Of a stretch of 64,000 nt of DNA, positions 1 through 64,000 are shown piece by piece. The translations under genes were made by a program, and so were the position numbers. Within the stretch, counting starts at the first letter, position 1. Every line of letters starts with the position of its first letter. This DNA comes from Dehalococcoidia bacterium. GTDB lineage: Bacteria; Chloroflexota; Dehalococcoidia; Lucifugimonadales; Australimonadaceae. The stretch spans positions 2,625,339-2,689,338 of the forward strand of contig OZ251500.1 in assembly GCA_965242755.1 (NCBI GenBank), written 5' to 3'. Under the pieces are notes generated by a model. The model had not been told where the DNA came from. It ran no database searches and saw only the letters and a list, made by a program, of their open reading frames with translations.

Positions 1-740
<740 letters not shown>

Positions 741-818
741 CCGCACGGCGCGAGGCCCATCGGCGCGGAGTCGAGAGAGCATGACTCCGCGCCGGCCGCC
801 GCCGCGCCCGCTCCCGTT

Positions 819-3800
819 ATGTCCGTCGCCGAGACTGCGAACTCCGACGCCGCTTATCTCGCGCGTCCATCCGGCGTCTGGGAGGAGTTGGCGTGGCTGC
901 GGTCGCGCCTCGCCGTCGCGCCCCGTTGGGCCGTCGTCCTCCCGCTCATCCTCGTCGTCGCCCTCGCCTTGCGGCTGAACGGCCTCGACTGGGACAACGG
1001 CAACTTCTACCACCCCGACGAGCGGTCGATCTACCTCCGCGCCGATTGCATGCATCGCGTGCTGACCGAGTCGCCCGGTTGGGATTCGTGCCAGAGCAAC
1101 GAATTCCCTCAAGACGAACCTGGATTCCCCAGCATCGGCGCGTTCTTCGACAAAGACGCGAGCCCGCTCAACCCTCATTGGTTTCCGTTGGGTTCGCTCT
1201 TTATCTACCTGCTAGTAGCCGCGCGTTTCCTGCTTGATCCGTTTATGACGCAAGTGCGGTTGGAAGATTTGGCGACGGCGGGACGGACGATCGCCGCGGT
1301 CGCGGACACCGTCTCCGTCGCGCTGCTCTTCTTCCTCGGTCGGCGGTTGTTCGGGACCGGAGCTGGGCTGCTCGCGGCTGGATTTATGACATTCACCGCC
1401 ATCAGCATCCAAGTGACTCATTTCTATCGGCCTGAATCGATCGTGGCGCTTCTTGCTTTGGCGGCGTTTTGGGGCATGCTCAATGTGTTGGAGCGCGGGC
1501 GATTCCGTGACCACGTCGTTCTTGGGCTGATAATCGGCGTGACGTTCGCCTTCAGGGGCAGCAGCATCCCTATACTCGCGCCGGTTGCGCTGACTTACGT
1601 TGCGCTTGCTTGGAGGCAACGCGAACGAGACGGCCTCGAACCGCTTGCCCCGGTCGTCTTTCGCCCCGCCATGCTCGCCTTCGGCGCGGCGTTCCTCGCG
1701 TTCGCCATCCTCCAGCCGTATGCGCTGTTGGACTATACAAAGTATGCGGGAGATTTAGGTTGGGAGACGATGATCGCCCGCACCGCCGGCCTCGTCCCCT
1801 ACACCCTCCAATACGTCGGCGCGCCGCTCACCGGGCTTTACGAATTGCGGCAGACCATCGTCTGGGGGCTGGGGGCGCCTCTCGGGATCGCGGCGTGGGG
1901 AGGGCTCGCCGTCAGCGCCGTCGCCGCGTTCCGCCGTCCCCGCATCGGCGAGTGGCTGCTGCTGTCGTGGGTCGGCGTCTTTCTCATCAGCGTCGTTCCG
2001 CTCTTTGAAGTGAAGTTCCTGCGATACGTCGCGCCGGCGCTTCCCGTGCTGATCTTGCTCGGCAGCCGCTGGCTTGTGGAAGCGCATCAATTCGCGCAGG
2101 CGCGCCGCCGGGCGCTCGGCTACGCGGCGGGCGCGCTCATCGCCGTCATCCTCGCCGCGACCGCTTTCTACGCGCTCGCCTTCGTCGGCATCTACCGCCA
2201 CGACCACCCCGGCCAGCAGGCGTCCGATTGGATGAACGCGAACGTTCCCGCCGGCGCCGTCGTGCTCACCGACAACCATTGGGACGAAGGATTCCCCAAC
2301 CTCGGCAAGTTCAACGTCGAGCAACTCCCAATGTACGAGCCGGACACGACGGGCAAGGTACGCGACGTCGCGGAGCGGATCGCCAACGCCGACTACATCA
2401 TGGCCTACAGCAACCGAACCTGGGGCAGCATCGCCCGCGTCCCCGACCGCTATCCCTACAGCGCGGCCTACTACCGCGCGCTCTTCTCCGGCGAGTTGGG
2501 CTACGAACTCGCGCAGGGGTTCACGCGCTACCCGACCTTGTTCGGCGTGACGTTCGTCCACGACCCCTTCACGCGAGCGGGCGTCGCGCGCCCCGCCTCG
2601 ATCCCCGGCGTGGAGACGGGGCCCATCGCTCTGGACCTCGGCTACGCCGACGAGAACGTCGTCAACTACGATCGTCCGCTCACGCTCGTCTGGCGGAACG
2701 CGGAGCGGCTGAGCGCGGAGGCGATCAGCGACCTTATGCTTGCGGCGGACGTCGTCCCTCCGCCTGAGCGCGCCCTTATGAGCGACGCCCAACGCGCGGC
2801 GCAGCGGGCGGGCGGAACGTGGACGGACGTCTTCTCGGAATCCGGCCCGAGCACATGGGCGCCATGGCTCGTCTGGCTGATCGCCATAGAGGTTATCTTC
2901 CTCGCCGCTCTGCCCCTCGCGGCCCGATTGATGCGGCGGCTTCCCGATAGGGGCGTCGTTTTGGCCAAGCCGCTCGGGCTGCTGCTCGTCGCGTGGCTGG
3001 TATGGATGGGCGCGAGCGCGGGTTTGTGGACATTCTCTCGATGGAGCGTCGCGCTCGCCGTTCTGCTGGTCGCGGCGGCGTCCGGGGTCGTCTTGCTTCG
3101 CAACCGCTCGCTCATTCCAATGGCGAGGCGCCATTGGCGCGCCATCGCGACCGTCGAGGCGCTCTTCATCGGCGCCTACCTCGCGTTCACGCTGATCCGC
3201 GCCGCGAACCCCGACCTCTGGCATCCGTGGCGCGGCGGCGAGAAGCCGATGGACCTCGCCTACCTCACAGCCGTCGTGAAATCGTCCGTGTTTCCGCCGT
3301 TCGATCCGTGGTACGCGGGCGGATTCATCAACTACTACTACTTCGGATTCGTTCCCATCGCGGCGCTGATCCGCCTCACCGGCATCGCGCCGGAGGTCGC
3401 CTACAACCTCGCCGTGCCCCTGCTCTTCGCGCTCACGTTCGCGGGCGCGTTCAGCGTCGCCTACAACCTCGCGGAGTCCCTCCGACGGCGGAGCAAACTC
3501 GACGCGCCCCCGTGGAGCGCCGCCGGCGCGGGAATCGCCGCCGCCCTTCTTGTCGCCCTGCTCGCCAACCTCGACGGCGCGGCGCAACTGCTGCAAGGCG
3601 CGTGGCGCAGTCTTGGAGGCGAGCATTTCGGACAGTTCGACTTCTGGCGCAGCAGCCGCATCCTGTCGCACCCAGGCGAGTGGGCGAGCGTTACGGAGTT
3701 TCCCTTTTGGACGTTCCTCTTCGGCGACCTCCACGCGCATATGATTTCGCTGCCGTTCCAGATGCTCGCCGTCGGGCTTGCGGTCAATGTCGTTCTGAGC

Positions 3801-5192
3801 GCGCGGAAGTCGCTCCCGTTGGTGCGCCTGCTCCCCGCGCTGGCCGCGCTCGGGTTCGTCGTTGGGGCGTTCGCCGCCGTCAACACGTGGGACGTTCCGG
3901 CTTACGCCTTCCTGAGCCTCGCCGCAATCGCCGTCGCGCTGCTCGTTCGGGGCGGCCCGCCGGAGCCGGTGACGATTGCGAAGGGATTGCTCGCTGCCGC
4001 ATTCTTCTGGGCCGTTCTCTACGCCGCGTGGCTGCCCTTCCATCTGAATTTCGAGGCCGCCTCGTCCGGCGTGACGATGAGTCAGTGGCGGACGGCCCTC
4101 TGGCGCTACGCCGCGATGCACGCGCTGCTCCTCTTCGCCGCCGTCTCGTGGCTCGCGGTCGAGGCGCGGCGCCTCTTCCTCGACGGCGCGGAGAGGCGCG
4201 CGCTAACCGCCGCCGTTGCGCTGCCCGCAATCGCGCTCGCCCTCTTCCTGAGCGTGGACGCGCTCCGGCAATGGACGACGGCGGCCGTCCTCGCGGCGCT
4301 CATCGCGGCGGCGATGGCGGTCGGAGCCGTTCGCCTCGCCCGGCGGAGCGAAGCCGACGCGCCGCCGCATCTGCTGCTGCTCGCCGCTCTCATCGTCGCG
4401 CTCGGCGTCGGCGTCGGCGTTGAGTTCCTGACGCTCGAGAACGACATAGACAGGATGAACACCGTTTTCAAACTCTACCTGAACGCATGGGCGCTCTTCG
4501 GCATCGTCGGAGGCGTCGGGCTGTGGCATCTCTGGGCGACGAAGGCGATTCCTTTCGGAACGCGGAGCGGTAGGGTATGGCTCGGCGCGCTTGCGCTGCT
4601 TGCGCTTGCGAGCGCCGTGTACCCCTTGCTGGGGACGCGCGCGCGGCTTGCCGACCGGTTCGATACAGGCGTCGGCGTCACGTTGGACGGGCGCGCCTAT
4701 CAGCGGTCCGCCGTCTACGGCGACCCCGGCGACCCGGACAGGGGCGCGCCGGGCGCGGAGTACGCGCTGCGGCATGACGCGGAGGCGTTGGATTTCATCC
4801 GCGCCAACATTGACGGGTCGCCCGTGTTCTTGGAGGGCGTCGTTTCCCACGCCTACCGCTGGCAACCCCGCGCGCCCCAATACGCCGGCCTGCCCGTCGT
4901 CGTCGGATGGCAATGGCACCAGATCCAGCAGCGCGGCATCGGCGGCGCGGAGCCGCAGGCCGTCCAGTCCCGCATAGCCGACGTTCGCCTAATGTACGAG
5001 ACGGAAGACACCGCGCTGTTCCTCGATCTGGCGCGAGAATACCGGGTCGAGTACGTCTACCTCGGCCCCACGGAGCGGGTGTACTTCCCCGGCCCCGGCC
5101 TCGACAAGTTCGCCGAAATGACCGGCGCGTCGCTGGATGTTTTCTTTGCAAACGAGGAGGTGACGATCTACCGCATACTGGGCGCGGGGTGA
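819..5192 (+). CDS. Large polytopic membrane protein, DUF2298 / Chlor_Arch_YYY-domain family (GT39/ArnT-like N-terminal region)
   Basis: 1457-aa ORF with many hydrophobic segments. Has the signature FINYYYFGF (YYY motif) and a C-terminal soluble domain. Coding-like GC3 bias. Confidence 0.8.
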   Translation: MSVAETANSDAAYLARPSGVWEELAWLRSRLAVAPRWAVVLPLILVVALALRLNGLDWDNGNFYHPDERSIYLRADCMHRVLTESPGWDSCQSNEFPQDEPGFPSIGAFFDKDASPLNPHWFPLGSLFIYLLVAARFLLDPFMTQVRLEDLATAGRTIAAVADTVSVALLFFLGRRLFGTGAGLLAAGFMTFTAISIQVTHFYRPESIVALLALAAFWGMLNVLERGRFRDHVVLGLIIGVTFAFRGSSIPILAPVALTYVALAWRQRERDGLEPLAPVVFRPAMLAFGAAFLAFAILQPYALLDYTKYAGDLGWETMIARTAGLVPYTLQYVGAPLTGLYELRQTIVWGLGAPLGIAAWGGLAVSAVAAFRRPRIGEWLLLSWVGVFLISVVPLFEVKFLRYVAPALPVLILLGSRWLVEAHQFAQARRRALGYAAGALIAVILAATAFYALAFVGIYRHDHPGQQASDWMNANVPAGAVVLTDNHWDEGFPNLGKFNVEQLPMYEPDTTGKVRDVAERIANADYIMAYSNRTWGSIARVPDRYPYSAAYYRALFSGELGYELAQGFTRYPTLFGVTFVHDPFTRAGVARPASIPGVETGPIALDLGYADENVVNYDRPLTLVWRNAERLSAEAISDLMLAADVVPPPERALMSDAQRAAQRAGGTWTDVFSESGPSTWAPWLVWLIAIEVIFLAALPLAARLMRRLPDRGVVLAKPLGLLLVAWLVWMGASAGLWTFSRWSVALAVLLVAAASGVVLLRNRSLIPMARRHWRAIATVEALFIGAYLAFTLIRAANPDLWHPWRGGEKPMDLAYLTAVVKSSVFPPFDPWYAGGFINYYYFGFVPIAALIRLTGIAPEVAYNLAVPLLFALTFAGAFSVAYNLAESLRRRSKLDAPPWSAAGAGIAAALLVALLANLDGAAQLLQGAWRSLGGEHFGQFDFWRSSRILSHPGEWASVTEFPFWTFLFGDLHAHMISLPFQMLAVGLAVNVVLSARKSLPLVRLLPALAALGFVVGAFAAVNTWDVPAYAFLSLAAIAVALLVRGGPPEPVTIAKGLLAAAFFWAVLYAAWLPFHLNFEAASSGVTMSQWRTALWRYAAMHALLLFAAVSWLAVEARRLFLDGAERRALTAAVALPAIALALFLSVDALRQWTTAAVLAALIAAAMAVGAVRLARRSEADAPPHLLLLAALIVALGVGVGVEFLTLENDIDRMNTVFKLYLNAWALFGIVGGVGLWHLWATKAIPFGTRSGRVWLGALALLALASAVYPLLGTRARLADRFDTGVGVTLDGRAYQRSAVYGDPGDPDRGAPGAEYALRHDAEALDFIRANIDGSPVFLEGVVSHAYRWQPRAPQYAGLPVVVGWQWHQIQQRGIGGAEPQAVQSRIADVRLMYETEDTALFLDLAREYRVEYVYLGPTERVYFPGPGLDKFAEMTGASLDVFFANEEVTIYRILGAG

Positions 5193-5317
5193 GGCGGGGG
5201 AACCAGAAGGGCGGCGGCGTTCGCCGCGGCGGTGGTCGGCGGGCCCCGCTCCCTCCTAACGCAAGCGCTTCGCACTGACTGCGAATCGGGAACTTACCAG
5301 GGCATGAGAAGCCCCGG

Positions 5318-5878
5318 CTACTCGCCGAGGCGGAACGGCGGGTACTCGTCCGTCGCGAGGATGAGCATATACGCCTGCACGCGGAGCGACCAGCGCGCCA
5401 CGCCCACGACGAAGTCGAACATCCCCTGCGGGTATTTCCCGGTGAAGAGTATGGCCAGCCACGCGACGACGGTGACCGCGACACCCAAGGTTCCCAGAAC
5501 CGCGAGTAGGACGTAGTGAGGGAGCGCCAGCAGCCACTTGATCAGCGGCATGAAATTGTTGAGCCGTCCGGGGTATTCCACGTTGAGGTGAACGGCCTGC
5601 TCCTCGTCCGTCGACGGGTACTCGTCGCGCAAGAGCAGCAAGTAGGCGTTGACCCGGGCGTCGAATCGGAGCCACTCGACGTTGAAGTCGAACCACCAGC
5701 GCGGGTACTTGCCCCGGAAGAGGACCATCAGGAGCGTAGGGGCGACGATCAACTGGAGCGCCGTGACCAGCGCGGCGACCACGACGATGATCGGAATCGC
5801 CAGCGCCGGACGGAACAACGCGGTGAGCCTGTTGCGTCCGCCGCCCGGGTAGTCAACGTTCAGCGTAACGGGATGCAT
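5318..5878 (-). CDS. DUF4389 domain membrane protein (internally duplicated)
   Basis: Two repeats of the pattern (G)KYPxxxFDFxxxxxRxxxRVxAYxxLxxDEYPP(F/S) with TM helices between them. This is typical of DUF4389. Confidence 0.7.
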   Translation of the reverse strand: MHPVTLNVDYPGGGRNRLTALFRPALAIPIIVVVAALVTALQLIVAPTLLMVLFRGKYPRWWFDFNVEWLRFDARVNAYLLLLRDEYPSTDEEQAVHLNVEYPGRLNNFMPLIKWLLALPHYVLLAVLGTLGVAVTVVAWLAILFTGKYPQGMFDFVVGVARWSLRVQAYMLILATDEYPPFRLGE

Positions 5879-5988
5879 AGCGCAGCCTCCTGATGCTCGC
5901 CCCGCTCGGCGCGGCGGGAATCATAGCGCCCTTTGTCCGGCGCGATGCGGTCTAGGGGCGCCTGCGCGCGAGGCGCTAGAATCGCCCT

Positions 5989-6606
5989 ATGGGACGCTTC
6001 ACGCTGCTCATCGCCACGAACAACGCGCACAAGGCCGCCGAGTTCCGCAGGCTCCTCGCAGGCGCCGACGCCGACCTCGTCACGCCCGATGAGGCAGGCG
6101 TCGCGCTGGAGGTTCCCGAGACGGGCGCGACGTTCGCGGAGAACGCCCGCATCAAGGCGCGCGCCTTCCGCGACGCGAGCGGCCTCCCGTCGCTCGCCGA
6201 CGACTCCGGCGTCGCCGTGGACGCGCTCGGCGGACGCCCCGGCGTCCGCTCCGCCCGCTACGGCGGCGACGGGCTGGACGACGCGGGCCGCGTCCGCTTG
6301 CTGCTTTCGGAAATGGCCGGCGTCCCCGATAGCGGGCGCGCCTGCCGCTTTCACGCCGTCCTCGCGTTCGCCGCGCCCGATGGAAGCGAGGAAATGGCGG
6401 AGGGCGTCTGCGAAGGGCGCCTCGCGCGGGAGCCGTCCGGCGTCAACGGCTTCGGCTACGACCCCGTCTTCATTCTTCCCGAATTCGGGAGGACGATGGC
6501 TGAACTCGCGCCGCAGGAGAAGGACTCGGTGAGCCATCGGGGACAGGCGGCGCGGCGGATTCTCCCTCTGCTCCGCGCCGGCGACCCCGCGCAGGCCGCG
6601 CGATGA
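5989..6606 (+). CDS. rdgB: Non-canonical purine NTP pyrophosphatase (RdgB/HAM1 family)
   Basis: LLIATNNAHKAAEF..., SLADDSGVAVDALGGRPGVRSARY, GFGYDPVFILPEFGRTMAEL..EKDSVSHRGQA. Stop overlaps the moaA start (ATGA). Confidence 0.9.
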   Translation: MGRFTLLIATNNAHKAAEFRRLLAGADADLVTPDEAGVALEVPETGATFAENARIKARAFRDASGLPSLADDSGVAVDALGGRPGVRSARYGGDGLDDAGRVRLLLSEMAGVPDSGRACRFHAVLAFAAPDGSEEMAEGVCEGRLAREPSGVNGFGYDPVFILPEFGRTMAELAPQEKDSVSHRGQAARRILPLLRAGDPAQAAR

Positions 6607-7643
6607 CGACGCAAGCGCAGGCGCCGCCGACCGCGAAAATCGCCGACGCGCTCGGCAGGCCGATCCGCGACCTGCGGATCTCTGTGACCGACCGCTGCAA
6701 CTTCCGTTGCGGGTACTGCATGCCCGCCGAAGTCTACGGCGAGCGCTACCATTTCCTGCCCCGCGAGGCCATCCTCTCCTACGAGGAGATCGCCCGCCTC
6801 GCGCGCCTGTTCGTTGACTTGGGAGTGACGAAACTCCGCATCACCGGCGGCGAGCCGCTCGTCCGGCAGGATGTCCATCTGCTCGCCGCGCTCCTTGCGG
6901 AAATCCCCGGCGTGGACGACCTCACGCTCACCACCAACGGCCACCTGCTCGCCGACCAGGCCGCCGCGCTCCGCGACGCCGGACTGCGCCGCATCACGAT
7001 CAGCCTCGACTCGCTGGATCCGGACGTGTTCGGCAGGATGAACGGCAAAGGCTACGGCCCCGAGTCGGTTTTGGAGGGCATCGCGGCCGCCGAGCGCGCA
7101 GGGTTCGCCCCTATCAAGATCAACGCCGTCATTGAGCGCGGCGTCAACGATCAGGGCGCGCTCGATCTCGTCCGCAGATTCAAGGGAACCGGCCACGTCC
7201 TGCGATTCATCGAATATATGGACGTGGGGAACGTCAACGGCTGGCGCAGAGACCAGGTCGTGCCGTCCGCCGAACTCGCGGAGCGCGTCAACGCCGTCTT
7301 TCCCATCGAGCCCGTCGCGCCGAACTATAGAGGCGAGGTCGCAGAACGATGGCGGTTCCTTGACGGCGACGGGGAGATCGGCTTCGTGTCGTCTGTGACG
7401 CAGCCCTTCTGCCGCGACTGCAACCGCGCCCGCCTCACGCCGCAGGGCGAGTTCGCGACGTGCCTCTTCGCATCGGGCGGAACCGACCTCAAGGGGCCGA
7501 TGCGCTCCGGCGAGAGCGACGCCGAACTCCGCGACCGCATCGCCGCCGTCTGGCGCGCCCGCACCGACCGCTACTCCGAATTGCGCGCCTCCGCCCGCCC
7601 GGACGGACGGCGCAAGATCGAAATGTTCCAGGTGGGAGGCTAA
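6603..7643 (+). CDS. moaA: GTP 3',8-cyclase (radical SAM, molybdenum cofactor biosynthesis protein A)
   Basis: CNFRCGYCMP radical-SAM cluster motif. C-terminal second-cluster cysteines (FCRDCNRARLTPQG). Full length of 346 aa. Confidence 0.95.
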   Translation: MTTQAQAPPTAKIADALGRPIRDLRISVTDRCNFRCGYCMPAEVYGERYHFLPREAILSYEEIARLARLFVDLGVTKLRITGGEPLVRQDVHLLAALLAEIPGVDDLTLTTNGHLLADQAAALRDAGLRRITISLDSLDPDVFGRMNGKGYGPESVLEGIAAAERAGFAPIKINAVIERGVNDQGALDLVRRFKGTGHVLRFIEYMDVGNVNGWRRDQVVPSAELAERVNAVFPIEPVAPNYRGEVAERWRFLDGDGEIGFVSSVTQPFCRDCNRARLTPQGEFATCLFASGGTDLKGPMRSGESDAELRDRIAAVWRARTDRYSELRASARPDGRRKIEMFQVGG

Positions 7644-7649
7644 CCCCCA

Positions 7650-8795
7650 ATGCCGGCGACCTACGAGATCCACACCGACGGCTCCTGTCTGCTCAATCCC
7701 GGCCCCGGCGGATGGGGCGCGGTCATCGCCGGCGAAGGCGGCGCGACGTCCAAACTCTCCGGCGGCGAACGCTCCACCACGAACAACCGCATGGAGATCG
7801 TCGCCGTGATCGAGGCGCTCGAGTCCATCCCGCAGGGCGCGTCCGCCGTCGTCCACTCCGACAGCGAGTACGTCGTCAAGACGATGACGAAGGGCTGGAA
7901 GCGCAACGCGAACAAGGATCTGTGGGAGCGTCTGGAGCGCGCCGCCGCCGCGCGAAACGTCGAGTTCCGCTGGGTGCGCGGCCACGCCGGGAACAAGGGC
8001 AACGAGATGGCGGATCGCCTCGCCGTCAACGCGATGAAAGACATCGAGCGCGGCAAAATTCCCTCCGGCGGACGCAGCGTCGAAAACGCCCCGCCCCCCC
8101 ATCAAGCCGCGGCCTCTCCTCCCCCCGCGCCGTCCCCGAACAGGCGCGAACCCGACAGCGCTCCGCGCCCCTCGACTCCCGCGAACTCCGCGTCCCATAC
8201 GCGCCTGCGCGAACCCGATAGCGCTCCGCGTCCCGCGCCGGGCCGGACGTCGGCGCCGCCCGCAAACTCCACGCCTCCCTCCGCGCCGTCCGCGAATGCG
8301 GCTTCGGAGGGAGACGGCGCCGCGCTCACGCACATCGACGCGCAGGGCTCCGCGCGAATGGTGGACGTCGGCGGCAAGCCCTATTCGGCGCGGATGGCGA
8401 CGGCGACCGGCGAGATCTCGATGCGGCCTGCAACGCTCGCCCTCATCCTTGACGGCCAAATTCCGAAGGGCGACGTCTTCACCGTCGCCCGCATCGCCGG
8501 GATCAACGCGGCCAAGCGCGCATGGGAGACGATCCCGCTCGCGCACCAGATTCCGCTCTCGTCCGTCTCCGTGGATTTCGACGCCGACGCGCCGCGCGGC
8601 CGCCTGGCGATCACGGCGGAGGCGCGCACGACCGCCCAAACGGGCGTCGAGATGGAGGCGCTGACGGCGGTCTTGGCCGCCGCGCTGACGGTCTACGATA
8701 TGTGCAAAGCCGTTGACCTCGAGATGGTCATCGGCAACGCGCGCCTCATCCGCAAGACAGGCGGAACGCGCGGCGACTACGAGGCGCAAGGGTAG
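7650..8795 (+). CDS. moaC: Fusion protein: N-terminal RNase HI domain, Pro/Ala/Ser-rich linker, C-terminal cyclic pyranopterin monophosphate synthase (MoaC) domain
   Basis: aa 1-~135 match RNase HI (IHTDGSC..NPGPGGWG, TNNRMEI, HSDSEYV, WVRGHAGNKGNEMADRLA). aa ~225-381 match MoaC (LTHID..GSARMVDVGGK, TAQTGVEMEALTAV, VYDMCKA). It is a single uninterrupted ORF. The linker carries a 63-bp direct repeat (REPDSAPRP twice). Confidence 0.8.
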   Translation: MPATYEIHTDGSCLLNPGPGGWGAVIAGEGGATSKLSGGERSTTNNRMEIVAVIEALESIPQGASAVVHSDSEYVVKTMTKGWKRNANKDLWERLERAAAARNVEFRWVRGHAGNKGNEMADRLAVNAMKDIERGKIPSGGRSVENAPPPHQAAASPPPAPSPNRREPDSAPRPSTPANSASHTRLREPDSAPRPAPGRTSAPPANSTPPSAPSANAASEGDGAALTHIDAQGSARMVDVGGKPYSARMATATGEISMRPATLALILDGQIPKGDVFTVARIAGINAAKRAWETIPLAHQIPLSSVSVDFDADAPRGRLAITAEARTTAQTGVEMEALTAVLAAALTVYDMCKAVDLEMVIGNARLIRKTGGTRGDYEAQG

Positions 8796-8818
8796 GCGCG
8801 GGGCGCCCGCCCTCGCGG

Positions 8819-11800
8819 TCAGCGGTCGCTGCGGCGCTCGCTGCGCTCCGTTACGACGAGGGCGCCATGCGCGTCGCGGGCTTCGTCGAACACGACGCGG
8901 CTCTTCTTGCCGCCGTGAATTTGCGGCTCCCGCGCCAGTTTGCGGCGCAGCACGTCCACAGGGCCGTTCTCATCGCACAGCGATTCCGGCAAGCCCAACA
9001 CGTCCACGAGCAGGCGGCGGTCGAGTTCCGCGCGCGCCGGGTCCTCGTCGATCTGATCGAAGGGGAGGAACCGCAGACCGCGCATCGCATCGAACGCGGA
9101 CTTGGCGGCGGCATGCTGCTCGTCCGTGAGCGCGCGCGTATCCAGCGACGGAATGTTGGGAATGCCGGTCACCGTCGTTCGCCCCCGCCCCGATTGCGTC
9201 TTGTTGGCCGTCCACCAGTGCAGCAGCAGGCCGAGCGTCGAGTTGCACCAGAGTGCGAAGGCGTATTCGTGCTCAGGGTTCTCGAAGATGACGGACGGCC
9301 AGGCAACGCCCCCGATGCAGGGGCGCTCCGTCATCGCCGCGATAAGCGATTGCGCGTTGAACTGGAAGTCGAGGTTGTAGTGGGCTCGAGCGGCAGTCGC
9401 CTGGATCCGCTCCGCTTCCTCCGTCGTCCTGGGTTCTCCTTGCGAATCCGGCGGGATAACGAGCGTTCGTTCACTCGTATTGTCGTGATTCCACAAGATG
9501 GGATAGGTGGGGACGGCGCCCGCTTGGAGTTTCCGCACAACGAAAGCGCCGCGCGACGCCGACGTGGGACTCCCAACCAAGCGATGAACCGGCCCCGACC
9601 GCGCGATGTTTCTTAGCGGCGTGATGGGCAACGCCGTCTTGGGCGTGGCGGGACGCCCGATATGGGGAAGGGCGCCGCGCGAGAGATGCCATGCGGCTTG
9701 CGCCAGATCGCCGTCGGCGACGCCAACGAGCGGCCATGGGCCGGTTTGGGGAAGGGGAGCATCGGCGGCGATTCCGTAGAAGTTCGCCGTTCGCGGACGC
9801 GCTCCAATAGTGACGACGGATAGGCCGAGGTCGCCCTCCAACGCGCGCAACTCGCCGGATTCGCGGATGCGGAGAATCTCGCTTGCGAGCAACTCCGCCT
9901 CCGCCGCGGACCTCACCTGGCGGCGCAGCGCAATGAACGTTCCCCGCGGCTCCGCCGCCGGCGTTCCCTTCCGCGCCACCACCAAGCATTCCGCCATGCC
10001 CGTGTCGGCGGAGAAGGATCGGTCGAACGACCCCGCCCCTGAGATGGTCACGACGATGATGTCCGTGTAGCGTTCGCGCCATTGGGAGCGAACGCTCTCC
10101 CACGACCCTCCGCTCATTGCGCTGAGCGGGAGCACGAGGGCTATCGCTCCGTCGGGGCGCGCCTTGCGCTCCGCTAGTTCCACGAAATGCGACGCCAACC
10201 CCGCGTAGTCGTTGGACGGGCTGTCCTCGGTGAGCATCTTCACCGCGTCCGACATCGCCCTCTGATCCTCCGGGCTCGTCTCGAACGCCGCGTAGGCGGG
10301 ATTCGGGACGTTCGCGTGCGCCGCCTCGTGGTTGGTTGGGCGCGTGAACGGAGGATTCATAATCACGAGGTCGAACTTCCCGTGCCCCACCCGCGACACG
10401 AGGTCGCGCACCTCCTCCGGCGCCCGCCCGCCCGACGTGACCGCCGCCGCGTGCCCGAGCAGCCCCGCCTGCACGTCTCCCCGAAGCAAGTCGAGCGAGC
10501 CGACAGTCACCGTCTCTTTCGGCTTGCCGTTCCCATTCCCGCCGTTCCTCCCGTTCCCGTTCCTCTTGCCGTTGCCGTTCGACCGCAGGTAGCGTTCGCC
10601 GTAAGGCATAGTGAGGAGACACTCGCCGTCGAACGGCGTGTCCGGGTGGCTGCCGGCGAGCATCGCGGCGGTGAGGTGCACGTTGATGTTCAGCACGTCC
10701 AGTCCGACGAGGCCGTGCTTCATCATCGGCGCGTGCAGCGCGGCCGGGTCGCCCCCGTGGAGTTCGTGGAGCAGCGAGAGGCGCTGATACGCGGCGGAGA
10801 GGAGCGTCCCCGTCCCGCATGCGAAGTCGCCGACTTGGAGGCTCGCCAGCGTCTCCGCGTCGCCCCAATCGGCGCCGCCTGGGGCGCGGGCAGCGGGGAG
10901 CGCAAGCCCGGCGAGCAGGGCGGCGGCCTCAGGGCGCGTGTAGAAGGTCGCGAGGAACTTGCGGTCGGCGATGAGCCGCTGAAACACGATGCCGGTGAGG
11001 TCGTGCGAGCGCGTCACGCCGCCGACGATCAGCGAGAGCGCGGCGCCCCATAGCGCCGCGAGCGCGCCCGCCGCCGTCGCCGGGGGCATCCGCCGCAGCA
11101 TCTCCTTCGCCGTCCAGAAGATCGGCCAGTAGTTGACCGCGAGGATGCGCTCCCACTCCGCGCAAAGTTCCTCCGGGTCAAACGTCTCGCTCCGAACGCC
11201 CTGCAGCAACGCGGGCATCCGAACGGAGCGCGTAGGCCCGCCCGGCTCGTCCGCCACCTGAAACTCCGCCGCCGCAAGCGCGCTATGGAAAATGAGCGCA
11301 TTCATCAGCACCGTCATCGCCATCCGCCGCGTCTGCCCTGCCGCGTCGTCGTACTGCCCCAGGATCCGCGCTATGTCCGCCCCAAGTTCGCCGCCGTAGC
11401 GATGCCGCCGCGTGAACGCGTCCGCCGCGGCCTCAACGCCTTGCTCAAACGCTTGCGCGAGCGCCTCGACGCGGGGCGCGGGCGCCGCCGCCCGATGCGT
11501 CAGCATCGCCAAGTCCCGCACGCTCCCCCGCACCCAGCCGTCCTCCGGCAGCCGCTCCGGCGGCTCCGCCGCGCGCCGCGTGTAGAGCGCGTACTCCAGC
11601 GCGTCCGTCCGGTCAAGCGCATCCCGCAAGCGCGCCCCGTCGAGATACGTGAGGTCGTCCGGGTAGACGAGCGCAATGGCCGTCTCGATGACGAAATCCC
11701 TGCCGGACACTTTGCGCCCGAGCCGGGCTATCGCGTCGCGCTCGGCGCTCGCGTGGTCGGCGCGCTCGGCCTCGATGACGACGGGCCAGCCGCTCGCGTC

Positions 11801-11941
11801 CTCGACGAGGACGTCGGGGCGGCCGCCGCCGTCGAGGACGCTGCCGGTCTGTTCGGCGCGGGCGCGCCAACTGCGGCGCAGGCGGTCGAGCGCCTCGCCG
11901 AGGGCGGCGTTGAGGGTGGGCTCATGAGTTGGGCCTGGCAT
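8819..11941 (-). CDS. MmeI-like (type IIG/IIL-architecture) candidate: N-terminal PD-(D/E)xK-like nuclease region, gamma-class N6-adenine DNA methyltransferase, C-terminal specificity-like domain
   Basis: 1040 aa. SAM motif I is VGDFACGTGTLL. Motif IV is NPPF (DLVIMNPPFTRP, + strand ~10341-10360). N-terminus has RPDVLVED...VVIEAER, resembling a restriction-nuclease core. C-terminal third resembles TaqI/MmeI-type TRDs. No neighbouring R, S or BREX genes. No obvious SD at the ATG. Confidence 0.65.
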   Translation of the reverse strand: MPGPTHEPTLNAALGEALDRLRRSWRARAEQTGSVLDGGGRPDVLVEDASGWPVVIEAERADHASAERDAIARLGRKVSGRDFVIETAIALVYPDDLTYLDGARLRDALDRTDALEYALYTRRAAEPPERLPEDGWVRGSVRDLAMLTHRAAAPAPRVEALAQAFEQGVEAAADAFTRRHRYGGELGADIARILGQYDDAAGQTRRMAMTVLMNALIFHSALAAAEFQVADEPGGPTRSVRMPALLQGVRSETFDPEELCAEWERILAVNYWPIFWTAKEMLRRMPPATAAGALAALWGAALSLIVGGVTRSHDLTGIVFQRLIADRKFLATFYTRPEAAALLAGLALPAARAPGGADWGDAETLASLQVGDFACGTGTLLSAAYQRLSLLHELHGGDPAALHAPMMKHGLVGLDVLNINVHLTAAMLAGSHPDTPFDGECLLTMPYGERYLRSNGNGKRNGNGRNGGNGNGKPKETVTVGSLDLLRGDVQAGLLGHAAAVTSGGRAPEEVRDLVSRVGHGKFDLVIMNPPFTRPTNHEAAHANVPNPAYAAFETSPEDQRAMSDAVKMLTEDSPSNDYAGLASHFVELAERKARPDGAIALVLPLSAMSGGSWESVRSQWRERYTDIIVVTISGAGSFDRSFSADTGMAECLVVARKGTPAAEPRGTFIALRRQVRSAAEAELLASEILRIRESGELRALEGDLGLSVVTIGARPRTANFYGIAADAPLPQTGPWPLVGVADGDLAQAAWHLSRGALPHIGRPATPKTALPITPLRNIARSGPVHRLVGSPTSASRGAFVVRKLQAGAVPTYPILWNHDNTSERTLVIPPDSQGEPRTTEEAERIQATAARAHYNLDFQFNAQSLIAAMTERPCIGGVAWPSVIFENPEHEYAFALWCNSTLGLLLHWWTANKTQSGRGRTTVTGIPNIPSLDTRALTDEQHAAAKSAFDAMRGLRFLPFDQIDEDPARAELDRRLLVDVLGLPESLCDENGPVDVLRRKLAREPQIHGGKKSRVVFDEARDAHGALVVTERSERRSDR

Positions 11942-12029
11942 AGGGAGAGTCTACACGAGCGCCCCGCCCCGCCCGCTAGGGGCGATTGTCGCGCGGGGGA
12001 AGGGGAGTTGCCCACGCGCGGTGCGCCTC

Positions 12030-12320
12030 CTGAACGCGCCCTCTGCGACATCTGCCTATTGCGCGGCGCCGCATCCGTTCCCTACGATGAACCGCGTCCA
12101 ACCGATGCGCGAGACAAGAGGAAGCCAATGAAGACCACGAGAAGCATGCGAACGGGATCGGCAAGCGCGACGGCCAATGTCTCAAATTGTCTCAAAATGT
12201 CTCATTTTGTCTCATTTCCGTCTCAAAACGTCTCATTAGCGTCTCAAACCGTCGCGCGCCGAACCGCCCGAAATACGGCCAACACCAACAAAAGAGGCCC
12301 CGATGACCCGAAATGAGACA
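12030..12320 (+). promoter_or_regulatory. Conserved leader/operator element, copy 1: promoter-like hexamers + 7 phased GTCTCA repeats + inverted repeat at start codon
   Basis: TTGCGC (12059-12064), 18-nt spacer, TACGAT (12083-12088). GTCTC cores at 12179, 12189, 12199, 12209, 12220, 12230 and 12241. Inverted GAGAC at 12315-12319. An inverted copy with the same layout, differing by point substitutions and one missing repeat unit, lies at 27340-27600. Confidence 0.6.
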
Positions 12321-12374
12321 TCCCCCAGGGCAAATTCAGCAAGCCCGCAACCTGACCGAAAACGAGGCCATACG

Positions 12375-13637
12375 ATGAACCACCCTCCCCTGAACGTGAA
12401 CCGCGAGCGCATGGACGCCGACGTCCGCCGCCTCGCCGAATTCACCGACCCCGCCCTGCCCTACACCCGCCGCGCCTTCTCCCCGGAGTACGCCGCCGCC
12501 CGCGAATGGCTCGCCCAGCGCTTCCGCGACGCCGGCCTCGTCACGCGCGTCGACGCCGCAGGCAACCTCATCGGACGGCTCGGCCCCAGAGACGGCCCCG
12601 TCCTCATGCTCGGATCCCACATCGACACCGTCGAGGCGGGCGGACGCTTCGACGGCGTCGTGGGCGTCGTCGGCGCGCTCGAAATCGCCCGCCGCATCCG
12701 CGAGACCGGCGCCGCGCTCGCGCATCCCCTCGAAATCGTGGACTTCGTCTGCGAAGAGCCCACCATCGTGGATATGAGCCCCCTCGGCAGCCGCGTGATG
12801 GCAGGCGACATCACCGCCGAAATGATCGCCGCCGCATACGCCCCCTCCGGCGAGCCGCTCGGCGAGGCGATAGCCCGACTCGGCGGCGACCCCGCCCGCC
12901 TCCATGAGGCGCGCCGCAAGCCCGGCGAAACGCTCGCCTACATGGAATTGCACATCGAGCAGGGCCCCGTTCTCGAGCGCGCCGGAATGGACGTCGGAAT
13001 CGTCACCGTCATCGCCGCCCCTTGCCGCGCGGTCGTCTCGCTCGTCGGCGTCGCCGACCACGCGGGCGCGACCTCGATGGCCGACCGCCGCGACGCGCTC
13101 GCGGGCGCCGCGGAACTCATCCTCGCCGTCGAGCGCGCCGCGAGCGCCCCAGACGTCGCGCAGGAAAGCGTCGGCACCGTCGGCTTCCTCCGCGTCAGCC
13201 CCAATATGGTCAACGTCATCCCCGGACGCGCCGACCTCACGGTGGAGGCCCGAAGCGCGCAGAGCGAGGCGCTCCTCTGGGTCCGCGAGGAGATTGAGCG
13301 TTCGCTCCATGAAATAGCCGCCCGCCGCGGCCTCGACGCGGCGATTGAATGGCGCCACTTGGAGGAGCCCGTCCCGATCCCCGTCGAAATGCAAGAGATC
13401 ATTGCGGAATCCGCAACCGATTTGCGAATGCGCGCAATGCGCCTCCCAAGCCGCGCATCCCACGACGCCGCCCGCCTCGCCCCCGTCGCTCCCGTCGGAA
13501 TGGTCTTCATCCCCTGCAAAGACGGGCGCAGCCACTGCCCCGAGGAATGGGCGGACGCGGACGACGTCGCCGCCGGAGCGGAGGTCCTGGGCCGCGCCCT
13601 CCTCCGACTCGACGCCCAGCATCGCCCTTCCCGTTAA
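12375..13637 (+). CDS. Zn-dependent M20-family amidase (hydantoinase/carbamoylase-type; allantoate amidohydrolase / N-carbamoyl-L-amino-acid hydrolase-like)
   Basis: LMLGSHIDTVEAGGRFDGVVGV, metal-ligand context DFVCEEP, MELHIEQGPVLE, PSRASHDAA, FIPCKDGRSHCPEE. The start is set at MNHPP. The ORF is open from 12303, whose ATG belongs to the repeated leader element. Confidence 0.85.
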   Translation: MNHPPLNVNRERMDADVRRLAEFTDPALPYTRRAFSPEYAAAREWLAQRFRDAGLVTRVDAAGNLIGRLGPRDGPVLMLGSHIDTVEAGGRFDGVVGVVGALEIARRIRETGAALAHPLEIVDFVCEEPTIVDMSPLGSRVMAGDITAEMIAAAYAPSGEPLGEAIARLGGDPARLHEARRKPGETLAYMELHIEQGPVLERAGMDVGIVTVIAAPCRAVVSLVGVADHAGATSMADRRDALAGAAELILAVERAASAPDVAQESVGTVGFLRVSPNMVNVIPGRADLTVEARSAQSEALLWVREEIERSLHEIAARRGLDAAIEWRHLEEPVPIPVEMQEIIAESATDLRMRAMRLPSRASHDAARLAPVAPVGMVFIPCKDGRSHCPEEWADADDVAAGAEVLGRALLRLDAQHRPSR

Positions 13638-13689
13638 GGAGGCGTCCGAATGCATGCGCGGAGACGGAATTCGGCGGGCGGCGCAACTT

Positions 13690-13833
13690 GGCGCAACAAC
13701 CGCCCGCGAAGCGGGAACTCGGGCGGCGCGAAGCGCCAACCCCCCTCTCCCTCTGGGAGAGGGGCCGGGGGTGAGGGTTGCCCCGCGTAGGCGGGAATCC
13801 AGTCGGCGCAAGCGCCAACCCCCCTCTCCCTCT
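13690..13833. repeat. Cluster of REP-like palindromic modules (CCCTCTCCCTCTGGGAGAGGGG hairpin; CCGCGTAGGCGGGAATCCAGTCGGCGCG module)
   Basis: Perfect short hairpins (ATTCCCGC-GTAG-GCGGGAAT type). The same modules recur at ~15.05-15.41, 20.73-20.86, 22.98-23.02, 27.12-27.30, 35.74, 37.67-37.93, 39.40-39.55, 54.07-54.10, 57.10-57.31 and 62.76-62.96 kb. Confidence 0.85.
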
Positions 13834-15047
13834 GGAGACCTTTGCATAACTGAGCGTTTCGCGCGATTGGGCAGTTCCGCGCCGCTCCGATGGCCATTTC
13901 GCCCCGTCTAGCCCCCCATAGGCCGCCCTCATCCCTCCCTGCTCGCCCCGTTTTCGGGGCTCCGCAGGGCCTCTTACCCCAAACGGACGCACTACCCCCT
14001 ACGCAATCGCGGCGCCCCGCGCCTCGCACAACCCGTCCGCGCGCCGCAAGTTGTACGCCATAACCTTGAACATCGCCTCCGCAACGTTCTTCTCCAGCCC
14101 CACGTACCGCGTCCGCCAGTACCCGTAACTCCGCTTCAGCGTCCCAAACACCCCTTCGACAGGCGCCCGAACCTTCGAAACCAGCGCGTTCCGCCTCCGC
14201 TGCCAATACGGCAACTCCGCCTGGTTCTTATGCGACCGATGCATGATCCGGTCATTGATGCCGCGCGCGCGTAACCGCTTCCGACGCTCCTTCGACTCAT
14301 ACGCCTTGTCCGCGTACACCGCCTTCTCGTCCCCCATGATCAGCGCGTCAGCGACGTCCGTGTCCGCCACGTTCGCAGGCGTCAACTCCACTCCGCGAAC
14401 CAGCCCGGAGACGCCGTCCATCCCGATGTGCAGTTTGTAGCCGAAGCGCGACTTCTTCCCCTTCCGCGTCCACGCGGCGTCAGGGTCCGTCTTGCTCCCC
14501 GCGCCCGCCTCCGACCCGGGGCGACGCGCCTGCGCCTCGATCACCGACGCGTCGATCAGCGTTCCCTTCTTCACCAGCAGCCCCTTCTTCTCCAACTGGC
14601 GGCCCACCTCCTCGAACAGCCGACGCGCGAGCCCCCGCTCCGCGACCGCTTTCCGAAAGCGGCTGATCGTCGAGTGGTCGGGAACCGCGTCCTGGAGCGT
14701 GAGCCCCGCGAACCGGCGGAACGACAGCCGGTCGGTCACCGCCTCCTCTATCGCGACGTCCGAGGCGTCATACCACTGTTGGAGGATGATGATTTTCACC
14801 ATCGTGAGGGGCGGGTAGGCGGGGCGGCCTTCAGTGGATGCGTAGAGGCCGCTGACCTGCTTGGCGACTTTGGGCCAATCGATCATCTCGTCGATGCGGT
14901 CGAGTTGGTCGTTGCGTCCGATGTGGTCGGGGACGAGGACGTCGATGAAGGAGGGTTCGCTGGTCTTGCGATGCATAGCAATCTCCTGGCGTTGGGGTGT
15001 GTTGCGGCCAATTGTGCGCGATGTCGAGGAGTTATGCAAAGGTCTCC
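13834..15047 (-). mobile_element. IS5-family insertion sequence (1214 bp) with 18-bp terminal inverted repeats GGAGACCTTTGCATAACT
   Basis: IRL is at 13834-13851. IRR is at 15030-15047 (reverse complement identical). It has a single DDE transposase ORF. It is inserted in the loop of a CCCTCTCCCTCT/GGGAGAGGG palindrome, with flanking TCT / TCA. Confidence 0.85.
13999..14976 (-). CDS. IS5-family DDE transposase
   Basis: 326 aa from ATG 14976 (MHRKTSEPSFIDVL...). Has an N-terminal DUF4096/HTH-like region (RPAYPPLTMVKIIILQQWY..SD), FGYKLHIGMD, VYADKAYES and the C-terminal VEGVFGTLKRSYG motif. The 5' extension to 15240 in the track is read-through into repeats. Confidence 0.9.
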   Translation of the reverse strand: MHRKTSEPSFIDVLVPDHIGRNDQLDRIDEMIDWPKVAKQVSGLYASTEGRPAYPPLTMVKIIILQQWYDASDVAIEEAVTDRLSFRRFAGLTLQDAVPDHSTISRFRKAVAERGLARRLFEEVGRQLEKKGLLVKKGTLIDASVIEAQARRPGSEAGAGSKTDPDAAWTRKGKKSRFGYKLHIGMDGVSGLVRGVELTPANVADTDVADALIMGDEKAVYADKAYESKERRKRLRARGINDRIMHRSHKNQAELPYWQRRRNALVSKVRAPVEGVFGTLKRSYGYWRTRYVGLEKNVAEAMFKVMAYNLRRADGLCEARGAAIA

Positions 15048-15146
15048 TCAGGGAGAGGGCAGCCGCGAAGCGGCGGGTGAGGGTTGCCTGCCCGCGTAGG
15101 CGAGAATCCATGCGGCGCGCAAGCGCCAATCCCGCCCTCTCCCTCT

Positions 15147-15291
15147 GGAGACCTTTGCATAACCTATCGTCATTCCCACGTAGGCGGGAATCCAGTCGGC
15201 GCGCAAGCGCCGCTCCTCTCCTACGTAAGCGCCGCGTCATTCCCGCGAAAGCGGGAACCTACTGGGGCAGAGGAGTTATGCAAAGGTCTCC
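15147..15291. mobile_element. MITE derived from the adjacent IS5-family element (145 bp, same terminal IRs, TCT target duplication)
   Basis: GGAGACCTTTGCATAAC at 15147 and its reverse complement ending at 15291. The interior consists of REP hairpins only. It is flanked by TCT/TCT inside the same palindrome type that the full IS occupies. Confidence 0.75.
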
Positions 15292-15535
15292 TCTGGGAGA
15301 GGGGCCGGGGGTGAGGGTTGCCCCGCGTAGGCGGGAATCCAGTCGGCGCGAAGCGCCAACCCCCTCTCCTTCTGGGAGAGGGGCCGGGGGTGAGGGTTGC
15401 CTCATTCCGTTAATAAAAATGGCGTAAATTCGTAATGAAAACGCTTGATTCCGCTATTCAAGCGTCGTATACTGACATCGTCGGCGGCTGAGGGCTGCCG
15501 GAGAACGAGCGGAGAGCGGAGAAAGGACAGAGGAG

Positions 15536-15751
15536 ATGCTGCAAACGATCAGAGGAATGTTCGGCGCGTTTGAAGAGGGGCTCGCCCTCGCGCGGATCGC
15601 AGGCCGCCACGAGAACGACCCCGTCGAGATGACCGGCGCGATCCAGGACGCGCTCGCCCAGCGGCGCGCCCCGAAGGCGCTCCCCGTCATCCTCGCCCCG
15701 GCCGTCCAACAGCCCATCGAGACGCTGGAGCCGGAGAAGGCGGCCGCCTAA
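15536..15751 (+). CDS. Hypothetical small protein (71 aa)
   Basis: Good SD (AAAGGACAGAGGAG) upstream of the ATG. Coding-like codon bias. No recognisable family. Confidence 0.4.
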   Translation: MLQTIRGMFGAFEEGLALARIAGRHENDPVEMTGAIQDALAQRRAPKALPVILAPAVQQPIETLEPEKAAA

Positions 15752-15929
15752 CCGCCTCCGAGACTGCCTTGACTGCGTAGGCGGTTCCCGGCCTAACCCC
15801 CTCTCCCGCTTGACGGAGAGGGATGGGGTAAGGGCGGAACAAACGCAACCCCCGCCTGCCCCATCTCCCGCTTGGCGGGAGAGGGATGGGGTGAGGGCAG
15901 AACAAAGAAAAGAAAGGAGGGCGACAGAG

Positions 15930-16082
15930 ATGATTCTCCTCAAGGCATGCGCCCACTGCGGCGGCGACGTTCTGTGCAGGAAGGGCATGGACGGCATCGA
16001 GTGCCGGTGCCTCCTGTGCAGCCGCGCGCTCGACCTGAAAACCGCCGCCGCCCTCATCCAGCAGCGCAAGACCGCTGCCTAG
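15930..16082 (+). CDS. Hypothetical small zinc-ribbon protein (50 aa)
   Basis: ATG at 15930 is preceded by AAAGGAGG. Has CxxC...CxC..C spacing (CAHCGG...ECRCLLC). The upstream part of the track ORF lies in REP repeats. Confidence 0.45.
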   Translation: MILLKACAHCGGDVLCRKGMDGIECRCLLCSRALDLKTAAALIQQRKTAA

Positions 16083-16373
16083 CCCGGCTCCCCCAGGGAG
16101 CCAACGACGAGAGCCGGCGCAAATGCGCCGGCGTTGCGGCGTATGGGCGTTTCTCTCGATGTTGACTTGCCGCGACGCGCCGTATACGCTTGCGGGCGAT
16201 GCGGAAGCGCGTTTGGAAAATCGTCGCGGCGGCGCTGCTCTGCGGGTGCCTTGCGCTCGCGGGGACAATGGCGCTCGCCGTCGCCGGCCTGCTCGACGTC
16301 GGCCCGACGGCGCAGGCGCAAGAGAGCGGCGGGGAGGGGCACCTTGGTGCTCGGCGGCTTTAGGTAGACCGTC

Positions 16374-17617
16374 ATGAAACCTTGCTGTTGGTTGATGCTG
16401 ATCATCGTCGCGATGATCGGAGGGTGCGCGTACTGGGTAGTGACGGCCCTTAATCCTGATTTCCCTACCTGGGGGGACAACCCGCAAGGACACCTGTGGG
16501 AACACCAGCGAATCCGAAAATCTCAGCACCCTGTGCCTCCGCTATGGAGTTCAGATGGAAAACAAATAGTTTTCAACGACGGATTCCGTATGCATACAAT
16601 AACGCTTGGTTCTCTTTCTATGCATTCATTTCGCGATGGGCATCTTCTGTCTCTTGAGTACTCTTCTAGTCTTTCAAACGATGGAATTGTCGTAATGACT
16701 CAATATAATCATCCTTTTGAGCGAAGACAGGTAGAGCGTGATTTCGAAATTGCTTCCGTCAATTTGGACGGTTCCAATAATCGCTTACTGTCAACTCCTT
16801 ACTCAATGGTGACTCCTCAAGATTTCTATTACCCTAATGGTCGCCAAATGGCGAGCATATAGCATATTTAACTTGGGTAGGCTCTCCCCCTCGAACAGCC
16901 TTGCATACGATGGATAGAAACGGTTCTGATGTGCGTGTCCACGCTTCGGAAGTAACACCTTACTACCATCCACCTGTTTGGTCAAACAATAGTGAAAGAA
17001 TTGCTTTCATAGTTAACACATCCCCTAGTAGTCGCCCTCAATTCGTAATTTTCATCGTTGGATTTAACGATTCTTCCACGGTTCGATTGCGAGAAACCGC
17101 GAGCCTACCCGGCTGGGGTCGGGGTGATAAACTCATAGCGTTCGTGACCCATATAGGGGACGTTTCAACCATATTGACTGTTGGAGCCGACGGAACAAAT
17201 CTGCAGGAGGTCGCGTCATTCCCCGATGTCTTGCCTGAATTGGAAGGCTCCGGGATTGACTACCCCATTGGGGGCCGCGATCGCCTCCCGCGCGGGCATG
17301 TCTCTTGGTCGTCCGACGGCTCGGAGATTCGCCTGCATCAAAGCCCGTTCGTCGCCGTCAACGCCGACGGCTCCAATTTGCGTATCATGCGGGGGCGGCC
17401 GGACGCGCTCGCGTCGTGGTCGCCCGACGAGTCTCGGATTGCGGTCTACTTGCCTGGCCGCGAGGTTCGACTCTTCACGATGGACGCTGACGGCTCGAAC
17501 AAGCAATCTCTGGTTCGATGGGATAGCGGTTCTGGGGAGTTGGTCGCCGACCGCCGGCCTTTGGATATAGACGGATTTGACTGGGAGGCGTATCCTTCGG
17601 CGGAGGGGGAACGATGA
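16374..17617 (+). pseudogene. TolB-like WD40/PD40 beta-propeller protein with N-terminal membrane anchor, interrupted by a frameshift near 16835-16845
   Basis: ORF 16374-16862 and ORF 16901-17617 both carry PD40-type repeats (WSSDGKQIVF, SWSSDGSEIRL, SWSPDESRIAVY, FTMDADGSNKQSL). Frame 2 is already open from 16835 and reads WSPNGEHIAYLTWVG...HTMDRNGSDVRV, so one missing base near AAT(T)GG would join the two ORFs. GC drops to ~40-50% here. Confidence 0.7.
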
Positions 17618-17688
17618 ACCTGGCCATCATCTCAATCTTGCGGATCGTGGCGACGGCGCCGCCACACTGCGCCAGACGGTAAATTAGC

Positions 17689-18918
17689 ATGGTTAGCGTC
17701 AAAACCTGCGGGCTCATTGCGGCGCTTTTCCTGCTAGCGGCATGCATCAACACGCCGTCGCCAGCCAATTCGCCCACCAGCGAACCCACGCCTACCCTTT
17801 TGCCTTCCGGTGACTTCCTGCCCACCATTTCGCCTATGCATGAACTTCCTTCATCCTTCAGCGAAGCGACCACGCTTAGCGCCGGCGAATTCCATACCTG
17901 CGCGCTCCGTCCGGGCGGATATCCTGTGTGTTGGGGCTGGGATCTGTACGGGCAATCTTCGCCTGCAGCGCCTCATAAGGCGCAGAGCGTTGCGGCAATT
18001 ACTGCAGGAGGAGCGCATACGTGCATGGTTTTTTCAGATGATTCATTTTTCTGCAACGGCCCTTATTATTATGCTTACGCTTCGCGCCCCGGAAGGTTTG
18101 GGCATTATCGTCAATGGCCCGGAGACCCGCAACCGTTGGAAATCAGCACGCCGCCTAGCAGTCAACGGTTTTTCACGGTGAGCAGCGGCCGCAACCATGC
18201 GTGCGGCATCCCGCTTCCCCCTGGTTCGGATCCATCGGATCCGAAGGTAATCTGTTGGGGCGGGAATTCGCATGGCGAAGCGGCTCCGTACTTCTATATG
18301 GAAGGAATAAAAGCGGTAAGCAGCGGCGGGGATTTCACTTGCGCGCTGCGTTTCTCCGACAGCAAGCCGGTGTGTTGGGGTGAGGCGTACTGGGCGTATA
18401 GCCGAATAGTTGACGGCCATTTTGATCGTTCCTCTGAGCCGCTTCGCTGTCCGCCGAGGAACATCAGGGTTATCAGCCCTTTGTGCGATGAAGCCTTGGA
18501 ACTGACGGGGCCTGGCAGCCCGGAGTATCCTCCCGATGACGAGCATTTCGGGGCTATCAGCAGCGGCGGGTCTCATGTCTGCGCGCTGCGTCTCAAAACC
18601 GATGCTCCGGTCTGTTGGGGATCTAACGCGTGGGGTCAAGCGTCGCCGCCTGAGGACGAGCGATTCGCGGCCATCAGCAGCGGCAGCTTTCATACCTGCG
18701 CGCTGCGATTCGACGGGACTACGGTGTGTTGGGGCGACGACCGCTACGGCCAGGCGTCGCCGCCTGAGGGCGAGCGGTTCGCTGTCATCGACGCCGGTGG
18801 GGGGCATACTTGCGCGCTGCGGTTCGACGGGACTCCTGTTTGCTGGGGGATAGACGGTCACGGCCAAGCGTCGCCGCCTGAGGGCGAGCGTTTCGCGTTG
18901 TCCTTAGGGAGGAGCTGA
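17689..18918 (+). CDS. RCC1-repeat (regulator of chromosome condensation-like beta-propeller) lipoprotein
   Basis: Lipobox LLAAC. At least six repeats of GGxHxCAL(R)...PVCWG(x)xxxGQ(A)SPP. Confidence 0.85.
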   Translation: MVSVKTCGLIAALFLLAACINTPSPANSPTSEPTPTLLPSGDFLPTISPMHELPSSFSEATTLSAGEFHTCALRPGGYPVCWGWDLYGQSSPAAPHKAQSVAAITAGGAHTCMVFSDDSFFCNGPYYYAYASRPGRFGHYRQWPGDPQPLEISTPPSSQRFFTVSSGRNHACGIPLPPGSDPSDPKVICWGGNSHGEAAPYFYMEGIKAVSSGGDFTCALRFSDSKPVCWGEAYWAYSRIVDGHFDRSSEPLRCPPRNIRVISPLCDEALELTGPGSPEYPPDDEHFGAISSGGSHVCALRLKTDAPVCWGSNAWGQASPPEDERFAAISSGSFHTCALRFDGTTVCWGDDRYGQASPPEGERFAVIDAGGGHTCALRFDGTPVCWGIDGHGQASPPEGERFALSLGRS

Positions 18919-20726
18919 TGGTTCACATCATGCGAATGTATGCGTTGGCGGGCTGCATCGCGCTGCTGGGAGCGCTGGCTTGCGGCGGCGGGGAGCAGGC
19001 GCCGCAAGCGTCGGACTTGCCTTGCGCGAGCGAGGATGCGTCCTGCGCTCCGCGGGACGTGAGCGGTGTGGATGTCATTGGCGGGGGCGCATCGCATGGG
19101 GCGGCGTTTGGCCTGCCTCCGGACGCGCCTAGCGTGGAAGGCGTGCTGGAGAAGGGGCCCCGCGAGTCCGGCCAAGCCCCTGTGCATATCGCAATCCGAG
19201 GCATAGCTCAATCCGAGTCTGTCCGATGCGACTGGCACAGCGTCGTCCGGACCTTGGATTACCGCGAGAATGAAATACGCTTCTGGTTGGCCATTGACGA
19301 GGACGAGGCGTTGCCGGCTCCAAGCGAAGTGGAACGACGGCTAATGTCGCATGTGAACGGAATGCGCGCCGACCACCGGCCTGAGTGGACGGCTTGGGCC
19401 TCCGCGCTCGCCAATGGAGGCGTTTCTTCCGAGTACAACAGGCTGAAATGCTATGCTGACTACGCCGTTCAAGGCTATGTTCTCGGCAACGGACCGCGCG
19501 CGCTTACGGTGGCTTATGACAGACACGAGCGAGGCCCCTCCTACGGTCTGTACAGTCGCGCGCATGCGGCCGGGGCTTACCGCGGGGCGGCCAAACTCGG
19601 CGAAGCGGAGCATGCGACTGCGCTGGCGGAGATGGCTTATGAAGCCGCAGCGGAATTGAAGCAGGAGATTGGGTCTCGTCAGAGCGTCGTGTTTCTCACG
19701 CCAATGGGCGCGTTCGGCCCTGTCGCAGTCGAAGCATGGCAAGCAGTTGAGCAGTGGGATTTGCAACGAGCCGATGACGGGACGGTCAATGCCGTTCGCT
19801 ATGGCGCTCGAGAGGGGGATAGTGAGCAAACGCAAACGCTTGTCAACCTGCAAAGGCGCGTTACAACGGCGGCGGGAAGCGACGCTTTCGCGGGGAAGCG
19901 CATCGCCAACGCGAGCGGACTCGCGCAGTACTACCGAGACATCGGCGCCTACGGCGACATCACGCCCGGCGACGGCGAAACGGCGACGTTCACGCCGGCG
20001 CAGCCGCCTCCGAAGTGCGGCTCCGCGGTGGCGGATCACGCGGCGAATCCGGGCCTTGTTCAGGACTGCATGGCGCTGCTCGCGGCGAAGGACGAGTTGC
20101 GCGGAACGGGGGCGCTCAACTGGAGCGAAAGCCGCGCCATCGCCGATTGGGACGGCGTGAAAACGACGGGAACGCCCGCGCGAGTGACGCAGTTGCGAAT
20201 CGTGGACGGACGCCTAACCGGAACGCTCCCGGCGTCGTTGGGCAAACTGCCCGCGCTGACGCGGCTGTTTCTGAACGGGGGCGAGTTGACAGGCGCGATC
20301 CCGCCGGAGTTGGGCGACCTCGCGGCGCTGGAGCAGTTGCGCCTGAACGACAACAAGTTGACGGGGAGCATCCCGGCGGAGTTGGGCGGCCTAGCGAATC
20401 TGCGCGAGTTGTGGATTTCGGACAACGACCTCACCGGGTCAATCCCGTCGGAATTAGGGAGCCTGAGCAAGTTGGAGGTCTTAAGTCTGCTGAACAACGG
20501 CCTCACGGGCTCGATCCCGGCGGAGTTGGGAAGCCTCGGCAAGTTGACGCAATTGAGCCTAAGCAACAACGCGCTCAAGGGAAGCATCCCTGCGGAGTTG
20601 ACGAACTTGCGGAGCCTAGCCTGGCTGCGCTTAGGCGGCAACGCCCTAACAGGCTGCATCCCATCGCCTCTGCGAAGCGTCGCCGACCAAGACATCCACC
20701 GCCTCCGCAACCTCGCGGAGTGCTAG
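18918..20726 (+). CDS. Lipoprotein with unknown N-terminal domain and C-terminal plant-type leucine-rich repeats
   Basis: Signal/lipobox LLGALACGG. The C-terminal ~200 aa has an LRRNT-like cap (DCMALLAAKDEL..ALNWSE...W.GV) plus eight 24-residue repeats LxxLxLxxNxLTGSIPAELGxLxx. Start overlaps the RCC1 stop (TGATG). Confidence 0.85.
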   Translation: MVHIMRMYALAGCIALLGALACGGGEQAPQASDLPCASEDASCAPRDVSGVDVIGGGASHGAAFGLPPDAPSVEGVLEKGPRESGQAPVHIAIRGIAQSESVRCDWHSVVRTLDYRENEIRFWLAIDEDEALPAPSEVERRLMSHVNGMRADHRPEWTAWASALANGGVSSEYNRLKCYADYAVQGYVLGNGPRALTVAYDRHERGPSYGLYSRAHAAGAYRGAAKLGEAEHATALAEMAYEAAAELKQEIGSRQSVVFLTPMGAFGPVAVEAWQAVEQWDLQRADDGTVNAVRYGAREGDSEQTQTLVNLQRRVTTAAGSDAFAGKRIANASGLAQYYRDIGAYGDITPGDGETATFTPAQPPPKCGSAVADHAANPGLVQDCMALLAAKDELRGTGALNWSESRAIADWDGVKTTGTPARVTQLRIVDGRLTGTLPASLGKLPALTRLFLNGGELTGAIPPELGDLAALEQLRLNDNKLTGSIPAELGGLANLRELWISDNDLTGSIPSELGSLSKLEVLSLLNNGLTGSIPAELGSLGKLTQLSLSNNALKGSIPAELTNLRSLAWLRLGGNALTGCIPSPLRSVADQDIHRLRNLAEC

Positions 20727-20874
20727 GGGCGACCGCGCGGGGGCAACCCTCACCCGCCGCTGCGCGGCTGCCCTCTCCCAGAAGGAGAGGGCGGGATTGG
20801 CGCGGCGCCGCCGCATGGATGCCCGCCTACGCGGGTCGGGCGGCGGGTTATGCAAAGGTCTCCTTAGGGAGGAG

Positions 20875-21381
20875 CTAAGCCTCCGACTCCAGTCTGTCGA
20901 GCGCGGCGGAGGCCAGGGCGGACGCGGCGTCCGCCAAGGCGACGGCGGCGTCCGCGATGCTCGCGACATCCGCGAAGGAACTCCGCGCGTTGTCGTAGGC
21001 GTGGTTCACGAGGCTCTCCAGGCTCTCCGTCCTGTCTTCGTCGTCGCCGCGCGTGAAGGGGACGGGAACGAACTCTTCGGAGCCGCGGCTTGCGGCGACG
21101 GCGGCGGCCTTCGCCATCAAGCGGGCGGCGGGCCAAACGAACCCCCGGGAGAGCCCCTCGAACCAAGACGAGTCGGACCCGTCGTACCAGGTCGGAGGGC
21201 GGAACGAGCCGTGCTCGCACTCCTTTTCCACAATCCTGACGGCGTTGACGACGTAAGGCGTGGCCTCCCGAACAGCGAACGACTGCCCCAGTCCGTTGAG
21301 GATCCGCATGTCGATCTTGCCGCGGGCCTCCGCCCACGCCTCCCAAGCCGCGTCGACCAAATAAGCGATTCCGTCCGTCAT
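20875..21381 (-). CDS. Hypothetical protein (168 aa)
   Basis: Uninterrupted ORF with high-GC3 codon bias. No family recognised. Confidence 0.5.
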   Translation of the reverse strand: MTDGIAYLVDAAWEAWAEARGKIDMRILNGLGQSFAVREATPYVVNAVRIVEKECEHGSFRPPTWYDGSDSSWFEGLSRGFVWPAARLMAKAAAVAASRGSEEFVPVPFTRGDDEDRTESLESLVNHAYDNARSSFADVASIADAAVALADAASALASAALDRLESEA

Positions 21382-21531
21382 GCGCCAACTCCTTCCTGCG
21401 CGGGAACTCCGCCCGCCGCGTCACAGGAATGGTAAGCATGGGGCGCGAACCCCCGCAAGGCGCAAATGTCACACTGCCCGCTTAGCCCCCTGCGCCCGGC
21501 AACGCGCGCCCGTCGCCGCCTTCCCCGCCGA

Positions 21532-21906
21532 CTACCCAATCTCCAGCGTGGGGAACGCGCCGCGCTGGAGCGCGGCGGTGGCGAGCAGTTGCTGGAGGAC
21601 AACCTGCGCCTCAGGACGGCGGAGGTCGAGCGACGAGGCGCCGATTGCGCGGTAGAGCACGCCCGTGCCCACCTTCGCGGTCGTCTCCTCGCCGATCTCT
21701 TGCGGAAGGGGCGCGCCCAGCGCGTCGGCCATCGCTTGCGCTTGCATCGCGCCGACGCCGGACGCATGCGTCTTCGTCAGCGCGCGCCCGTTGTGGAGCA
21801 GCGTGTAGCCGTTCTTGTTGCGCCGGATCGTCACCGGCGTCTCGCCGCGCGGACGGTTGATGAGCCGCTCGGCGTAGTCCAGCGCTTTCGTTCGGGAGAG
21901 GGCCAC
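21532..21906 (-). CDS. Hypothetical protein (~124 aa), downstream of SDR
   Basis: C-terminal portion of the 536-aa track ORF. Proposed GTG start at 21906 with GGAG 9 nt upstream, lying 23 nt after the SDR stop. No family recognised. Confidence 0.45.
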   Translation of the reverse strand: MALSRTKALDYAERLINRPRGETPVTIRRNKNGYTLLHNGRALTKTHASGVGAMQAQAMADALGAPLPQEIGEETTAKVGTGVLYRAIGASSLDLRRPEAQVVLQQLLATAALQRGAFPTLEIG

Positions 21907-21929
21907 GAGCGGGCTCCGTCGGCGCGCCG

Positions 21930-22835
21930 CTAGAGCGTTCCGGCGGCGCGGGCGGCCTCGACGTCGGGCGGGTGCCCCCACGTCTCGAATCCGCCGAGCC
22001 CGTTTTGCTCGTTCCACTCCATGCAACTGATCCAGCGCCCGGTGACGCCGCTCGCATCCTGCTGCGCGAGATGGAGCGCGAGAGGGACGACGTTGTCGGC
22101 GCGGACGCGGCGCGGCGTCCAGTTGGCGGGCTCCTGGCCGAGCCGCATTCGGATCTCGTGGCGGACGGCTTCCTGCTCGTCGGAGCCGGTCGTGGCGGTG
22201 TGGCCGGGCATCATCAGGTTCGCGGCGATGTTGTAGGACTTGAGTTCCTGCGCGAGGTAGATCGTCATCGAGCCCATCGCGGCTTTCGCGGGCTGGTACG
22301 CGCCCTCCCGGCTGAGGCCGTAGAAGACGGGCTCGCCCTGTCCGGCGGCGTGCGCGTTGAGCAACATACTCGACGAGGAGTTGATGATGCTGCCGGCGCG
22401 CTTCTCGATCATCGGCTGAACGAACCGCTTGATGACGCGGAGGTTGCCGAACACGTGCGTGCTGAACATCCGCTCCCACTCGCTGACGTCGGTTTCGAGC
22501 ACGGTGACGCTGCCGTGCGCGTCGAGGTAGAGGTCGCGCTGGCGCGTTCCGCCGTTGTTGATGACGACGTCCACCGTTCCGAACCGCGCCATCGTCTTCT
22601 CGTAGACGGCGTCCACGTGCGACTGCAGGGTAACGTCCATCGTCGCGGCGAGCGCGTTGGGGTTGTCCTTGATTTCGGCGAGGAAGTCGTAGTCGTCGTT
22701 GGAGACGCCGGTGGGCGCCCACGAGAGGTCGGTCGCGACGACTTTGGCGCCTGCGTTGAGGAAGGCGCGGACCATCTCGCGGCCCATACCCCGCGCGCCG
22801 CCGGTGATCAGCGCGACTTTGCCTGCCACGGACAT
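21930..22835 (-). CDS. Short-chain dehydrogenase/reductase (SDR) family oxidoreductase
   Basis: TGGARGMG Rossmann motif and NNGG. A catalytic YxxxK-like region (YQPAKAAM). ATG at 22835 with GGGAGG SD. Paralogous to 27696-28610. Confidence 0.9.
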   Translation of the reverse strand: MSVAGKVALITGGARGMGREMVRAFLNAGAKVVATDLSWAPTGVSNDDYDFLAEIKDNPNALAATMDVTLQSHVDAVYEKTMARFGTVDVVINNGGTRQRDLYLDAHGSVTVLETDVSEWERMFSTHVFGNLRVIKRFVQPMIEKRAGSIINSSSSMLLNAHAAGQGEPVFYGLSREGAYQPAKAAMGSMTIYLAQELKSYNIAANLMMPGHTATTGSDEQEAVRHEIRMRLGQEPANWTPRRVRADNVVPLALHLAQQDASGVTGRWISCMEWNEQNGLGGFETWGHPPDVEAARAAGTL

Positions 22836-23059
22836 CGCATTGCCTCCCTGGGTCTCTGTCAGCCGCAATCCTACGCGAATCGCGCGCCGTGCTCAAGGTG
22901 TGGAATGACATGGGCGGCAAACCCTCACCCGCTGCTTCGCGGCGCCCTCTCACGCCATCGAGAGAAGGCGGGATTGGCTCTATCGCGCCTACTGGGTTCC
23001 TGCCTACGCGGGAACCTGCTTGGCTGCGGCGCGCTATAATGCCACCGCAGAGGTGAACT

Positions 23060-23452
23060 ATGGCGAAAGCGCAAGGCTCCGCGACGATGGACGCGTCAAG
23101 CAAGGCGACGCTTGACGTGAGCATGGAGCATCCCGCGCTCACGCCGCTGACGCGGCGGCTCGCCGGCGAGTTGTGGGAAATCGTCCGCGCGAAGGCGGAA
23201 GCGGAAGGGCTGCTGATAGAGGAGGCGTGGCTGCGAGGCTACACGGATGTCGAAGGCGTGGACGAGGCGTATATCGCCGTGCTGTGCGCCGCGCCCTTCG
23301 AGCGCACGCTCGCCTTCCACAGGAGCCTCAGCGACGACCGCAGGCGTTGGTTCGATAGCATGGACGCGGAAAGCCGGGAGGCGGCGATGGATCTCAGGTT
23401 GAGCATCAACCCGGACCAGACGCTGTTCCCGATCTCCCCTGACGACCTGTAG
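23060..23452 (+). CDS. Hypothetical acidic protein, upstream partner of HEPN gene (possible antitoxin-like component)
   Basis: 130-aa ORF ending 6 nt before the HEPN start (operon-like). No clear MNT nucleotidyltransferase motif. The start could also be an internal Met. Confidence 0.5.
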   Translation: MAKAQGSATMDASSKATLDVSMEHPALTPLTRRLAGELWEIVRAKAEAEGLLIEEAWLRGYTDVEGVDEAYIAVLCAAPFERTLAFHRSLSDDRRRWFDSMDAESREAAMDLRLSINPDQTLFPISPDDL

Positions 23453-23458
23453 CCGCCG

Positions 23459-23866
23459 ATGCCGCTCGACCCGGAACGTTTCCTTGTCCAAGCGCGGCGT
23501 CTGGCGCGGACGGCGGAGAACGAGGCGGATCACCGCTCCGCGATCAACCGCGCCTACTACGCCTGCCATCTCGTCGCCCGAGATGCGCTGTTCGGCGTTG
23601 ACGCTGGAGGCGGCAGAAGGCCGTCGCACACAGCGGTCATCAAGTCCATCGCAACGCATCCGGGAGGAGCGGAAGATGCGGACGGCTTGCGGGAATTGAA
23701 GGCGATGCGCGAGGTCGCGGACTACGTCACGGATTCGTCGCATCCCGACGTTCAGCGCGTGTTCGCCGATGGCCGTGTCTCCGATTGGGCGGGCCTCGCC
23801 GCGCGCGCGTTGGCCACCGCGGGCGCGCTCGTTCCGCGTTTGCGGGCGCTGCCGCCTGGTGGATAG
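23459..23866 (+). CDS. HEPN domain protein
   Basis: HRSAINRAYYACHLVARDAL...SHTAVIKS...LKAMREVADY follows the classical HEPN helix pattern (S.AYYA..H.A...L....H......L......R..ADY). Confidence 0.7.
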   Translation: MPLDPERFLVQARRLARTAENEADHRSAINRAYYACHLVARDALFGVDAGGGRRPSHTAVIKSIATHPGGAEDADGLRELKAMREVADYVTDSSHPDVQRVFADGRVSDWAGLAARALATAGALVPRLRALPPGG

Positions 23867-23957
23867 ATGGCGGTTCCACGTTCCATGAGCGTTGGCCGAG
23901 TGCAGCGCAGCAATATGGTATGCTCAACATAGGATTCACTCACAGGAGCGGACGAGA

Positions 23958-24770
23958 ATGCGAATCTACCTCGCCAATGTCGGCGCGAATGTCTCCCTGT
24001 TCAACAAGCGCGGGCTTGCCAGCCCCGTCTTTGAGGACGGGCGTTTCGAGTTCCTGCCCATTCCTGCTGATAACCCGCGGCTGGACGAGTCGCCGAATGC
24101 GATTCACTACTCCGACCTGCGCTCCCACTACGACCCTGCCCAAGCCTTGACTTCCTACATACCTGACCACCTCTGGGGCAAGGCTGTCCACAACTCCCCC
24201 GAGTTCGAGAAATTCACCTATTGCGACGCTTGCGACGACTTCCCTCGCGCCGCGAACCTCAAGGAGGTTCAGCAGGGGGATGTCTTGCTGTTCGTGGCCG
24301 GTCTGAGGCTTTGGATCGACGGCAAGAGGACGAGCGAGTACGACTTGCACCTGATCGGGGGCTTTCGTATAGAGGAGGCGTTGCGCTGCGAGGGCGCGCC
24401 ACCGGATGAGAGAGTGGAGGACAGGTTCGCAGGAAACGCCTACGTGATCAACGGGCAGGAGACTGGGCGCTGGGATCCCGTAGTCGGCAACTGGCTATTC
24501 GCGGGCTCCCAAGACGGGTCGCGCCGCTTCAACAAGGCCGTCCCGCTCAATAGGGAAATCTGCGAGCAGGCGTTCGCGGCCGCTAACGGCGCCCCGTGGC
24601 GATGGGGCCGACAATCGGAGACCGCGACGGTCGCATCGTACACCCGCACCGCGCGCCGCTTCCTAGACACGAGCAACCCCGAAGAGGCGAAGCGCGCCGC
24701 CGTCCTGCGCGATTGGGTGGCGCGGCATACAGGAGAGGCGGATGCGGCGTTGCTTGGCGACGGAGCGTAG
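23958..24770 (+). CDS. Hypothetical protein, possibly Nmad3-like (nucleotide-modification-associated domain 3)
   Basis: ATG at 23958 with AGGAG SD. The N-terminus MRIYLANVGAN...GLASPVFEDGRFEFLPIP and the later GDVLLFVAGL...HLIGGFRIEE resemble my recollection of Nmad3-type proteins. This is not verified by search. Confidence 0.35.
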   Translation: MRIYLANVGANVSLFNKRGLASPVFEDGRFEFLPIPADNPRLDESPNAIHYSDLRSHYDPAQALTSYIPDHLWGKAVHNSPEFEKFTYCDACDDFPRAANLKEVQQGDVLLFVAGLRLWIDGKRTSEYDLHLIGGFRIEEALRCEGAPPDERVEDRFAGNAYVINGQETGRWDPVVGNWLFAGSQDGSRRFNKAVPLNREICEQAFAAANGAPWRWGRQSETATVASYTRTARRFLDTSNPEEAKRAAVLRDWVARHTGEADAALLGDGA

Positions 24771-24779
24771 TCGACGCGG

Positions 24780-25151
24780 CTAGGCCAACTTCTTCTTGAG
24801 GTTATCCCAAGTCCAAACGATCATCTCGCCGGCGCCTTTCATCGGCTGCCACTTCTTCCCCTGAGGCATGAGCTGAAACCGGCGCTTGTTCATGCCCGCG
24901 GCGATCGCTATCTCCTTGAGGACGCCGGGGGCGTTATGCGTGTTCTCTCCCAATATCACGACGAACACTTCGCAGCCCTCGATGGCCTTCCGCGCCTTGG
25001 TCAGCCACTCTTGCTCCGGCTTCCTCTCTTGGAGGGAAACATCGGTCACCGAAAATGGCGAATCTTGCCGTTTCGCTTGCGCGATCAAGTCTTCCTTGAG
25101 GTCGAGGTCGGTTCCGTAGTCGAAACTGACGAACACTTTCGTCTTGGCCAT
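24780..25151 (-). CDS. TIR-like domain protein (DUF1863 / MTH538 / ThsB-like)
   Basis: KVFVSFDYGTDLDL...I..CEVFVVILGENTHNAPGVLKEIAIA matches the DUF1863 TIR-like pattern, including the conserved Glu context. Locally reduced GC. Convergent with 23958-24770 (9-bp gap). Confidence 0.7.
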   Translation of the reverse strand: MAKTKVFVSFDYGTDLDLKEDLIAQAKRQDSPFSVTDVSLQERKPEQEWLTKARKAIEGCEVFVVILGENTHNAPGVLKEIAIAAGMNKRRFQLMPQGKKWQPMKGAGEMIVWTWDNLKKKLA

Positions 25152-25215
25152 CGCCTACCTTCCTCTTGCTATGGGGAGCAAGTACCAGGCGCAAGTCAGC
25201 GGAGACGCCGGCGCG

Positions 25216-27057
25216 CTACACCGCGCACTCGCCCTCTCCGCGCTCCACCTTGTAGAGGATCGTCTTCCCCCAGTCTATGTAGGAGTCGAGGTTCTCCTTG
25301 TTGAGCGCGCCCACCTCGCGGTACTTGGCGGCGATCTCCTCGAACGGCGCCGTGCCGGAGCGGTCGACGAAGTCGTTGAACGTCTCGCCGTCCGTCCGGC
25401 TGGCCTGGTAGTGGGAGAGGACGTCGTCGAGGAAGGCGGGGACGCGCTTGGCGGGCACCTTGCTCTTGACGCGGTGGCCGAACCGCGCCGCGTCCTGGTT
25501 GCCGTAGTTGCCGGCGAGGAACACCTCGTAGGCGGGCGCCTGGTTGCCGTCGCCCTTCATCGCCGCGCCGTGAAAGCCGATGTTGGCGATGTGATGGCGC
25601 GAGCATCCGTTGGGGCAGCCGCTGACCTTGACGTGCAGATTCTTGACGAGCGGGTCGTCCGCGCCGTAGTCGCGGATGCTCTTCCGCAGCGCCTCCGCGA
25701 CGCCCATCGAGGAGGTGATGCCCATCTTGCAGCTGTCCGTGCCGGGGCAGGAGACGACGTCGGTGATGGAGTTGGCGCCGTCCTCGGCGAGGCCGATGGC
25801 CTTGAGCGCCGTCCAAACGTCGTGCAGGCGGCCCTCCGGAACCCAGCGGTAAAGCAGGTTCTGCTCCGTCGTGGCGCGGACGCCGCCCGCGAACTTCCGC
25901 GCGATCTCCGCGAGCGCGGGGAACTGATGCGCGTAGATGTCGCCGAGCGGCAGCGTGACGTAGACAATGCAGTAGCCGTCCTGCCGCTGCGGGCGGACGT
26001 TGGACTCGCGCCACGCGAGGAACTCCGGCTCGTCGAGGGAGGGGTCGGCGGGGACGGGCGCCGGCGGCTGATCGATCATCTCCGGGGGCAACTCCATCCA
26101 GGGGGAGGGATCGAAGTCGGCGCTCGCCCAATCGCCCTCCATCTCCCTCTCGACCTCGGCGCGGAAGGCGTCGATGCCGACGCGGTCGACGTAGAACTTG
26201 ATGCGGGCGCGCATTCGGTTTTTGCGGAGTTCGTCCGTCCGGTGGAACACGCGAATGGCGGCCTCCGCGACCTTCAGGTACTCCGCGACGGGGACGAATT
26301 CGTAGAGCGTCCAGGCGAGGCGCGGCATTATGGACGTGCCGCCGCCGATGCGGATCTCGAAGCCCTTCTCCGGCGGGCTGCCGTCTTCGAGGTCGCGCAG
26401 TTTGGGAATGAACGCAAGGTCGTGGATGTCGGCCACGACCTCGTCGTCGCCGCCGCTGGAGAAGGACGTCTTCCATTTGCGGGGGAGCGCCTGCGTGTAC
26501 TCGTGGCGGAGGAAGTATCGGGCGTAGGCGGCGAGGTAAGGCGCGACGTAGAAGGGCTCCTCCGGCTTCACGCCGGAGAGGGGGTCGCCCGCGACGTTCC
26601 GCACCGTGTTGCCGCACGCCTCGCGGGTGACGAGCCCGGCTTCGCCGAGGATCCGCATCACGTCGGGCGTGTCGGCGAGCGGAACGAAGTGGATCTGCAT
26701 GTTCTCGCGCGTCGTGACGTGCCCCTTCTTGAGGGGGGCGTGCTTGGCGACGACCTCGCCGAAGGCGTCGAGGTGGTCGGCGGTGAGGGCGCCGCCGGGG
26801 ATCTTGATCCGCATCATCTGGACGTCGGGCTGGCGCTGGCCGTACACGCCTCGGACGAGGCGGTACATAATGAACTGCTCTTCGCTGGGCCACTCGCCGT
26901 TGAGGAAGCGGGTGGCTTCCGTCTCGAAGTCGTCGGCTTCCTCCGGGAGGTAGGGGAGGACGCTTTTGGCGTAGTCGTAGGTTTTCTTTTCCGCCGGGGA
27001 TTTGACGCCCCTAATGATGGGGCCTGCGGGCGCGGTGACGGGCGCGGTGGTGGTCAT
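25216..27057 (-). CDS. sir: Ferredoxin-dependent sulfite (or nitrite) reductase hemoprotein, siroheme/[4Fe-4S]
   Basis: SCPGTDSCKMGIT and VSGCPNGCSRHHIANIGF cluster/siroheme-binding motifs. Duplicated NIR_SIR architecture. ATG at 27057 with AGGAG SD. Confidence 0.9.
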   Translation of the reverse strand: MTTTAPVTAPAGPIIRGVKSPAEKKTYDYAKSVLPYLPEEADDFETEATRFLNGEWPSEEQFIMYRLVRGVYGQRQPDVQMMRIKIPGGALTADHLDAFGEVVAKHAPLKKGHVTTRENMQIHFVPLADTPDVMRILGEAGLVTREACGNTVRNVAGDPLSGVKPEEPFYVAPYLAAYARYFLRHEYTQALPRKWKTSFSSGGDDEVVADIHDLAFIPKLRDLEDGSPPEKGFEIRIGGGTSIMPRLAWTLYEFVPVAEYLKVAEAAIRVFHRTDELRKNRMRARIKFYVDRVGIDAFRAEVEREMEGDWASADFDPSPWMELPPEMIDQPPAPVPADPSLDEPEFLAWRESNVRPQRQDGYCIVYVTLPLGDIYAHQFPALAEIARKFAGGVRATTEQNLLYRWVPEGRLHDVWTALKAIGLAEDGANSITDVVSCPGTDSCKMGITSSMGVAEALRKSIRDYGADDPLVKNLHVKVSGCPNGCSRHHIANIGFHGAAMKGDGNQAPAYEVFLAGNYGNQDAARFGHRVKSKVPAKRVPAFLDDVLSHYQASRTDGETFNDFVDRSGTAPFEEIAAKYREVGALNKENLDSYIDWGKTILYKVERGEGECAV

Positions 27058-27119
27058 AGGCTGCTCCTGCGCGGACTCTTGGGATAAGGATACCACAGGC
27101 TGCGGGGGCGGGCGCGCGG

Positions 27120-27300
27120 GTTGCGCCCTGCGCCCCGCCCTGACCGCGAAAGCGGAAGCCTACCGAACGCGAAGCGCCAATACCAGCCTCTCCTTCTGGA
27201 GACCTTGCTTCTGGAGACCTTTGCATAACCTACCGTCATTCCCGCGTAGGCGGGAATCCAGTCGGCGCGACCGCGCCGACTGGAGGCTGCTGCAACGAAG
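27120..27300. repeat. REP-like modules plus solo IS5-type inverted-repeat copy (GGAGACCTTTGCATAAC at 27213)
   Basis: Has the hairpin CATTCCCGCGTAGGCGGGAATCCAGTCGGCGCG and a duplicated CTGGAGACCTT. It lies between leader copy 2 and the sir start. Confidence 0.8.
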
Positions 27301-27339
27301 GGGAGCGCCAGGAGTTGGCGGTCGGTGAGTTCGTCGCCG

Positions 27340-27600
27340 GTGGGCGTCTCATTTTGGGTCATTGGGGCCTCCTTTTTCCGTGTTGGCCTTGTTTCGGGCG
27401 TTTCGGCGCGCGACGGTTTGAGACGCTAATGAGACGTTTTGAGACAGGAATGAGACATTTTGAGACAATTTGAGACATTGGCCTTGCGCTCCTCTCCGTT
27501 CGCGCTTGTCGCCCGCCCTTTGTTGGGGTTTGGGGGCGTGATGGATCCATCGTAGGGGCGGGGTTGGCGGTCGCGCAAGGGGCATGTGTCGCAGTTGCGG
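27340..27600 (-). promoter_or_regulatory. Conserved leader/operator element, copy 2 (inverted relative to copy 1), upstream of sulfite reductase
   Basis: On the minus strand: TTGCGC (27573-27578), 18 nt, TACGAT (27549-27554). Six GAGAC cores on the + strand at 27420, 27431, 27441, 27452, 27462 and 27472. A complementary GTCTC lies at 27346-27350, just after the ATG at 27362. Confidence 0.6.
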
Positions 27601-27695
27601 CATTGGGGCGCCCCCTCACCGTCGGGAGAGGGCAGCCGCGAAGCGGCGCGCGCGGGTGACGCCCAGGCGCCCCGCCCGCCCCGTGAAAGCGCCCA

Positions 27696-28610
27696 CTACC
27701 GGGCGCGCGCCGCGGCGGCGAGTTCGGCGTTCTCCGAGACCGCCGTCCCCTCCGGGTCTTCCCACGCGAGTTGCCCGCCGAGCCCGTGCTCAATGTTCCA
27801 CGTTGGAACGTCGAAGCACTTGCCCGTCACCTCGCTCGCAGCGTCCTGCTTGGCGAGGAAGAGCGCGAGCGGAACCATGTGGTCGGCGCGGAGCGGAAGG
27901 GGCGCGTTGGGGTTGCCCATCCCCAACTCTCGCCGCGCAATGTTCTGCTCGTCGAACCCCGTCGTCCGCGTATGGCCGGGAACCATCACGTTGACCGCGA
28001 CGTTGTCGATCCGGACTTCGTCGGCGAGGTAGAACATCATCGCGAGGAGGGCGGCTTTCGTTGACTGATAGGGCATTTCGCGGCTGTTGGGGCGGAGCGC
28101 GGCGTAGGCGCCCCCATGCGAGTGATGCAGCGCGCCGCTGCTGATGACGGAGACGACGCTGCCGGAGCGCTGCTCGATCATCGGGCGGATAAAGCGGCGC
28201 GTCGCCTTGAGCGCGCCGAACACGTTGACCGCGAACGCGCGCTCCCAGTCTTCGTCGCTCGTCTCCAGCGTCGTCGTCCGCCCTGTCGGAGGGAAGAGGA
28301 TGCGCTGGCGCATCGCCGCGTCGTTGATGAGGACGTCGCAGGTTCCCCACTTTCGCATCGTCGCGGCGTAGGCGGCGTCCAACTCCGCGTCGCTCGTCAC
28401 GTCGGCGGTTGCGACGATGACGTCGTCGGGGCGCGCCCGCAGTTCGTCGAGGAAGGCGGAGTCCGCGTCGCCGGAGAAGCCGGTCGGCTCCCATGAGAGG
28501 TCCATCGCCGTGACCTTCGCGCCCTCCGCGAGGAACGCCTGCGTGAACGCGCGCCCCATGCCGCGGGCCGCCCCGGTGATCGCCGCAACCTTGCCGGACA
28601 GTTCCGCCAT
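27696..28610 (-). CDS. Short-chain dehydrogenase/reductase (SDR) family oxidoreductase (paralog of 21930-22835)
   Basis: TGAARGMG and INDAA. YQSTKAAL catalytic Tyr/Lys. Same unusual C-terminal extension as its paralog. ATG at 28610 with GGAGG SD. Confidence 0.9.
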   Translation of the reverse strand: MAELSGKVAAITGAARGMGRAFTQAFLAEGAKVTAMDLSWEPTGFSGDADSAFLDELRARPDDVIVATADVTSDAELDAAYAATMRKWGTCDVLINDAAMRQRILFPPTGRTTTLETSDEDWERAFAVNVFGALKATRRFIRPMIEQRSGSVVSVISSGALHHSHGGAYAALRPNSREMPYQSTKAALLAMMFYLADEVRIDNVAVNVMVPGHTRTTGFDEQNIARRELGMGNPNAPLPLRADHMVPLALFLAKQDAASEVTGKCFDVPTWNIEHGLGGQLAWEDPEGTAVSENAELAAAARAR

Positions 28611-28723
28611 CGTTCGCCTCCGCGCTCCGGCTCCGCGCCGGATGATGCCCCAATCATACGCCGACCGCAGGCGGGGCGCGCGGCGTTGACGCGCGCCCCT
28701 TTGCGCCTGTATCCTTTCGCGCA

Positions 28724-29506
28724 ATGAACTCCGACTCCTCCCCCAACGTTTGCGAGCATGTTCCCAGTCTGCCGGACGAACGGATCGAGTTCGTCTTTGA
28801 CGCGCGCGCGGGGCTCTTGGACGAGCCTGCTCCCGGCGGGGACGCCCTCATCGCGACCAACCTCCGGCTCGTCCGCGTCGGGGCCGGGCACGGGTCGCGC
28901 GTCTTGACGATGCTTCCGCTGAGCAACATCTCCGCCGTGGAGGCTGTGGACACGGGGCGCGCGTTGGACAAACTCGGGCAGGGGATACTGCTGCTCGCCG
29001 TCGGCCTCGCGCTCGGCGGCGGGAGTTGGGTCGTCTTGGGGGTGCAGGCGCTCTCCGTGCTGCTCGGCGGTTTGCCGATGCTCGCGGGCGTCTACGCGCT
29101 CGCGGGGTGGGCGTTCCCCGACACGGAAGGCCAGTTGCGGATCCATACGTTCGGCCAGGTTTTCGCGCAGCCGTTGCGCTCATCCGCCGCGCGGCGCGAC
29201 GCGCCCGAGGCGGCGGCGCGGCTGTATTCGCTCGCATGGAGCGAGACGCTCGCGGGCGCAAGCAAACTCGTTGAAATCGTGACCGCCGCCGCCCAAGATG
29301 TCGGCCCCGCGCCAACGGACGGCGCCCCCGCGTCAACGGACGGCGAGCCCGCGCCAACGGACGGCGAACCTGCGCCAACTGCCGGCCCCGCGTCAGCGGA
29401 CGGCGCCGGAGGCGGAAGCGCGCCGGAGTCCGATGCCTTGCGCCCCGTCTCAGAGTCCGCCGAGCGCGGCGGCTCGCTCTGGGGCTGGTTTCGCAAAGCC
29501 GACTAA
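28724..29506 (+). CDS. Hypothetical membrane protein with C-terminal 7-residue tandem repeats
   Basis: Two or three central TM helices. The C-terminus has PAPTDGA/PASTDGE/PAPTDGE/PAPTAG/PASADGA encoded by ~21-bp tandem repeats (~29305-29410). No family recognised. Confidence 0.6.
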   Translation: MNSDSSPNVCEHVPSLPDERIEFVFDARAGLLDEPAPGGDALIATNLRLVRVGAGHGSRVLTMLPLSNISAVEAVDTGRALDKLGQGILLLAVGLALGGGSWVVLGVQALSVLLGGLPMLAGVYALAGWAFPDTEGQLRIHTFGQVFAQPLRSSAARRDAPEAAARLYSLAWSETLAGASKLVEIVTAAAQDVGPAPTDGAPASTDGEPAPTDGEPAPTAGPASADGAGGGSAPESDALRPVSESAERGGSLWGWFRKAD

Positions 29507-29540
29507 CCGCCGCCCGCAGGCTTCGCCTCCCCCTCCCCGC

Positions 29541-31022
29541 CTACCCTTCCGGCTTGCGCCAGCGCAGTTCCGGGCGGCGCGCGGCTCGCGCCTCGTCTAG
29601 GCGGGAGACAGGCGCCTCGTAGGGCGCGCCGCGTAAGAACGATTCGTCCGCCGCGGCCTCCGCGTCTATGCGATGGAGCGTCTCGACGAAAGCGTCGAGC
29701 GTCTCCTTCGATTCGGTTTCCGTCGGCTCGATCATCAGCGCTTCGGGGACGACGAGGGGAAAGTACATCGTGGGGGCGTGGAAGCCGTGATCAAGCAGGC
29801 GCTTGGAAACGTCCAGCGCGGTCGCGCCGGGCCGCTTGCGCGCGGAGAAGACGACCTCGTGCATCACGGGGCGGTCGAACGGCAGATCGTAGAGGGGGCG
29901 GAGTTTGGCGAGGAGGTAGTTCGCGTTGAGGACGGCGGCGCCGCTGACGTCCAGCATGCCGTCGGCGCCCAAGAGCGTTATGTAGGAGAGCGCGCGGATG
30001 AGCACGCCGAAGTTGCCTTGCGCGCCGCCGATCCGCCCGATGCTCCGCGCCGGCGTTTCGCTTCCGTAGGCGCCGTCGCCCCGGCGGACGACGACGGGGC
30101 CCGGAAGGAAGGGCGCGAGTTCGTCCGCGACGCAGATCGGGCCGGCGCCGGGACCGCCTCCGCCGTGCGGCGTGCTGAACGTCTTGTGCAGATTCATATG
30201 AACGACGTCGAAGCCCATCTGTCCGAGTTTGGCGCGACCGAGCAGAGCGTTCATATTCGCGCCGTCGGCGTAGACGAGCCCTCCCGCCTCGTGGACGACG
30301 CGGTTCATTTCGAGCGCGTTGCGGTCGAAGAGGCCGAGCGTCGTGGGCTGCGTGAACATCACGCCCGCGAGACCGCCGTCCGCCTCGCCGCGCACCGCGT
30401 CGAGGTCTATGTCGCCGCCCGGATCCGAGGGGACGTGGACGACCTGAAAGCCGGCCATCGCCGCGGACGCGGGATTTGTGCCGTGCGCGGTGTCGGGGAT
30501 GAGCATCTTGCGGCGGCTTCCCTCGCCTCGAGATTCGAGCGCGGCCCGGAGCGTGAGGACGCCCGCGAGTTCGCCCTGCGCTCCAGCGAGCGGGGCGAGG
30601 CTGGCGGCGGGCAGTCCGCTGATCTCCTGCAGGAAGGTTTGGAGGCGGAACAGCGCCTCCAGCGCGCCCTGCGTCTGCCGCTCCGGCTGGGCGGGGTGCG
30701 CGAGCGCGAATCCGGGAAGCGCCGCGATAGCCTCGTTCACCTTCGGGTTGTACTTCATCGTGCAACTGCCGAGCGGGTAGAAGTTGGTGTCCACGGAGAA
30801 GTTCAACTGGCTGAGATGCGTGAAGTAGCGGACGACCTCGCCCTCCGCGACCTCGGGGAGTTCCAGGTCGTCCCGCAGCATCGAGGCGTCGGGCATAGGC
30901 TGCGGCGGAACGTCGGATTCCGGGAGCGCGGCGCCGCCGCGTCCGGGCCGGCTGCGCTCCATCAGCAGCCTGCGGCGGTCGTGCGCTTCCTCGCGCAAGG
31001 GAGGCGCTCCCTCCGGCGTCAT
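29541..31022 (-). CDS. gcvPB: Glycine dehydrogenase (decarboxylating) subunit 2
   Basis: FYPLGSCTMKYNPK and the PLP-Lys context HMNLHKTFSTPHGGGGPG. ATGA overlap with the gcvPA stop. Confidence 0.95.
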   Translation of the reverse strand: MTPEGAPPLREEAHDRRRLLMERSRPGRGGAALPESDVPPQPMPDASMLRDDLELPEVAEGEVVRYFTHLSQLNFSVDTNFYPLGSCTMKYNPKVNEAIAALPGFALAHPAQPERQTQGALEALFRLQTFLQEISGLPAASLAPLAGAQGELAGVLTLRAALESRGEGSRRKMLIPDTAHGTNPASAAMAGFQVVHVPSDPGGDIDLDAVRGEADGGLAGVMFTQPTTLGLFDRNALEMNRVVHEAGGLVYADGANMNALLGRAKLGQMGFDVVHMNLHKTFSTPHGGGGPGAGPICVADELAPFLPGPVVVRRGDGAYGSETPARSIGRIGGAQGNFGVLIRALSYITLLGADGMLDVSGAAVLNANYLLAKLRPLYDLPFDRPVMHEVVFSARKRPGATALDVSKRLLDHGFHAPTMYFPLVVPEALMIEPTETESKETLDAFVETLHRIDAEAAADESFLRGAPYEAPVSRLDEARAARRPELRWRKPEG

Positions 31023-32338
31023 CGGGCGGCCTCCGCGAGCGCGTCCGCGAGGCGGTCTATCTCGGCGCGCGCGTTGGTTTCGGTCACGCAGAGGAGCATG
31101 CCGTTGGGGAAGCGATCGCTCACGTCCAGCCCGCCGATGATCCCGGCGCGCTCCAGCGCGGCGTTGATTTCGGCCGGAGGCGCGGGGCAGGAGACGACGA
31201 ACTCCTGAAAGAACGTTCCGCTCAGCGGAAGGGAGTAGCCGGGAACGGCGGCGATGCGGGACGCGGCGTAATGCGCCTTCTGGTAACAGAGTTCGGCGAC
31301 GCGGCGCAGCCCCCGCTTGCCCATCAGCGCAAGGTAGACGGCGGCCCAGAGGGCGACGAGCGCCGTGCTGGTGCAGATGTTGGAGGTGGCGCGCTCCCTG
31401 CGAATGTGCTGCTCCCTGGGCTGCAGCGTGAGCACGTAGCCCTCGCGCCCCTCCGCGTCGACGGTTCGCCCGGCGATGCGTCCGGGAAGTTGCCGGATGT
31501 GCTCCTGCCGGCAGGTGAAAATGCCCACGTAAGGCCCCCCGAAACTGAGGGGAACGCCCAGCGCCTGCCCCTCGCCCGTCGCGACGTCGGCCCCGAAATC
31601 GCCGGGGGGGCGGAAGAGCGCGAGCGCGGTCGGGTCGCACGACATTACGCAGAGCGCGCCCTGCGCGTGCGCGAGGTCGGCGAACGCTTGGGAGTCCTCG
31701 AAGTAGCCGAAGAAGTTGGGGTATTGCGAAACGAGGCAGGCCGTGTCGGGCAGCAGTCGAGGAGCCGCCGGATCGGTCTCGTAGACATCGATTCCATGCG
31801 GCTGCGCGTAGGCGCGGATCACGGCGAGATAGTTGGGATTGACGGAGTCGAGGATGGCGGCGCGGGCGCGCTTCGTTACGCGGCACGCCATCAGAACGGC
31901 CTCCGCGAGGCTGGTCGCGCCGTCGTACATCCCGGCGTTGGAGACCTCCATGCCGAAAAGTTGCGCCGTGAGCGTTTGGAACTCGAACGTCCCCTGCAGC
32001 GTTCCCTGCGAAACCTCCGGCTGATAGGGCGTGTAGGAGGTGAGGAACTCCCCGCGCGTCACGAGCGGCGCGACGGCGGCGGGGCAGAAATGGCGGTAGA
32101 CGCCCGCGCCGAGGAACAGCGGATGCTCCCCCGCGTGGAAATTCCGCCGCGCGAGCGCCTCCATCTCCGCGCGCAACTCCATCTCCGACATCGGAGAGGG
32201 AAGGTTCAGCGCCGGATGGCGGAGCGCGTCGGGAACGTCGGCGAACAGATCCTCGACGGACGCCGCGCCCACGGCGGCGAGCATCGCGGCGCGGTCGTCG
32301 TCCGTGTTGGGAATGAAGGGAGAGGCGATGGGAGCCAT
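31019..32338 (-). CDS. gcvPA: Glycine dehydrogenase (decarboxylating) subunit 1
   Basis: FLGAGVYRH, TSYTPYQPEVSQGTLQ, REQHIRRERATSNICT. Confidence 0.95.
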   Translation of the reverse strand: MAPIASPFIPNTDDDRAAMLAAVGAASVEDLFADVPDALRHPALNLPSPMSEMELRAEMEALARRNFHAGEHPLFLGAGVYRHFCPAAVAPLVTRGEFLTSYTPYQPEVSQGTLQGTFEFQTLTAQLFGMEVSNAGMYDGATSLAEAVLMACRVTKRARAAILDSVNPNYLAVIRAYAQPHGIDVYETDPAAPRLLPDTACLVSQYPNFFGYFEDSQAFADLAHAQGALCVMSCDPTALALFRPPGDFGADVATGEGQALGVPLSFGGPYVGIFTCRQEHIRQLPGRIAGRTVDAEGREGYVLTLQPREQHIRRERATSNICTSTALVALWAAVYLALMGKRGLRRVAELCYQKAHYAASRIAAVPGYSLPLSGTFFQEFVVSCPAPPAEINAALERAGIIGGLDVSDRFPNGMLLCVTETNARAEIDRLADALAEAAR

Positions 32339-32346
32339 AGGAGAGG

Positions 32347-32727
32347 CTACGCCGTGAGGGCGGCGTAGGCGGGCGCGTCCATGAGCGCGTCGAGTTCGGA
32401 TGCGTCGTCAACCCTGACGCGGATCAGCCAGCCGTTTTCGTAGGGGCTTTCGTTGACGAGTTCGGGGTTGTCCTTCAGGTCGGCGTTCACTGCGGCCACC
32501 TCGCCGGAGACGGGAGAGAAGAGTTCGGAGACGGCCTTGACGGACTCGATCTCGCCCATCTTGGCGAATTGCGCGACGCGCTCGCCGGGGGCGGGCAGTT
32601 CGACGTAGACGACGTCGCCCAACTCATGCTGGGCGAAATCGGTGACGCCGACGAGGACGGCGCCGTCGGGCTCGGCGAGCGCCCATTCGTGCTCTTTGGA
32701 GTAGCGTCGGTCTTCGGGAACGGCCAT
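32347..32727 (-). CDS. gcvH: Glycine cleavage system H protein
   Basis: YSKEHEW, and the lipoyl-lysine motif GEIESVKAVSELFSPVSGEV. Confidence 0.95.
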   Translation of the reverse strand: MAVPEDRRYSKEHEWALAEPDGAVLVGVTDFAQHELGDVVYVELPAPGERVAQFAKMGEIESVKAVSELFSPVSGEVAAVNADLKDNPELVNESPYENGWLIRVRVDDASELDALMDAPAYAALTA

Positions 32728-32856
32728 CGGCGCCCACCTCGCCTCGCGGATTGGGTTGCGGGGAGATTATACGCGCAAACGGCGCGTTGCTGTCCTGAGC
32801 GCGTAGGGAGAATCCAGTCGCACACGGGCGGGGTGGGGCGCGCAGGGGAGGCCGTA

Positions 32857-33346
32857 GGCCATAAAGGCCATAGGCCATAAAGAAGTGCGCGCCGAACGGG
32901 CCCGCGCCCCCGAATATGGCGGAGAAGAAGCCCTGCCCGACGCCGACCGCCGCGAGCGCGCGCAACGGCACGGCCCTCCCCGCCGCGACGGGGAGATGGC
33001 GGTAGGCCACGAGCGCGAGCAGGAACGCGCGAAGCCCCCGCGCCAGCAGGTCGGCGGGGATGTAGGCGAACACGGCGGCGCCGAGCGCGGCGGCGGGCAC
33101 CGCTCCGAGGCTGTACCAACGCGCCGCGCGCCAGTCCACGTAGTCGCGGTTGGCGACGCAACGCGAGAAGGTGTTGAAGAGCATCGCCACGGTGATGATC
33201 GGCACGGCGAGGCGGACGCCGAACGCGAACGCGAGCACGGGAATGGCGATGATCCCCGTGCTCATCCCCGTGACGCCCCCGACGACCGCCGCGAGCAGCG
33301 AGGTCGCCGCGACGGCCGCCGCGAGCGGCGCGCTGATCTCCGGCAT
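32857..33346 (-). pseudogene. TSUP (TauE/SafE) family anion exporter, 3'-truncated
   Basis: The first ~163 aa match the TSUP pattern (GGVTGMSTGIIAIPVL..., GFFSAIFGGAGPFG). Homology ends at ...FFMAYGL, where ATGGCCT slippage repeats and a degenerate REP module (CGACTGGATTCTCCCTACGCG) begin. The remaining ORF overlaps gcvH and is non-homologous. Confidence 0.65.
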
Positions 33347-33356
33347 CGCCCGCGGC

Positions 33357-34457
33357 CTACAGCCGCTCGATGATGAGATCGGTCATATGCTCCGTGGTGG
33401 AGAACTCCGCGCCGGGAGGAGCGAGGTCCGCGGTCCGATGGCCGTCGCTCAGGGCGCGCTCGACGGCGGACTCGAGCGCGGCGGCCTCCTCGGCGAGGCC
33501 GAATGAGTATCTCAGCATAAACGCCGCGCTGAGGATGGAGCCGATGGGGTTCGCCTTGCGCTGCCCCGCGATGTCGGGCGCGCTGCCGTGGCTGGGCTCG
33601 TAGAGGCCGCGAATCTTGCGGGGCTTGCCGCGCGCGTCCGCGCCCGGCAGCCCTGCGAGGCTCGCCGACGGCAGCATGCCGAGCGACGCCGAGAGCACCG
33701 CCGCCTCGTCGGAGATGATGTCCCCGAACATATTCTCCATCACCATCACGTCGAAACTCGCCGGCCGCGTGATCAGCAGCATCGCGCAGGAGTCCACCAA
33801 CTGATGCTCCAACTCGACATCGGGATAGTCGGCGGCGACCTCGTTGGCGACCTCGCGCCAGAGGCGGGACGATTGCAGCACATTGGCCTTGTCGACGGAG
33901 GTGAGTTTGCGCCGGCGCCCGCGCGCGAGTTCGAATCCGACGCGCAGTATCCGCTCGATCTCCTTCTCGGAGTAGAGGAGCGTGTCCACGCCTTTGCGCC
34001 CCGCCTTCGTCGCCCAGCGCTTCTTGGGCGGCGCGTAGTAGAGGCCGCCGGTGAGTTCGCGGAGAATCACCATATCCGCGCCGCGGACGCGCTCGTCCTT
34101 GAGCGGGCTCGCGCCCTCCATGCCGGGGAAGACCTTGACCGGGCGGATGTTGGCGTAGAGGCCGAGCGCCTTGCGGAGCCCGAGTATCGCCGCCTCCGGG
34201 CGGACGGGCGCGTCGTCCCACTTGGGCCCGCCCACCGCGCCGAACAGCACGGCGTTCGCCTGCCGGGCGGCGCGGACGGTCTCGTCGCGCAGGGGCGTCC
34301 CGTAGGCGTCTATCGCGCCGCCGCCAACGACGTCCGTCCGGTAGCGGAACGTATGCCTCCAGCGCGCCGCGACCGCATCGAGCGCGCGTTTCGCGGCCTC
34401 CGTAACCTCGGGCCCGACGCCGTCGCCGGGGAGAACCATGATGTCGAATGTGGGCAT
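33357..34457 (-). CDS. leuB: 3-isopropylmalate dehydrogenase
   Basis: MPTFDIMVLPGDGVGPEV..., RELTGGLYY, NMFGDIISDEAA, SHGSAPDIAG. Confidence 0.95.
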   Translation of the reverse strand: MPTFDIMVLPGDGVGPEVTEAAKRALDAVAARWRHTFRYRTDVVGGGAIDAYGTPLRDETVRAARQANAVLFGAVGGPKWDDAPVRPEAAILGLRKALGLYANIRPVKVFPGMEGASPLKDERVRGADMVILRELTGGLYYAPPKKRWATKAGRKGVDTLLYSEKEIERILRVGFELARGRRRKLTSVDKANVLQSSRLWREVANEVAADYPDVELEHQLVDSCAMLLITRPASFDVMVMENMFGDIISDEAAVLSASLGMLPSASLAGLPGADARGKPRKIRGLYEPSHGSAPDIAGQRKANPIGSILSAAFMLRYSFGLAEEAAALESAVERALSDGHRTADLAPPGAEFSTTEHMTDLIIERL

Positions 34458-34524
34458 TTTGCGTTACCTCGCTCTTGCGAAAGAGCCGCCTCATCGTAAG
34501 GGGCCGGGGCGCGACGGCGCAAGG
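34352..34524. repeat. Direct repeat DR1: native leuB 5' end (first ~35 codons) plus ~65 bp upstream
   Basis: Near-identical to 37499-37665 and 39221-39385 (same orientation). Confidence 0.9.
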
Positions 34525-34534
34525 GCTCATCAGC

Positions 34535-35425
34535 CTAGGTGGGAGAGGGCATCTTTGCCGTCAGGTCCTTAAGGACGGCCTCTGTCTCATCGATGACCTC
34601 TTTTATCAACGCGAAGGCGCCTATACGTCTGTCGTAGTGTTGTATTCCGAATTTCCCATTCCGTTTTCCTTTGATTGCCTCCAACCCATCCGATGGGGAA
34701 TCAGGGCGGGCTGGGTACCGGGTATAAGCCTCATGCGGAAACGTAACGGCACTGAGCACGAACAGCCCTACGAAAGCATCCACTCGTTTGAAGTACCAAC
34801 CCACTTGCCTTCTTGTGATTGAAGCAGTCACGAGCCGTCCGGTGGCACCCGATGAATTATTCCGATGGATGCTGATAATCAACTTAGCGAATTCATAGGT
34901 GCTTTTGTGTTGGAAATTAGGGAGTTTTCTGGTAACCTCATGAGCGAGCATTTCCGCAGAACCGGTAGACGTATCCGCGAATGTGAATTTCTGAGAGCGA
35001 GGGAAACGCTTGATTTCCGCGGCGCGTTTGCCATTCCGCGTTTCGCGGACGGAGAGAAGAGGGCGGACGGCTTCAGGGGGCATGACCGCTAGTCGCGCCC
35101 ATTGCTCCGGGTCGTTGACAAATCTATCTAGCGTATCGTATGAACTTTCACTAATAAGCTGATTAATGGCTGGAGTTATATCGGCTTTCTCTCTCACCTT
35201 TGCGGCAAACCTAAGGAACACCTTCAGCGGCCTGTGGCGGATTCCGAAAACGTCGTCAAACGAGTCCCCCCACTCGAGGAGCAGCGCCTTGCACGCCTTC
35301 TCGACCGACTGCTGGATTGTGTACAGCGCGAAGACGGGGTCACTCGCGGCAAACGCACGCGCAGCCTTCGCGTCGGCCAACGAGCGTTGGAACCACAATC
35401 CCACGTATTCCGGCATGTTGACCAT
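34535..35425 (-). CDS. HEPN-superfamily protein (large, ~296 aa)
   Basis: From MVNMPEYV: WFQRSLADAKAARAF...ALYTIQQSVEKACKALLLEWG...RHRPLKVFL matches the HEPN N-terminal helices, and the C-terminal ...PHEAYTRYP matches the HEPN RYP region. GC is markedly lower (~50%) than the surroundings. The 5' extension in the track is probably non-coding. Confidence 0.5.
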   Translation of the reverse strand: MVNMPEYVGLWFQRSLADAKAARAFAASDPVFALYTIQQSVEKACKALLLEWGDSFDDVFGIRHRPLKVFLRFAAKVREKADITPAINQLISESSYDTLDRFVNDPEQWARLAVMPPEAVRPLLSVRETRNGKRAAEIKRFPRSQKFTFADTSTGSAEMLAHEVTRKLPNFQHKSTYEFAKLIISIHRNNSSGATGRLVTASITRRQVGWYFKRVDAFVGLFVLSAVTFPHEAYTRYPARPDSPSDGLEAIKGKRNGKFGIQHYDRRIGAFALIKEVIDETEAVLKDLTAKMPSPT

Positions 35426-35881
35426 GCTATCAGAACGGCAACCAGCGGAGCGTCGAATCCACCGCTGCGAGGGCCGGGCTAGGGAAGCGCGACTGGCGGA
35501 GCGTTGCGGAGACGGCTCGTATCCGAATGGCTGGCCTCCTTTCGTTTCGGTCGGGTCCCGCCGGGATGAGGGCGCACCCCGCCCCATCCCCATCTGGTCA
35601 TTATCCACCGTAATCCCGCGCCTGCAGGAGCGCAACCCCTGCGGAACCGAATTTTGGGCCAATTTCCGGCGGTTCCGCGCGCGCCGCCACCGAACGCTAC
35701 GAACGAACACGAACGAACGCTACGAATTCTCGCACTTTCCCGCCTACGCGGGAATGACGATGCGCCTCTGCGTCAGGGGGGGCGGAGCGCCCTGCACCCG
35801 TCTTGTGACGCTATCGCGCCGGTGGTTCTTGCGTGGTGGTCTCTGCGTAGGCGGGCATGGGCGCGGCGCGGATTCCATCCA

Positions 35882-37321
35882 CTACCCGCCCCCGGAGATA
35901 GAGAAGTGCGTGCGGCGCGCTTTCGTCTCCTCCCGCAGTTGCTCAAGGGGAATGATGCGCGAGTTCTTGACGCTGTTGCAGTTGCCGCACAGGAGTTGCA
36001 GGTTGGCGTCGATGTCGGGGCCGTCCGCCGACGTGGGATGGACGTGGTCTATGGTGAGCGCGTGGATCGGCATGGGCCATTCGCAGCCGTTGCACTTGCC
36101 GCCCTGCGCGGCGTGGAGCACGGCCCTGATGTTCGCGGAGCGGCGAGCGCCGACGGGCGCCGGCGGCAAATCGGTGCGCTTCGGCGCATCCATGCGCCGC
36201 GTCACGTCGCCGACGAACCCGGAGAACGGGCGTCGCGCGCCATGCAGGTCGCCGGAGGCGATTTGCACTTCCTTGGCGAGGCGCTCGACGACGAGGTCGT
36301 AAGCCTTTTCGGAGAGGTCTACCCCTATCCATTCTCGCCCCAACTTCTCCGCCGCGACGCAGGTGGTGGCGCAGCCGCAGAAGGGATCAAGCACGAGGCC
36401 GCCCTCGTTGGACGACGCCCTAATAATGCGCTCCAGCAGCGCGATCGGCTTCTGCGTCGGGTAGCCGGTGCGCTCTTTTCCGCTCGCTATGCTGATGTCG
36501 GTCATAATGTCGGGGAGAGGCTTGCCCTTGGCCTCGTCCAAGTACACTTTGCGACGGGGAGTCGAGCCGCGGGACGGCCAGTAGATTCGCCCGTCGGCAT
36601 CCAATTCCTCCAAGCGGCGCATCGGGAACTTCCAGACATCCTTGATGCCCCGCCAGGTGTACTCGTAGCCGCCGCCGGTAAGCGTGCGAGCGTGAAGAGG
36701 AGAGGTGGTGAAACTGCCCCTCTCATCCTGATAGCGGTAGTTTTTTCGCACCACATCCTCTCCCAGCGGCTGGTATTGCGTGTTCCAAACCGCGTTGTGA
36801 GGGGCGTAGAAGAGCAACCTATCGCCGACGCGCCCATACTTGCGCGCGTCGTTGTGGGAGCCGTAGCGCTGCCAAACAATTTCATTCCTGAACTGCGATG
36901 CTCCGAACACGGAGTCCATGACGGCTTTCAGGTAATGGACAGCCGTGTCGTCGCAGTGGAGGTAGATGCTGCCCGCGGGTTTCAGGACGCGACGCATTTC
37001 TATGAAACGCACCGCCATATAGGTGAGGTAGCCCTGCATCGCCGGGCCGGAAGCGAAACCGGACGCCCTGATCGCGTAATGGAGCGCCGGGTTGCGCTCC
37101 TCGATCTCGTCAACCCACTCCTCTTTGACATCGTCGAGCGTCCAGGCGTCTTTGAAAGCCGCCCCAGCGGAGATGGACCCGACGGGAGCGCTCCACTGCT
37201 TGCCGGAGTTAAAGGGCGGGTCGAGGTAGACGAGGTCGACGGTCGAGCTGTTCATGCCGCGCAAGACGTCGAGGTTGTCGGCGATGAAGAGGGTGCGGTT
37301 GGCTATCGTATTCTCGGCCAT
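35882..37321 (-). CDS. Beta-class N6A/N4C DNA methyltransferase fused to a C-terminal HNH endonuclease domain
   Basis: Motif IV comes first (VYLDPPFNSG), then TGYPTQKP and motif I VLDPFCGCATT (PF01555-like order). The C-terminus CNGC...IDHVHP....NLQLLCGNCNSVK is an HNH motif. Confidence 0.85.
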   Translation of the reverse strand: MAENTIANRTLFIADNLDVLRGMNSSTVDLVYLDPPFNSGKQWSAPVGSISAGAAFKDAWTLDDVKEEWVDEIEERNPALHYAIRASGFASGPAMQGYLTYMAVRFIEMRRVLKPAGSIYLHCDDTAVHYLKAVMDSVFGASQFRNEIVWQRYGSHNDARKYGRVGDRLLFYAPHNAVWNTQYQPLGEDVVRKNYRYQDERGSFTTSPLHARTLTGGGYEYTWRGIKDVWKFPMRRLEELDADGRIYWPSRGSTPRRKVYLDEAKGKPLPDIMTDISIASGKERTGYPTQKPIALLERIIRASSNEGGLVLDPFCGCATTCVAAEKLGREWIGVDLSEKAYDLVVERLAKEVQIASGDLHGARRPFSGFVGDVTRRMDAPKRTDLPPAPVGARRSANIRAVLHAAQGGKCNGCEWPMPIHALTIDHVHPTSADGPDIDANLQLLCGNCNSVKNSRIIPLEQLREETKARRTHFSISGGG

Positions 37322-37498
37322 GTGGATCTTCTCCGTCAGGTTGCGCGGGCATTGTGCGCCGCCGGGCGGCGCCGCGCAAGGGGCGCGTGTCCGATTGGGG
37401 GATGGATTCGCGTAGGCGAGAGGGCGGGGCCGGCACGCCTACACGGGCAGCTGCGTCGTGTTTGGGGTACCCCTACTCCCGGGCGCGCACGAAATTAC

Positions 37499-37665
37499 GC
37501 CTCCATCGCGCCGCGACCGCATCGAGCGCGCGTTGCGCGGCCTCCGTAACCTCGGGCCCGACGCCGTCGCCGGGCAGAACCATGATGTCGAATGTGGGCA
37601 TTTTGCGTTGCCTCGCTCTTACGAAAGCCGCCTCATCGTAAGGGGCGGGGAGCGACGGCGCAAGG
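37499..37665. repeat. Direct repeat DR2: leuB' 5' fragment copy
   Basis: Encodes MPTFDIMVLPGDGVGPEVTEAAQRALDAVAAR then diverges. Preceded by the shared junction GGGCGCGCACGAAATTAC (37481-37498). Confidence 0.9.
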
Positions 37666-37872
37666 GGCGTATGGCGGCGTTGTCATTCCGCGTAGGCGGC
37701 ACCTAGCCCACCGGGGGCGCTCCATCCTTCGTAATCGTCGCCCGCCTACTGACCGTCATTCCCGCGTAGGCGGGAATCCAGGAACCCGCGTAGGCCGCTG
37801 CGGGCGCTCGACCTTCCAGCGCCTCATCATCGCCCGCGTAGTCAGGCTCCTCTTCCGCGAAGAGGAGCGGCG

Positions 37873-39132
37873 CTATCGCGCCGACTGGATGTCCCGCCTA
37901 CGCGGGCAGGACGGTAGATTACGCAAAGGTCTCGTTGAGGAATGCCCGGAGTATGGCCGGCTGCGGGAGTTCGGCGAGCGGCCTCCGTATGCGCGGTCGT
38001 GGTCGCGCGCCTCTTTGACGATGAGGAGTTCGTGGGAGGCTTTGACGTGGTGGTTCGTTCCGTTCTCGATGCGGTTCTTGCCGATGCGCGTTTCGCCTTG
38101 CCCAAGCGTGTATTGCCATTCGACCTCGATGATCTTGCAGTCGGCGTACCACTCGCGGATCGGTTCGCAGTCGTTGTAGGAGAGGACGAATCCCCCCTCG
38201 TGGCGGCGCAGGAGGTCGCGCAGGAGGTCGTGGCGGAAGTTCGCGTGGTGGATGGGGAAGTTGCGCTGCGGGTAGATGCCGCGGAACATTTTGCTGTCGC
38301 CGTCGAGGTAGTAGGGCGGGTCGCAGTAGAGGAAGTCGCCGGAGTGGGCGGGGATCGTGTCCTCGAATCCGCCCTGCGTCACGGAGAGGGTTGGGCAGGA
38401 GAAGCGCTCCACTTTGGCGACGAGCCGCTCGTAGCGGACTTCGTCCTCGTAGATTTTGGACATCCAGCCGAGGAAGCCTGGCCCGTAGGCGAGGTTGTGG
38501 TTGAACCAGTAGTGGGCGGCGAGTTCGAGGGGGTCGGCGATGGGGCGCGTTCGCGTCCAATGCTCCTTGAGGCGCTGCTTGATCTGCCGGTAGCGCTGCT
38601 GGGTCGGCTCCCATTGCCTGATGCGGTCGGCGAGCGCTTTGGGGGCGCTCAACTGGACTTCCCAGTAGTTGGTCAGGACGTCGAAGACGTCGTAGCCCTG
38701 CACGGGGACGCCGAGTTCTCTGGCGCAGGCGATTTCGACGGAGCCGCCGCCGATGAAGGGGGAGACGACGCGGGAGAGGCGGCTAGGGAGGTTTTCGACG
38801 ACGTGGCCGACGGCGAGGCTTTTGCCTCCGGCGTAGCGGAGGGGGAGGCCGTTGTATCTGCCGTATTTGTAGCGTCCGGCGCTGCGGAGGGAGGCGAGGA
38901 AGGCGTCGCGTGTGCCGCGTCCGTCGAGGGCGGCTTGTCCGCGCAAGGGCTTGTAGGCGGCGCGGGGCTCGGCGAGCGCCAGAGCGTCCCGCACTGCCGG
39001 TGACAGGCGAGACGGCCATTCGCCAGCGTATGCGGGCTCGACGTGGTCGACGACGTCCTCGACGACTTGGTCCTCGTCGCGCAAGGCATCGTTCTCTCGC
39101 AAGCGCACCTTCAAGCGTTCAATATCCACCAT
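37873..39132 (-). CDS. Dam-like (D12 class) N6-adenine DNA methyltransferase, apparently orphan
   Basis: LRYAGGKSLAV...VVSPFIGGGSVE (motif I region) and FLYCDPPYYLDG (DPPY). ATG at 39132. The 3' end reads into a REP/IS-IR repeat, so the exact C-terminus is uncertain. Confidence 0.8.
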   Translation of the reverse strand: MVDIERLKVRLRENDALRDEDQVVEDVVDHVEPAYAGEWPSRLSPAVRDALALAEPRAAYKPLRGQAALDGRGTRDAFLASLRSAGRYKYGRYNGLPLRYAGGKSLAVGHVVENLPSRLSRVVSPFIGGGSVEIACARELGVPVQGYDVFDVLTNYWEVQLSAPKALADRIRQWEPTQQRYRQIKQRLKEHWTRTRPIADPLELAAHYWFNHNLAYGPGFLGWMSKIYEDEVRYERLVAKVERFSCPTLSVTQGGFEDTIPAHSGDFLYCDPPYYLDGDSKMFRGIYPQRNFPIHHANFRHDLLRDLLRRHEGGFVLSYNDCEPIREWYADCKIIEVEWQYTLGQGETRIGKNRIENGTNHHVKASHELLIVKEARDHDRAYGGRSPNSRSRPYSGHSSTRPLRNLPSCPRRRDIQSAR

Positions 39133-39220
39133 GCGCCGTACCTTATATCCAACGCCCGGCCAACGCAACCATGCGCCCAGCCCCGTGCGCGCCTACCCCC
39201 ACGGGCGCGCACGAAATTAC

Positions 39221-39385
39221 GCCTCCAGCGCGCCGCGACCGCATCGAGCGCGCGTTGCGCGGCCTCCGTAACCTCGGCCCCGACGCCGTCGCCGGGCAGA
39301 ACCATGATGTCGAATGTGGGCAATTGCGTTGCCTCGCTCTTGCGAAAGCCGCCTCATCGTAAGGGGCGGGGCGCGACGGCGCAAG
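39221..39385. repeat. Direct repeat DR3: leuB' 5' fragment copy
   Basis: Encodes MPTFDIMVLPGDGVGAEVTEAAQRALDAVAAR. Preceded by the same junction GGGCGCGCACGAAATTAC (39203-39220). Confidence 0.9.
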
Positions 39386-39539
39386 CGGCGGGTGGCGGCG
39401 GTTGGCACCGGTAGGTTCCCGCTTTCGCGGGAATGACGTGGCGGCGGGATGGCTTGGGGACGGGGCGCGGGGCACCCCGTCGTGGCGCTGTCGCGCCGAC
39501 TGGATTCCCGCCTGCGCGGGAATGACGGAGGTTATGCAA

Positions 39540-39945
39540 AGGTCTCGTTGAGGAATGCCCGGAGTATGGTCGGCTGCGGGAGTTCGGCGAGCGGCCTCCG
39601 CAGGCGCGGTCGTGACCGCGCGACTCTTTGGCGATGAGGAGTTCGTGGGAGGCTTTGACGTGGTGGTTGGTTCCGTTCTCGATGCGGTTTTTGCCGATGC
39701 GGGTTTCGCCTTGCCCAAGCGTGTACTGCCATTCGACCTCGATGATCTTGCAGTCGGCGTACCACTCGCGGATCGGTTCGCAGTCGTTGTAGGAGAGGAC
39801 GAATCCCCCCTCGTGGCGGCGCAGGAGGTCGCGCAGGAGGTCGTGGCGGAAGTTGGCGTGGTGGATGGGAAAGTTGCGCTGCGGGTAGATGCCGCGGAAC
39901 ATTTTGCTGTCGCCGTCGAGGTAGTAGGGCGGGTCGCAGTACCAG
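39540..39945 (-). pseudogene. 5'-truncated copy of the Dam-like methyltransferase (C-terminal ~135 aa only)
   Basis: YCDPPYYLDGDSKMFRGIYPQRNFPIHHANFRHDLLRDLLRRHEGGFVLSYNDCEPIREWYADCKIIEVEWQY... is near-identical to 37930-38335. Homology stops abruptly at ~39945. Confidence 0.85.
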
Positions 39946-40622
39946 TAGCACTTGCCAGGTGGGGTTGTAGGCGCTGTCGAGGATCGCTTTCTTGTAGTCG
40001 CCGTCGGGGGCGACGGCGATGGGGATGACGATGTAGCCGAACTTCTTGCCGTCGGCTTTCCGCATCGCGCGGCCGACGGCTTGGACGACGTCGACGACGG
40101 AGCGTCGGGGGAGAGGAAAAGGGCTCCGTCGAGGTCGGGCACGTCGACGCCTTCGGTGAGGCATCGCGCGTTGGAGAGGATGCGGCATTCGCCCTCCGCG
40201 TCGGCATTGATCCACTACAACTTCTCGGCGCGGCGCATCGAGTTCATCGTTCCGTCGACGTGGTCCGACGTGTAGACAAGGGCGTCGTGGATGCCGTTGC
40301 GCTCCTAGTCGTCGGGGGCGTAGAACTTGCACTGGATCGCGGCGAGGCCGGCGCCGCTCCTGAGTTCGGCGACGATGTCGACGCCCGTGTCGGGGCGGCC
40401 GGGGTTGCCCGGCCACTCGCTCCAGAGCCAGACGTTGGAGAATGTCCGCGAGTAGAGCGCGTCCTGCTGGAAGTACCGCTTGACGAGCCGCTCGAAAGCG
40501 GCGCCCTTGGCGGGCTCGCTCGTCGCGTCCTCGCGGATTTCCGCGAGGACATCCCCGAACGTCCGTCGCCGCGGAGGGGCGGCGCACGTATTGTCGGCTT
40601 GCGTCATCATATCGCCGGGCAT
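39946..40622 (-). pseudogene. Remnants of a COG4889/type ISP-like helicase-nuclease (N-terminal Mrr-type nuclease fragment + helicase motif VI fragment)
   Basis: The ORF 40305-40622 N-terminus (FERLVKRYFQQDALYSRTFSNVWLWSEWPG...TGVDIVAEL...AIQCKFY) ends in a stop. A different frame holds VDVVQAVGRAMRKADGKKFGYIVIPIAV...YNPTWQVL (helicase motif VI region). Intact homologues are several kb, but only ~0.68 kb remains. Confidence 0.6.
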
Positions 40623-40813
40623 TGTACGCGATGGGGCGCGCGGGGGCGCAAGGGGCGGGTGTCCGATTTCGGGGGGAGGGGGGCGTGGGCGGGAAGGGGA
40701 ATCTACTGGACGCGGGAGGCAACCAACGCCCCGCGCCGCCTGCGTTTGCCGAATGGCGCGGGAGCGGGTATACTCTCCGTCGCGCCTTCTCGCGTAAGCG
40801 TGCGAATCCGACG

Positions 40814-42172
40814 ATGACAGACTACGACATCGCAGTGATCGGCTCAGGCCCCGGCGGCTACTCCGCCGCCGTTCGCGCCGCCCAACTCGGGCTGCGCGCC
40901 GTTTGCGTCGAGCGCGAAACGCTCGGCGGCGTCTGCCTCAACCTCGGCTGCATTCCCTCCAAAGCCCTCCTGCGGAACGCGGAGGCGCTGCGCGCCGTCA
41001 AAGGCGCCGGCGAGTACGGAGTCCGCGTGACCGGCGTCGAGGCCGACTACCCGGCCGGCGTCGCCCGAAGCCGCGGCGTCGTGGAGCGCTTGCGGAAGGG
41101 CGTCGCCCACCTCTTCCGCCAGCACGGCGTCGCGTATATCGAAGGCGACGCCTACATCGCGGGCGCGAACGAGATCGCCGTGAACGGCGAGCGGATCGGC
41201 TGCGCCTCCCTCATCATCGCAACCGGCGCGCGCCCCGCCGTCCCCGCTCCCTTCAAGGCCGACGGCGAAGTCGTCGAGACCTACCGCGAGGCGGTCCTCG
41301 ACGAGCGCGTCCCCGACCGCGCGGTCATCATCGGCGCGGGGCCGACCGGCGTCGAGTTCGCGTACCTCTACAACGCCTACGGCGCGGACGTGACGCTCGT
41401 CGAGAGCCTTCCGCGCATCCTGCCTAAAGAGGACGCGGAGGTCACGCAGTCGCTCGCCCGCGCGTTGGAGCGGCAGGGCGTTCGCATTCTGACGAGCGCG
41501 ACGGTGGCGGGCATCGACGTTCGGGACGGCGAGGCGAGCGCGGCGATAATTACGTCCGACGGCGAAGTGCGCTTGGACGCCGACCGCGTCCTCATCGCGG
41601 CGGGGATCGTCCCCAACACGGACGGGCTCGGCGCGGAGAACGCGGGAGCGGCGCTCGACCGCGGGTTCGTCCGCGTGGACGAGCGGCTCTGCGCCAACGG
41701 CGAGAGCGTCTACGCGGTGGGGGACGTGAACGGACGGCTTCCGCTCGCGCACGTCGCGCAGGCCGAGGGCGTCCACGCCGCGGAGCGCATCGCAGGGCTT
41801 TCGCCGCAGCCGCTCGACTACCTTGCGATGCCCCGCGCCGCCTACTGCGACCCGCAGACGGCGAGCATCGGCCTCACGGAGGCGGAGGCGCGGACCCGCG
41901 GCGCGGTCAGAGTCGGCAAGTTTCCCTTTATCGCCAACGGCAAAGCGCTCGCCGCGGGCCATAAGGACGGATTCGCTAAAATTGTCGCCGACGCAGAAAC
42001 GGGCGAACTGCTCGGCGCGCACATCGTCGGCCACGAAGCGACCGAGTTGCTGGGCGAAATCAGCATGGCCCGGCTGCTCGACGGAACGGACGTCGAAATC
42101 GGGCGGATGGTCAACGTCCATCCGAGCATGTCCGAAGCGGTGAAGGAAGCCGCGCTCGCCGCGCTGCGCTAG
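40814..42172 (+). CDS. lpdA: Dihydrolipoyl dehydrogenase
   Basis: DIAVIGSGPGGY, redox disulfide GGVCLNLGCIPSK, and the C-terminal dimerisation motif HPSMSEAV. ATG at 40814. Confidence 0.9.
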   Translation: MTDYDIAVIGSGPGGYSAAVRAAQLGLRAVCVERETLGGVCLNLGCIPSKALLRNAEALRAVKGAGEYGVRVTGVEADYPAGVARSRGVVERLRKGVAHLFRQHGVAYIEGDAYIAGANEIAVNGERIGCASLIIATGARPAVPAPFKADGEVVETYREAVLDERVPDRAVIIGAGPTGVEFAYLYNAYGADVTLVESLPRILPKEDAEVTQSLARALERQGVRILTSATVAGIDVRDGEASAAIITSDGEVRLDADRVLIAAGIVPNTDGLGAENAGAALDRGFVRVDERLCANGESVYAVGDVNGRLPLAHVAQAEGVHAAERIAGLSPQPLDYLAMPRAAYCDPQTASIGLTEAEARTRGAVRVGKFPFIANGKALAAGHKDGFAKIVADAETGELLGAHIVGHEATELLGEISMARLLDGTDVEIGRMVNVHPSMSEAVKEAALAALR

Positions 42173-42206
42173 GCGGCGGCGCGCCATCACGGGTTGGAGG
42201 GAACGA

Positions 42207-43988
42207 ATGACCAACGGCAACTTTGACTTCGCGCTTGCGATAGGGGGTTCGGCGGGGCAGGGCATCGCCACCCCGGGCGACACGCTCGCCCGCATCGTCG
42301 CAAGGCGCGGACTCCACCTGTCCACCTACAACGCCTATCAGTCCATCATTCGGGGCGGCCACATTTTCCTCACCGTCCGCATCGCGGAGCAGGAAGTTCG
42401 CAGCCACGGCGACAAACTGGATATGCTGCTCGCCCTCAACCAGGACACGATGGACCGGCACCTGCGCCTCCTCGGCTCCGGCGCGGCGGCGCTCTACAAC
42501 AGCGACGACGTCTCCCCGGGCGACGCCGTCGACGGCGTGCAACTCTGCCCCCTCCCCGTCAAGGAGATCACGGGCCTCCAGCGCGCCGGCCTCAACCAGA
42601 ACACCGTCGCGCTCGGCGCGATGATGCACCTGCTCGGCCTGGACTTCTCCCTCTTGGAGACGAGCATCGCGCAGCAGTTCGCCCGCAAAGGCGAGGACGT
42701 CGTCAACGAAAACGTCCGCGTCGCCCTCGCGGGCTACACCCACGCGCAGGAGAACTTCGTCCCCTATCCCGACCCGATGCCGGAGGGCGGCGAGCCGCTC
42801 GCGGTTTGGTCGGGCAACGAGGCGCTTGCGATGGGCGGCGCCGCGGCCGGCGTGAAATTCTACGCCGCCTACCCGATGAGCCCCTCCACCGGCGTCCTCC
42901 ACTGGTACGCGCAGAACGCCCGCAGCCTCGGCATTATGGTGCGCCAGGTCGAGGACGAGATCGGCGTCGCCAATATGGTCGTCGGCGCGGCCCACGCCGG
43001 CGCCCGCGCGATGTGCGCCACCTCCGGCGGCGGCTTCGCCCTCATGACGGAGGCCATCGGCGCCGCCTCGATGATGGAGATCCCCTGCGTCTTCATCAAC
43101 GTCCAGCGCGCCGGCCCCTCCACCGGCGTGCCGACCAAGACCGAGCAGGGCGACCTCTGGCAGGCGCTCGGCGCGAGCCAGGGCGACTTCGAACGCTTCG
43201 TCGTCAGCCCCACCGACGCGCTCGACGCCTACAACACCGTCCCGGAACTCTTCAACCTCGCCGACAAACTCCAGTGCCCAGGCGTCATCCTCTCCGACCT
43301 CCTCATCTCCGAAGGGCGGTACAGTTTCCACCCGCGCGACGTCGACTTCCATCCCGTCATCGACCGCGGCGCGCTCGTGAGCGAAGAGTCCGCCAACGGC
43401 GAGGAGTACCTGCGCTACAAGGACACGCCTAGCGGCGTTTCCCCCCGCGCGCTCCCGGGCACGCCCGGGCACGTGCACACCGTCGCGACGGACGAGCACG
43501 ACGAAGACTCGGTGCTCCTCTCCGACGAGTTCACTAATCCGCACCGCCGGCGCGCCTCCGTCGAGAAGCGCGCCCGCAAGTTCCAAGACGCCGCGCGGCT
43601 CGTCGCCCCCCCGGAGATCGAAGGCCCCGCCGATGCCGAGGCGACGCTCGTGGGCTGGGGCTCCACGGCGGGCGTCATCGCCGAGGCCATCGAGCAACTC
43701 GCGGCGCGCGGCGTAACCGTCAACCGCCTCGCCGTCAAATGGCTCATCCCCCTGCACGCGGAGGAGATCGAGGCCGCGCTGAACGGGCGGAAGGTCATCA
43801 TCGTCGAGAACAACTACTCCGGCCAGTTCGCCCGCTACCTGCGGAGCGAGACCGGCCTCAGCGCCTACGGCCACGTCCGCAAGTACGACGGCGAGCCGTT
43901 CGCGCCCCACCACATCGCCGACGGCGTCGCCGACCTGCTCACGGGCGAGGGCGGCGTCTACGTCCCCTACCAGGAAGTCATCGTCTAG
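42207..43988 (+). CDS. korA: 2-oxoacid:ferredoxin oxidoreductase, alpha subunit
   Basis: 593 aa with fused gamma/alpha-type domains (GGSAGQGI..., AYPMSPST, EDEIGVANM). Followed directly by the beta subunit. Confidence 0.85.
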   Translation: MTNGNFDFALAIGGSAGQGIATPGDTLARIVARRGLHLSTYNAYQSIIRGGHIFLTVRIAEQEVRSHGDKLDMLLALNQDTMDRHLRLLGSGAAALYNSDDVSPGDAVDGVQLCPLPVKEITGLQRAGLNQNTVALGAMMHLLGLDFSLLETSIAQQFARKGEDVVNENVRVALAGYTHAQENFVPYPDPMPEGGEPLAVWSGNEALAMGGAAAGVKFYAAYPMSPSTGVLHWYAQNARSLGIMVRQVEDEIGVANMVVGAAHAGARAMCATSGGGFALMTEAIGAASMMEIPCVFINVQRAGPSTGVPTKTEQGDLWQALGASQGDFERFVVSPTDALDAYNTVPELFNLADKLQCPGVILSDLLISEGRYSFHPRDVDFHPVIDRGALVSEESANGEEYLRYKDTPSGVSPRALPGTPGHVHTVATDEHDEDSVLLSDEFTNPHRRRASVEKRARKFQDAARLVAPPEIEGPADAEATLVGWGSTAGVIAEAIEQLAARGVTVNRLAVKWLIPLHAEEIEAALNGRKVIIVENNYSGQFARYLRSETGLSAYGHVRKYDGEPFAPHHIADGVADLLTGEGGVYVPYQEVIV

Positions 43989-44004
43989 CCGGAAGGAGCG
44001 CCTA

Positions 44005-44910
44005 ATGACCACCGCCACGACCATCGAACTCACCGCCAAGGACTTCAAGGGCAAGGTCGACCCCGACTGGTGCGCCGGCTGCGGCGACTTCGGCGTGCTC
44101 AACGCCCTGCAGCGCGCCGCGTCCGAACTCGGGCTGCAGCCCCACGAGATCGTCACCGTCAGCGGCATCGGCTGCTCCTCCAACCTGCCCGGCTACATCA
44201 ACACCTACGGCGCGCACACGCTGCACGGGCGCTCCCTCGCGTTCGCCACGGGCGTCAAGATGGCCAACCACGACCTCACCGTCATCGCCGCCGGCGGCGA
44301 CGGCGACGGCTACGGCATCGGCGGCAACCACTTCACCCACACCGCCCGCCGCAACGTCGACCTCACCTACGTCGTGATGAACAACCAGATCTACGGCCTC
44401 ACCACTGGCCAGGTCTCCCCCACCTCCAGAATCGGCCAGAAAACCAAGAGCACCCCGTTCGGCAGCGTCGAGTACCCCATCAACCCCATCACCTCCGCCA
44501 TTATGAACGGCGCCACCTACGTCGCCCGCGCGTACTCCGGCGAGGTCAAGCACCTGACCGAACTCATCAAGGGCGGCATCCGGCACAAAGGCTTCGCCCT
44601 CATCGACGTCTTCAGCCCCTGCGTAACCTTCAACCTCGACAACTCCCACAACTTCTTCAAAGCCCGCATCCGCAAGTTGGAGGACGAAGGCCACGACCCC
44701 GAAGACTGGGCCGCCGCCTGCGACAAGGCGATGGAGTGGGGCGACGAGATCTACATCGGCAAGTTCTTCCACCTCGAGAACGACAAGGATTCCAACGACA
44801 AGGAATCCCTCACCGACCTCGAGCCCGTCCTACGCGACGGACCCATCGCCAAGCGGCAGGGCGGCCTCACCGAAGAGCAGGCCGACCGCATCCTGCAGCG
44901 GATGATGTAG
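44005..44910 (+). CDS. korB: 2-oxoacid:ferredoxin oxidoreductase, beta subunit (TPP-binding)
   Basis: WCAGCGDFGVL, GIGCSS, GDGDGYGIGGNH, MNNQIYGLTTGQ. Confidence 0.9.
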   Translation: MTTATTIELTAKDFKGKVDPDWCAGCGDFGVLNALQRAASELGLQPHEIVTVSGIGCSSNLPGYINTYGAHTLHGRSLAFATGVKMANHDLTVIAAGGDGDGYGIGGNHFTHTARRNVDLTYVVMNNQIYGLTTGQVSPTSRIGQKTKSTPFGSVEYPINPITSAIMNGATYVARAYSGEVKHLTELIKGGIRHKGFALIDVFSPCVTFNLDNSHNFFKARIRKLEDEGHDPEDWAAACDKAMEWGDEIYIGKFFHLENDKDSNDKESLTDLEPVLRDGPIAKRQGGLTEEQADRILQRMM

Positions 44911-44968
44911 CGCCTCCGCGCGGGAGCGCCCCCAAAGCCCCAAAGGGCGCTCCCGCGCGAACTCCGCG

Positions 44969-45982
44969 ATGCCCGTCACGCAGCAGCAGCAAGCCGAAAT
45001 AGACGCGCTCCGCGCCGAGCGCGCCGACACCCGCAGATCGACCGTCCCCGCCCTCGAGGACGTCCTCTATCAGCCCTTCCCCGTCCTCGACCACGGCTTC
45101 GTCCGCGTCGTGGACTATATGGGCGACGACGCGGCCATCGTGCAGGCCGCCCGCGTCTCCTACGGACGCGGAACCAAACGCTCCCGCGACGACCAGGGCC
45201 TCATCAACTACCTGATGCGGAACGCGCACACCTCTCCCTTCGAGATGTGCGAGATCAAACTCCACGTCAAACTCCCGATCTTCGTCGCCCGCCAGTGGAT
45301 CCGCCACCGCACCGCCAGCGTCAACGAATACTCCGCCCGCTACTCCATCCTCGACCGCGAATTCTACGTCCCCCCGGAGGAGCAACTGACGATCCAGTCG
45401 AGCGCGAACGCGCAAGGGCGCGGAGGCTCCGGCGTCGGCGAGCAAATCGGGTTCGGTTTCGAGAATCGCTCCGGCAGACGCTCCGCCGCGAAAGTCCCTA
45501 AGCAGGAGGAACCGCGCCAAAAGGAGAGAGAAGACGAAGCGCGCCGCGCCGCCGCCAAACTCGTCCAGGAAGCCCTAACGGCGGACGCCGACCGCTCCTT
45601 CGACCTCTACGACAGCCTGCATGCTGACGGTCTCGCCCGCGAGACAGCCCGCATCGGCCTCCCCCTCAGCGCCTACACCCAGTGGTACTGGAAGACCGAC
45701 CTCCACAACCTCTTCCACTTCCTCGCCCTCCGCATCGACGAGCACGCCCAATGGGAGATTCGAGAGTACGCGGGCGCCATCCTCCGCCTCGTTGACCTCT
45801 GGGTTCCGCTCGCCGCCAAAGCCTTCCGCAGTTACCGGCTAGGCGGCCTCCGCCTCAGCGAAGAGGGTCTAGAGGCCGTAAGGCGCCTCGTTCGCAACGA
45901 GCGGATAGACCCCGCCGCGCTCGAAATGTCCCCTCGCGAATGGCGCGAACTCCGCGCCGCCCTCCGCCTCGGCGACGAGTAG
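44969..45982 (+). CDS. thyX: FAD-dependent thymidylate synthase ThyX (with a low-complexity insertion)
   Basis: ThyX motif RHRTASVNEYSARY. 337 aa, longer than the typical 220-250 aa, because of a Gly/Arg/Glu-rich insert (~45400-45560). Confidence 0.9.
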   Translation: MPVTQQQQAEIDALRAERADTRRSTVPALEDVLYQPFPVLDHGFVRVVDYMGDDAAIVQAARVSYGRGTKRSRDDQGLINYLMRNAHTSPFEMCEIKLHVKLPIFVARQWIRHRTASVNEYSARYSILDREFYVPPEEQLTIQSSANAQGRGGSGVGEQIGFGFENRSGRRSAAKVPKQEEPRQKEREDEARRAAAKLVQEALTADADRSFDLYDSLHADGLARETARIGLPLSAYTQWYWKTDLHNLFHFLALRIDEHAQWEIREYAGAILRLVDLWVPLAAKAFRSYRLGGLRLSEEGLEAVRRLVRNERIDPAALEMSPREWRELRAALRLGDE

Positions 45983-46059
45983 GGCTGTTCGGTCCCTAGA
46001 TGACGGACAGGCGCGCAAGCGCCGCCCACTCCGTTGGCCCCCCGGCGCATCGTCGTTCC

Positions 46060-46353
46060 CTCGAATGCTGACGTCGAAGTTCGGGCGCCTGTTGAGGGCG
46101 TGTTGGGGACGCTGAAGCGGAGTTACGAGTACTGGCGGACGCGGCGGGCGGACGGGTTGTGCGAGGCGCGCGCAGGGGCGATTGCGTAGGGGATGGACTG
46201 TCCGTTTGGGCGTAGGAGGCCTGCGGAGCCCTGAAAACGGGGCGAGCAGGGAGGGATGAGGGCGGCCTATGGGGGTTAGATGGGGCGAATTGGCCATCGG
46301 AGCGGCGCGGAACTGCCCCAATCGGCCAAACGCCTAGTTACGCAAATGTCTCC
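46060..46353 (+). mobile_element. Remnant of the IS5-family element (transposase 3' end with internal deletion + 150-bp end + terminal IR)
   Basis: Encodes ...VRAPVEGVLGTLKRSYEYWRTR/RADGLCEARAGAIA*, against VRAPVEGVFGTLKRSYGYWRTRYVGLEK...RRADGLCEARGAAIA* in the intact copy. 46195-46353 is the reverse complement of 13834-13998, ending in GGAGACATTTGCGTAAC. Confidence 0.85.
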
Positions 46354-46403
46354 ATCGGGAGAGGCGCGTTCTCGGCGCTGCGCGTCGCCAATCCAAACCG
46401 GCG

Positions 46404-47135
46404 CTACGCCCAATCGTCCCGCTCGTCGGCGAGGGCGTTGCGGAGGACTGCGGGGACGAAGATGCCGGGGCGCGTCTCCAAGTGGTCGCCGTAGGCGTCC
46501 AGCATGGCTTCGAACTCCGCCGCCGATTGCGCCTCGTCGGCTTTGTCGGCGGCTACTCCTGCGATTTGGTTTGCGTGGAACGGCTCGTACCCGGCGGCGA
46601 TGCGCTCCGCGTACACAGCGGCGTAGGTTCGCCCGTAAGGGCTGCAGGCGAACTCGTCGGCGTAGGCGGCCGGAATCTCCTCTAGGGGCGGGTAACTCCC
46701 AAGCCAAGACTCGATCACCGGCTGCACCGACTTGACGTAGGCGACGGCGTAGAGAGCGGCTTGCGCGGGCGGGTAGCCTTGCGCGACGGCGTCGGCGCGG
46801 ACGGCGATGGCTGCGGCGCGCGCAGCCGCGGCGCGCGCGGCTCCTACGGCGGCGAACTGGGCGTGGAGGTTGTCCATCGCCGCCAGCGCGCCGCTCTCGT
46901 CGGACATCTCGGACAGAACGGCGTCCGCGTCCTCCATGCGGAAATCGTAGGATTGCTCTACGGCGGCGAACTCGTCGGCGTAGGCCGCGTTGAACAGGGC
47001 GTCGTCTGCGATGAACTCGCCGATGGCGTCGGCGCGCTTGAACAGATCGCGCGCCTCGGCGCGGGTCATGCCCGTTCGCCGCTCATCGCCGCCGGACTCC
47101 TCGCGACGCAGCCGCTTCGCTCGTTTGCCGCTCAT
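46404..47135 (-). CDS. Hypothetical Ala/Asp/Glu-rich protein (243 aa)
   Basis: Uninterrupted ORF with GC3 bias. No family recognised. Confidence 0.45.
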   Translation of the reverse strand: MSGKRAKRLRREESGGDERRTGMTRAEARDLFKRADAIGEFIADDALFNAAYADEFAAVEQSYDFRMEDADAVLSEMSDESGALAAMDNLHAQFAAVGAARAAAARAAAIAVRADAVAQGYPPAQAALYAVAYVKSVQPVIESWLGSYPPLEEIPAAYADEFACSPYGRTYAAVYAERIAAGYEPFHANQIAGVAADKADEAQSAAEFEAMLDAYGDHLETRPGIFVPAVLRNALADERDDWA

Positions 47136-47146
47136 CCGACGCGCCT

Positions 47147-48238
47147 CTAGATGCCGTAGAACGCTTTGGCGTTCGTCTCGAGGATTTTGCGGGCGGCCTG
47201 CTCGCTGACGCGCCCCTCGCTCGCCCAGCGCTCCACCTCGTCAAGCGCCGCAAGGTTCGCCGACGGGTCGGAGTGGCAGTAGTCCGTCCCCACGATGAGG
47301 TTGTCCTCCATGCCCAGCGTGAGCAGGTGCTCCACCGGGTCCACCGGGTCTATCGTCACGAACAGGCGGTCGGAGCGGAAGAGGTCGCGCTGGAGGTCGA
47401 AGGATTGGGGGCGGTTGTGGAGCGCCTGCGACCTGCTCTGCATGCCGAGCGCGGAGAGGGCGTAGGGCACCCACGCGGCGCCCGCCTCGATGAACCCGAA
47501 CCGCAGGCGCGGGAACTGGGCAGGCAGCCCCTCGGACACGATGGCGATGAACGCCGCCATCACGGGAAAGCCGCGGTCCCACTCGCGTCCGGGCAGCGGG
47601 TGCCCGGTGTGGATGCAGATGGGCATATCGAGGGACTCGGCCTCCTCGTAGACGGGGAAGAATATCTTGTCGGTCACCGGCTTGTCGAGGTCGAAGCCGC
47701 GGCGGAAGACGCCGCAGGCGCCTTGCGCTTTCGCCCAGCGCAACTCCGCGACGGCCTTGTCCGGGTCGAGCATCGGCAGCGTCGCCGTCCACTTGAGGCG
47801 GCCGCCGCTCGCCGCGCAGCGCTCCGCGAGCCAGCGGTTGTAGGCGCCGGTGAGCGCGGCCTCCGCCTCCGGGTCTTTCGAGCCGTAGCGGATGAAGAAG
47901 GTGGGGAAGATGACCTGCGCCTCGACGCCCATCGCGTCCATATCGGCGAGGCGTCCGGGCACGTCGTCGAGTTCGCGGCGTTCGCGCCCGGGGTGATGCT
48001 TCCCGTCGCGGATGACGCGCGGCTGCAGGCGGTTCTCGACCAGCCACCAGCGGCTGCCGAGGGCGCCGGCGACGCGGACGCCCGCCGCCTCGCGCCGTTG
48101 CGCGGTCGCCGACTGAATGGCGGCGTCGGGCAAGACCGTTACCGGGACGTGCCTCGACCCTGCGTCCGCGAGGGCTTGCCACGTGGCCTCGTTCTCGTCC
48201 ACGTGCGTATCGGCGTCGATCACGGGAAACGTCGGCAT
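47147..48238 (-). CDS. Amidohydrolase-2 family metal-dependent hydrolase
   Basis: N-terminal VIDADTHV metal-binding motif, TIM-barrel hydrolase pattern, and GTDYCHSD near the C-terminus. Confidence 0.8.
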   Translation of the reverse strand: MPTFPVIDADTHVDENEATWQALADAGSRHVPVTVLPDAAIQSATAQRREAAGVRVAGALGSRWWLVENRLQPRVIRDGKHHPGRERRELDDVPGRLADMDAMGVEAQVIFPTFFIRYGSKDPEAEAALTGAYNRWLAERCAASGGRLKWTATLPMLDPDKAVAELRWAKAQGACGVFRRGFDLDKPVTDKIFFPVYEEAESLDMPICIHTGHPLPGREWDRGFPVMAAFIAIVSEGLPAQFPRLRFGFIEAGAAWVPYALSALGMQSRSQALHNRPQSFDLQRDLFRSDRLFVTIDPVDPVEHLLTLGMEDNLIVGTDYCHSDPSANLAALDEVERWASEGRVSEQAARKILETNAKAFYGI

Positions 48239-48334
48239 TGCGGCGGCCTCCTTGCTGGTCTGGCGGGGGCAACCTTATCACAACGCAGGGGGCGCAAGGG
48301 CGGGAGATGGGACCCGCGCCGCCTTCCGTCGCTC

Positions 48335-49372
48335 CTACGCGACGGCCAGTTCCTTCTCCATCGACTCGGAGTAGGCGCCTTGCCGCGCGGCGCTGGCGAG
48401 TTTGCAGCGATGCAGGTACGCCTTCTGCGCGGCGGGAACGTTGGCGGCGTCGCCCAGCCACGTGTTGAGCGGCAGCGCCTGCAGCCCGCGCCCGAACGAG
48501 TAGCTGAGTTGCCACGGCGCGTTGACCTCCGCCCCCCGGCGCGCGATCTCGTGCATATTCAGCGTCGCCTCGTCGTCGGGCTGCCCGCCGGAGAGGAAGA
48601 CGATCCCGGGCACGGCGGCGGGAACCGCATGCAGGAAAACGTCCACCGTGCGGACGGCGACCTCCGACGCGGGCGCGCGGTTCGGCGCGGTCGAGCCGGA
48701 CGTGACCATATTCGGCTTGAGGAGCGTCCCCTCGAGCTCGACCCCAAAAAGCGCGAGCGCCGCGTAGACCTCGCGCAGCGTCCGCTCCGTGACGCGCTGG
48801 TCGGTCTCGATGTCGTGCGCGCCGTCTATGAGGACTTCGGGCTCGACGATGGGGACGAGGCCGGCTTCCTGGCTGAGGGAGGCGTAGCGCGCGAGGGCGT
48901 GGGCGTTCGCCGCGACGCACTTGTCGCTGGGGATCCCGTCGCCGATCGTGATGACGGCGCGCCACTTGGCGAATCGCGCGCCGATGCCGTAGTACTCCTC
49001 GAGGCGCGGGCGGAGGCCGTCGAGCCCCTCCGTCACGAGTTCGCCGGGCGAGCCGGCGAGGGGCATCGCGCCCGCGTCCACCTTGATGCCGGGAATGACG
49101 CCCTTGCTCCGCAGCAGGTCGACGAGCGGCGTTCCGTCGGCGCCCTTCTGCCGGATCGTCTCGTCGTAGAGGATGACGCCGCTGACGTAGTTCTCGGCGC
49201 CGTCGGCGCTGAAGAGCATCTCGCGGTAGTTCCGGCGGTTCTCCTCGGTGTTTTCGACGCCGATGGAGTCGAAGCGGCGTTTGATGGTGCCCGAACTTTC
49301 GTCGGCGGCGAGGATGCCTTTCGCGGGGGCGACGAGGGCCTGGGCGGTTTGCGCGAGCGCCGTGATGTCCAT
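48335..49372 (-). CDS. fba: Fructose-bisphosphate aldolase, class I
   Basis: GILAADESSGTIKRRF, the LLKPNMV Schiff-base lysine region, and LSGGQ. ATG at 49372. The rest of the 578-aa track ORF is upstream read-through. Confidence 0.9.
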   Translation of the reverse strand: MDITALAQTAQALVAPAKGILAADESSGTIKRRFDSIGVENTEENRRNYREMLFSADGAENYVSGVILYDETIRQKGADGTPLVDLLRSKGVIPGIKVDAGAMPLAGSPGELVTEGLDGLRPRLEEYYGIGARFAKWRAVITIGDGIPSDKCVAANAHALARYASLSQEAGLVPIVEPEVLIDGAHDIETDQRVTERTLREVYAALALFGVELEGTLLKPNMVTSGSTAPNRAPASEVAVRTVDVFLHAVPAAVPGIVFLSGGQPDDEATLNMHEIARRGAEVNAPWQLSYSFGRGLQALPLNTWLGDAANVPAAQKAYLHRCKLASAARQGAYSESMEKELAVA

Positions 49373-49500
49373 AGCGGGTTTCTCTCCTTGCGTTCCTAGC
49401 GTTGGGTTCGCGCAGCGATGCGCGTTCCGACGGCGCCTATGATACTCGCTCGCGCCGGCCGACGGCTCCCGGCTGCGTCGGCTTCTCCGCCGAGGGCGCG

Positions 49501-49690
49501 TTAGCGGGCGGTCCACGCGAGGTCTATGGCGTAGGCGGAGCCGGTGATGGCGGAGGCGGCGTCGGAGGCGAGGAAGAGGACGAGTTCGGCGACTTCCTCC
49601 GGCTCGATGAGGCGTTTCACGGACGCTTGCGCGAGCACGACCTGCTCGACGACGTCCTCCAACGTGACGCCGGACGCGCGGGCGCCGCAA
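49501..49690 (-). pseudogene. C-terminal fragment of an SDR (3-hydroxybutyrate dehydrogenase-like)
   Basis: Only the last ~60 aa are present (...VKRLIEPEEVAELVLFLASDAASAITGSAYAIDLAWTAR*). There is no Rossmann or catalytic region upstream. Confidence 0.7.
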
Positions 49691-49778
49691 AGCGGCGGGT
49701 GAGGGTCGACGCCGGGTGCGCGGCGGGTTGCCCCCCCCACGCACGGATTCCCACCCCGCGTGATACCCTACTACGCCT

Positions 49779-51020
49779 ATGGCCATCGTTCCCATCGCCA
49801 ACGGGCTGTTCCCCCCCGAGCCCGCGCTCGGGCTGCTGCGGCGCCTCGGCGAGGCGGCGGCGAACGCCGGCGCAAGCCTCTGGCTCGTCGGCGGGCCCGT
49901 CCGCGACGCCTTCATCAGTTGGCCCATCCGCGACCTCGACCTCGCATCCGAAACGCCCGCCGACGACCTGGGCCCGCTGCTCGCGGAGGAACTCGGCGGC
50001 TCCTGCGGCGCCCGCTCCGCGTTCGGCACCGTCAAGATCCGCGCCGACGGCAAGACCGTCGACCTCGCCACGACGCGCGCCGAGCGCTACGCCAAGCCCG
50101 GCGCGCTCCCCTCCGTCACCTGGGCCGGCCTCGAGGCCGACCTCGCGCGGCGCGACTTCAGCATCAACGCTATGGCCGCGTCCCTCCGCCCCGACCGATT
50201 CGCCGAACTACTCGATACGCATAGCGGCGAGGCCGACCTCGCGGCTGGCGTCATCCGCGCGCTGCACCCCAAGTCGTTCGTTGACGACCCCACGCGATGC
50301 TTCCGCGCCGCCCGCTACGCCGCCCGATTCGTCTTCGACGTCGAGCCCGCGACGCGCCGCTGGATGCGGAGCGGCCTGCCCCATCTCCAAGACGTTTCGC
50401 CCGCGCGAATCCGCCGCGAAATCGAGCGCATCCTCGCGGAGCGGCGCGCGCCGAAAGCCCTCGCCGCCGCGATCAAACTCGGCGCGCTTCCCGCGGTGGA
50501 GCCCGCAAGCGCCTCCCCCGCCGTCCGCAAAGCCCTCGAGCGGGCCGACAGCCTCGGCGCAGGCCGACTCGCCGCCCTCGCCGCCCTTGCCTACGCCCTC
50601 CCGGACGATCGCGCCGAAGCCTTCTCCGAACGCATCGGCGCGACCAAGCCGCAGCGAGAGGTCATCCAATGGGCGGTTCGCCTGCGCGAGGCGGAGCCCC
50701 AACTCCGGCGGACGCTGCGCCCCAGCGAAACCGACGCCATCGTAGGCCGCGCCCCCGACGACGCCATCGAGGGCGCCTGCGCCGCCGCGACCAGCCCCGT
50801 CGCGCGCCGCAACCTCATCGCGTACCTCTTCGAGTCCGACCACGACAACCTGTTGGACGGCGACGACCTAATGGCGCTCGGCGTCCCTCCCGGCCCGGCG
50901 GTCGGCGAGATGGCGGAGGCGCTGCGCCGCGCCGTCCTCGACGACGTCGTTCAGACCCCTGATGAGGCCAAGCGATTCGTCAAGGATAGGCTGGTCGCCA
51001 AACGGCGCGGTTTCGTATAG
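49779..51020 (+). CDS. cca: CCA-adding enzyme / poly(A) polymerase-family tRNA nucleotidyltransferase
   Basis: LWLVGGPVRDAF....DLDLA, and RRDFSINAMA, the head-domain motifs. Confidence 0.8.
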   Translation: MAIVPIANGLFPPEPALGLLRRLGEAAANAGASLWLVGGPVRDAFISWPIRDLDLASETPADDLGPLLAEELGGSCGARSAFGTVKIRADGKTVDLATTRAERYAKPGALPSVTWAGLEADLARRDFSINAMAASLRPDRFAELLDTHSGEADLAAGVIRALHPKSFVDDPTRCFRAARYAARFVFDVEPATRRWMRSGLPHLQDVSPARIRREIERILAERRAPKALAAAIKLGALPAVEPASASPAVRKALERADSLGAGRLAALAALAYALPDDRAEAFSERIGATKPQREVIQWAVRLREAEPQLRRTLRPSETDAIVGRAPDDAIEGACAAATSPVARRNLIAYLFESDHDNLLDGDDLMALGVPPGPAVGEMAEALRRAVLDDVVQTPDEAKRFVKDRLVAKRRGFV

Positions 51021-51109
51021 GGCGCCCGCGGGGAGGCGCGAGCCTGGCGTCGCCCGCGCATGCGCGATGGTTTTCGTTATTCCTTACCTACTGCGACGAA
51101 GGCTGCAGG

Positions 51110-53509
51110 TTACGCGCTCCGCGCCCGCTTGCTCTCGCTTGGCCTGCGGTCACGGAAGCGAACGCCCCCGTCGTAGAGGCCGGCGAGGATCGGCGATTGC
51201 TTGCCTGACCAATGGAGCGCGAGGTAGTGCTTTGCCCTGCTGACCGCGACGTAGAGGAGCCGCTGGTTGAAAGGCGTGTCCGAGAACGCATCGTTCACGC
51301 CCAGCACAATGACGGCGTCGTACTCCAGACCGCGGACATCGGGAATCCGCGCCAAGACCGCGCCTCCGGCGTGGCGGCGCTCTTGCCCTATCAAGGCGAT
51401 GTCGGCGACCCCGCGCGACTCGCAGAATTTCTGAAACCGATTCAGGTTGGCGCGGTCGCGCGCCAATATGGCGACGCCGGCGTTCGCTAGGCCGGGCATA
51501 GCGCGGATGCTGGAGAGGTCGTTGACGACAGCCTCATACATGCCTTCGGCGGTCGCGTGTTGGTGGTACTCGGGGCGGTGGCCTTCCCGTTCGTAAGGGA
51601 TTGGCGCGGGAAGAGTCTTCTCGTACAGGCGCAGGACCCGGTTGTTGAACCGAGTGAGGCGTTTGTTGGCGCGGTAGGACAAGCGAGCCTGCTGAACCGT
51701 CGTCTGGTCGCGGCCCAATACGCGGCCGACCTCTCCCCACCGTTGGACGCCCCGGTACGGCGCCAGCCGTTGCGCGGCGTCCCCCATCACCGTGAACCAA
51801 TTGTTGACGGAGGCGACGCTGAGCAATTTGAACTCAATGGGCGATATGTCCTGCGCCTCGTCCACGACGATATGCCGGTATTTCGGCGCGATGGTTCCGT
51901 TCAGGAGATGGTCGAGGTAGGTCAAGGCTCCTTCGTCCGCATCGTCGAATCCGTCGGCCAGCCCGCGCCGCGCCGATTCCCGCAGCGCCGCAGCGTCGTC
52001 ATCGGAGAGTCTGCGCCGGATGGGCCGCGGCAAACTCTCGTCATCGGACAACAAATTGACGTACTCTCGCCGCAAGTCCATAGCGGGCCACGCCTCGTCC
52101 ACCCAGTTGGCGACCTCTTGCCCTATCTCTTCGTTGCGGCGGAGTTCCTCGAACCGGTCTTGTTCTTGCGGCCTGACGCTCGCGCGCCTCTTGCCGCGCG
52201 CTAGCCTCGCGATGCGTTCGATGAACGCTCGACGCATCCTGTTCGGATGAGGCGCGCCGCCGGAGAACGCCGCATCGAGCGCTTCGTTGATTTCATCGCG
52301 GGTTATGACGATTCCGTCTTCGAACCGCTTGCCGCTCCGATTCGCCAATGCGCTCCTGCACCGCGACTCGATGCTCCTGACCCTCGCGCGGACATGCCGT
52401 TCCAGCAACCCCGCCATATCCAAGGACCCCTTGAACGCTTCGGCTCGCTCGCTGAACCGGGTCATCTCTCCGCGCGCCAGCAAGTCATTCCAGCCCCGCG
52501 CCTCGAAGCGGACATTCGTTGAGCGGATCGACCGCATCCAATCGTTTCGCGTGATTTGCGTCACGCCCCGCTCGACGCCGAGCGCGGGCAAGAGGTCGGC
52601 GGCGTACTCCAAGAACGACTTGGACGGGCCAATGAAGAGCGTCGTTTCGGGCGTAGGCCGTTCCCTGTCGGACAAGTCGTTGAACGGGGAGAGCAGGTAG
52701 GCGATCCGGTGCAAGCCGACCTCGCTCTTCCCGCTGCCGGCCGCCCCTTGCACGATCAGCGCACGGTCTTGCGTGTTGGCGATGGCCTCGTACTGGTGAG
52801 GCTCTATCGTCTCAACGATGACGGACAGCGCGTCATCGCCGCCCGTTCCGCTCAGGGCTTCCGTTAGCGCGTCCGTCGGGCGCTCGCCCTCTCGCGCTTC
52901 CGGCAGCGCGCGACGGTAGACGTCGTTCAGCGCAACCAACTGCCGGTCGCGTATCCGCAGGAACCGCTTGAGGTCTATCCGGACGCGCACTTGCCCCGCT
53001 GGGGCGGGATGCTGCGCGTCGTTGGCGTACCAGAGCCGCGCCACCGGAGCCGTCCACGAGTAGACGGAGTGCTCCGTAATTGCGGTGGCGCCGATGTAGA
53101 TGCGCTTGCGCTCGCCGACGTCGCGGGGAGCATCCAACACCAAATAGTCCAACCGCCCGAAGTACGGCTGCTCCAAAGCGGAGGCAAAGCCGGCGTTGAG
53201 CTTCTCGAGTTCCTTGTGGATGGCGTTGGCGGCCAGTTGGTCGGATGCCGTTACGGGCTGGTTCTCCTTCCAGTGACGCAACGTTGCCTGCAAGTGTCGG
53301 AGTACGGCCGCGAGTTTTTCGCTCTCCTCATTGTAGGCGTCATGGGCAAGGGCGTTGCCCGGCGGCGTCTGTTCAGTCTGTTGCTGCACGGCGCACCCTA
53401 CCTTAACAGGCAGCAAGTTCGCCGGAATTATACCGCTGGACCCCGCGCCTGTCAACGGCAGGCGTACTTCGCTTGGCGCTACGCCACTCTTCCTCGCCGC
53501 CGCCGTCAT
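51110..53509 (-). CDS. helD: HelD / helicase IV-like UvrD-family (SF1) helicase
   Basis: N-terminal PYFGRLDY...IYIG motif, Walker A GAAGSGKS, VVDEAQD, and C-terminal LLYVAVSRAKHYL. The start is uncertain (an alternative GTG lies near 53390). Confidence 0.75.
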   Translation of the reverse strand: MTAAARKSGVAPSEVRLPLTGAGSSGIIPANLLPVKVGCAVQQQTEQTPPGNALAHDAYNEESEKLAAVLRHLQATLRHWKENQPVTASDQLAANAIHKELEKLNAGFASALEQPYFGRLDYLVLDAPRDVGERKRIYIGATAITEHSVYSWTAPVARLWYANDAQHPAPAGQVRVRIDLKRFLRIRDRQLVALNDVYRRALPEAREGERPTDALTEALSGTGGDDALSVIVETIEPHQYEAIANTQDRALIVQGAAGSGKSEVGLHRIAYLLSPFNDLSDRERPTPETTLFIGPSKSFLEYAADLLPALGVERGVTQITRNDWMRSIRSTNVRFEARGWNDLLARGEMTRFSERAEAFKGSLDMAGLLERHVRARVRSIESRCRSALANRSGKRFEDGIVITRDEINEALDAAFSGGAPHPNRMRRAFIERIARLARGKRRASVRPQEQDRFEELRRNEEIGQEVANWVDEAWPAMDLRREYVNLLSDDESLPRPIRRRLSDDDAAALRESARRGLADGFDDADEGALTYLDHLLNGTIAPKYRHIVVDEAQDISPIEFKLLSVASVNNWFTVMGDAAQRLAPYRGVQRWGEVGRVLGRDQTTVQQARLSYRANKRLTRFNNRVLRLYEKTLPAPIPYEREGHRPEYHQHATAEGMYEAVVNDLSSIRAMPGLANAGVAILARDRANLNRFQKFCESRGVADIALIGQERRHAGGAVLARIPDVRGLEYDAVIVLGVNDAFSDTPFNQRLLYVAVSRAKHYLALHWSGKQSPILAGLYDGGVRFRDRRPSESKRARSA

Positions 53510-53846
53510 TCCCCCTCCCTCGAGGGCGGGAAGAGCCTACCCCTATCCCTACCCCCCCAACCCCCAACTCCCGCAGCGCCGCTTGCGCGCCCGCGTCGCG
53601 CCGGCTGCGCCCCACGCCCGCCCCCCTCCCCGCCGCTCCTTGCTTCCTGCGCCCGAATGGGCGGCCGGCGGGCGAGAATCCAGTGAAATTGCTCCGTGCT
53701 ATTGCTCCGCGCAGGGATTGACATAGGGTGTGAGCGCGCTTACGATATGATGCGCATCCGCCCCTTGGCAGTACGTCACGCTCACGACAAGCGTCGGTTA
53801 CTTGAGCGAGGCCAACCCCTGGGGCTTTTTCTTTGGGAGTTCGCGT

Positions 53847-54101
53847 ATGCCGAAGGCGGCGATCCTGATAGACGGAGGGTACTTCCTCAAACGACTGCCC
53901 TCGGTTCGCCGCGACGTGGACGCTTCGAACGCGTCGAGCGTAGTGCAGGCAATCCGGCAACTCGTCCGCAGCCACCTGCGTCAACTGAACGAGACATACC
54001 GGGCCCCCAACCCGATGAGCCTGCTCTACCGCTGCTTCTACTACGACGCGATCCCGTACGCGCCTGATCCGGTTCCTGGATTCCCGCCTACGCGGGAATG
54101 A
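53847..54101 (+). pseudogene. NYN-domain (LabA/DUF88-like) protein, 3'-truncated by a REP module
   Basis: MPKAAILIDGGYFLKRL...LYRCFYYDAIPY matches the N-terminal third of NYN proteins. The ORF then runs into GGATTCCCGCCTACGCGGGAATGA (54075-54100) and stops. Confidence 0.5.
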
Positions 54102-54209
54102 CGGATTATGTCGAGCGCGTAGCGTCTTTCGCCCCGCCGGCGCAGGACTCCCTCAGTACCCGCCCATCCCCCACCACCCCTCGCGGTGGTAGCATTCGCG
54201 CCGAGCGCT

Positions 54210-57095
54210 ATGAGCGAAACGCCAACGCCAGCCGACGGCGCGCGCCGCCCGGAGATCGCGACGCAATTCCAATTCGGAGCATCCCTGCTGCGCGTCCATC
54301 CGCTCGACGCTCCGGTCGTCGCGCTTGCGGCGCGCATCGAGGAGCGCGGCGGCGACCGCGCCGTCCTCTCCGCCGTCGGCGCCGTGAAATTCCACGGCGA
54401 CCGCGTTCTCGGCGCGTTTCACGCCGACGACGAGCAGGCCGTCGCGAGGCTGGCCGGTTTTATCGGCGATGCCCCGCTCGCGGCGCATGGGCTCGGCGGC
54501 GCGCTCGCGCAGGCGGGGCTGGACGCCGCGTTCGGCGCAGGGCTATGGGACGCGCGCGAGTTGGCCGCGCTGCTCATTCCCGCAAGCGCCGACGACGCGC
54601 TGCCGCAGTTGACGGCGCGGCTCGGCTTGGAGTGGCCCTCCCCCGGAGACACGGGAGGCGCGGCGTCCACCGGAGGCGCGGCGCCCCCCGGAGGCGCGGC
54701 GCGGACGGCGGACGCCTCCGGCGTGGTCGCCGACGCGCATGCCGTCCGCGCCGTCCATCTTGCGCTCGTGGAGCGGGCGCGGATGCTCCCCGTCGGCGCG
54801 CTCCGCCGCCTGGCCGACCTGCTGCGGCGCGCCCGAAGCCCGCTCGCCGACCTGATCGCCGCGCTCGCCGACGCCCCGACCGCGCTCGGAACGGGGCCCA
54901 TCGGCGCGCTCGACGAGGCGGCGATCGCTAGCCGGCTGGAGCGCCCCAGATCGCTCGGAACGCCGAATCCGCCCAAGCCGTTCGCCCCCGGCGAGGTCGG
55001 CGCGCTCCTCGCGGACGGCGGCCCGTTCGCCCGGCGCTTCCCCCGCTACGAGCCTCGCGCCGAGCAGGCGGCGATGGCGGAAGCCGTCGCCCGCGCCCTC
55101 GACTCCGCAATCGGGGACGACGGCCCGCGCCACCTCCTCGTCGAAGGCGGCACCGGCATCGGCAAGTCCGTCGCCTACCTCCTCCCCGCCGCCTTGCACG
55201 CGCTCCGCAACAACGTCCGCGTCGTCATATCCACCAACACCATCAACCTGCAAGAGCAGTTGATCGCCAAAGACATTCCCGACCTGCTGAACGCGCTGCG
55301 CGCGGAGCCCGGTCTGGACGCGTCCCGCTTTCGCTGCGCGCAACTCAAGGGCAAGGCGAACTACCTGTGCATCCGCCGCTGGGAGGCGCACGCCAACGGC
55401 GACGCGATGTCCCCCGACGAGGCGCGCCTGCTCGCCAAGACGCTCGTCTGGCTCGACGAGACCCGTACCGGCGACCGCGCCGAACTGCGGCTCGAAGCGC
55501 CCGAAGCCGCCTCATGGGAGCGGATGAGCGCGAGCGGCTTCTCCGCCTGCGCCGGTGCGCGGGAGGGCGCCTGCTTCTACCGCCACGCCCGCGAGGAAGC
55601 CGCCGCCGCCCACATCCTCGTCGTCAACCACGCCCTCCTCCTCTCCGACCTGCAAGTCGGCGGCTCCCTCCTGCCCGACTACGACTTCCTCATCGTGGAC
55701 GAGGCGCACAACCTGGAGACGGAGGCCACGCGCCAATTCGGGTTCCGCATCTCGCACGCGACGGTCGAGGACCTCATCGAGCGGCTGGGCGGCGTGATCC
55801 ACGGGTTCGGCCAGGCGGCGCGGGCGGGCGCGATGGAGCAGGCGCGCAAGGAGAGCGCCGCCCTCCGCTGCGACGAGGCGCAAACGCCCCTCTACCGCGT
55901 CCGCGACGATTGGGCGCGCCTCATGGCCGGCCTCGCGGAGTTCGCCGCCTCCCAGCGCGGAGAGTCCGACGACGGCGAACTCCGCATCACCCGCTCCGAG
56001 CGCGCCCAACCCAAATGGTCGGAACTCGACGTCGCATGGGCGGATTTCGAGCGAAGCGTCAACGAGGCCGCCGAGCGGGCCGCCGCCCTCCTCCGCGAAA
56101 TGGAGAGCCTGCCCGCCGGCGCCGCGCCCGCCCTGGAGCAGTTGAAAGGCGAGTTGACGGAGTGGATAACTGATCAGAACGAGGCGCGGGAGAAGGCGCG
56201 GGCGTTCGTATCCCAGCCCGACGACCAGACCGTCTACTGGATCGGACGCGGCGCGAACCTCTCCTTGAACGGCGCCCCGCTCGACGTCGCGCCGCGCCTG
56301 CGCGAGGAACTCTTCGACGCGAAGCAGGCCGTCGTCCTCACGAGCGCCACGCTGACCGTGGGCGGCGGCTTCGCGCACGTCCGCGACCGGCTCGGCGTCG
56401 AAGAGCCGGAGGAGGTCGCGCTCGGCTCGCCGTTCGACTATCGCAACGCCGCGCTCCTCTGCATTCCGACCGACGCGCCGGAGCCGGGCGACCCGCGCTA
56501 CGCCGACGCCGTCGCTCGTATGCTGGACGAGATCGCGCGAATGTCCGGCGGGCGCGCGATGGCGCTCTTCACTTCCCACGCCTCCCTGCGCGCCGCGGCG
56601 GCGAGGCTCCGCAAGACGCTCCCGAAGCGCGGCATCGGCGTGCTCGCGCAGGGCCCGGACGGCGCTCCCCAGCAACTGCTGGCGCGATTCCGGCGCAACC
56701 CGCGCGCCATCCTCCTCGGCACGGCGTCGTTCTGGGAGGGCGTGGACGTCGGCAACGCCGCCCTCAAGACGCTCGTCCTCGCGCGGCTGCCCTTCAACGT
56801 CCCCACCGAGCCGATCTTCGCGGCGCGCTCCGCCCAATACGAGCGGGATGCGTTTATGCAATACGCCGTTCCCCAGGCCGTGCTGCGCTTCCGGCAAGGC
56901 TTCGGGCGCCTCATCCGCGGCAAGGGCGACCGCGGCGTCGTCGTCGCGCTCGACAGCCGCATCGCGACGAAAGCCTATGGGCGCGTCTTCCTCGAATCCA
57001 TCCCGCCCGCGACGACGCTGCGCGCCCCCTTCCACGAACTCGCCCCAGCGATCCGCCGCTGGCACGCGGACGGGGACGAGGCGCCGCTCGGCTAG
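54210..57095 (+). CDS. dinG: DinG/XPD-family ATP-dependent DNA helicase with degenerate N-terminal exonuclease-like domain
   Basis: VEGGTGIGKSVAYLLPA (Walker A), four Cys between motifs I and II (Fe-S), VDEAHNLE, SFWEGVDV, and QGFGRLIR. Confidence 0.85.
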   Translation: MSETPTPADGARRPEIATQFQFGASLLRVHPLDAPVVALAARIEERGGDRAVLSAVGAVKFHGDRVLGAFHADDEQAVARLAGFIGDAPLAAHGLGGALAQAGLDAAFGAGLWDARELAALLIPASADDALPQLTARLGLEWPSPGDTGGAASTGGAAPPGGAARTADASGVVADAHAVRAVHLALVERARMLPVGALRRLADLLRRARSPLADLIAALADAPTALGTGPIGALDEAAIASRLERPRSLGTPNPPKPFAPGEVGALLADGGPFARRFPRYEPRAEQAAMAEAVARALDSAIGDDGPRHLLVEGGTGIGKSVAYLLPAALHALRNNVRVVISTNTINLQEQLIAKDIPDLLNALRAEPGLDASRFRCAQLKGKANYLCIRRWEAHANGDAMSPDEARLLAKTLVWLDETRTGDRAELRLEAPEAASWERMSASGFSACAGAREGACFYRHAREEAAAAHILVVNHALLLSDLQVGGSLLPDYDFLIVDEAHNLETEATRQFGFRISHATVEDLIERLGGVIHGFGQAARAGAMEQARKESAALRCDEAQTPLYRVRDDWARLMAGLAEFAASQRGESDDGELRITRSERAQPKWSELDVAWADFERSVNEAAERAAALLREMESLPAGAAPALEQLKGELTEWITDQNEAREKARAFVSQPDDQTVYWIGRGANLSLNGAPLDVAPRLREELFDAKQAVVLTSATLTVGGGFAHVRDRLGVEEPEEVALGSPFDYRNAALLCIPTDAPEPGDPRYADAVARMLDEIARMSGGRAMALFTSHASLRAAAARLRKTLPKRGIGVLAQGPDGAPQQLLARFRRNPRAILLGTASFWEGVDVGNAALKTLVLARLPFNVPTEPIFAARSAQYERDAFMQYAVPQAVLRFRQGFGRLIRGKGDRGVVVALDSRIATKAYGRVFLESIPPATTLRAPFHELAPAIRRWHADGDEAPLG

Positions 57096-57099
57096 CGGC

Positions 57100-57310
57100 A
57101 TGCCCGGAACGCAGCCGCGCACGCTAACCCGGGGAAACCGCCCTGCCCGCGTAGGCGGGAATCCAGGCGGCGCGAGGCGCCAAGACGGGGCGTTGCGCCC
57201 GTCCCCATGCCATCCCCCAGGCTCCGTCATTCCCTCGAAGCGGGAACCTACTGGAGGCAATCTGCGCCCTCGCCCTTGACCGCGTAAGCGGGAACCTACT
57301 GGGAACGACC
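57100..57310. repeat. REP-like palindromic module cluster
   Basis: CCCGCGTAGGCGGGAATCCAGGCGGCGCG, CATTCCCTCGAAGCGGGAACCTACTGG and CGCGTAAGCGGGAACCTACTGG. Confidence 0.8.
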
Positions 57311-57466
57311 AAGCGGGGACGCGCGGGTTGCCCCCGCCACGCAACTGCGACATCCGCCCCTTGCAGCGTCCCCTTGCCCGCCCCTACGGTGGAACGAGGA
57401 TGCGGCTTGTGCTATCCTAACCACGGAACGCTTGCGTCGGAGCGTAGCGCAAAGGAGGATGCATCG

Positions 57467-57742
57467 ATGAAAACGCCCACGAACCGCCCGGCCGCGCGGA
57501 CGTTTTACAGCGACCTCATCCGCAACCGTCCTTCCTTCCTCACGGGCCTCGCTTCGCTATGGGATTTCGCAGGCGCGCTCAATCGGCCTCGCCGCCCATC
57601 CTTTGACCCCGACGCCGACGCGCGGGCCCTCGCCTCCGACTGGCGGGCAGTGGGAAGCGACCTGTGGGCTGCGATGGGGCAGTTCGAGGAAGAGACGGGC
57701 GTCCGCGTTGCGAAAAAGCCCGGCCCGGAGGGGACGGCGTAG
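57467..57742 (+). CDS. Hypothetical small protein (91 aa)
   Basis: ATG preceded by AAAGGAGG. No family recognised. Immediately upstream of the DUF2335 gene. Confidence 0.5.
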   Translation: MKTPTNRPAARTFYSDLIRNRPSFLTGLASLWDFAGALNRPRRPSFDPDADARALASDWRAVGSDLWAAMGQFEEETGVRVAKKPGPEGTA

Positions 57743-57746
57743 CGTT

Positions 57747-58159
57747 ATGGATGAGGAGAATCGTGACTCTCAGGTTGCTCGCCAAGAGAACCGCCCCGAG
57801 GTTCCGGATGCGGGTCTTACCGTCAGAGTAGACCAGTTCCAAGGTCCGCTTCCCCCGCCTGACTTCTTTGAGCAGTACGAGGCGACGCTTCCGGGCGCAG
57901 CATCCTCCAGATGGCCGAACGCCAAGCCTCTCACCGTCAAGGGGCGGAGACGTTTGCGCTTGCGCGCGAATCGCGGCGGGCGGATATGGGGCTAATACTG
58001 GGCACTGCGGCGGCGGTGGAGGTTCTCGCTCTCGCCCGATACGCATTCTTCTTGGGAGAGCCCGTTATCGGCGGGCTCGTCGGCGTCACGCCGATCGCAA
58101 GCATTGTGGGCGCGTACCTTCACGGCACGCGTGTGAAGAAGCGCACTCAAGAGGAATAG
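57747..58159 (+). pseudogene. DUF2335 (phage-associated membrane protein) with a frameshift near 57900
   Basis: Frame A gives ...PPPDFFEQYEATLPGAAS. Frame B (the 57911 ORF) continues (I)LQMAERQASHRQ..., followed by two TM helices. Together they reproduce the DUF2335 pattern PPP..L..YE...PGAA.RIL.MAE.EQ.HR. Confidence 0.65.
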
Positions 58160-58165
58160 CGGCGC

Positions 58166-59710
58166 CTAACCTCCGGCAAGCGAGGACTGATACGACTGCG
58201 CGACGCGCCGGTCGTACTCCGCTTGCGCCACCGCCGACGCTCGCGCCAAGTTGACGAGCGGGCCGTAGTTCCTCCCCAGCGTCGTGTTGCGGTCGCGCAA
58301 CTCCTGCAGCGTCATCTTGTGCTGCTTCTCCCGGTTGCACGGCTCGCACAATATCGAGCGGTTCGGCAGTTCGTTGGAGCCGCTCGACCAGCGCGACTCG
58401 CGGTGGTCAAGGTGAAAGTAGCGCTCGTCGTTCTGCGGCGGATTGAATCCGCAGCCCCAGCAGTTGTAGCCGAGCGCGTCCAGCAGGAACCGCTTCATGA
58501 TCGGTTCGGGGATTTTCGACGCGGGAACCTTGTAGCGGCGCTCCGGCAGCGGCTTGATGTCCTGAGCGGGAACGGGGTCTTCGTCCGTCCGCTCCGGCAA
58601 ATCGTTGGGCGAGCGCAAGACGACGTCGGCGGCGGCGATGAGCGCGGGGCTTTCGCCTTGCCCTTCGCCGTTCACCGAGTAGCGGAACTTGCCGAACTGG
58701 CGGCGCAGCACGGTGAGCGCGCGCGGGCTGATGTCGCAGGCGATCCACTGCCGCCCGTTGCGCTCGGCGGCGACGGGGACGTAAGCGCAGCCCGCGAAGC
58801 AATCCAGCACGACGTCGCCGGGGTTCGCGCTCGCCTTGACGATGCGCTCCGCGAGGGCGACGGGCTTCTGCGTGGGGTAGCCGGTGCGCTCCTTCGCCTG
58901 CGAATTGAGGTAGGAGATTTCCCACACGTCGCGCATCGCCTTCTCGCGCGTCGTGTCGTCGGTGTAGGTCTACTCGATCTTGCCGGCGGGCGTGAACGTC
59001 GTGCGCCGACGCCCTTTGTGCTGGGATTTCTCGCTGTAGGGCTCGGTGAGCCGGTTGAAATTCGTTTGGGCGGAGTCCTTGGCGTAGAAGTAGATGGTGT
59101 CGTGCATCCTCTGGAAGTGCTTCGTCGCCCCCGTCCACCGCTGGTATGACCAAACCAATTCGTTCCGCAGGTTCGGCGAACCGAATATGGAATCCAGCAT
59201 TATGCGGACATAGGAGTTGACCGCGTAGTCGCAGTGGAAATAGAGGCTGCCCGACGGCTTCAAGATGCGGTGAATCTCGATGAGCCGAATGGACATATAG
59301 GCGAGGTACGCCGCGTGCGCCTCGTCGTGGGCCGACCGGGTCGCCTCTATCGTCTTGGAGAGGGCCGGCCAATCCGAGTTCATCTTGGCGATCCAGTCCT
59401 CGTGGACGTCCTTGTCCCACCGCCAAATGTCGCTGTAGCGGGAGTCCGCCCCGTCGGGCCAAACGACGCCCGCCGCCTCCGCGTCCACGGCGTTGCGGAG
59501 CCCCCAGCCCGCCAGCATCGCGCGCTCGTTGTCCAACTCCGCCTTCGTCAGGGGAGGCTTCAGCGCGCCCTTCCACGTCTCGTTCTTGGCGAACGGCGGG
59601 TCGATGCACACGAGGTCGATGCTCTCGTTGTCGAGCCGGCGCAGCAGCGACAGGTTGTCCGCGATGAAGAGGTTTCTGTTCAGCGGGTGGGGCGCCGCCA
59701 TTGCGCTCAT
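58166..59710 (-). pseudogene. Second beta-class DNA methyltransferase::HNH fusion, interrupted by a single in-frame TAG (58970-58972)
   Basis: ORF 58970-59710 (IDPPFAKNE..., LKPSGSLYFHCD) and ORF 58166-58936 (TGYPTQKP, VLDCFAGCAY, HNH CWGC...LDH...ILCEPCNREK) are in the same frame. They are colinear with the intact homologue at 35882-37321. Confidence 0.75.
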
Positions 59711-59891
59711 GCCGTCTCCTTGCGCCGCGCGGGAGTCGCCGCTCCCTTAGCGCGTAGCGGGAATGGTAGAGCCGTTTGCGGCCGTATGCAACGAGCTGCT
59801 GTCCCCGGTTAGCGGACTGCGCCCCCGCGCCCGCCCCTCGCCCTCCGCAGCAGCGCTCCCGCGCCCTCAACGCGCGCCCCAAGCGCAACGC

Positions 59892-60407
59892 CTAGCGGCG
59901 CGCCCGGAACGCAGCCGCTCGCTCCGCTCGGGCGTCGGCCCGTTCCCAGTAACGCCTGTTCCTGTTGTTCCTCGGAGGCGGAGGAGCGTCGCGGGGCAAC
60001 TCGCGGTTGGCCTTCTTGAGAAGAGCCAGCAGTTCGGCGCCGTCCTTGCGCCGAATCTTGATCTCCTCCATATCGTACCCATCGGCGTAGAAATTGACGC
60101 GCAGGTTGTTCACGCTGTCGAACAACAGCCGGATTCTGTCGTCGCGCATCAGGTTGGCGATATGCCCGATGATGACTCCGGCGTCCGCGTGCGCCGCATA
60201 CGGCCAGTTGCGCGGCGCGGCGACCGTCTTCAAGGCGTGGGCGACCGCCCCCCAGACCTTCTCGGAGGCTTGCAGCCTGTCGCCGTTCTTCACCATCAAG
60301 CCGGAATGCTTGTAGAGAGCGTCCCGATGCTTGCCGTGCGGGGTGGTCGGCTGCTCGACGTCGCCTACCTCAACAACCCTTACGGAGTCTCGCGCTCCTT
60401 CGACCAT
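59892..60407 (-). CDS. PaREP1-like (HEPN-superfamily) protein
   Basis: NGDRLQASEKVWGAVAHALKTVAAPRNWPYAAH......LLFDSVNNLRVNFYADGYDMEEI matches the PaREP1/PaREP8 pattern (AsEK.WgA....K..A...gw...sH......A..LH.NFY). ATG at 60407 with GAGGAGG SD. Confidence 0.6.
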   Translation of the reverse strand: MVEGARDSVRVVEVGDVEQPTTPHGKHRDALYKHSGLMVKNGDRLQASEKVWGAVAHALKTVAAPRNWPYAAHADAGVIIGHIANLMRDDRIRLLFDSVNNLRVNFYADGYDMEEIKIRRKDGAELLALLKKANRELPRDAPPPPRNNRNRRYWERADARAERAAAFRARR

Positions 60408-60509
60408 CCTGCGCCTCCTCATCACCAGAATACCACGAAAGCGGCGATGAATCGGGTAATCTACCGCCCTTAGCCGTTGCGGCCGCGCCCAGAGACAGAC
60501 AAGAGCCCA

Positions 60510-61418
60510 ATGACCACCGCCCTATTCGCCCCCAACGAGCCGCTCGACCTGACGAGTTCGCTCACCTCCGGCCAGTGCTTCCGGTGGCGCGTTGACGACG
60601 CGGGGCGCTGGACGGGCGTGCTCGGCGGCGACGTCGTTCGCATCTCGCCCTCGCCCGGCGGAGCCTTCGCCGTCGAGAGCGCGCCGTCGCCCCCGGACGA
60701 GACGGCTAAGGCGCTCGCCGCCTACTTCCGCATCGGCGACGACCTCGCCGCCGTCCAACGGCGCATCTCTTGGGACGAGCGCGTCCGCGAAGGCGTCGCC
60801 GCCTACCCCGGCATGCGCGTCCTCCGCCAGGAGCTGTGGGAGACGCTCGCCGCCTTCATCCTCTCCTCAACCTCCAACATGCCCCGCATCAGCCGCACGG
60901 TCGAACTGCTCGCCGAAACCTTCGGCGACCGCGTGACGCTGAACGGCGCGTCGCGTTGCGCGTTCCCTCCGCCCGAGCGGCTGGCCGAGGCCGGCGCGTC
61001 GAGGCTCCGCGAACTCGGCTGCGGATTCCGCGCGCCCTACCTGGCGGAGGCCGCCGCCGCCGTCGCATCCGGCGCCCTGCCGCTCGACGCCCTGCGCGGG
61101 GCGCCCTACCCCGACGCGCTCGCCGCTCTCACGTCGCTGCGCGGCGTCGGCGACAAAATCGCCGACTGCGTGATGCTGTTCGCGCTCGACAAGACGGAGG
61201 CGTTCCCCATCGACCGCTGGGCGCTCAGGGTTCTGCGCGATTGGTGCGGGCTGCCCGCCAACGTCAAGTACGCCGAGGCCCGCGAATGGGCGCAGAGCCG
61301 CTTCGGCGCCGACGCCGGCTACGCCAACCAGTATCTCTTCTGGCTCGTCCGCCAATCCACGCGCCCGCTCCGATCCATCGCAACCATTCCCCCGCCCCCG
61401 GAACGCCGCGAGCGTTGA
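60510..61418 (+). CDS. ogg: 8-oxoguanine DNA glycosylase / AP lyase (Ogg1-type, HhH-GPD)
   Basis: TSGQCFRWR N-terminal motif. HhH-GPD LRGVGDKIADCVMLFAL...FPIDRW with catalytic Lys/Asp context as in Ogg1. Confidence 0.85.
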   Translation: MTTALFAPNEPLDLTSSLTSGQCFRWRVDDAGRWTGVLGGDVVRISPSPGGAFAVESAPSPPDETAKALAAYFRIGDDLAAVQRRISWDERVREGVAAYPGMRVLRQELWETLAAFILSSTSNMPRISRTVELLAETFGDRVTLNGASRCAFPPPERLAEAGASRLRELGCGFRAPYLAEAAAAVASGALPLDALRGAPYPDALAALTSLRGVGDKIADCVMLFALDKTEAFPIDRWALRVLRDWCGLPANVKYAEAREWAQSRFGADAGYANQYLFWLVRQSTRPLRSIATIPPPPERRER

Positions 61419-61525
61419 GCGCAAACGCCCCTTTACGCGCCGCGCTCCAATGGTGTAGACTTGCGCCACCGGGCGCGGACGGCAGGCCGCGCGCTCGGAA
61501 TCACGAAAGCAGGCAGGCGCGCGAC

Positions 61526-62098
61526 ATAGCTAAAGAATACCGCGTCAACGAACGCATCCGGACCCCGCAAGTCCGGGTCATAGACGAGCATGGCGAGCAG
61601 TTCGGCGTTATGGCCACCGCCGAGGCGCTGAAACTCGCGCGGGAGCACGATCTCGATCTCGTCGAGGTCGCGCCGAACTCCGACCCGCCCGTCTGCCGCT
61701 TGCTCGACTACGGGAAGTTCCGCTATCTCCAATCCACGAAGGAGCGGGAGATGCGGAAGTCCCACAAGAACGTCGGGCTCCGCGAGGTGCGCTTCCGCCC
61801 GCGGATCGGGCGCCACGACATCGAGGCGAAGGAGCGCCTCGTGCTGAAACTGCTGGACGAGGGCAACAAAGTCAAGGTGTCCGTGATGCACCGCGGGCGC
61901 GAACTCGATCACCGCGAACTCTCGGTGGCTCTCCTCAAGCAGGTGCACGAGGCGGTCAAGGACGACGCGAAACTGGAGCAGGCGCCGAAGCAGGAGGGGC
62001 GGTTCATCAGCATCGTCCTCGCCCCCGACAAATCCGTTCCGACGACGCGCCGCGAGCAGGCGGCGCAGCCGACCGAGGAGAGCGAAACCGATGCCTAA
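61526..62098 (+). CDS. infC: Translation initiation factor IF-3 (probable non-AUG ATA start)
   Basis: (I)AKEYRVNERIRTPQVRVIDEHGEQFGV...PPVCRLLDYGKFRY is colinear with IF-3. There is no in-frame ATG/GTG/TTG between 61490 and the conserved N-terminus, and the only near-cognate codon there is ATA at 61526. Confidence 0.8.
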   Translation: MAKEYRVNERIRTPQVRVIDEHGEQFGVMATAEALKLAREHDLDLVEVAPNSDPPVCRLLDYGKFRYLQSTKEREMRKSHKNVGLREVRFRPRIGRHDIEAKERLVLKLLDEGNKVKVSVMHRGRELDHRELSVALLKQVHEAVKDDAKLEQAPKQEGRFISIVLAPDKSVPTTRREQAAQPTEESETDA

Positions 62099-62294
62099 GA
62101 TGAAAACGCACAAGGGGGCGGCGGCCCGTTACCGCGTCAGCGGCGCGGGCAAACTCCTCCGCATGAAGCGCCACTCCAGCCACCTCCGGCGCAAGAAGCC
62201 CCGCTCCGTCTCCCGAACCTACAGCGACACCGTCGCGGCGGACCCCGGCTCCCGGAAGCGGGTGGCCACGCTCCTCCCCGGACTCAAGACGTAA
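62091..62294 (+). CDS. rpmI: 50S ribosomal protein L35
   Basis: [36 protein letters not shown]. Overlaps the infC stop. Confidence 0.95.
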
Positions 62295-62364
62295 GGCCCG
62301 GACTCAAGACGCAAGGCCCGGCCTCAAAGACGTAAGGCCCGGGCCCGGCCTCAAGACGCAAGGA
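62278..62364 (+). repeat. Four tandem ~20-bp repeats (CCGGMCTCAAGACGYAAGGC) spanning the rpmI stop to the rplT Shine-Dalgarno
   Basis: Units at 62278, 62298, 62318 and 62345. The first contains the rpmI stop codon and the last supplies the AAGGAG of rplT. Confidence 0.85.
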
Positions 62365-62373
62365 GAGATTACG

Positions 62374-62736
62374 ATGGCGCGCGTCAAACGCGGCGTAACC
62401 GCCCACCGGCGGCACAAGAAGACGCTCAAACTCACGAAGGGGCATCGCGGCACCAAGCACGCGCTCTACCGCAGGGCGCACGAGTCGCTGCTCCACGCGC
62501 TCGCCTACGCCTACGCGCACCGGCGCGAGCGCAAGGGCGATATGCGGCGGCTCTGGATCGTCCGCATCGGGGCGGCGGCCCGCGAGCATGGCCTCTCGTA
62601 CTCGCGGCTGATGCACGGCCTCGCGCTCGCGGGCGCGGAGATCGACCGCAAAGCGCTAGCCGACCTCGCCGTCGCCGACCCCGCCGCGTTCGGCGTCCTC
62701 GCGGACAAGGCGCAAGCGCAACTCGCCGCCGCTTAG
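62374..62736 (+). CDS. rplT: 50S ribosomal protein L20
   Basis: [26 protein letters not shown]... Confidence 0.95.
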
Positions 62737-62973
62737 CCGCGGACCGGGGCGCGCCTCAGGCGCGGCAGCCTGGCGGACATCGCCTGCGCCGACTCGCCTA
62801 CGCCGGCGCCGAGCGCCAACCCCGTCCTCTCCTTCCGGGAGAGGGCAGCCGCGAAGCGGCGGGTGAGGGTTGCGGCGGCGCGTAAGCGCCAAGACGGCGC
62901 GGAGCGCCCCCCCATCATCCCCGCGAAAGCGGGAACCTCCCTGCGCCTGAGTTACGCAAACGTCTCTGCTAGA

Positions 62974-63597
62974 ATGGCCGCTATGTTCAGCGCCCCACCA
63001 GCCCCCGCCGCCGCCAAGTTCGGCGAGGTGATCGAGGCGTCCGTCGAACGGCTCACCGGGCAGTGCCACGCGCTCTACGGCGCGCCTCCGCTTGGGGCGC
63101 TCGTCCGCGCGGGCGACGCGATCTTCGCGCTCGTGGACGGCGTCGGCACCGCCGCGCTCGATCCGGGCAGGCGCGTCATCGCCCGCGGCGCCGATTTCGA
63201 CTCGGAGTCGGACGTCTACGCGGAGCATCCCCAGTTGGAGCGCCTGCTGCGGACCGACGTCACGCTCACCGTGGTCGGCCGCCGCGAGGGAGGCCGCGTC
63301 TTCCGCTATCTGCCGCCGTCGCCGCCGCGCATCCACACGTTCCTCTACGCCTGCTCCCCCGACGAGACCGCCGCGTTTATGGAGCCCGCCGATTGGACGG
63401 CCATCCTGCTCTCTGGCGCGCTCCCAACCGCCGACGACGTCATCGCCGCCGCCCTGCGGCAGGCCGCGCCCTGCTTTCCCGATCCGCGCGCGTTTCTGAT
63501 GGGCGCGTGCCGCCTGATCGCCGCGCAACTCCCCGCCGACGCCGCGCGCCTCGCCGCAATTATGCGCCGCCTCCCGCTCGACGAGCCCGCCCTATGA
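62974..63597 (+). CDS. Hypothetical protein translationally coupled to HerA-like ATPase (possible HAS-barrel-like N-terminus)
   Basis: ATG at 62974 lies after a REP cluster. FGEVIEASVERLTGQC...GALVRAG.AIFALVDGV resembles a HAS-barrel. The stop overlaps the next ATG (ATGA at 63594). Confidence 0.5.
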   Translation: MAAMFSAPPAPAAAKFGEVIEASVERLTGQCHALYGAPPLGALVRAGDAIFALVDGVGTAALDPGRRVIARGADFDSESDVYAEHPQLERLLRTDVTLTVVGRREGGRVFRYLPPSPPRIHTFLYACSPDETAAFMEPADWTAILLSGALPTADDVIAAALRQAAPCFPDPRAFLMGACRLIAAQLPADAARLAAIMRRLPLDEPAL

Positions 63598-64000
63598 CCG
63601 ACGGCGCCGCCAACAGCAACGGCGTCGAGCCGGAGCAAGAGGCGCGGGAGCGCGTCGGCGCGGTCGTGGGCGGCTCGCTCTCGCGAGGGCTCGACGTCCG
63701 CCTCGAGGCCGCCCCCGCCGTCGAAAACGTCAAGGTCGGGACATTCGTAACGATGCAAGGGCGGCTCAACCGCTTTTTCGGCATCGTGACGGATCTGCGG
63801 CTCGACAGCAGCGATCCGCGGGCCGGGCTTGCGGTCGCGTCCGGCGGCGCCGCGCTCGCCGAGGCGCTCTCCGGGACGACGGCGTACTCGACGGCGTCGG
63901 TGTCGCCGATGCTCACGACGAGCGCGGAGGGCGAGGCACCGCAGCCGGCGAGGTCCCTGCCGCCGCACTTCGCGCCCGCCCACCGCGCCTCGCCCGGCGA
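63594..64000 (+). CDS. HerA/DUF87-like ATPase, N-terminal (HAS-barrel) part; continues beyond window
   Basis: The ORF is open to the window end (not in the track because no stop is reached). RVGAVVGGSLSRGLDVRL....VKVGTFVTMQG.LNRFFGIVTDL is typical of the HerA N-terminal barrel. Confidence 0.55.
   Translation, partial: MTDGAANSNGVEPEQEARERVGAVVGGSLSRGLDVRLEAAPAVENVKVGTFVTMQGRLNRFFGIVTDLRLDSSDPRAGLAVASGGAALAEALSGTTAYSTASVSPMLTTSAEGEAPQPARSLPPHFAPAHRASPG

Follow-up and report, generated by a model that had tools for sequence, protein, structure and literature searches.

A one-turn phased GTCTCA repeat array upstream of an amidase gene in a Dehalococcoidia bacterium: candidate docking sites for a small-terminase-like protein

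Upstream of an M20 amidase gene in a Dehalococcoidia bacterium lies a series of short direct repeats spaced at one turn of the DNA helix, which raises the question of what reads them, if anything still does. The first-pass annotation of the window (the whole stretch of 64,000 nucleotides analyzed here) had described the region as a leader or operator of the amidase. The reading favored here is that the array probably represents DNA binding sites for the helix-turn-helix (HTH) domains of a small-terminase (TerS)-like protein of the PF13022 family, on which the DNA would be wrapped.

Seven GTCTCA units occupy positions 12179..12246 of the forward strand, with starts at 12179, 12189, 12199, 12209, 12220, 12230 and 12241, exactly where the first-pass annotation had placed seven cores 10-11 bp apart. 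The spacings of 10, 10, 10, 11, 10, and 11 give a mean of 10.33, and three to four A/T follow every unit. With one mismatch allowed, GTCTCA-N4-GTCTCA was found seven times in the 64-kb window against 0.12 expected, all seven matches being confined to this array and to an inverted second copy, and none of 100 shuffles reached that number. The single hexamer shows no excess in the window (20 observed, 20.3 expected), and thus the signal resides in the phasing. Arrays of 5-mers with at least four units and a 10-11-nt period occur in the 64 kb only at these two copies, and none was present in 20 Markov-simulated windows. The proposal of a genuine helically phased direct-repeat array, 3′ of a conserved promoter-like box, is borne out by these results.

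The second copy is carried by the reverse strand and comprises a promoter-like box (27548..27594), an array of six GTCTCA units (27419..27476; spacings 10, 10, 11, 10, and 11), a conserved spacer with the Shine-Dalgarno-like AAAAAGGAGG (27363..27418), and a truncated gene (27279..27362). The two copies are related by the inverted-repeat pair I1, whose arms at 12188-12326 and 27339-27477 are 87% complementary; on the side of copy 1 the homology stops at ~12326. Downstream of copy 2 and of REP insertions is the gene of a ferredoxin-type nitrite/sulfite reductase (25216..27057, reverse strand, start ATG 27057; Pfam NIR_SIR and NIR_SIR_ferr). The neighbors of the arrays are genes for an MmeI-like enzyme, the amidase, a short-chain dehydrogenase, and the reductase. 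A 15-kb transposon with the two copies as its terminal inverted repeats was considered and rejected, since the homology boundary is sharp on the inside and fuzzy on the outside, and since relative L128 appears collinear with the window, so that no transposon is needed.

The promoter-like box of copy 1 (CTGCGACATCTGCCTATTGCGCGGCG..GTTCCCTACGATG) covers 12043..12089 of the forward strand and includes TTGCGC (12059-12064) and TACGAT (12083-12088), which had been paired, across an 18-nt spacer, as a sigma70-like promoter. Positions and spacer were given correctly, and the pair does form part of a box with the consensus CTGCGACA..TTGCGCG-N14-CCCTACGATG, also present at copy 2, at positions 57340-57390 of the window, and in relatives L121, L128, L130, and L134. 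The pair nevertheless failed a standard strict sigma70 consensus scan, which returned 0 sites. From its conservation and position, we infer a promoter role for the box.

The array of copy 1 is followed on the forward strand by a conserved spacer (12247..12302, beginning with CCGTCGCGCGCCGAAnCGCCCGAAA... and ending in the Shine-Dalgarno-like AAAAGAGG at 12291-12298), which is 79% identical to that of L128. Then come an ATG at 12303 and the inverted unit AAATGAGAC at 12311-12319, both at the positions first reported. This region had been taken as non-coding throughout, a view that needs amendment: positions 12303..12326 (forward strand) appear to be the start remnant of another gene, the codons ATG ACC CGA AAT GAG ACA (MTRNET) resembling the N-terminus MxQNxT of the TerS-like family, and the inverted unit falls inside this remnant. 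The ATG at 12303 had also been proposed as the start of the amidase ORF. The amidase gene, N-carbamoyl-amino-acid-hydrolase-like and with a Pfam Peptidase_M20 match, most likely extends from ATG 12375 to 13637 (forward strand), because its homologues, with identities of up to 98%, have 418-420 aa and because the ATG of 12303 is missing in L130. A conserved upstream ORF, or translational coupling, was considered and discarded, since the frames from ATG 12303 and from the starts equivalent to ATG 12313 vary among the window, L128, and L130. Exact-protein look-ups with the amidase and the reductase of the window gave no match.

More of the other gene is left in copy 2, where 28 codons (MTQNETPTGDELTDRQLLALPFVAAASS), with the inverted unit AAATGAGAC at 27346-27354, precede REP-like repeats that break the frame. 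This ORF (MTQNETPTGDELTDRQLLALPF...) shares 14/26 identities with protein P0256 in BLASTP (E = 6e-8 for the pair), and a family HMM built with the copy 2 sequence left out recovered it with E = 0.0077 among 10,383 ORFs. It is therefore identified, with weaker evidence for this 28-codon relic than for intact members, as the apparent truncated N-terminus of a TerS-like HTH family of ~135 aa. Both copies of the window are, to judge from their sequences, gene-less relics of a unit made of promoter, repeat array, and gene start.

The relationship of this family with terminases was supported by several searches. P0241, the protein of L135, scored 33.8 bits on PF13022 (HTH_Tnp_1_2; curated cut-off, 27.9), and PHROGs matches of four members were exclusively to 'terminase small subunit' (E from 1e-10 to 1e-6). 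By tblastn, the family matched a Clostridium phage gene annotated as TerS and, through relative L032, genes from satellite phages of Streptococcus. In L032, L141, and L148/L149, the family gene lies directly upstream of a large-terminase ORF, that of L141 scoring 40.8 bits on Terminase_6N. No large terminase adjoins the Chloroflexota members L087, L134, L135, and L151, two of which (L087 and L134) are pseudogenised, with a stop or a frameshift, and the 64-kb window holds no intact family gene, terminase, or other phage structural gene. The 'terminase' label may denote ancestry rather than present function.

Small terminases of this type combine an N-terminal HTH with a helical oligomerization core that assembles into an 8-12-mer ring, and on this point structure-based searches added little. 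The AlphaFold2 monomer is all-helical and of low confidence (pLDDT 68.5, pTM 0.37); with this weak input model, Foldseek found no match with E below 0.8 in PDB or BFVD, and a PDB sequence search went no further than a likeness of the C-terminal helices to a HEAT-like motif. A search of IMG/VR did not retrieve the Chloroflexota-type subfamily, and literature searches on TGAGAC with terminase, on HTH_Tnp_1_2, and on a SAR202 prophage terminase turned up nothing of relevance. PADLOC matched the family, by its HTH only, to mad1 and the MmeI-like gene to mad2; these matches are too weak to link the element with a defense system.

The repeat units accompany the family in independent lineages. In L135-137, AATGAGAC occurs three times and spans the ATG; L087 has eight forward units followed by TGAGAC three times; L151 has two forward units followed by CGAGAC/TGAAAC/CGAGAC; and TGAGAC is present three times in L032 (Planctomycetota), ~20 nt 5′ of the ATG, and in L236, a viral contig of 39% GC. 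The spacing is exactly 10 at all these loci, and the intact family genes of L135, L032, and L236 possess the three TGAGAC units without forward units. No obvious or exact periodic 5-mer arrays were seen upstream of the distant viral relatives L141-L150.

The protein sequences carry a trace of the same motif. A search for the family gave 873 clusters with E no higher than 1e-10. In a set of 45 diverse members, Q stands at residue 3 in 35, N at residue 4 in 33, and T at residue 6 in 31; residue 5 is drawn in 43 of them from E, V, G, D, and A, which all have G-initial codons. Because the preferences at residues 3-6 together spell CAAAATGnnAC, the MxQNxT N-terminus seems to be the imprint of a DNA motif.

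The association was also found starting from DNA. At 240 loci selected solely on their DNA pattern, the recognition-helix motif (S/T/G)(R/K)xT(L/F/I)(Y/W)R(W/R/Y) appeared 12 times within 400 bp of the arrays and four times in nine-fold more flank, a 27-fold enrichment (Fisher p = 1.3e-9) in a set whose cases are not all independent, as L197/L209 are close relatives and several Bacteroidota elements are likewise. Five cases unseen before the motif was defined gave a Poisson p = 1e-4. The array is conserved and is physically linked to this gene family across phyla.

A genome-wide search for GTCTCA-N4-5 repeats, suggested by the first-pass annotation, was useful in part. Scanning genome contigs for three such repeats gave at least 120 loci from many phyla, and L032 and L087 were found there; most of the matches listed were simple tandem repeats or chance occurrences, so that the scan does not amount to a clean census.

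Closer relatives show how the array changes. L128 and L130 have seven units each, with mean spacings of 10.67 and 10.50, and the four homologous arrays have mean spacings of 10.3-10.7 bp; the invariant core across the close amidase relatives is CTCA plus A/T. The expectation that repeat number and phase are conserved thus proved right for the window, L128, and L130. Between the window and L128, identity is 51% in the array, 79-88% in the flanks, and 97% in the amidase, and the array thus diverges much faster than its flanks while retaining unit number and phase. All seven cores of L128 now read GCTCA, and the downstream TGAGAC is unchanged. In L132, whose amidase is 76% identical, a 3+3 direct/inverted set is located right before the gene, and its GTCCCA is matched by TGGGAC. 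In L134 (amidase identity, 82%) the promoter box lies directly 5′ of the gene with no array, and the amidase relative of L133 also lacks it. The notion of an amidase-specific element was consequently abandoned, given the array-less L134 amidase and the presence of the same module in front of the unrelated reductase gene.

This rapid change could also be that of an inert relic. In this view a mobile or phage-derived gene was destroyed, and its arrays decay with no present function, subject to fast concerted change by tandem-repeat slippage and gene conversion. Such an explanation shares its origin with the TerS-like reading and differs from it on present function only. It accommodates the destruction of the associated gene in both copies, their unequal unit counts (seven and six), the 51% array identity next to a 97% identical amidase, the lack of arrays in L134 and L133, the pseudogenised family genes of L087 and L134, and the gene-less arrays at other Dehalococcoidia loci (L062, L068, L071, and L106). 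Random decay would, however, blur phase and core, whereas in the window, L128, and L130 alike exactly seven units have persisted through heavy sequence turnover, with the CTCA+A/T core and a phase of 10.3-10.7 bp intact, and L132 retains its 3+3 set with matching core changes. A wholly inert array is on balance rather unlikely.

An RNA leader had been suggested as well, whose GUCUCA(UUU) units would either form pairs with the (AAA)UGAGAC of the ORF start or be bound by a repeat-reading RNA-binding protein. The conserved promoter-like box ~95 nt upstream agrees with transcription of the array, one GUCUCAUUUU unit is joined to AAAUGAGAC in the minimum-free-energy structure, and a ~9-bp helix appears in the consensus fold for three of four homologues. 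Folding was nevertheless unexceptional (z = +0.88; 161 of 200 shuffles folded at least as well), and the Rfam comparison proposed for the locus yielded no match within 11950-12450 even at E = 1. Double changes are absent from the helix, and in L128 it is disrupted, all seven cores having changed opposite an unchanged partner and left a G.A mismatch without compensation (four sequences, hence low power). Moreover, a period of 10.3-10.7 nt fits the DNA helix and is meaningless for RNA, intact family genes often have TGAGAC units alone, and the product of the motif-linked gene is an HTH DNA binder. In the window as a whole, no Rfam match attained the gathering threshold, and the copy 2 region had sub-threshold matches only, on REP sequence. 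The pairing leader is accordingly considered very improbable, and a DNA operator-type reading is better than an RNA leader reading.

The protein classes named in the first-pass annotation fared no better. TRAP recognizes repeated GAG/UAG triplets with 2-3 nt spacers, and CsrA recognizes GGA in hairpin loops; the units found here, (G)TCTCA plus A/T at 10-11 nt, have no GGA or GAG periodicity. The R1 parC/ParR system and the omega iterons of pSM19035 resemble the element in their short direct-repeat arrays near a promoter and, as would apply here too, in cooperative binding and autoregulation of the adjacent gene, but employ ribbon-helix-helix proteins with partition ATPases, whereas the truncated gene linked to the array is of the TerS-like HTH type and no partition genes are found alongside.

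Direct repeats at 10-11 bp are typical of head-to-tail binding by winged-helix response regulators of the OmpR/PhoB type. A regulator of this kind, or another direct-repeat binder, might control a nitrogen/sulfur regulon composed of the amidase and the reductase, as both downstream genes encode assimilation enzymes. Against a host metabolic operator, the reductase relatives L121-L126 have another control region, in which a terminator and a leader peptide rich in Cys take the place of the array, the L134 amidase does without it, and no response-regulator gene is located beside either copy. The TerS-like gene-start remnant shared by the copies points to duplication of a module and not to convergent operators. 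This explanation is the least probable of those weighed here.

TerS-like docking sites, therefore, are the reading retained; binding and wrapping of the array by the protein are inferred. The intact element would consist of a promoter, optional forward (G)TCTCA units at one-turn spacing with an A/T run after each, a conserved spacer, and one to three inverted units (AAATGAGAC) that overlap both the ribosome-binding site and the opening codons of the gene for the protein itself. An oligomeric ring, its HTH motifs set at intervals of roughly one DNA turn, would dock on successive units and wrap the intrinsically bendable DNA. Docking would repress the promoter or start region of this gene and, where a large terminase is available, would also tag the DNA for packaging. 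Of the gene, copy 2 retains 28 codons ahead of the REP-like interruption, and copy 1 retains ~8 codons, fused ~50 nt upstream of the amidase start; the arrays now stand between a promoter-like box and two metabolic genes, the amidase and the reductase. Should another locus of the genome, or an infecting element, still supply the cognate protein, this would be expected to occupy the array as a roadblock or repressor for both genes; with no cognate protein the arrays would be inert. That the array today serves regulation or packaging at the amidase is speculative.

Small terminases offer the closest known parallels. In the rings of small terminases, neighboring HTH motifs lie about one B-DNA turn from each other, and in the SPP1 pac site direct repeats span promoters and gene start, with A/T runs that suit wrapping (Greive et al., PMC4737164). 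This layout, defined as repeats over the promoter region and the terS start in A/T-phased DNA (PMC4737164), was found in the window copies and in the intact relatives, with repeat phases of 10.0-10.7 bp. A pac site of this kind would moreover be cut by terminase in its vicinity, with headful packaging starting there. The element resembles the pac region of the Bacillus phages SPP1/SF6, with their small terminase G1P, in its promoter-to-gene-start repeats, its A/T runs amid G/C, and its TerS-like HTH gene. It differs in a far more regular array of 6-8 hexamers with strict 10-11 bp phase and inverted units on the start codon, in Chloroflexota members that have no known cleavage site or large terminase, and in the loss of the gene from the window. 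The arrangement found here implies that the sequence itself is recognized; on its own, in contrast, the DNA-binding domain of SF6 showed little sequence preference (Greive et al., PMC4737164), and strict hexamer recognition is thus not a given for small terminases.

Other likenesses are more partial. A stand-alone TerS-like gene with its recognition sequence adjoining is reminiscent of satellites of the PICI/SaPI type, although no integrase, primase, or other satellite hallmark was seen next to the Chloroflexota members. The small terminases of such satellites redirect packaging to their own pac site. The pac site of phage P1 is a packaging signal built from about seven hexamer copies at a gene start, the beginning of the pacA gene region, but involves a different protein family; its hexamers, arranged in two groups flanking the cut site, are Dam sites (TGATCA/G), regulated by methylation and not strictly phased. 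The MraZ operator has one-turn direct repeats with 10-bp spacing 5′ of the gene for MraZ itself, which binds them as a ring-shaped oligomer; the fold of MraZ is an unrelated one (SpoVT/AbrB-like), the repeats usually number only three, and the context is a fixed cell-division (dcw) operon.

A bolder extension of the docking-site reading is that Chloroflexota of the Dehalococcoidia/SAR202-like type possess a stand-alone TerS-derived wrapping HTH protein for which orphan arrays remain functional, either as pac-like entry points or as a co-opted regulon; it is judged distinctly doubtful. In the former case, a helper phage, satellite, or GTA-like particle would package and mobilize the adjacent amidase and reductase, and in the latter the terminase-like protein would wrap DNA close to promoters and so repress metabolic genes of the host. 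Cognate arrays would be dispersed over the chromosome, a number of them next to the gene and many without it, and the quick concerted turnover of the cores between close relatives would reflect switching of protein/site specificity.

For the amidase, the consequence is modest: its upstream region would be a rearranged mosaic and not a new riboswitch. If the docking-site reading is true, the element would provide a natural test case of a TerS-like HTH ring on a regular one-turn hexamer array, and thus a concrete substrate in the debate that persists on DNA recognition by small terminases. It would also offer a lesson for annotation, in that conservation of an N-terminal peptide (MxQNxT) may stem from a DNA site that overlaps it and not from a property of the protein. 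To our knowledge, almost no phage biology of Chloroflexota is known from experiments; stand-alone terminase-like genes and orphan arrays may, if this reading holds, mark satellites or transduction hot spots in marine and subsurface members of the phylum.

The phased GTCTCA array in front of the M20 amidase gene (copy 1) appears, from sequence comparisons, to be an orphaned repeat-array control or packaging region of a gene for a TerS-like HTH protein, a small protein resembling terminase small subunits. Sequence inspection of 12030-12320 placed its seven cores, in 10-11 bp phase, at 12179, 12189, 12199, 12209, 12220, 12230 and 12241, and the inverted unit AAATGAGAC at 12311-12319, near the ATG at 12303, all as the first-pass annotation had them. 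In the window GTCTCA-N4-GTCTCA occurred 7 times against 0.12 expected, a count reached in none of 100 shuffles; the single hexamer was not enriched (20 observed, 20.3 expected). Only two arrays of any 5-mer present at least four times at 10-11 nt were found within the 64 kb, and none in 20 simulated windows. The phasing is thus far from chance, and the finding is real and non-random. The second copy, implied by the earlier title, proved to be a six-unit array on the minus strand (27419-27476), after which come the same spacer and Shine-Dalgarno sequence, then the ATG and AAATGAGAC, as in copy 1. Mean unit spacing is 10.33 in copy 1 and 10.40 in copy 2, and the copies are 87% identical over arms at 12188-12326 and 27339-27477, from the array to just beyond TGAGAC, where homology ends abruptly. 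The two copies (12172-12326 versus 27339-27483) face each other, forming an inverted repeat around a 15-kb segment in which the amidase and reductase genes are accompanied by genes for an IS5 transposase, RCC1/LRR-repeat proteins, a short-chain dehydrogenase and HEPN and TIR-like proteins; this segment could flip if the copies recombined.

Copy 2 leads into a short ORF beginning MTQNETPTGDELTDRQLLALPFVAAASS, which runs into REP elements ahead of a ferredoxin-type nitrite/sulfite reductase gene. This ORF is identified as the probable truncated start of a TerS-like family gene, on the basis of the loci and searches that follow. It matches family protein P0256 in 14 of 26 residues (BLASTP, pairwise E = 6e-8), and an HMM built without the window sequence retrieved it with E = 0.0077 among 10,383 ORFs. 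In L087, a Dehalococcoidia locus found by DNA pattern only, eight forward units precede a TGAGAC x3 set that overlaps the start of a 91-aa HTH ORF, MRQIET...LTDRQLSVLPHLL...GRATLYRW. In L135-137, from a metagenome search with a protein alignment, three copies of AATGAGAC cover the beginning of MRQNETRKAANLTKKQLQALPYLVASP...VSRATLYRWMEDPEF, and in L151 a pair of forward GTCTCA units is joined by three inverted ones lying over the ATG. Copy 1 has only the first codons (MTRNET) in common with copy 2, and so is probably the same module with a larger deletion, joined about 50 nt ahead of the amidase. Family searches, including the HMM, found no intact member in the 64-kb window.

Further members of the family all start MxQNET-like. 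P0241 scores above the Pfam gathering threshold for PF13022 (HTH_Tnp_1_2), and the PHROGs matches of four members, down to E = 1e-10, are only to 'terminase small subunit' families. By tblastn the family matches a Clostridium phage gene annotated as a small terminase, as well as Streptococcus satellite-phage genes. A large-terminase gene follows the family gene immediately in a Planctomycetota prophage (L032) and in IMG/VR contigs (L141, L148/L149). The Chloroflexota members examined stand alone, with no large terminase next to them. The family comprises 873 clusters at 50% identity (E <= 1e-10); structure prediction of the protein was weak and gave no usable fold assignment. Of the four Chloroflexota family genes inspected, two are pseudogenised, by an in-frame stop in L087 (946-1221, minus strand) and a frameshift in L134 (442-805, plus strand). 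Arrays with no gene are likewise present at further Dehalococcoidia loci (L062, L068, L071, L106), and gene decay with survival of the array seems common.

Three observations, namely the motif at the gene start, its imprint on the N-terminus and an enrichment among pattern-picked loci, point to recognition of the units as DNA. TGAGAC x3 at exactly 10-bp spacing lies at or just before family start codons in Chloroflexota, in Planctomycetota L032 and in a viral contig of 39% GC (L236). Among 45 diverse members the N-terminus reads M-x-Q(35)-N(33)-[E/V/G/D/A]-T(31), in a region predicted to be disordered by the structure model. Since the variable fifth residue (N-termini of P0241-P0398) is almost always encoded by a G-initial codon, what is conserved appears to be the DNA string CAAAATGnnAC rather than the peptide MxQN(E/D/G/V/A)T. 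Residue 5 follows the site's central dinucleotide, so that the N-terminal peptide of each lineage may advertise its own operator core. In 240 loci, picked by DNA pattern alone among the matches listed, a recognition-helix motif of the SRATLYRW type occurred 12 times within 400 bp of arrays versus 4 times in nine-fold more DNA (27-fold, p = 1.3e-9, a figure that overstates independence as related loci are included); for just the five cases that turned up once the motif had been fixed, p = 1e-4. The proteins bearing it near arrays are TerS-like, NtrC/Fis-type, HTH_17/excisionase-like (in Bacteroidota elements) and sigma/ArpU-like (a phage activator), which hints at a shared helix-to-hexamer recognition rule cutting across protein families. 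Arrays near (I/V)SRATLYR(W/R/Y) genes were seen in unrelated phyla (genome loci L007, L012, L037; L013, L029, L198, L246; L197, L209; L222).

An RNA leader, in which GUCUCA units pair with the UGAGAC at the ORF start, is very improbable. In the minimum-free-energy fold one unit does pair with AAAUGAGAC, but the leader folds no better than its shuffles (z = +0.88), the consensus fold of four homologues holds no compensatory change in the unit-AAAUGAGAC helix, and L128 breaks that helix. Intact family genes with TGAGAC units only would have no pairing partner, and the period of 10.3-10.7 nt is that of the DNA helix. The comparison with Rfam suggested in the first-pass annotation gave no match at either copy.

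The array also lacks a fixed tie to the amidase. Amidase relatives L128/L129 (98% identity) and L130/L131 (93%) retain the module complete, from the promoter-like box through about 85 nt, the seven units and the conserved spacer to the Shine-Dalgarno sequence and AAATGAGAC. Mean spacing is 10.67 in L128 and 10.50 in L130, and conservation of repeat number and phase thus holds across these amidase lineages (seven units, 10.3-10.7). The cores themselves vary: L128 has (C/G)GCTCA in 7/7 units, the GTCTCA of the window not being kept, L130 mixes GCCTCA, GTCTCA and CGCTCA, and what stays constant is CTCA with an A/T run behind it. Between the window and L128, identity is 51% in the array, 79-88% in the non-coding flanks and 97% in the amidase gene. 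L132 (76%) has, immediately 5' of its amidase, three forward (GTCTCA, GTCCCA, GTCCCA) and three inverted units (TGGGAC, TGAGAA, TGAGAC). Since L128-L132 carry units and in L134 (82%) and L133 (75%) the amidase follows the promoter-like box directly, with no array, the array is recurrent yet not an obligatory part of the amidase control region. With copy 2 preceding a reductase gene, an amidase-specific operator or leader is untenable, and it was rejected together with an unrecognised riboswitch (no Rfam match, no fold signal, array-less amidase relatives). The amidase start proposed at ATG 12303 also gives way, most likely to ATG 12375, because homologues are 418-420 aa long and L130 is without the 12303 ATG. 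A different direct and inverted set (GGATGCC twice, then GGCATCC) lies at 3745-3860 of L133, 5' of the amidase relative and 3' of an AAA_25 gene.

TTGCGC (12059-12064) and TACGAT (12083-12088) stand 18 nt apart as described, but as a sigma70-like pair they fail a standard sigma70 scan. They lie within a 47-nt box, CTGCGACA..TTGCGCG-N14-CCCTACGATG, found at 12043-12089 and 57340-57390 (plus strand), at 27548-27594 (minus strand) and, weaker, at 34492-34522 (minus strand). The box is dispersed in the genome and in relatives, often adjoins REP-like repeats and also precedes the array-less amidase genes of L133 and L134. A promoter function is plausible from the sequence, and the box may represent either a promoter typical of the lineage or a mobile promoter module.

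No array precedes the reductase in relatives L121-L126 (78-85% identity), whose upstream regions hold a promoter, a Cys-rich mini-ORF and a terminator-like hairpin (L121 5840-5990; L122 and L123 about 5830-5990; L126 about 5830-5960). The promoter is TGCTATACT/TGCTATGCT with an extended -10, and the mini-ORF (MCACCCRP*, MRSCCCWS* or MVTCSCCCWT*) is followed by a GC-rich hairpin with a T-run. This looks like a cysteine leader-peptide attenuator, an arrangement that would speak for an assimilatory sulfite reductase; the window reductase gene (ATG 27057, minus strand) is without a Cys-rich leader. Upstream of the L121 reductase (85%), 5663-5735 carries the promoter-like box described above, a REP insertion and about seven AA(T/C/A)G(G/A)(A/G)C units at a 10-11 nt period in TGAGAC orientation, which may be the same kind of array with a different core.

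Protein relatives mark the window as Chloroflexota (Dehalococcoidia/SAR202-like). Its ordinary chromosomal genes stand beside restriction-modification and defence-type genes and an IS5 transposase, REP-like repeats are numerous, and no gene for a phage structural protein was found in the 64 kb. Five genes give it a defence-island character: an MmeI-like enzyme (8819-11941, minus strand; weak PADLOC mad2 and type II methyltransferase matches), a HEPN protein (23459-23866, plus), a ThsB/TIR-like protein (24780-25151, minus), an N6_N4 methylase fused to HNH (35882-37438, minus) and a D12 methyltransferase (37873-39192, minus). Two 300-nt stretches, 37916-38215 and 39529-39828, form a direct repeat, and a 114-bp tandem repeat (2.3 copies, 79% matching) sits at 18637-18897 within an RCC1/LRR-type repeat-protein region. 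The abundant composite REP-like palindromes, with modules ATTCCCGCGTAGGCGGGAAT, TTATGCAAAGGTCTCC and GGGAGAGGG, lie at 13700-13860, 15020-15400, 20720-20880, 27140-27280, 57137-57300 and 62810-62950, and one of them breaks up the copy 2 relic.

The module consists of a promoter, direct repeats on A/T-phased DNA and repeats running into the start of a small-terminase gene, the same layout as the SPP1/SF6 pac region, and neighbouring HTH motifs of small-terminase rings are reported to lie about one turn of B-DNA apart (PMC4737164). Because of this layout and spacing, it is proposed that a TerS-like oligomer would dock its HTH motifs on successive units and wrap the DNA. Units located on the start codon of an intact element would provide autoregulation, and where a large terminase is present the array could double as a packaging signal. 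The gene itself is gone from the window, leaving the arrays between a conserved promoter-like box and two metabolic genes, where a cognate protein from elsewhere would be expected to block read-through into the amidase and reductase; without one the arrays would be inert. Seven units kept in phase despite 49% sequence change argue mildly for continued use, although a constant unit number and phase could also come from homogenisation through slippage or gene conversion. As an orphaned TerS-like site, the array would belong to a known kind of element, the iterated HTH or pac-type sites, as a variant not described before: its hexamers are strictly phased, its units leave their imprint on the N-terminus of the protein itself, its Chloroflexota genes stand alone, and orphan arrays precede host genes.

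What the first reader, a model, noticed from the sequence alone, without database searches (positions are those of the whole stretch)
23060..25151. Compact islet: HEPN two-gene cassette + possible Nmad3-like protein + TIR-like (DUF1863/ThsB-like) protein
Four small genes sit between an SDR operon and sulfite reductase.
- A 130-aa acidic protein is tightly coupled (6-nt gap) to a 135-aa HEPN protein. This is toxin-antitoxin-like, but the partner lacks the usual MNT nucleotidyltransferase motif.
- A 270-aa protein follows, whose N-terminus (…SPVFEDGRFEFLPIP…) and GD-hhhF-beta-barrel signature remind me of Nmad3-type proteins.
- Convergent with it is a 123-aa stand-alone TIR-like protein with reduced GC.

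Thoeris-type defence needs a TIR (ThsB) plus an effector (ThsA with SIR2, Macro or SLOG), and no canonical ThsA is present. If the TIR-like protein signals, its effector would have to be one of these uncharacterised neighbours (the HEPN RNase or the 270-aa protein). That would be a non-canonical pairing.
Basis: partly seen in the sequence, partly recalled or inferred. Interest (0 to 1): 0.65.

Follow-up and report, generated by a model that had tools for sequence, protein, structure and literature searches.

The report
Variable islet: HEPN pair, Nmad3, mini-TIR
Four small accessory genes sit in a strain-variable slot of a Dehalococcoidia-type genome; they are best read as three separable conflict-type modules rather than one Thoeris-like system, although the Nmad3 gene and a 123-residue mini-TIR gene do travel together as a tight convergent pair that nobody has described.

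Summary
The four ORFs are at the stated coordinates and the domain calls are borne out: Nmad3 (Pfam 67 bits, cut-off 27), ThsB-type TIR (27 bits, cut-off 21.2; catalytic Glu aligned), and a UPF0332-type HEPN (family profile against solved HEPN structures, 4e-7). The 130-aa partner is acidic, is not a nucleotidyltransferase and matches no known fold.

- No ThsA-like effector is present.
- The mini-TIR's usual neighbours elsewhere are the PADLOC candidate PDC-M50 membrane protein, a longer ThsB-like TIR, or a SLOG-like protein. All are absent here.
- Close relatives show the slot between the SDR and sulfite-reductase genes is a cargo hotspot. Flanks are 94-95% identical while the cargo is swapped or diverged.
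- Two overlapping blocks move between contexts: [130-HEPN-Nmad3] and [Nmad3 > < mini-TIR], the latter with 7-11 bp between stop codons in four contexts.
- Each gene also occurs without the others, and TIR and HEPN are never linked except through Nmad3.

I read it as a mosaic of small conflict modules with Nmad3 as the hub. A real Nmad3 plus mini-TIR two-gene unit remains a live and novel possibility.

The parts
23060..23452 (+). 130-aa acidic protein (pI 4.6). Lineage-restricted, multi-copy family of unknown fold. Putative antidote or partner of the HEPN protein.
   Evidence: ORF. No hit in Pfam, NCBIfam or PADLOC. 103 relatives, all at least 47% identical, with several copies per genome: 3 on the window's own contig and 3 within the 8-kb locus L001. 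AF2 pLDDT 83; no significant Foldseek match and no nucleotidyltransferase. dN/dS 0.20-0.45.
23459..23866 (+). 135-aa HEPN protein of the UPF0332/PF05168 type, 6 nt downstream of the 130-aa gene. Putative toxin of a TA-like pair.
   Evidence: Pfam HEPN 13 bits (below cut-off) and PADLOC HEPN_IX 3.2e-6. The family profile hits solved HEPN proteins 9xbd (4.3e-7), Retron-Kva2 HEPN (1.6e-4) and AF0298 (4.9e-4). 3 of 46 relatives hit Pfam HEPN, best 1.7e-6. Family-invariant residues are R26, Y33, Y34, H57, R84, D88 and Y89. The only R-x4-6-H in the sequence is R31-H37, in the N-terminal part.
23958..24770 (+). 270-aa stand-alone Nmad3 protein, an 'accessory' paralogue. It is the hub of both mobile blocks.
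   Evidence: PF18754 at 67.3 bits against a cut-off of 27. 84 relatives and 324 in species-representative genomes, almost all Dehalococcoidia/SAR202. AF2 pLDDT 93.4, pTM 0.91. No significant structural match; the weak top hits are consistently PUA-like (McrB-N/EVE 6p0g E 0.05, plus ASCH, YTH and DUF3850). No Nmad2 in the window.
24780..25151 (-). 123-aa mini-TIR (ThsB/DUF1863-like) that keeps the catalytic-position Glu80. Solo here, without a membrane, SLOG or second-TIR partner.
   Evidence: ThsB_TIR 27.0 bits against 21.2. PADLOC ThsB 3.8e-4 and PDC-M50B 1.2e-3. PDB profile hits 8wcf, 8fz9, 6lhy and 9b7d, with E80 on the TIR Glu. 688 relatives. GC 0.567. dN/dS 0.15-0.50.
24771..24779 (.). 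9-bp spacer between the convergent stop codons of Nmad3 and the mini-TIR. It has no room for a terminator, so the transcripts must overlap or read into each other.
   Evidence: Sequence. No terminator-like site in 22700-25400. The same tight spacing (7-11 bp) is seen in L001, L082, L085 and L167.
22962..23014 (.). REP-like palindromic repeat copy at the left edge of the cargo. It may be a recombination substrate, but this is not shown.
   Evidence: Repeat families D2 and I3. The core TTCCCGCGTAGGCGGGAAT has 23 matches in the window against 0.05 expected. Copies also occur in related loci.

Best explanation
The stretch is the cargo of a strain-variable slot between an SDR gene and the sulfite-reductase gene of a Dehalococcoidia-type (Chloroflexota) chromosome. 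It holds three separable small modules, not one four-gene system.

(1) A toxin-antitoxin-like pair. This is a UPF0332-type HEPN protein preceded, 6 nt upstream, by an acidic 130-aa protein. That protein belongs to a lineage-restricted, multi-copy family and is not the usual MNT nucleotidyltransferase. Inferred: the 130-aa protein holds the HEPN protein in check by binding it.

(2) A stand-alone accessory paralogue of Nmad3. Its confident model has a barrel resembling PUA-like domains (ASCH, EVE, YTH). Inferred: it binds a modified base or nucleotide.

(3) A 123-aa mini-TIR that keeps the catalytic glutamate. Inferred: it is an NAD+ or nucleotide N-glycosidase. Elsewhere its family sits beside the PDC-M50A membrane protein, a PDC-M50B ThsB-like TIR or a SLOG-like protein. 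None of these is present here, so the window copy is a solo TIR, tucked 64 bp behind the reductase gene on the same strand.

Shown: Nmad3 is the hub of two overlapping blocks that move between genomic contexts. One is [130-HEPN-Nmad3]. The other is [Nmad3 > < mini-TIR], sometimes with the membrane protein. The cargo is exchanged by recombination among near-identical genomes.

Inferred: the modules belong to the lineage's conflict/defence mobilome. In this window they act independently, or at most as an Nmad3/mini-TIR pair.
For: Hotspot.
- Flanks are 93.8-95.3% identical to L083 and L166, while the cargo differs.
- L083 keeps 130-HEPN-Nmad3 at only 80.7% identity and has a 520-aa multi-TM protein in place of the TIR.
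- L166 keeps the TIR plus a 37-bp remnant of the Nmad3 3' end. In place of the rest it carries 63-, 228- and 739-aa genes, the last weakly PD-Lambda-4_A-like (1.3e-6).
- dS of the cargo genes against L083 is 0.38-0.54, compared with 0.16 for the reductase. dN/dS is 0.15-0.5 for cargo against 0.03-0.05 for the reductase. GC3 is lower than in the flanks.

Separability.
- Nmad3 occurs alone in L171, L172 and L173.
- Nmad3 occurs with 130/HEPN but no TIR in L083 and L168.
- Nmad3 occurs with the TIR but no HEPN in L082, L167 and L085, which have HigBA, an SDR or NYN upstream.
- The TIR occurs alone in L166 and in L177-L179. L178 is a 3.7-Mb contig on which no protein from the 84-protein Nmad3 list is recorded.
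- In L001 the HEPN gene has been lost between a 130-aa copy and Nmad3.

Usual partners.
- Within 1.5 kb of the gene in 80 mini-TIR metagenome loci: 35 have PDC-M50A, 29 have a PDC-M50B-like TIR, 8 have a SLOG-like protein, 30 have none, and 0 have Nmad3.
- L001 and L085 carry PDC-M50A (about 1e-29) beside the TIR. The window does not.
- 14 of 80 Nmad3 loci have Nmad2 downstream or fused. The window has none.

Domain evidence.
Against: - The convergent Nmad3/mini-TIR pair recurs with 7-11 bp spacing in four unrelated contexts and twice on one chromosome (L082 and L085). That is more than independent hitch-hikers would be expected to give.
- The 130/HEPN pair also precedes Nmad3 in two contexts.
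- So 'independent modules' may understate real functional coupling around Nmad3.
- No activity of any of the four proteins is known.
- The HEPN protein lacks a canonical C-terminal Rx4-6H, so it may not be an RNase toxin.
- Many Nmad3 relatives lie in housekeeping neighbourhoods, so a conflict role for Nmad3 itself is inferred from its context in this clade only.
Confidence: 0.5

Rival explanations
1. Nmad3 and the mini-TIR form a genuine two-gene conflict system, ancestrally three-gene with the PDC-M50A membrane protein. The TIR makes or cleaves an NAD-derived or other nucleotide. The PUA-like Nmad3 acts as its sensor, receptor or regulator. It would take the place that a SLOG-like protein or a second TIR takes in related cassettes.
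For: - A 1.25-kb block (window 23912-25171) containing just these two genes is shared at 72-87% nucleotide identity with L001, L082, L167 and L085, in four different flanking contexts.
- The stop codons are always 7-11 bp apart.
- Two diverged copies of the pair lie on one 2.5-Mb contig.
- L166 retains a 37-bp Nmad3 remnant next to its TIR, so the pair was ancestral there.
- Of 7 distinct mini-TIR contexts in this lineage, 5 have Nmad3 and 1 has its remnant.
- In a distant haloarchaeal plasmid, an Nmad3 gene is convergent with an operon encoding QueC and a PfkB kinase fused to a nucleoside 2-deoxyribosyltransferase domain. From general knowledge, that domain belongs to the same fold group as TIR. 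The mini-TIR itself gives sub-threshold hits to Nuc_deoxyrib_tr models.
Against: - The linkage is confined to one clade. 0 of 80 mini-TIR loci elsewhere carry Nmad3, and 0 of 80 more distant Nmad3 loci carry a TIR, even with a profile search.
- Half of the close Nmad3 loci lack the TIR (L083, L168, L171-L173).
- A 75%-identical TIR lives in a genome with no listed Nmad3 relative.
- The convergent orientation rules out co-transcription.
- The haloarchaeal parallel is a single case. Two other haloarchaeal Nmad3 loci have no such neighbour.
Confidence: 0.28
2. Nmad3 plus the TIR-like protein is a nucleotide-modification or salvage pair rather than an immune module. The TIR-fold protein would act as an N-glycosidase or base-exchange enzyme on a modified nucleotide. 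Nmad3 would bind or process the modified base, as its family name implies.
For: - Nmad3 relatives sit with Nmad2 (14 of 80 loci, plus fusions) and, in Halorientalis, with QueC and a PfkB-Ndt fusion.
- Many Nmad3 genes lie among housekeeping genes.
- The model resembles modified-base readers.
- Solo mini-TIR genes sit just behind housekeeping genes on the same strand: sulfite reductase, cysS and an aminotransferase.
Against: - The window clade of Nmad3 is mobile, fast-evolving and flanked by TA genes (HEPN pair, HigBA, BrnTA) and a NYN gene.
- The mini-TIR family elsewhere sits with a membrane protein, a ThsB-like TIR and SLOG-like proteins, which are typical conflict-system parts.
- No modification enzyme (Nmad2, QueC, kinase or glycosyltransferase) is in the window.
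Confidence: 0.1
3. All four genes form one Thoeris-like system. The mini-TIR senses infection and makes a signal that releases or activates the HEPN RNase (held by the 130-aa protein), with Nmad3 as the receptor.
For: The four genes are adjacent in the window with no canonical ThsA. 130/HEPN and the TIR each co-occur with Nmad3 in other loci.
Against: - The full four-gene order is seen only in the window.
- In L001 the HEPN gene is 2 kb away behind two ABC genes. L082, L167 and L085 lack it. L083 and L168 lack the TIR.
- The 130-aa/HEPN family is multi-copy and far more numerous than close Nmad3 relatives (103 against about 26 clusters).
- The HEPN protein lacks the canonical catalytic motif.
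Confidence: 0.05

Closest known systems
Thoeris (ThsB TIR plus ThsA effector)
   Same: A small stand-alone ThsB/DUF1863-type TIR protein with the catalytic-position glutamate conserved.
   Different: No ThsA of any type (SIR2-SLOG or TM-Macro) lies nearby. The TIR is about 40-70 residues shorter than the solved ThsB proteins it matches (193-194 aa). Signal production is untested.
PADLOC phage-defence candidate PDC-M50 (A: small multi-TM protein; B: ThsB-like TIR). It is untested, predicted by 'guilt by embedding' (bioRxiv 10.1101/2024.01.29.577857).
   Same: The mini-TIR family is a frequent immediate neighbour of PDC-M50A (35 of 80 loci) and of PDC-M50B-like TIRs (29 of 80). In the window's own clade, L001 and L085 carry PDC-M50A next to it.
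   Different: The window has neither A nor B. The mini-TIR is not PDC-M50B itself: it scores 1.2e-3 where the true B scores 9.5e-39. It is a third, unmodelled component.
HEPN-MNT (type VII) toxin-antitoxin pairs
   Same: A two-gene cassette with a 6-nt gap. It has a UPF0332-type HEPN protein downstream of a small acidic partner, is multi-copy in the genome, and an orphaned partner copy remains after HEPN loss (L001).
   Different: The partner is not a nucleotidyltransferase by sequence or predicted fold. The HEPN protein lacks a C-terminal Rx4-6H; its invariant residues are R84-x3-D88-Y89 and H57. Toxicity is untested.
Nmad3 (Pfam PF18754), normally paired or fused with Nmad2
   Same: Full-length match above the curated threshold, and the family's invariant polar residues are kept.
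   Different: No Nmad2 here. The window protein belongs to a fast-evolving, mobile sub-clade found beside TA genes and the mini-TIR, not to the sub-clade embedded among housekeeping genes.
PUA-like modified-base readers (EVE, ASCH, YTH, McrB-N)
   Same: The only recurrent structural neighbours of the confident Nmad3 model in both PDB and viral libraries.
   Different: No match is significant (best E 0.05, TM 0.29-0.42). Nmad3 is about twice the size, with extra elements. This is resemblance, not membership.

Membership tests
Thoeris | ThsB: a TIR-domain protein with a catalytic glutamate | tested here: met
   PF08937 at 27.0 bits against a cut-off of 21.2. The family profile aligns E80 with the Glu of solved TIR/ThsB chains. 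E80 is invariant in 21 relatives.
Thoeris | An adjacent ThsA effector (SIR2-SLOG, or TM-Macro in type II) | tested here: not met
   No SIR2, SLOG or Macro hit in the four islet proteins or the eight flanking ORFs tested.
Thoeris | The TIR produces a cADPR-isomer or His-ADPR signal on infection | not testable with these tools
   This needs biochemistry.
PDC-M50 (PADLOC candidate) | A PDC-M50A small multi-TM protein next to the TIR | tested here: not met
   No homologue anywhere in the window. It is present in relatives L001 and L085 at about 1e-29.
PDC-M50 (PADLOC candidate) | A PDC-M50B ThsB-like TIR of about 160 aa | tested here: not met
   The window TIR scores only 1.2e-3. The true B protein of related cassettes scores 9.5e-39 and is a different, longer TIR.
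HEPN-MNT type VII TA | A HEPN-fold toxin | tested here: met
   The family profile hits solved HEPN proteins at 4.3e-7, 1.6e-4 and 4.9e-4.
HEPN-MNT type VII TA | An Rx4-6H catalytic motif in the HEPN protein | tested here: not met
   The only R-x4-6-H in the sequence is R31-H37, in the N-terminal part. The invariant residues are R84, D88, Y89 and H57.
HEPN-MNT type VII TA | An MNT nucleotidyltransferase antitoxin | tested here: not met
   No NTase hit by Pfam, NCBIfam or PADLOC. The AF2 model has no NTase neighbour.
Nmad3 (PF18754) | A profile match above the curated threshold over the full domain | tested here: met
   67.3 bits against 27, covering residues 2-235 of 270 and profile positions 1-226 of 247.
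Nmad3-Nmad2 module | Nmad2 (PF18753) fused or adjacent | tested here: not met
   A phmmer search with an Nmad2 domain finds nothing in the window at E up to 10. It is found in 14 of 80 related loci and in fusions P0055, P0073 and L010.
PUA-like fold (EVE/ASCH/YTH) | Significant structural similarity of the barrel core | tested here: inconclusive
   The top hits are PUA-like in both libraries, but E is 0.05-1 and TM at most 0.42.

The most novel reading that the evidence does not exclude
A previously undescribed TIR-based module: a 123-aa mini-TIR paired convergently with an accessory Nmad3 protein whose barrel resembles PUA-like domains, ancestrally with a PDC-M50A-type membrane effector. Nmad3 would be the receptor or regulator for the TIR product. 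That would make Nmad3 a new sensor class in TIR immunity and give the Nmad3 family its first functional assignment. The 130/HEPN cassette would be a frequent add-on.
Probability: 0.25. Interest if true: 0.7.

Novelty: new variant of a known kind. Interest (0 to 1): 0.45.

Why it matters
None of the four families has an assigned function. The library of papers searched holds no paper that discusses the Nmad3 protein family. PDC-M50 is an untested candidate.

The comparative picture yields three concrete, testable units:
- A 1.25-kb Nmad3/mini-TIR block that moves as one piece.
- A HEPN cassette with a non-MNT partner of new fold.
- A mini-TIR that is an unrecognised third gene of PDC-M50-type cassettes.

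If Nmad3 proves to be coupled to the TIR, it would link the 'nucleotide-modification associated' domains to TIR immunity. It would also extend TIR systems into Dehalococcoidia/SAR202, a lineage with almost no experimentally studied defence biology. If not, the locus is still a clean example of a small recombination hotspot that swaps conflict genes between near-identical genomes.

Tried and rejected
- **A Thoeris effector nearby.** Rejected: no SIR2, SLOG or Macro domain in the islet or flanks.
- **The mini-TIR is PDC-M50B.** Rejected after scanning the real B protein (9.5e-39 against 1.2e-3).
- **The 130-aa protein is a degenerate MNT nucleotidyltransferase.** Rejected on sequence and predicted fold.
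- **A hidden Nmad2 or PDC-M50A in the window.** Not found.
- **A TIR remnant downstream of Nmad3 in L168.** tblastn found none.
- **Phage origin.** Nmad3 has no tblastn hit in 50,697 phage records and none in IMG/VR. The mini-TIR has only 3 IMG/VR hits. There are only distant PHROG families of unknown function.
- **RNA genes, tRNA integration sites, promoters and terminators in or around the islet.** None found.
- **Literature on Nmad3 and PDC-M50.** Nothing relevant. The DefensePredictor paper (PMC13092281) validates a system containing Nmad2, not Nmad3. The original Nmad paper could not be retrieved.
- **Haloarchaeal Nmad3 loci as independent support for a TIR/Ndt link.** One of three has an Ndt-domain neighbour. 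The other two do not.
- **Structure search of Nmad3.** The model is confident but has no significant neighbour.
Full report
**1. What is there**

Between an adh_short SDR gene (21930-22868, -) and a NIR_SIR sulfite/nitrite reductase gene (25216-27096, -) lie four small genes:
- a 130-aa gene (23060-23452, +);
- a 135-aa gene 6 nt downstream of it (23459-23866, +);
- a 270-aa gene (23958-24770, +);
- a convergent 123-aa gene (24780-25151, -), with only 9 bp between the two stop codons.

The ATG at 23958 is the real start of the 270-aa gene, because all homologues begin MRIYLANVGAN. The 123-aa gene has a GC content of 0.567 against 0.674 for the window. All four genes have GC3 of 0.77-0.86, against 0.91-0.93 in the flanking genes. 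No RNA family, tRNA, sigma-70-like promoter or intrinsic terminator was detected in the region.

**2. Identities**

*The 270-aa protein is Nmad3.*
- It matches PF18754 at E 2.2e-18, 67.3 bits against a cut-off of 27.
- Its AF2 model is confident (pLDDT 93.4, pTM 0.91) but has no significant structural neighbour.
- The best weak hits in PDB and in the viral library are consistently PUA-like modules: McrB-N bound to m5C DNA (E 0.05), then ASCH, YTH, EVE and DUF3850.
- I treat that as a lead, not a classification.

*The 123-aa protein is a ThsB/DUF1863-type TIR.*
- It scores 27.0 bits against a cut-off of 21.2.
- A profile of its family aligns to solved TIR and ThsB chains and places the invariant E80 on their catalytic-position Glu.

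*The 135-aa protein is a HEPN protein of the UPF0332 type.*
- This is weak for the single sequence but clear for a 46-member family profile: 9xbd at 4.3e-7, Retron-Kva2 HEPN at 1.6e-4 and AF0298 at 4.9e-4.
- It lacks a C-terminal Rx4-6H. The invariant residues are R26, Y33, Y34, H57, R84, D88 and Y89.

*The 130-aa protein is acidic (pI 4.6) and of unknown type.*
- It has no family hit.
- Its model (pLDDT 83) is a small alpha/beta domain with no significant neighbour and no resemblance to MNT nucleotidyltransferases.
- Its family has 103 clusters, all at least 47% identical. It is multi-copy: three members on the window's own 3.16-Mb contig and three copies within 8 kb of L001.

**3. Lineage**

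Nmad3 relatives in species-representative genomes number 324. Nearly all of the 80 best are from Dehalococcoidia, SAR202 or other Chloroflexota MAGs. The closest loci come from environmental assemblies whose flanking genes are 94-95% identical to the window. The window is therefore most likely from a high-GC Dehalococcoidia-type chromosome. This is an inference.

**4. The slot is a cargo hotspot**

Two near-identical relatives differ from the window only in the cargo.
- L083 shares the flanks at 93.8% and 95.0% identity. It shares 130-HEPN-Nmad3 at only 80.7%, and carries a 520-aa multi-TM protein exactly where the TIR gene is.
- L166 shares the flanks at 95.3% and 93.8%. It keeps the TIR gene and the last 37 bp of Nmad3. 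In place of 130-HEPN-Nmad3 it carries 63-, 228- and 739-aa genes, the last weakly similar to PD-Lambda-4_A (1.3e-6).

Synonymous divergence confirms allelic replacement. Against L083, dS is 0.38-0.54 for the three cargo genes and 0.16 for the reductase. dN/dS is 0.15-0.50 for cargo genes and 0.03-0.05 for the reductase. The genes are therefore functional but fast-evolving accessory genes. A REP-like palindrome (23 matches in the window against 0.05 expected) has a copy at the left edge of the cargo.

**5. Which genes travel together**

Two overlapping blocks emerge.
- Block A is [130-HEPN-Nmad3], window 23050-24770. It recurs in L083, in the same slot, and in L168, in an unrelated context.
- Block B is [Nmad3 > < mini-TIR], window about 23912-25171. 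It recurs in four contexts: the window slot, L001, L082/L167 (behind cysS) and L085 (behind a PFOR operon). The stop-to-stop spacing is always 7-11 bp. L082 and L085 lie on one 2.5-Mb contig, so the pair has been duplicated or acquired twice as a unit.

Upstream of Nmad3 in block-B loci are unrelated small genes: HigB/HigA in L082, an SDR in L167, a NYN protein in L085, and a lone 130-aa copy in L001. In L001 the HEPN gene has been deleted relative to the window.

Each gene also occurs without the others:
- Nmad3 alone in L171, L172 and L173.
- The mini-TIR alone in L166.
- The mini-TIR alone behind an aminotransferase gene in L177-L179. L178 is a 3.7-Mb contig on which no protein from the 84-protein Nmad3 list is recorded.

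No locus links TIR and HEPN except through Nmad3.

**6. Usual partners outside the clade**

*Mini-TIR.* I examined 80 metagenome loci whose mini-TIR relatives are 44-58% identical to the window protein. Counts are for partners within 1.5 kb of the gene:

| Neighbour | Loci |
|---|---|
| Small multi-TM protein matching PADLOC PDC-M50A (1e-29 to 1e-30) | 35 |
| Longer ThsB-like TIR, the true PDC-M50B (9.5e-39) | 29 |
| SLOG-like protein | 8 |
| None of these | 30 |
| Nmad3 | 0 |

The mini-TIR is thus an unmodelled third member of PDC-M50-type cassettes. PDCs are untested candidates predicted by embedding in known systems. Within the window's own clade, L001 and L085 have PDC-M50A immediately upstream of the TIR. 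The window has no homologue.

*Nmad3.* In the 80 more distant loci (at most 52% identical), no TIR is nearby, even with a profile search. Fourteen have Nmad2 immediately downstream or fused, and most sit in conserved housekeeping synteny. The window has no Nmad2.

One haloarchaeal plasmid has Nmad3 convergent with QueC and a PfkB-nucleoside-deoxyribosyltransferase fusion. This is an intriguing parallel, because Ndt and TIR share a fold group (general knowledge). Two other haloarchaeal loci show nothing similar.

**7. Interpretation**

The best-supported reading (confidence about 0.5) is a mosaic of three separable conflict-type modules in a recombination hotspot, with Nmad3 as the hub.
- The HEPN/130 pair behaves like a TA cassette. 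It has tight coupling, is multi-copy, and L001 retains an orphaned partner copy after HEPN loss. Its partner is of a new kind and its toxin motif is atypical.
- The mini-TIR here is solo. It lacks every partner its family has elsewhere, so a PDC-M50-like or Thoeris-like relay cannot operate as such in this window.

The main rival (about 0.28) is that Nmad3 and the mini-TIR are a real two-gene unit. The minimal 1.25-kb block, the fixed convergent spacing and its repeated relocation argue for this. Its restriction to one clade and the frequent occurrence of each gene alone argue against it.

**8. Novelty and score**

- All four families were recognisable. No new kind of system is demonstrated.
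- Three things do not appear in the libraries and papers I could search: the Nmad3/mini-TIR block, the non-MNT HEPN partner, and the mini-TIR as a third gene of PDC-M50 cassettes.
- I rate this a new variant of a known kind, with interest 0.45.
- The novel reading, Nmad3 as the partner or receptor of a TIR enzyme, has a probability of about 0.25 and would deserve about 0.7 if true.

Noticed in passing
window 13780-57162 (e.g. 20819-20837, 22996-23014, 27238-27257, 37758-37777, 54080-54099): A REP-like palindrome, TTCCCGCGTAGGCGGGAAT, gives 23 matches (at most 3 mismatches) against 0.05 expected. Longer 40-65-nt versions flank the islet and the reductase gene, and copies occur in related loci. 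When translated it gives the recurrent spurious 'PAYAGMT' peptides.
   Followed up: partly
window 21930-22868 (-) and 27696-28724 (-): Two paralogous SDR genes, about 65% identical at the nucleotide level and in the same orientation, bracket the islet plus the sulfite-reductase gene. This is seen as direct repeats spaced about 5.78 kb apart.
   Followed up: no
L086-L165 (metagenome loci): The 123-aa mini-TIR family is a frequent third gene beside the PADLOC candidate PDC-M50. Of 80 loci, 35 have the A membrane protein, 29 have a B-like ThsB TIR and 8 have a SLOG-like protein, mostly on the same strand. PADLOC has no model for this mini-TIR.
   Followed up: partly
L001 3137-3529, 5572-5964, 7818-7919: Three copies of the 130-aa gene lie within 8 kb, each heading a different downstream gene set: HEPN plus two ABC genes, then Nmad3, then a copy truncated by the contig end. 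The 130-aa gene may therefore mark cassette starts rather than being only a HEPN partner.
   Followed up: partly
L166 5576-8881: This is alternative cargo in the same slot of a near-identical genome. It has three unknown genes of 63, 228 and 739 aa, the largest weakly similar to PD-Lambda-4_A (1.3e-6).
   Followed up: partly
L083 5810-7372 (-): A 520-aa multi-TM protein with no family hit occupies exactly the place of the mini-TIR in a genome whose flanks are 94-95% identical to the window. A tyrosine integrase follows the reductase gene there.
   Followed up: no
L170 (Halorientalis plasmid NZ_CP019068.1) 5182-9272: A 430-aa protein with an Nmad3 domain (123 bits) lies downstream of an AAA ATPase gene. 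It is convergent with a QueC-like gene and a PfkB kinase fused to a nucleoside 2-deoxyribosyltransferase domain.
   Followed up: partly
L167 7086-7616 (-): An EVE-domain protein (28 bits against a cut-off of 23) lies two genes upstream of the Nmad3/mini-TIR pair in one relative.
   Followed up: no
window 17689-20726 (+): An RCC1-repeat protein (409 aa) is followed directly by a 602-aa protein with plant-like leucine-rich repeats (LTGSIPxELG). This is an unusual pair for a Chloroflexota-type genome.
   Followed up: no
L004, L005, L007, L009, L026, L029, L030, L032: In one Dehalococcoidia group, ORFs that by sequence inspection look like a nicotinamidase and a nicotinate phosphoribosyltransferase (NAD salvage) lie 1-2 kb upstream of the Nmad3-Nmad2 pair, with likely dapF and hflX genes nearby. 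None of these was run against a family library. This may be mere shared synteny.
   Followed up: no

Follow-up and report, generated by a model that had tools for sequence, protein, structure and literature searches.

The parC site of plasmid R1 consists of 11-bp direct repeats around its own promoter, in a system that includes the ribbon-helix-helix protein ParR and a partition ATPase. Pho boxes and SARP sites are built of a 6-7-bp core and a 4-5-bp A/T spacer at an 11-bp period, and the targets of TRAP or HutP are RNA leader motifs reiterated with a period of 5-7 nt. In the pac sites of SPP1/SF6-type phages, sets of direct repeats span the promoters and the start of the small-terminase gene and are bound by G1P (PMC4737164). 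The adjacent HTH motifs of small terminase rings are approximately one B-DNA turn apart, and the DNA-binding domain of the small terminase has little sequence specificity and prefers bendable DNA (PMC4737164).

The 64-kb stretch of DNA analyzed here (the window) contains two inverted copies of an element that resembles each of these systems in part. Its amidase and sir homologues place the source organism in the Chloroflexota, with the Dehalococcoidia/SAR202 kind. Read from its 5' end, the element would comprise a housekeeping-type promoter, a variable leader of ~85 nt, six or seven GTCTCA units, a ribosome-binding site, and first codons that contain an inverted TGAGAC; the GTCTCA units are phased at one DNA helical turn, with A/T-rich spacers between them. 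Like the SPP1/SF6 pac sites, the element combines an HTH gene homologous to small terminases with direct repeats over the promoter region and gene start, and it shares with them A/T runs that alternate with G/C, which favors wrapping, and a ring HTH spacing of approximately one DNA turn (PMC4737164). However, pac contains three different box types, whereas the window element has a single phased run of six to seven near-identical hexamers; neither a large terminase nor a portal or any other phage gene lies nearby, be it in the window or in the Chloroflexota cassettes described below; and the HTH gene is truncated in the window, where the element precedes metabolic genes.

As in iteron operators and R1 parC, direct repeats with a helical period lie beside the gene of the presumed binder, cooperative binding by an oligomer would be expected, and the repeats diverge between relatives. 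Unlike in the parC/ParR system, the protein associated with the window element is HTH/terminase-like, there is no partition ATPase, the repeats are downstream of the promoter, and one unit is inverted over the start codon. The boxes of OmpR/PhoB, GlnR, and SARP regulators likewise have a 6-7 bp core and a 4-5 bp A/T-rich spacer, head to tail every 10-11 bp; however, these boxes overlap or abut the -35, whereas the repeats of the window are ~90 nt downstream of the -10 and the adjacent gene is a terminase-like HTH gene. With the TRAP/HutP leaders, the element shares a short motif reiterated in a low-structure segment of the 5' leader, but its period is 10-11 nt, its units occur in both orientations, and it gave neither an Rfam match nor a fold signal. 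Our literature search found no operators made of GTCTCA or TGAGAC repeats.

Our favored explanation, to which we give about an even chance, is that a terminase-like HTH gene left the element behind as an orphaned and partly exapted control region, with the phased repeats as a candidate binding platform for the protein that this gene encodes.

Two inverted copies with mosaic conservation

The first-pass annotation had described positions 27340-27600 as a second, inverted copy of a repeat-bearing leader. Region reads and alignment bore this out: the reverse complement of 27340-27600 (copy 2, minus strand) is colinear with 12045-12320 (copy 1, plus strand), and a repeat search of the 64-kb window returned the inverted repeat pair I1 (12188-12326 and 27339-27477). 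The promoter block of copy 1, located by sequence and alignment on the plus strand, comprises GCGACA (12045-12050), TTGCGC (12059-12064), and TACGAT (12083-12088). On the minus strand in copy 2, GCGACA (27587-27592) stands ~8 nt upstream of the -35-like TTGCGC (27573-27578), which is identical in copy 1 and its orthologues, and the -10-like TACGAT (27549-27554) lies inside the conserved CCCTACGATG. There follow, on the same strand, the variable leader (27477-27548), the array (27419-27476; period 10/11 nt with A/T-rich spacers), and a post-array segment (27363-27418) that includes a Shine-Dalgarno-like AAGGAGG at ~27369-27375. The array of copy 1 (12179-12246, plus strand) has seven GTCTCA units, which start at 12179, 12189, 12199, 12209, 12220, 12230, and 12241. 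The earlier count of six units in copy 2, one fewer than in copy 1, was also correct; on the plus strand, TGAGAC starts at 27419, 27430, 27440, 27451, 27461, and 27471. The two copies have a purine-rich ribosome-binding site and the SD-ATGACCCRAAATGAGAC start region in common, with the ATG at 27362 in copy 2 and 12303 in copy 1.

Segment-wise alignment revealed that the two copies differ very unevenly along their length. The two hexamers, separated by 18 nt in both copies, are identical at 12/12 positions, also in comparison with the orthologues, whereas the spacer between them is identical at only 9/18. The variable leader is 55% identical (36/66, with 18 further gap columns), the array 97% (64/66, with a one-unit indel), and the post-array segment up to GAGAC 86% (61/71). 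As the first-pass annotation had noted, the similarity stops directly past the inverted GAGAC, and from there the identity is about that expected by chance; in the first 10 columns past GAGAC, copies 1 and 2 match at 6/10 positions, compared with at least 9/10 between copy 1 and its orthologues. Two more short blocks are identical in both copies: CTGCGACA, which precedes the -35, and CCCTACGATG, which includes the -10. The GCGACA motif is kept in both window copies and in the relatives L121, L123, and L158, and is absent at the leuB promoter. Together, these alignments support the homology of copies 1 and 2. The pairwise comparison that the earlier note had proposed thus yielded a strongly mosaic rather than uniform divergence, with hexamers and repeats kept over diverged spacers, and because the divergence is non-uniform, it backs constraint rather than recent duplication alone.

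The hexamers themselves carry less information on function. A pattern of TTGCGC-N16-19-TACGAT was found five times in the window, against 0.02 expected; its three matches outside the two copies fall at the leuB promoter itself and at two partial duplicates comprising this promoter and the 5' coding region. It is therefore very likely that TTGCGC-N17/18-TACGAT is a generic promoter consensus of the source genome. If so, the conservation of the hexamers shows working promoters and says nothing of a dedicated regulon. The two partial leuB copies also show that the source genome copies promoter-plus-5'-gene fragments.

A truncated HTH gene at the start region

The ORF that opens at the ATG of copy 2 encodes MTQNETPTGDELTDRQLLALPFVAAASS (28 codons; 27279-27362, minus strand), which was identified by tblastn, alignment, and a family HMM as the beginning of a terminase-like HTH gene. 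It aligns from Met1 with the N-terminus of the family, with 54% identity to residues 1-28 of P0123 by tblastn. When the window was compared with an HMM built from four family members, MTQNETPTGDELTDRQLLALPFVAAASS was the sole significant match among 1257 six-frame segments (E = 4.5e-5; next best, 1.3). A family member found in a later exhaustive search, P0260, starts with MTQNETPDTNALSLRQLDALPYLVSSPTLSEAARLA. The inverted TGAGAC of copy 2 (27351-27346) corresponds to codons 4-6 of the fragment. In agreement with the earlier description of a short ORF that runs into a REP element, the HTH homology stops at 27279, where a REP-like repeat begins (27282); this repeat occupies 27210-27282 (repeat families D3 and D11; pairs I7, I11, and I13), and the ATG of sir follows at 27057.

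Since the ORF matches the family N-terminus and stops where the REP-like repeat starts, copy 2 is the promoter, leader, and first 28 codons of an HTH gene that was cut by the repeat. Copy 1 keeps only six codons (ATGACCCGAAATGAGACA, encoding MTRNET; 12303-12320, plus strand), fused to the upstream region of an amidase gene; its inverted TGAGAC is at 12314-12319, where the homology to copy 2 ends. The 64-kb window contains no intact gene of the HTH family and no partner gene. Of the "unknown regulator" invoked previously, the idea of a trans-acting DNA-binding factor is reasonable, and the HTH family is now a candidate for it, albeit one with no intact member in the window.

The family proteins are 135-160 aa long, with an N-terminal HTH followed by long helices, and 10,086 representatives were collected at E <= 1e-3. 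By hhalign, the family matched a viral ORF with 97% probability (E = 1e-10, 98 columns); this ORF in turn matches PF13022 at 9e-25 and is located directly before a large terminase and an SPP1-type portal. The matches of the family itself to PF13022 (Pfam) and to small-terminase/terS profiles (PHROGs) were weak and sub-threshold. The best PDB matches of an AF2 model (pLDDT 72) were the phBC6A51 nonamer 2ao9, followed by the small terminases of Sf6 and NV1, with weak Foldseek scores (E = 0.07, TM ~0.4-0.47). We conclude that the HTH family is homologous to phage small terminase subunits of the PF13022/phBC6A51 type, the structural match being weak.

In Chloroflexota, the family gene is found in a two-gene cassette with an uncharacterized partner of ~95 aa in ordinary chromosomal contexts. 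No large terminase, portal, or other phage structural gene was found near the family loci L156, L127, and L087 or in the window, and no phage genes lie between the two copies, where the genes include those for RCC1-repeat, LRR, TIR domain, and Nmad3 domain proteins. In L032 (a Planctomycetota island) and the viral contig L248, the family member is located upstream of a primase-helicase gene.

Phased arrays at intact family genes and elsewhere

Array-bearing loci were fetched from genomes and viral contigs by a DNA pattern of three GTCTCA cores alone; the resulting set is mixed with unrelated iteron-like and microsatellite arrays and is no census of true copies. Among the matches listed in these scans were L087, L032, several Dehalococcoidia arrays, and the viral contigs L248 and L188. 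A family member stands directly beside the array at three loci among the ~240 array-bearing loci listed.

In L087 (Chloroflexota), seven GTCTCA/GCCTCA units are followed by three TGAGAC units that overlap the ATG of a gene encoding MRQIETDFS...LTDRQLSVLPHLL...GIGRATLYRWL. In L156, approximately eight degenerate 11-nt units are followed by ATGAATCAGAATGAGAC. Both loci have the layout of the window copies, that is, a promoter, 100-130 nt, ~seven (6-8) phased units, 30-55 nt, and TGAGAC in the first codons; the window copies thus share their architecture with intact family genes. L032 and L248 have three TGAGAC units each, directly upstream of the family member and at most 30 nt from its start. 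An upstream phased array was absent from all 29 more distant family relatives in the metagenome and viral scans, and the array is therefore not universal in the family.

The first codons of the family gene also look constrained at the nucleotide level. Residue 5 is encoded by GNN (G, V, D, E, or A) in 41 of the 53 members with Asn4, against a background of 35% (p = 4e-10), and in the copies examined at the DNA level codon 4 (Asn) is always AAT despite the high G+C. With AAT and GNN at codons 4-5, the start reads ATGNNNCARAATGNNAC, which contains two ATGNNAC-type units 10 nt apart.

Arrays of this kind were not confined to the family gene. In other Dehalococcoidia, arrays of three GTCTCA units with T-rich spacers precede genes for Rieske oxygenases, transporter-like proteins, and membrane proteins and run in the same direction as these genes. 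Five mini-arrays of differing cores occur in a 1.7-kb stretch devoid of genes in one relative; in another (L158), a CTGCTCA array is accompanied by an inverted GTGAGCAG. A Firmicutes-type viral contig carries three TGAGAC units in the interval that separates a RinA/ArpU-like regulator from HNH-terS, and short arrays of other cores exist in relatives without a nearby HTH gene. These loci show phased arrays of this design as a recurrent feature of 5' regions.

Composition and turnover of the arrays

The arrays are ~70 nt long, and the direct repeats of copy 1 have core spacings of 10, 10, 10, 11, 10, and 11, i.e., a period of 10-11 bp. Two-core patterns occur seven and four times in the window, in all cases within the two arrays, whereas shuffled sequences give expectations of 0.12 and 0.15, respectively. 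The arrays have a G+C content of 38-41% in a window of 67%, and their sense strand contains 12% G and 27-29% C. In copy 1, the array begins ~90 nt downstream of the -10 (12088 to 12179); overall, the arrays are 90-130 nt downstream of the promoter and hence within the transcribed leader. A second promoter between the array and the ATG was considered and set aside: no convincing one was found, and the segment, part of which is deleted in L121, has no consensus promoter.

Orthologues of the amidase copy allowed the array to be followed through related genomes. The gene, encoding an M20 amidase/N-carbamoyl-amino-acid hydrolase, is located at 12375-13637 on the plus strand, with its start at 12375 as in homologues of 418-425 aa. 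The copy is orthologous in L121, L123, and L125 (98%, 93%, and 76% amidase identity, respectively), and the element is absent upstream of the amidase orthologue in L126 (74%). Comparison of copy 1 with L121 showed flanks that are 84-88% identical around an array of only 63% identity, in which all seven cores are GGCTCA or CGCTCA; unit number and phasing are kept despite this replacement. Seven units with 10/11 phasing are likewise found in the window, L121, L123, and L087. L125 has three direct units (GTCTCA, GTCCCA, and GTCCCA) and three inverted units (TGGGAC, TGAGAA, and TGAGAC). Because the arrays are 97% alike within the window and only 63% alike between copy 1 and L121, they evolve in concert within a genome and turn over between genomes. 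Slippage, gene conversion between the two inverted copies, or co-evolution with a trans-acting factor could each produce this pattern.

Alternatively, the copies may be inert, decayed mobile or prophage-derived cassettes that are kept alike through gene conversion between inverted repeats 15 kb apart, with slippage in the arrays and with promoters kept through their resemblance to the generic consensus. In keeping with such decay, the genome duplicates promoter-plus-5'-gene fragments (the two partial leuB copies), the window has many REP-like repeats and an IS, copy 2 is truncated, degeneration took another course in the remnant upstream of the L158 sir gene, the exchange of the entire L121 array resembles turnover rather than purifying selection, and there is no intact regulator gene in the 64-kb window. 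However, drift is unlikely to have left the hexamers identical at 12/12 positions amid surroundings of 50-55% identity (0.55^12, ~8e-4), the seven units and their 10/11 phasing persist in the window, L121, L123, and L087 despite changes of the core sequence, and the amidase copy has survived down to 76% protein identity. We therefore consider inert debris an unlikely explanation.

DNA or RNA as the target of the array

The position of the arrays within the transcribed leader is compatible with a role in the RNA. As redundant anti-start sequences, the GUCUCA units might pair with AAAUGAGAC at the start codon; alternatively, they might be sites for an RNA-binding protein or Rho. In either case, translation or read-through of the downstream gene would be controlled. 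In every complete example, the promoter is followed by the array and then by the start codon, and the array has the orientation of the downstream gene wherever the orientation was recorded (the window copies, L087, L156, L068, L071, L062, and L018); the arrays are also G-poor and C-rich over ~70 nt. In the minimum-energy folds, the third unit pairs with the start-proximal unit (13 bp in copy 1; 8 bp in copy 2). Within a locus, inverted units carry the same core variant as the direct ones, as in L125 (GTCCCA/TGGGAC) and L158 (CTGCTCA/TGAGCAG).

Nevertheless, the folds were no better than those of shuffled sequences (z = +1.44 and -0.67), and a search of the window against Rfam gave no family at the gathering score, with only chance-level matches at E up to 10 in 11900-12500. 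The seven cores of L121 have changed without a compensating change at the start, leaving 7 bp of pairing, and L032 and L248 have units in the TGAGAC orientation only and hence no pairing partner. A period of 10/11 nt is meaningful for B-DNA and has no meaning for single-stranded RNA. Control through the RNA leader in this form therefore seems improbable to us. Because of the one-helical-turn period, the presence of units in both orientations, and the TGAGAC-only loci, we moderately favor DNA binding; an RNA-level role is less probable.

In the favored explanation, the terminase-like HTH protein would assemble as an oligomer on the phased units, which would serve as its DNA platform; adjacent HTH motifs would touch consecutive turns of a bendable DNA, in the manner proposed for the binding of small terminase rings to pac DNA. 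The low sequence specificity and the preference for bendable DNA of such proteins would fit a turnover of cores in which the phasing is kept. Several observations go against this explanation. In L121, the cores have changed and the start-proximal TGAGAC has not, which is a poor fit with one protein that reads both. In addition, the window lacks an intact family gene, the 29 fetched relatives have no array upstream, no phage gene accompanies the Chloroflexota cassettes, short arrays of other cores occur away from any HTH gene, the arrays lie in the transcribed leader, and the structural match to terminases is weak.

The downstream genes

Upstream of the amidase gene, the six-codon remnant of copy 1 would have been joined to the amidase upstream region and inherited vertically there. 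The first-pass annotation had taken the SD-ATG as a start region shared by both copies; as a coding start for the amidase it is not conserved: L123 has lost the ATG, and in L121 the frame runs for only 17 codons. A uORF, a leader peptide, and an N-terminal extension of the amidase were rejected as candidates on the same grounds (the L123 sequence is GCGACCC, and in L121 a stop follows 17 codons), and copy 1 is in frame with the amidase only through a 1-nt indel.

Copy 2 had been described as the leader of the sulfite/nitrite reductase gene sir (NIR_SIR and NIR_SIR_ferr domains; 25216-27057, minus strand). This description did not hold, because the ATG of copy 2 opens the truncated HTH gene that is cut by the REP-like repeat, and sir has its own conserved -10-like element past that repeat. 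This proximal promoter candidate, the extended -10-like TGTGGTATCCT (27087-27097, minus strand), lies downstream of the REP element and has counterparts upstream of sir in L159 (TCTGGTATGCT; 93% identity), L158 (TGTGCTATACT; 85%), and L160 (TGTGCTATGCT; 82%). A sir start downstream of the REP element, which the first-pass annotation had itself set against its reading, is thus favored computationally by a -10-like element kept in four lineages. The L158 region upstream of sir lacks a GTCTCA array; what it contains is a homologous promoter (GCGACAC...TTGCGCG-N17-CCCTACCATG), an inserted REP, and a degenerate MTRNGQ... remnant. In the 82% sir lineage, no remnant of the element was found at all. 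As an annotation, "leader of sir" therefore provides no basis for inferring sulfur regulation. The sir genes of the relatives have their own proximal promoter and a Cys-rich leader peptide.

These results also bear on the possibility that the element is a dedicated cis-regulatory leader of amidase and sir, read by an unrelated chromosomal factor (e.g., of the OmpR/PhoB or SARP type) that governs a small regulon. The repeat design does resemble Pho boxes and SARP sites, the amidase copy is kept at 98, 93, and 76% protein identity, a related remnant is present upstream of sir at 85% identity, and three-unit GTCTCA arrays precede Rieske oxygenase and transporter-like genes in other Dehalococcoidia. 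However, the array neither overlaps nor abuts the -35 but begins ~90 nt past the -10, and the start region, which encodes the N-terminus of an HTH protein, is no neutral leader; moreover, sir has its own conserved proximal promoter and lacks the element in the 82% lineage, and the hexamers are generic. A dedicated leader of this kind is accordingly doubtful.

According to the explanation that we favor, namely an orphaned control region of the HTH gene, the captured promoter and array would bring the amidase under the same control as the intact HTH genes, provided that the protein is made elsewhere in the genome; for sir, the element would be at most an extra upstream promoter. At the intact genes, binding could serve autoregulation or the marking of a pac-like site. 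If this is correct, a promoter-operator captured from a phage-terminase-like DNA-binding gene drives a metabolic gene in an uncultured Chloroflexota lineage. The family members P0260 and P0123 and the seven helically phased hexamers form a testable protein-DNA pair, and the replacement of seven cores at 98% amidase identity bears on whether small terminases read sequence or shape and phasing.

A broader version of this idea, which we regard as a long shot, is that a phage small-terminase-type protein became a domesticated transcription factor in a Chloroflexota (Dehalococcoidia-like) lineage. Its oligomer would wrap the phased arrays of 5' regions, the arrays and the start of its own gene would co-evolve in concert within each genome, and a regulon that includes catabolic and assimilatory genes (amidase, sulfite reductase, and Rieske oxygenases) would have arisen by capture of the 5' end of the regulator gene. 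More speculative still, the inward-facing arrays might act as chromosomal pac-like sites for the packaging of the intervening 15-kb segment by a capsid or GTA.

Mobile elements

Copies 1 and 2 are not readily taken for a MITE or an IS end, as the array-bearing element has only two copies in 64 kb and neither end shows the terminal inverted repeat or the direct (target) duplication of a MITE/REP-type mobile element. A BLAST search with the element against plasmid and phage collections gave no match. The window is crowded with REP-like repeats and also contains an IS; its true REP-like family has a different sequence, CCCGCGTAGGCGGGAATCC.

Copying of promoter fragments within the window

The leuB promoter (TTGCGC-N18-TACGAT), together with the first ~40 codons of the gene, is present in the window as one intact occurrence and two partial duplicates; the three occurrences lie at 34347-34522, 37491-37680 and 39213-39400, all on the minus strand. 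The leuB fragments are followed by an additional 300-nt repeat (37916-38215 and 39529-39828). Promoter fragments that include the 5' end of a gene are thus copied in this genome.

The two copies of the GTCTCA-array leader (12045-12320 and 27340-27600) form inverted repeats, oriented toward one another on either side of a 15-kb segment extending from the amidase gene to the sulfite reductase gene sir. Recombination between them would invert this segment and exchange the genes downstream of each promoter.

An insertion sequence encoding a DDE_Tnp_1 transposase is located just downstream of the amidase gene (13999-15240, minus strand), and an inverted copy of its end sequence occurs at a distance of 32 kb (13817-14172 and 46079-46370). 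The intergenic regions of the window are filled by an abundant REP-like family (CCCGCGTAGGCGGGAATCC...), often accompanied by the modules TTATGCAAAGGTCTCC and CCCTCTCCC...GGGAGAGGG, with copies at 13700-13835, 15048-15400, 20723-20871, 27210-27282, 37753-37941, 39404-39528, 57146-57187 and 62813-62947. One REP-like copy truncates the HTH-gene fragment.

Start and promoters of the HTH genes

The N-terminus MxQN[G/V/D/E/A]T is frequent in the terminase-like HTH family (P0244-P0393), and the corresponding gene starts in the window are at 12303-12314 (copy 1) and 27351-27362 (copy 2). Among the 53 members with Asn4, 41 have a residue encoded by GNN at position 5; together with an AAT codon for Asn, this implies that an out-of-frame ATG is conserved 10 nt past the start codon.

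Intact HTH cassettes carry near-consensus TTGACA-type promoters 150-270 nt upstream (L127:118-152; L157:about 857-890; L156:5739-5790; L087, about 1400-1450, minus strand). GAAC-N4-GT(G/T/A)C palindromes lie within these promoters and are similar to the LexA boxes of Gram-positive bacteria and Dehalococcoides. Neither window copy contains such a LexA-box-like palindrome.

Upstream region and neighbors of sir

Two loci with sir orthologues (L158:9880-9975 and L160:about 5850-5990) have a short Cys-rich leader ORF before the gene, MCACCCRP in L158 and MRSCCCWS in L160. After the ORF come a terminator-like G+C hairpin and a T-rich tail, an arrangement that looks like a cysteine-sensing attenuator. 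The window sir has no Cys-rich leader or attenuator-like segment, and the proximal -10 alone is kept.

Directly 3' of sir are genes encoding an Nmad3 (nucleotide-modification-associated) domain (23892-24770, plus strand) and a ThsB/TIR-like protein (24780-25151, minus strand). A ThsB_TIR gene is also found in L121, a relative's amidase locus.

Phased arrays in relatives and viral contigs

In L126, a locus of another relative that has no amidase-associated copy, a gene-free stretch of 1.7 kb (13400-15110) contains five mini-arrays, each comprising AAACTTTTAATTC, three 10-nt units and TTCCNATCGT and each adjoined by REP-like DNA. Their cores differ from one another (GTCTCA, GTTCCA, GTTGCA, CGCTCA and GGCCCG). 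The same genome has one mini-array upstream of a Rieske oxygenase gene (L071). A second array type is found at L158:15830-15965, where CTGCTCA recurs six or seven times with a spacing of 10-11 nt and is accompanied by a single unit in the opposite orientation, GTGAGCAG; a 66-aa gene lies ~350 nt downstream.

Three TGAGAC units were also found in each of two viral contigs. Those at L188:1686-1711 are flanked by a RinA/ArpU-like sigma-r4 regulator on one side and an HNH - Terminase_4 small terminase module on the other, and those at L248:9153-9178 are directly upstream of an HTH family member, which is followed by a DnaG/DnaB primase-helicase.
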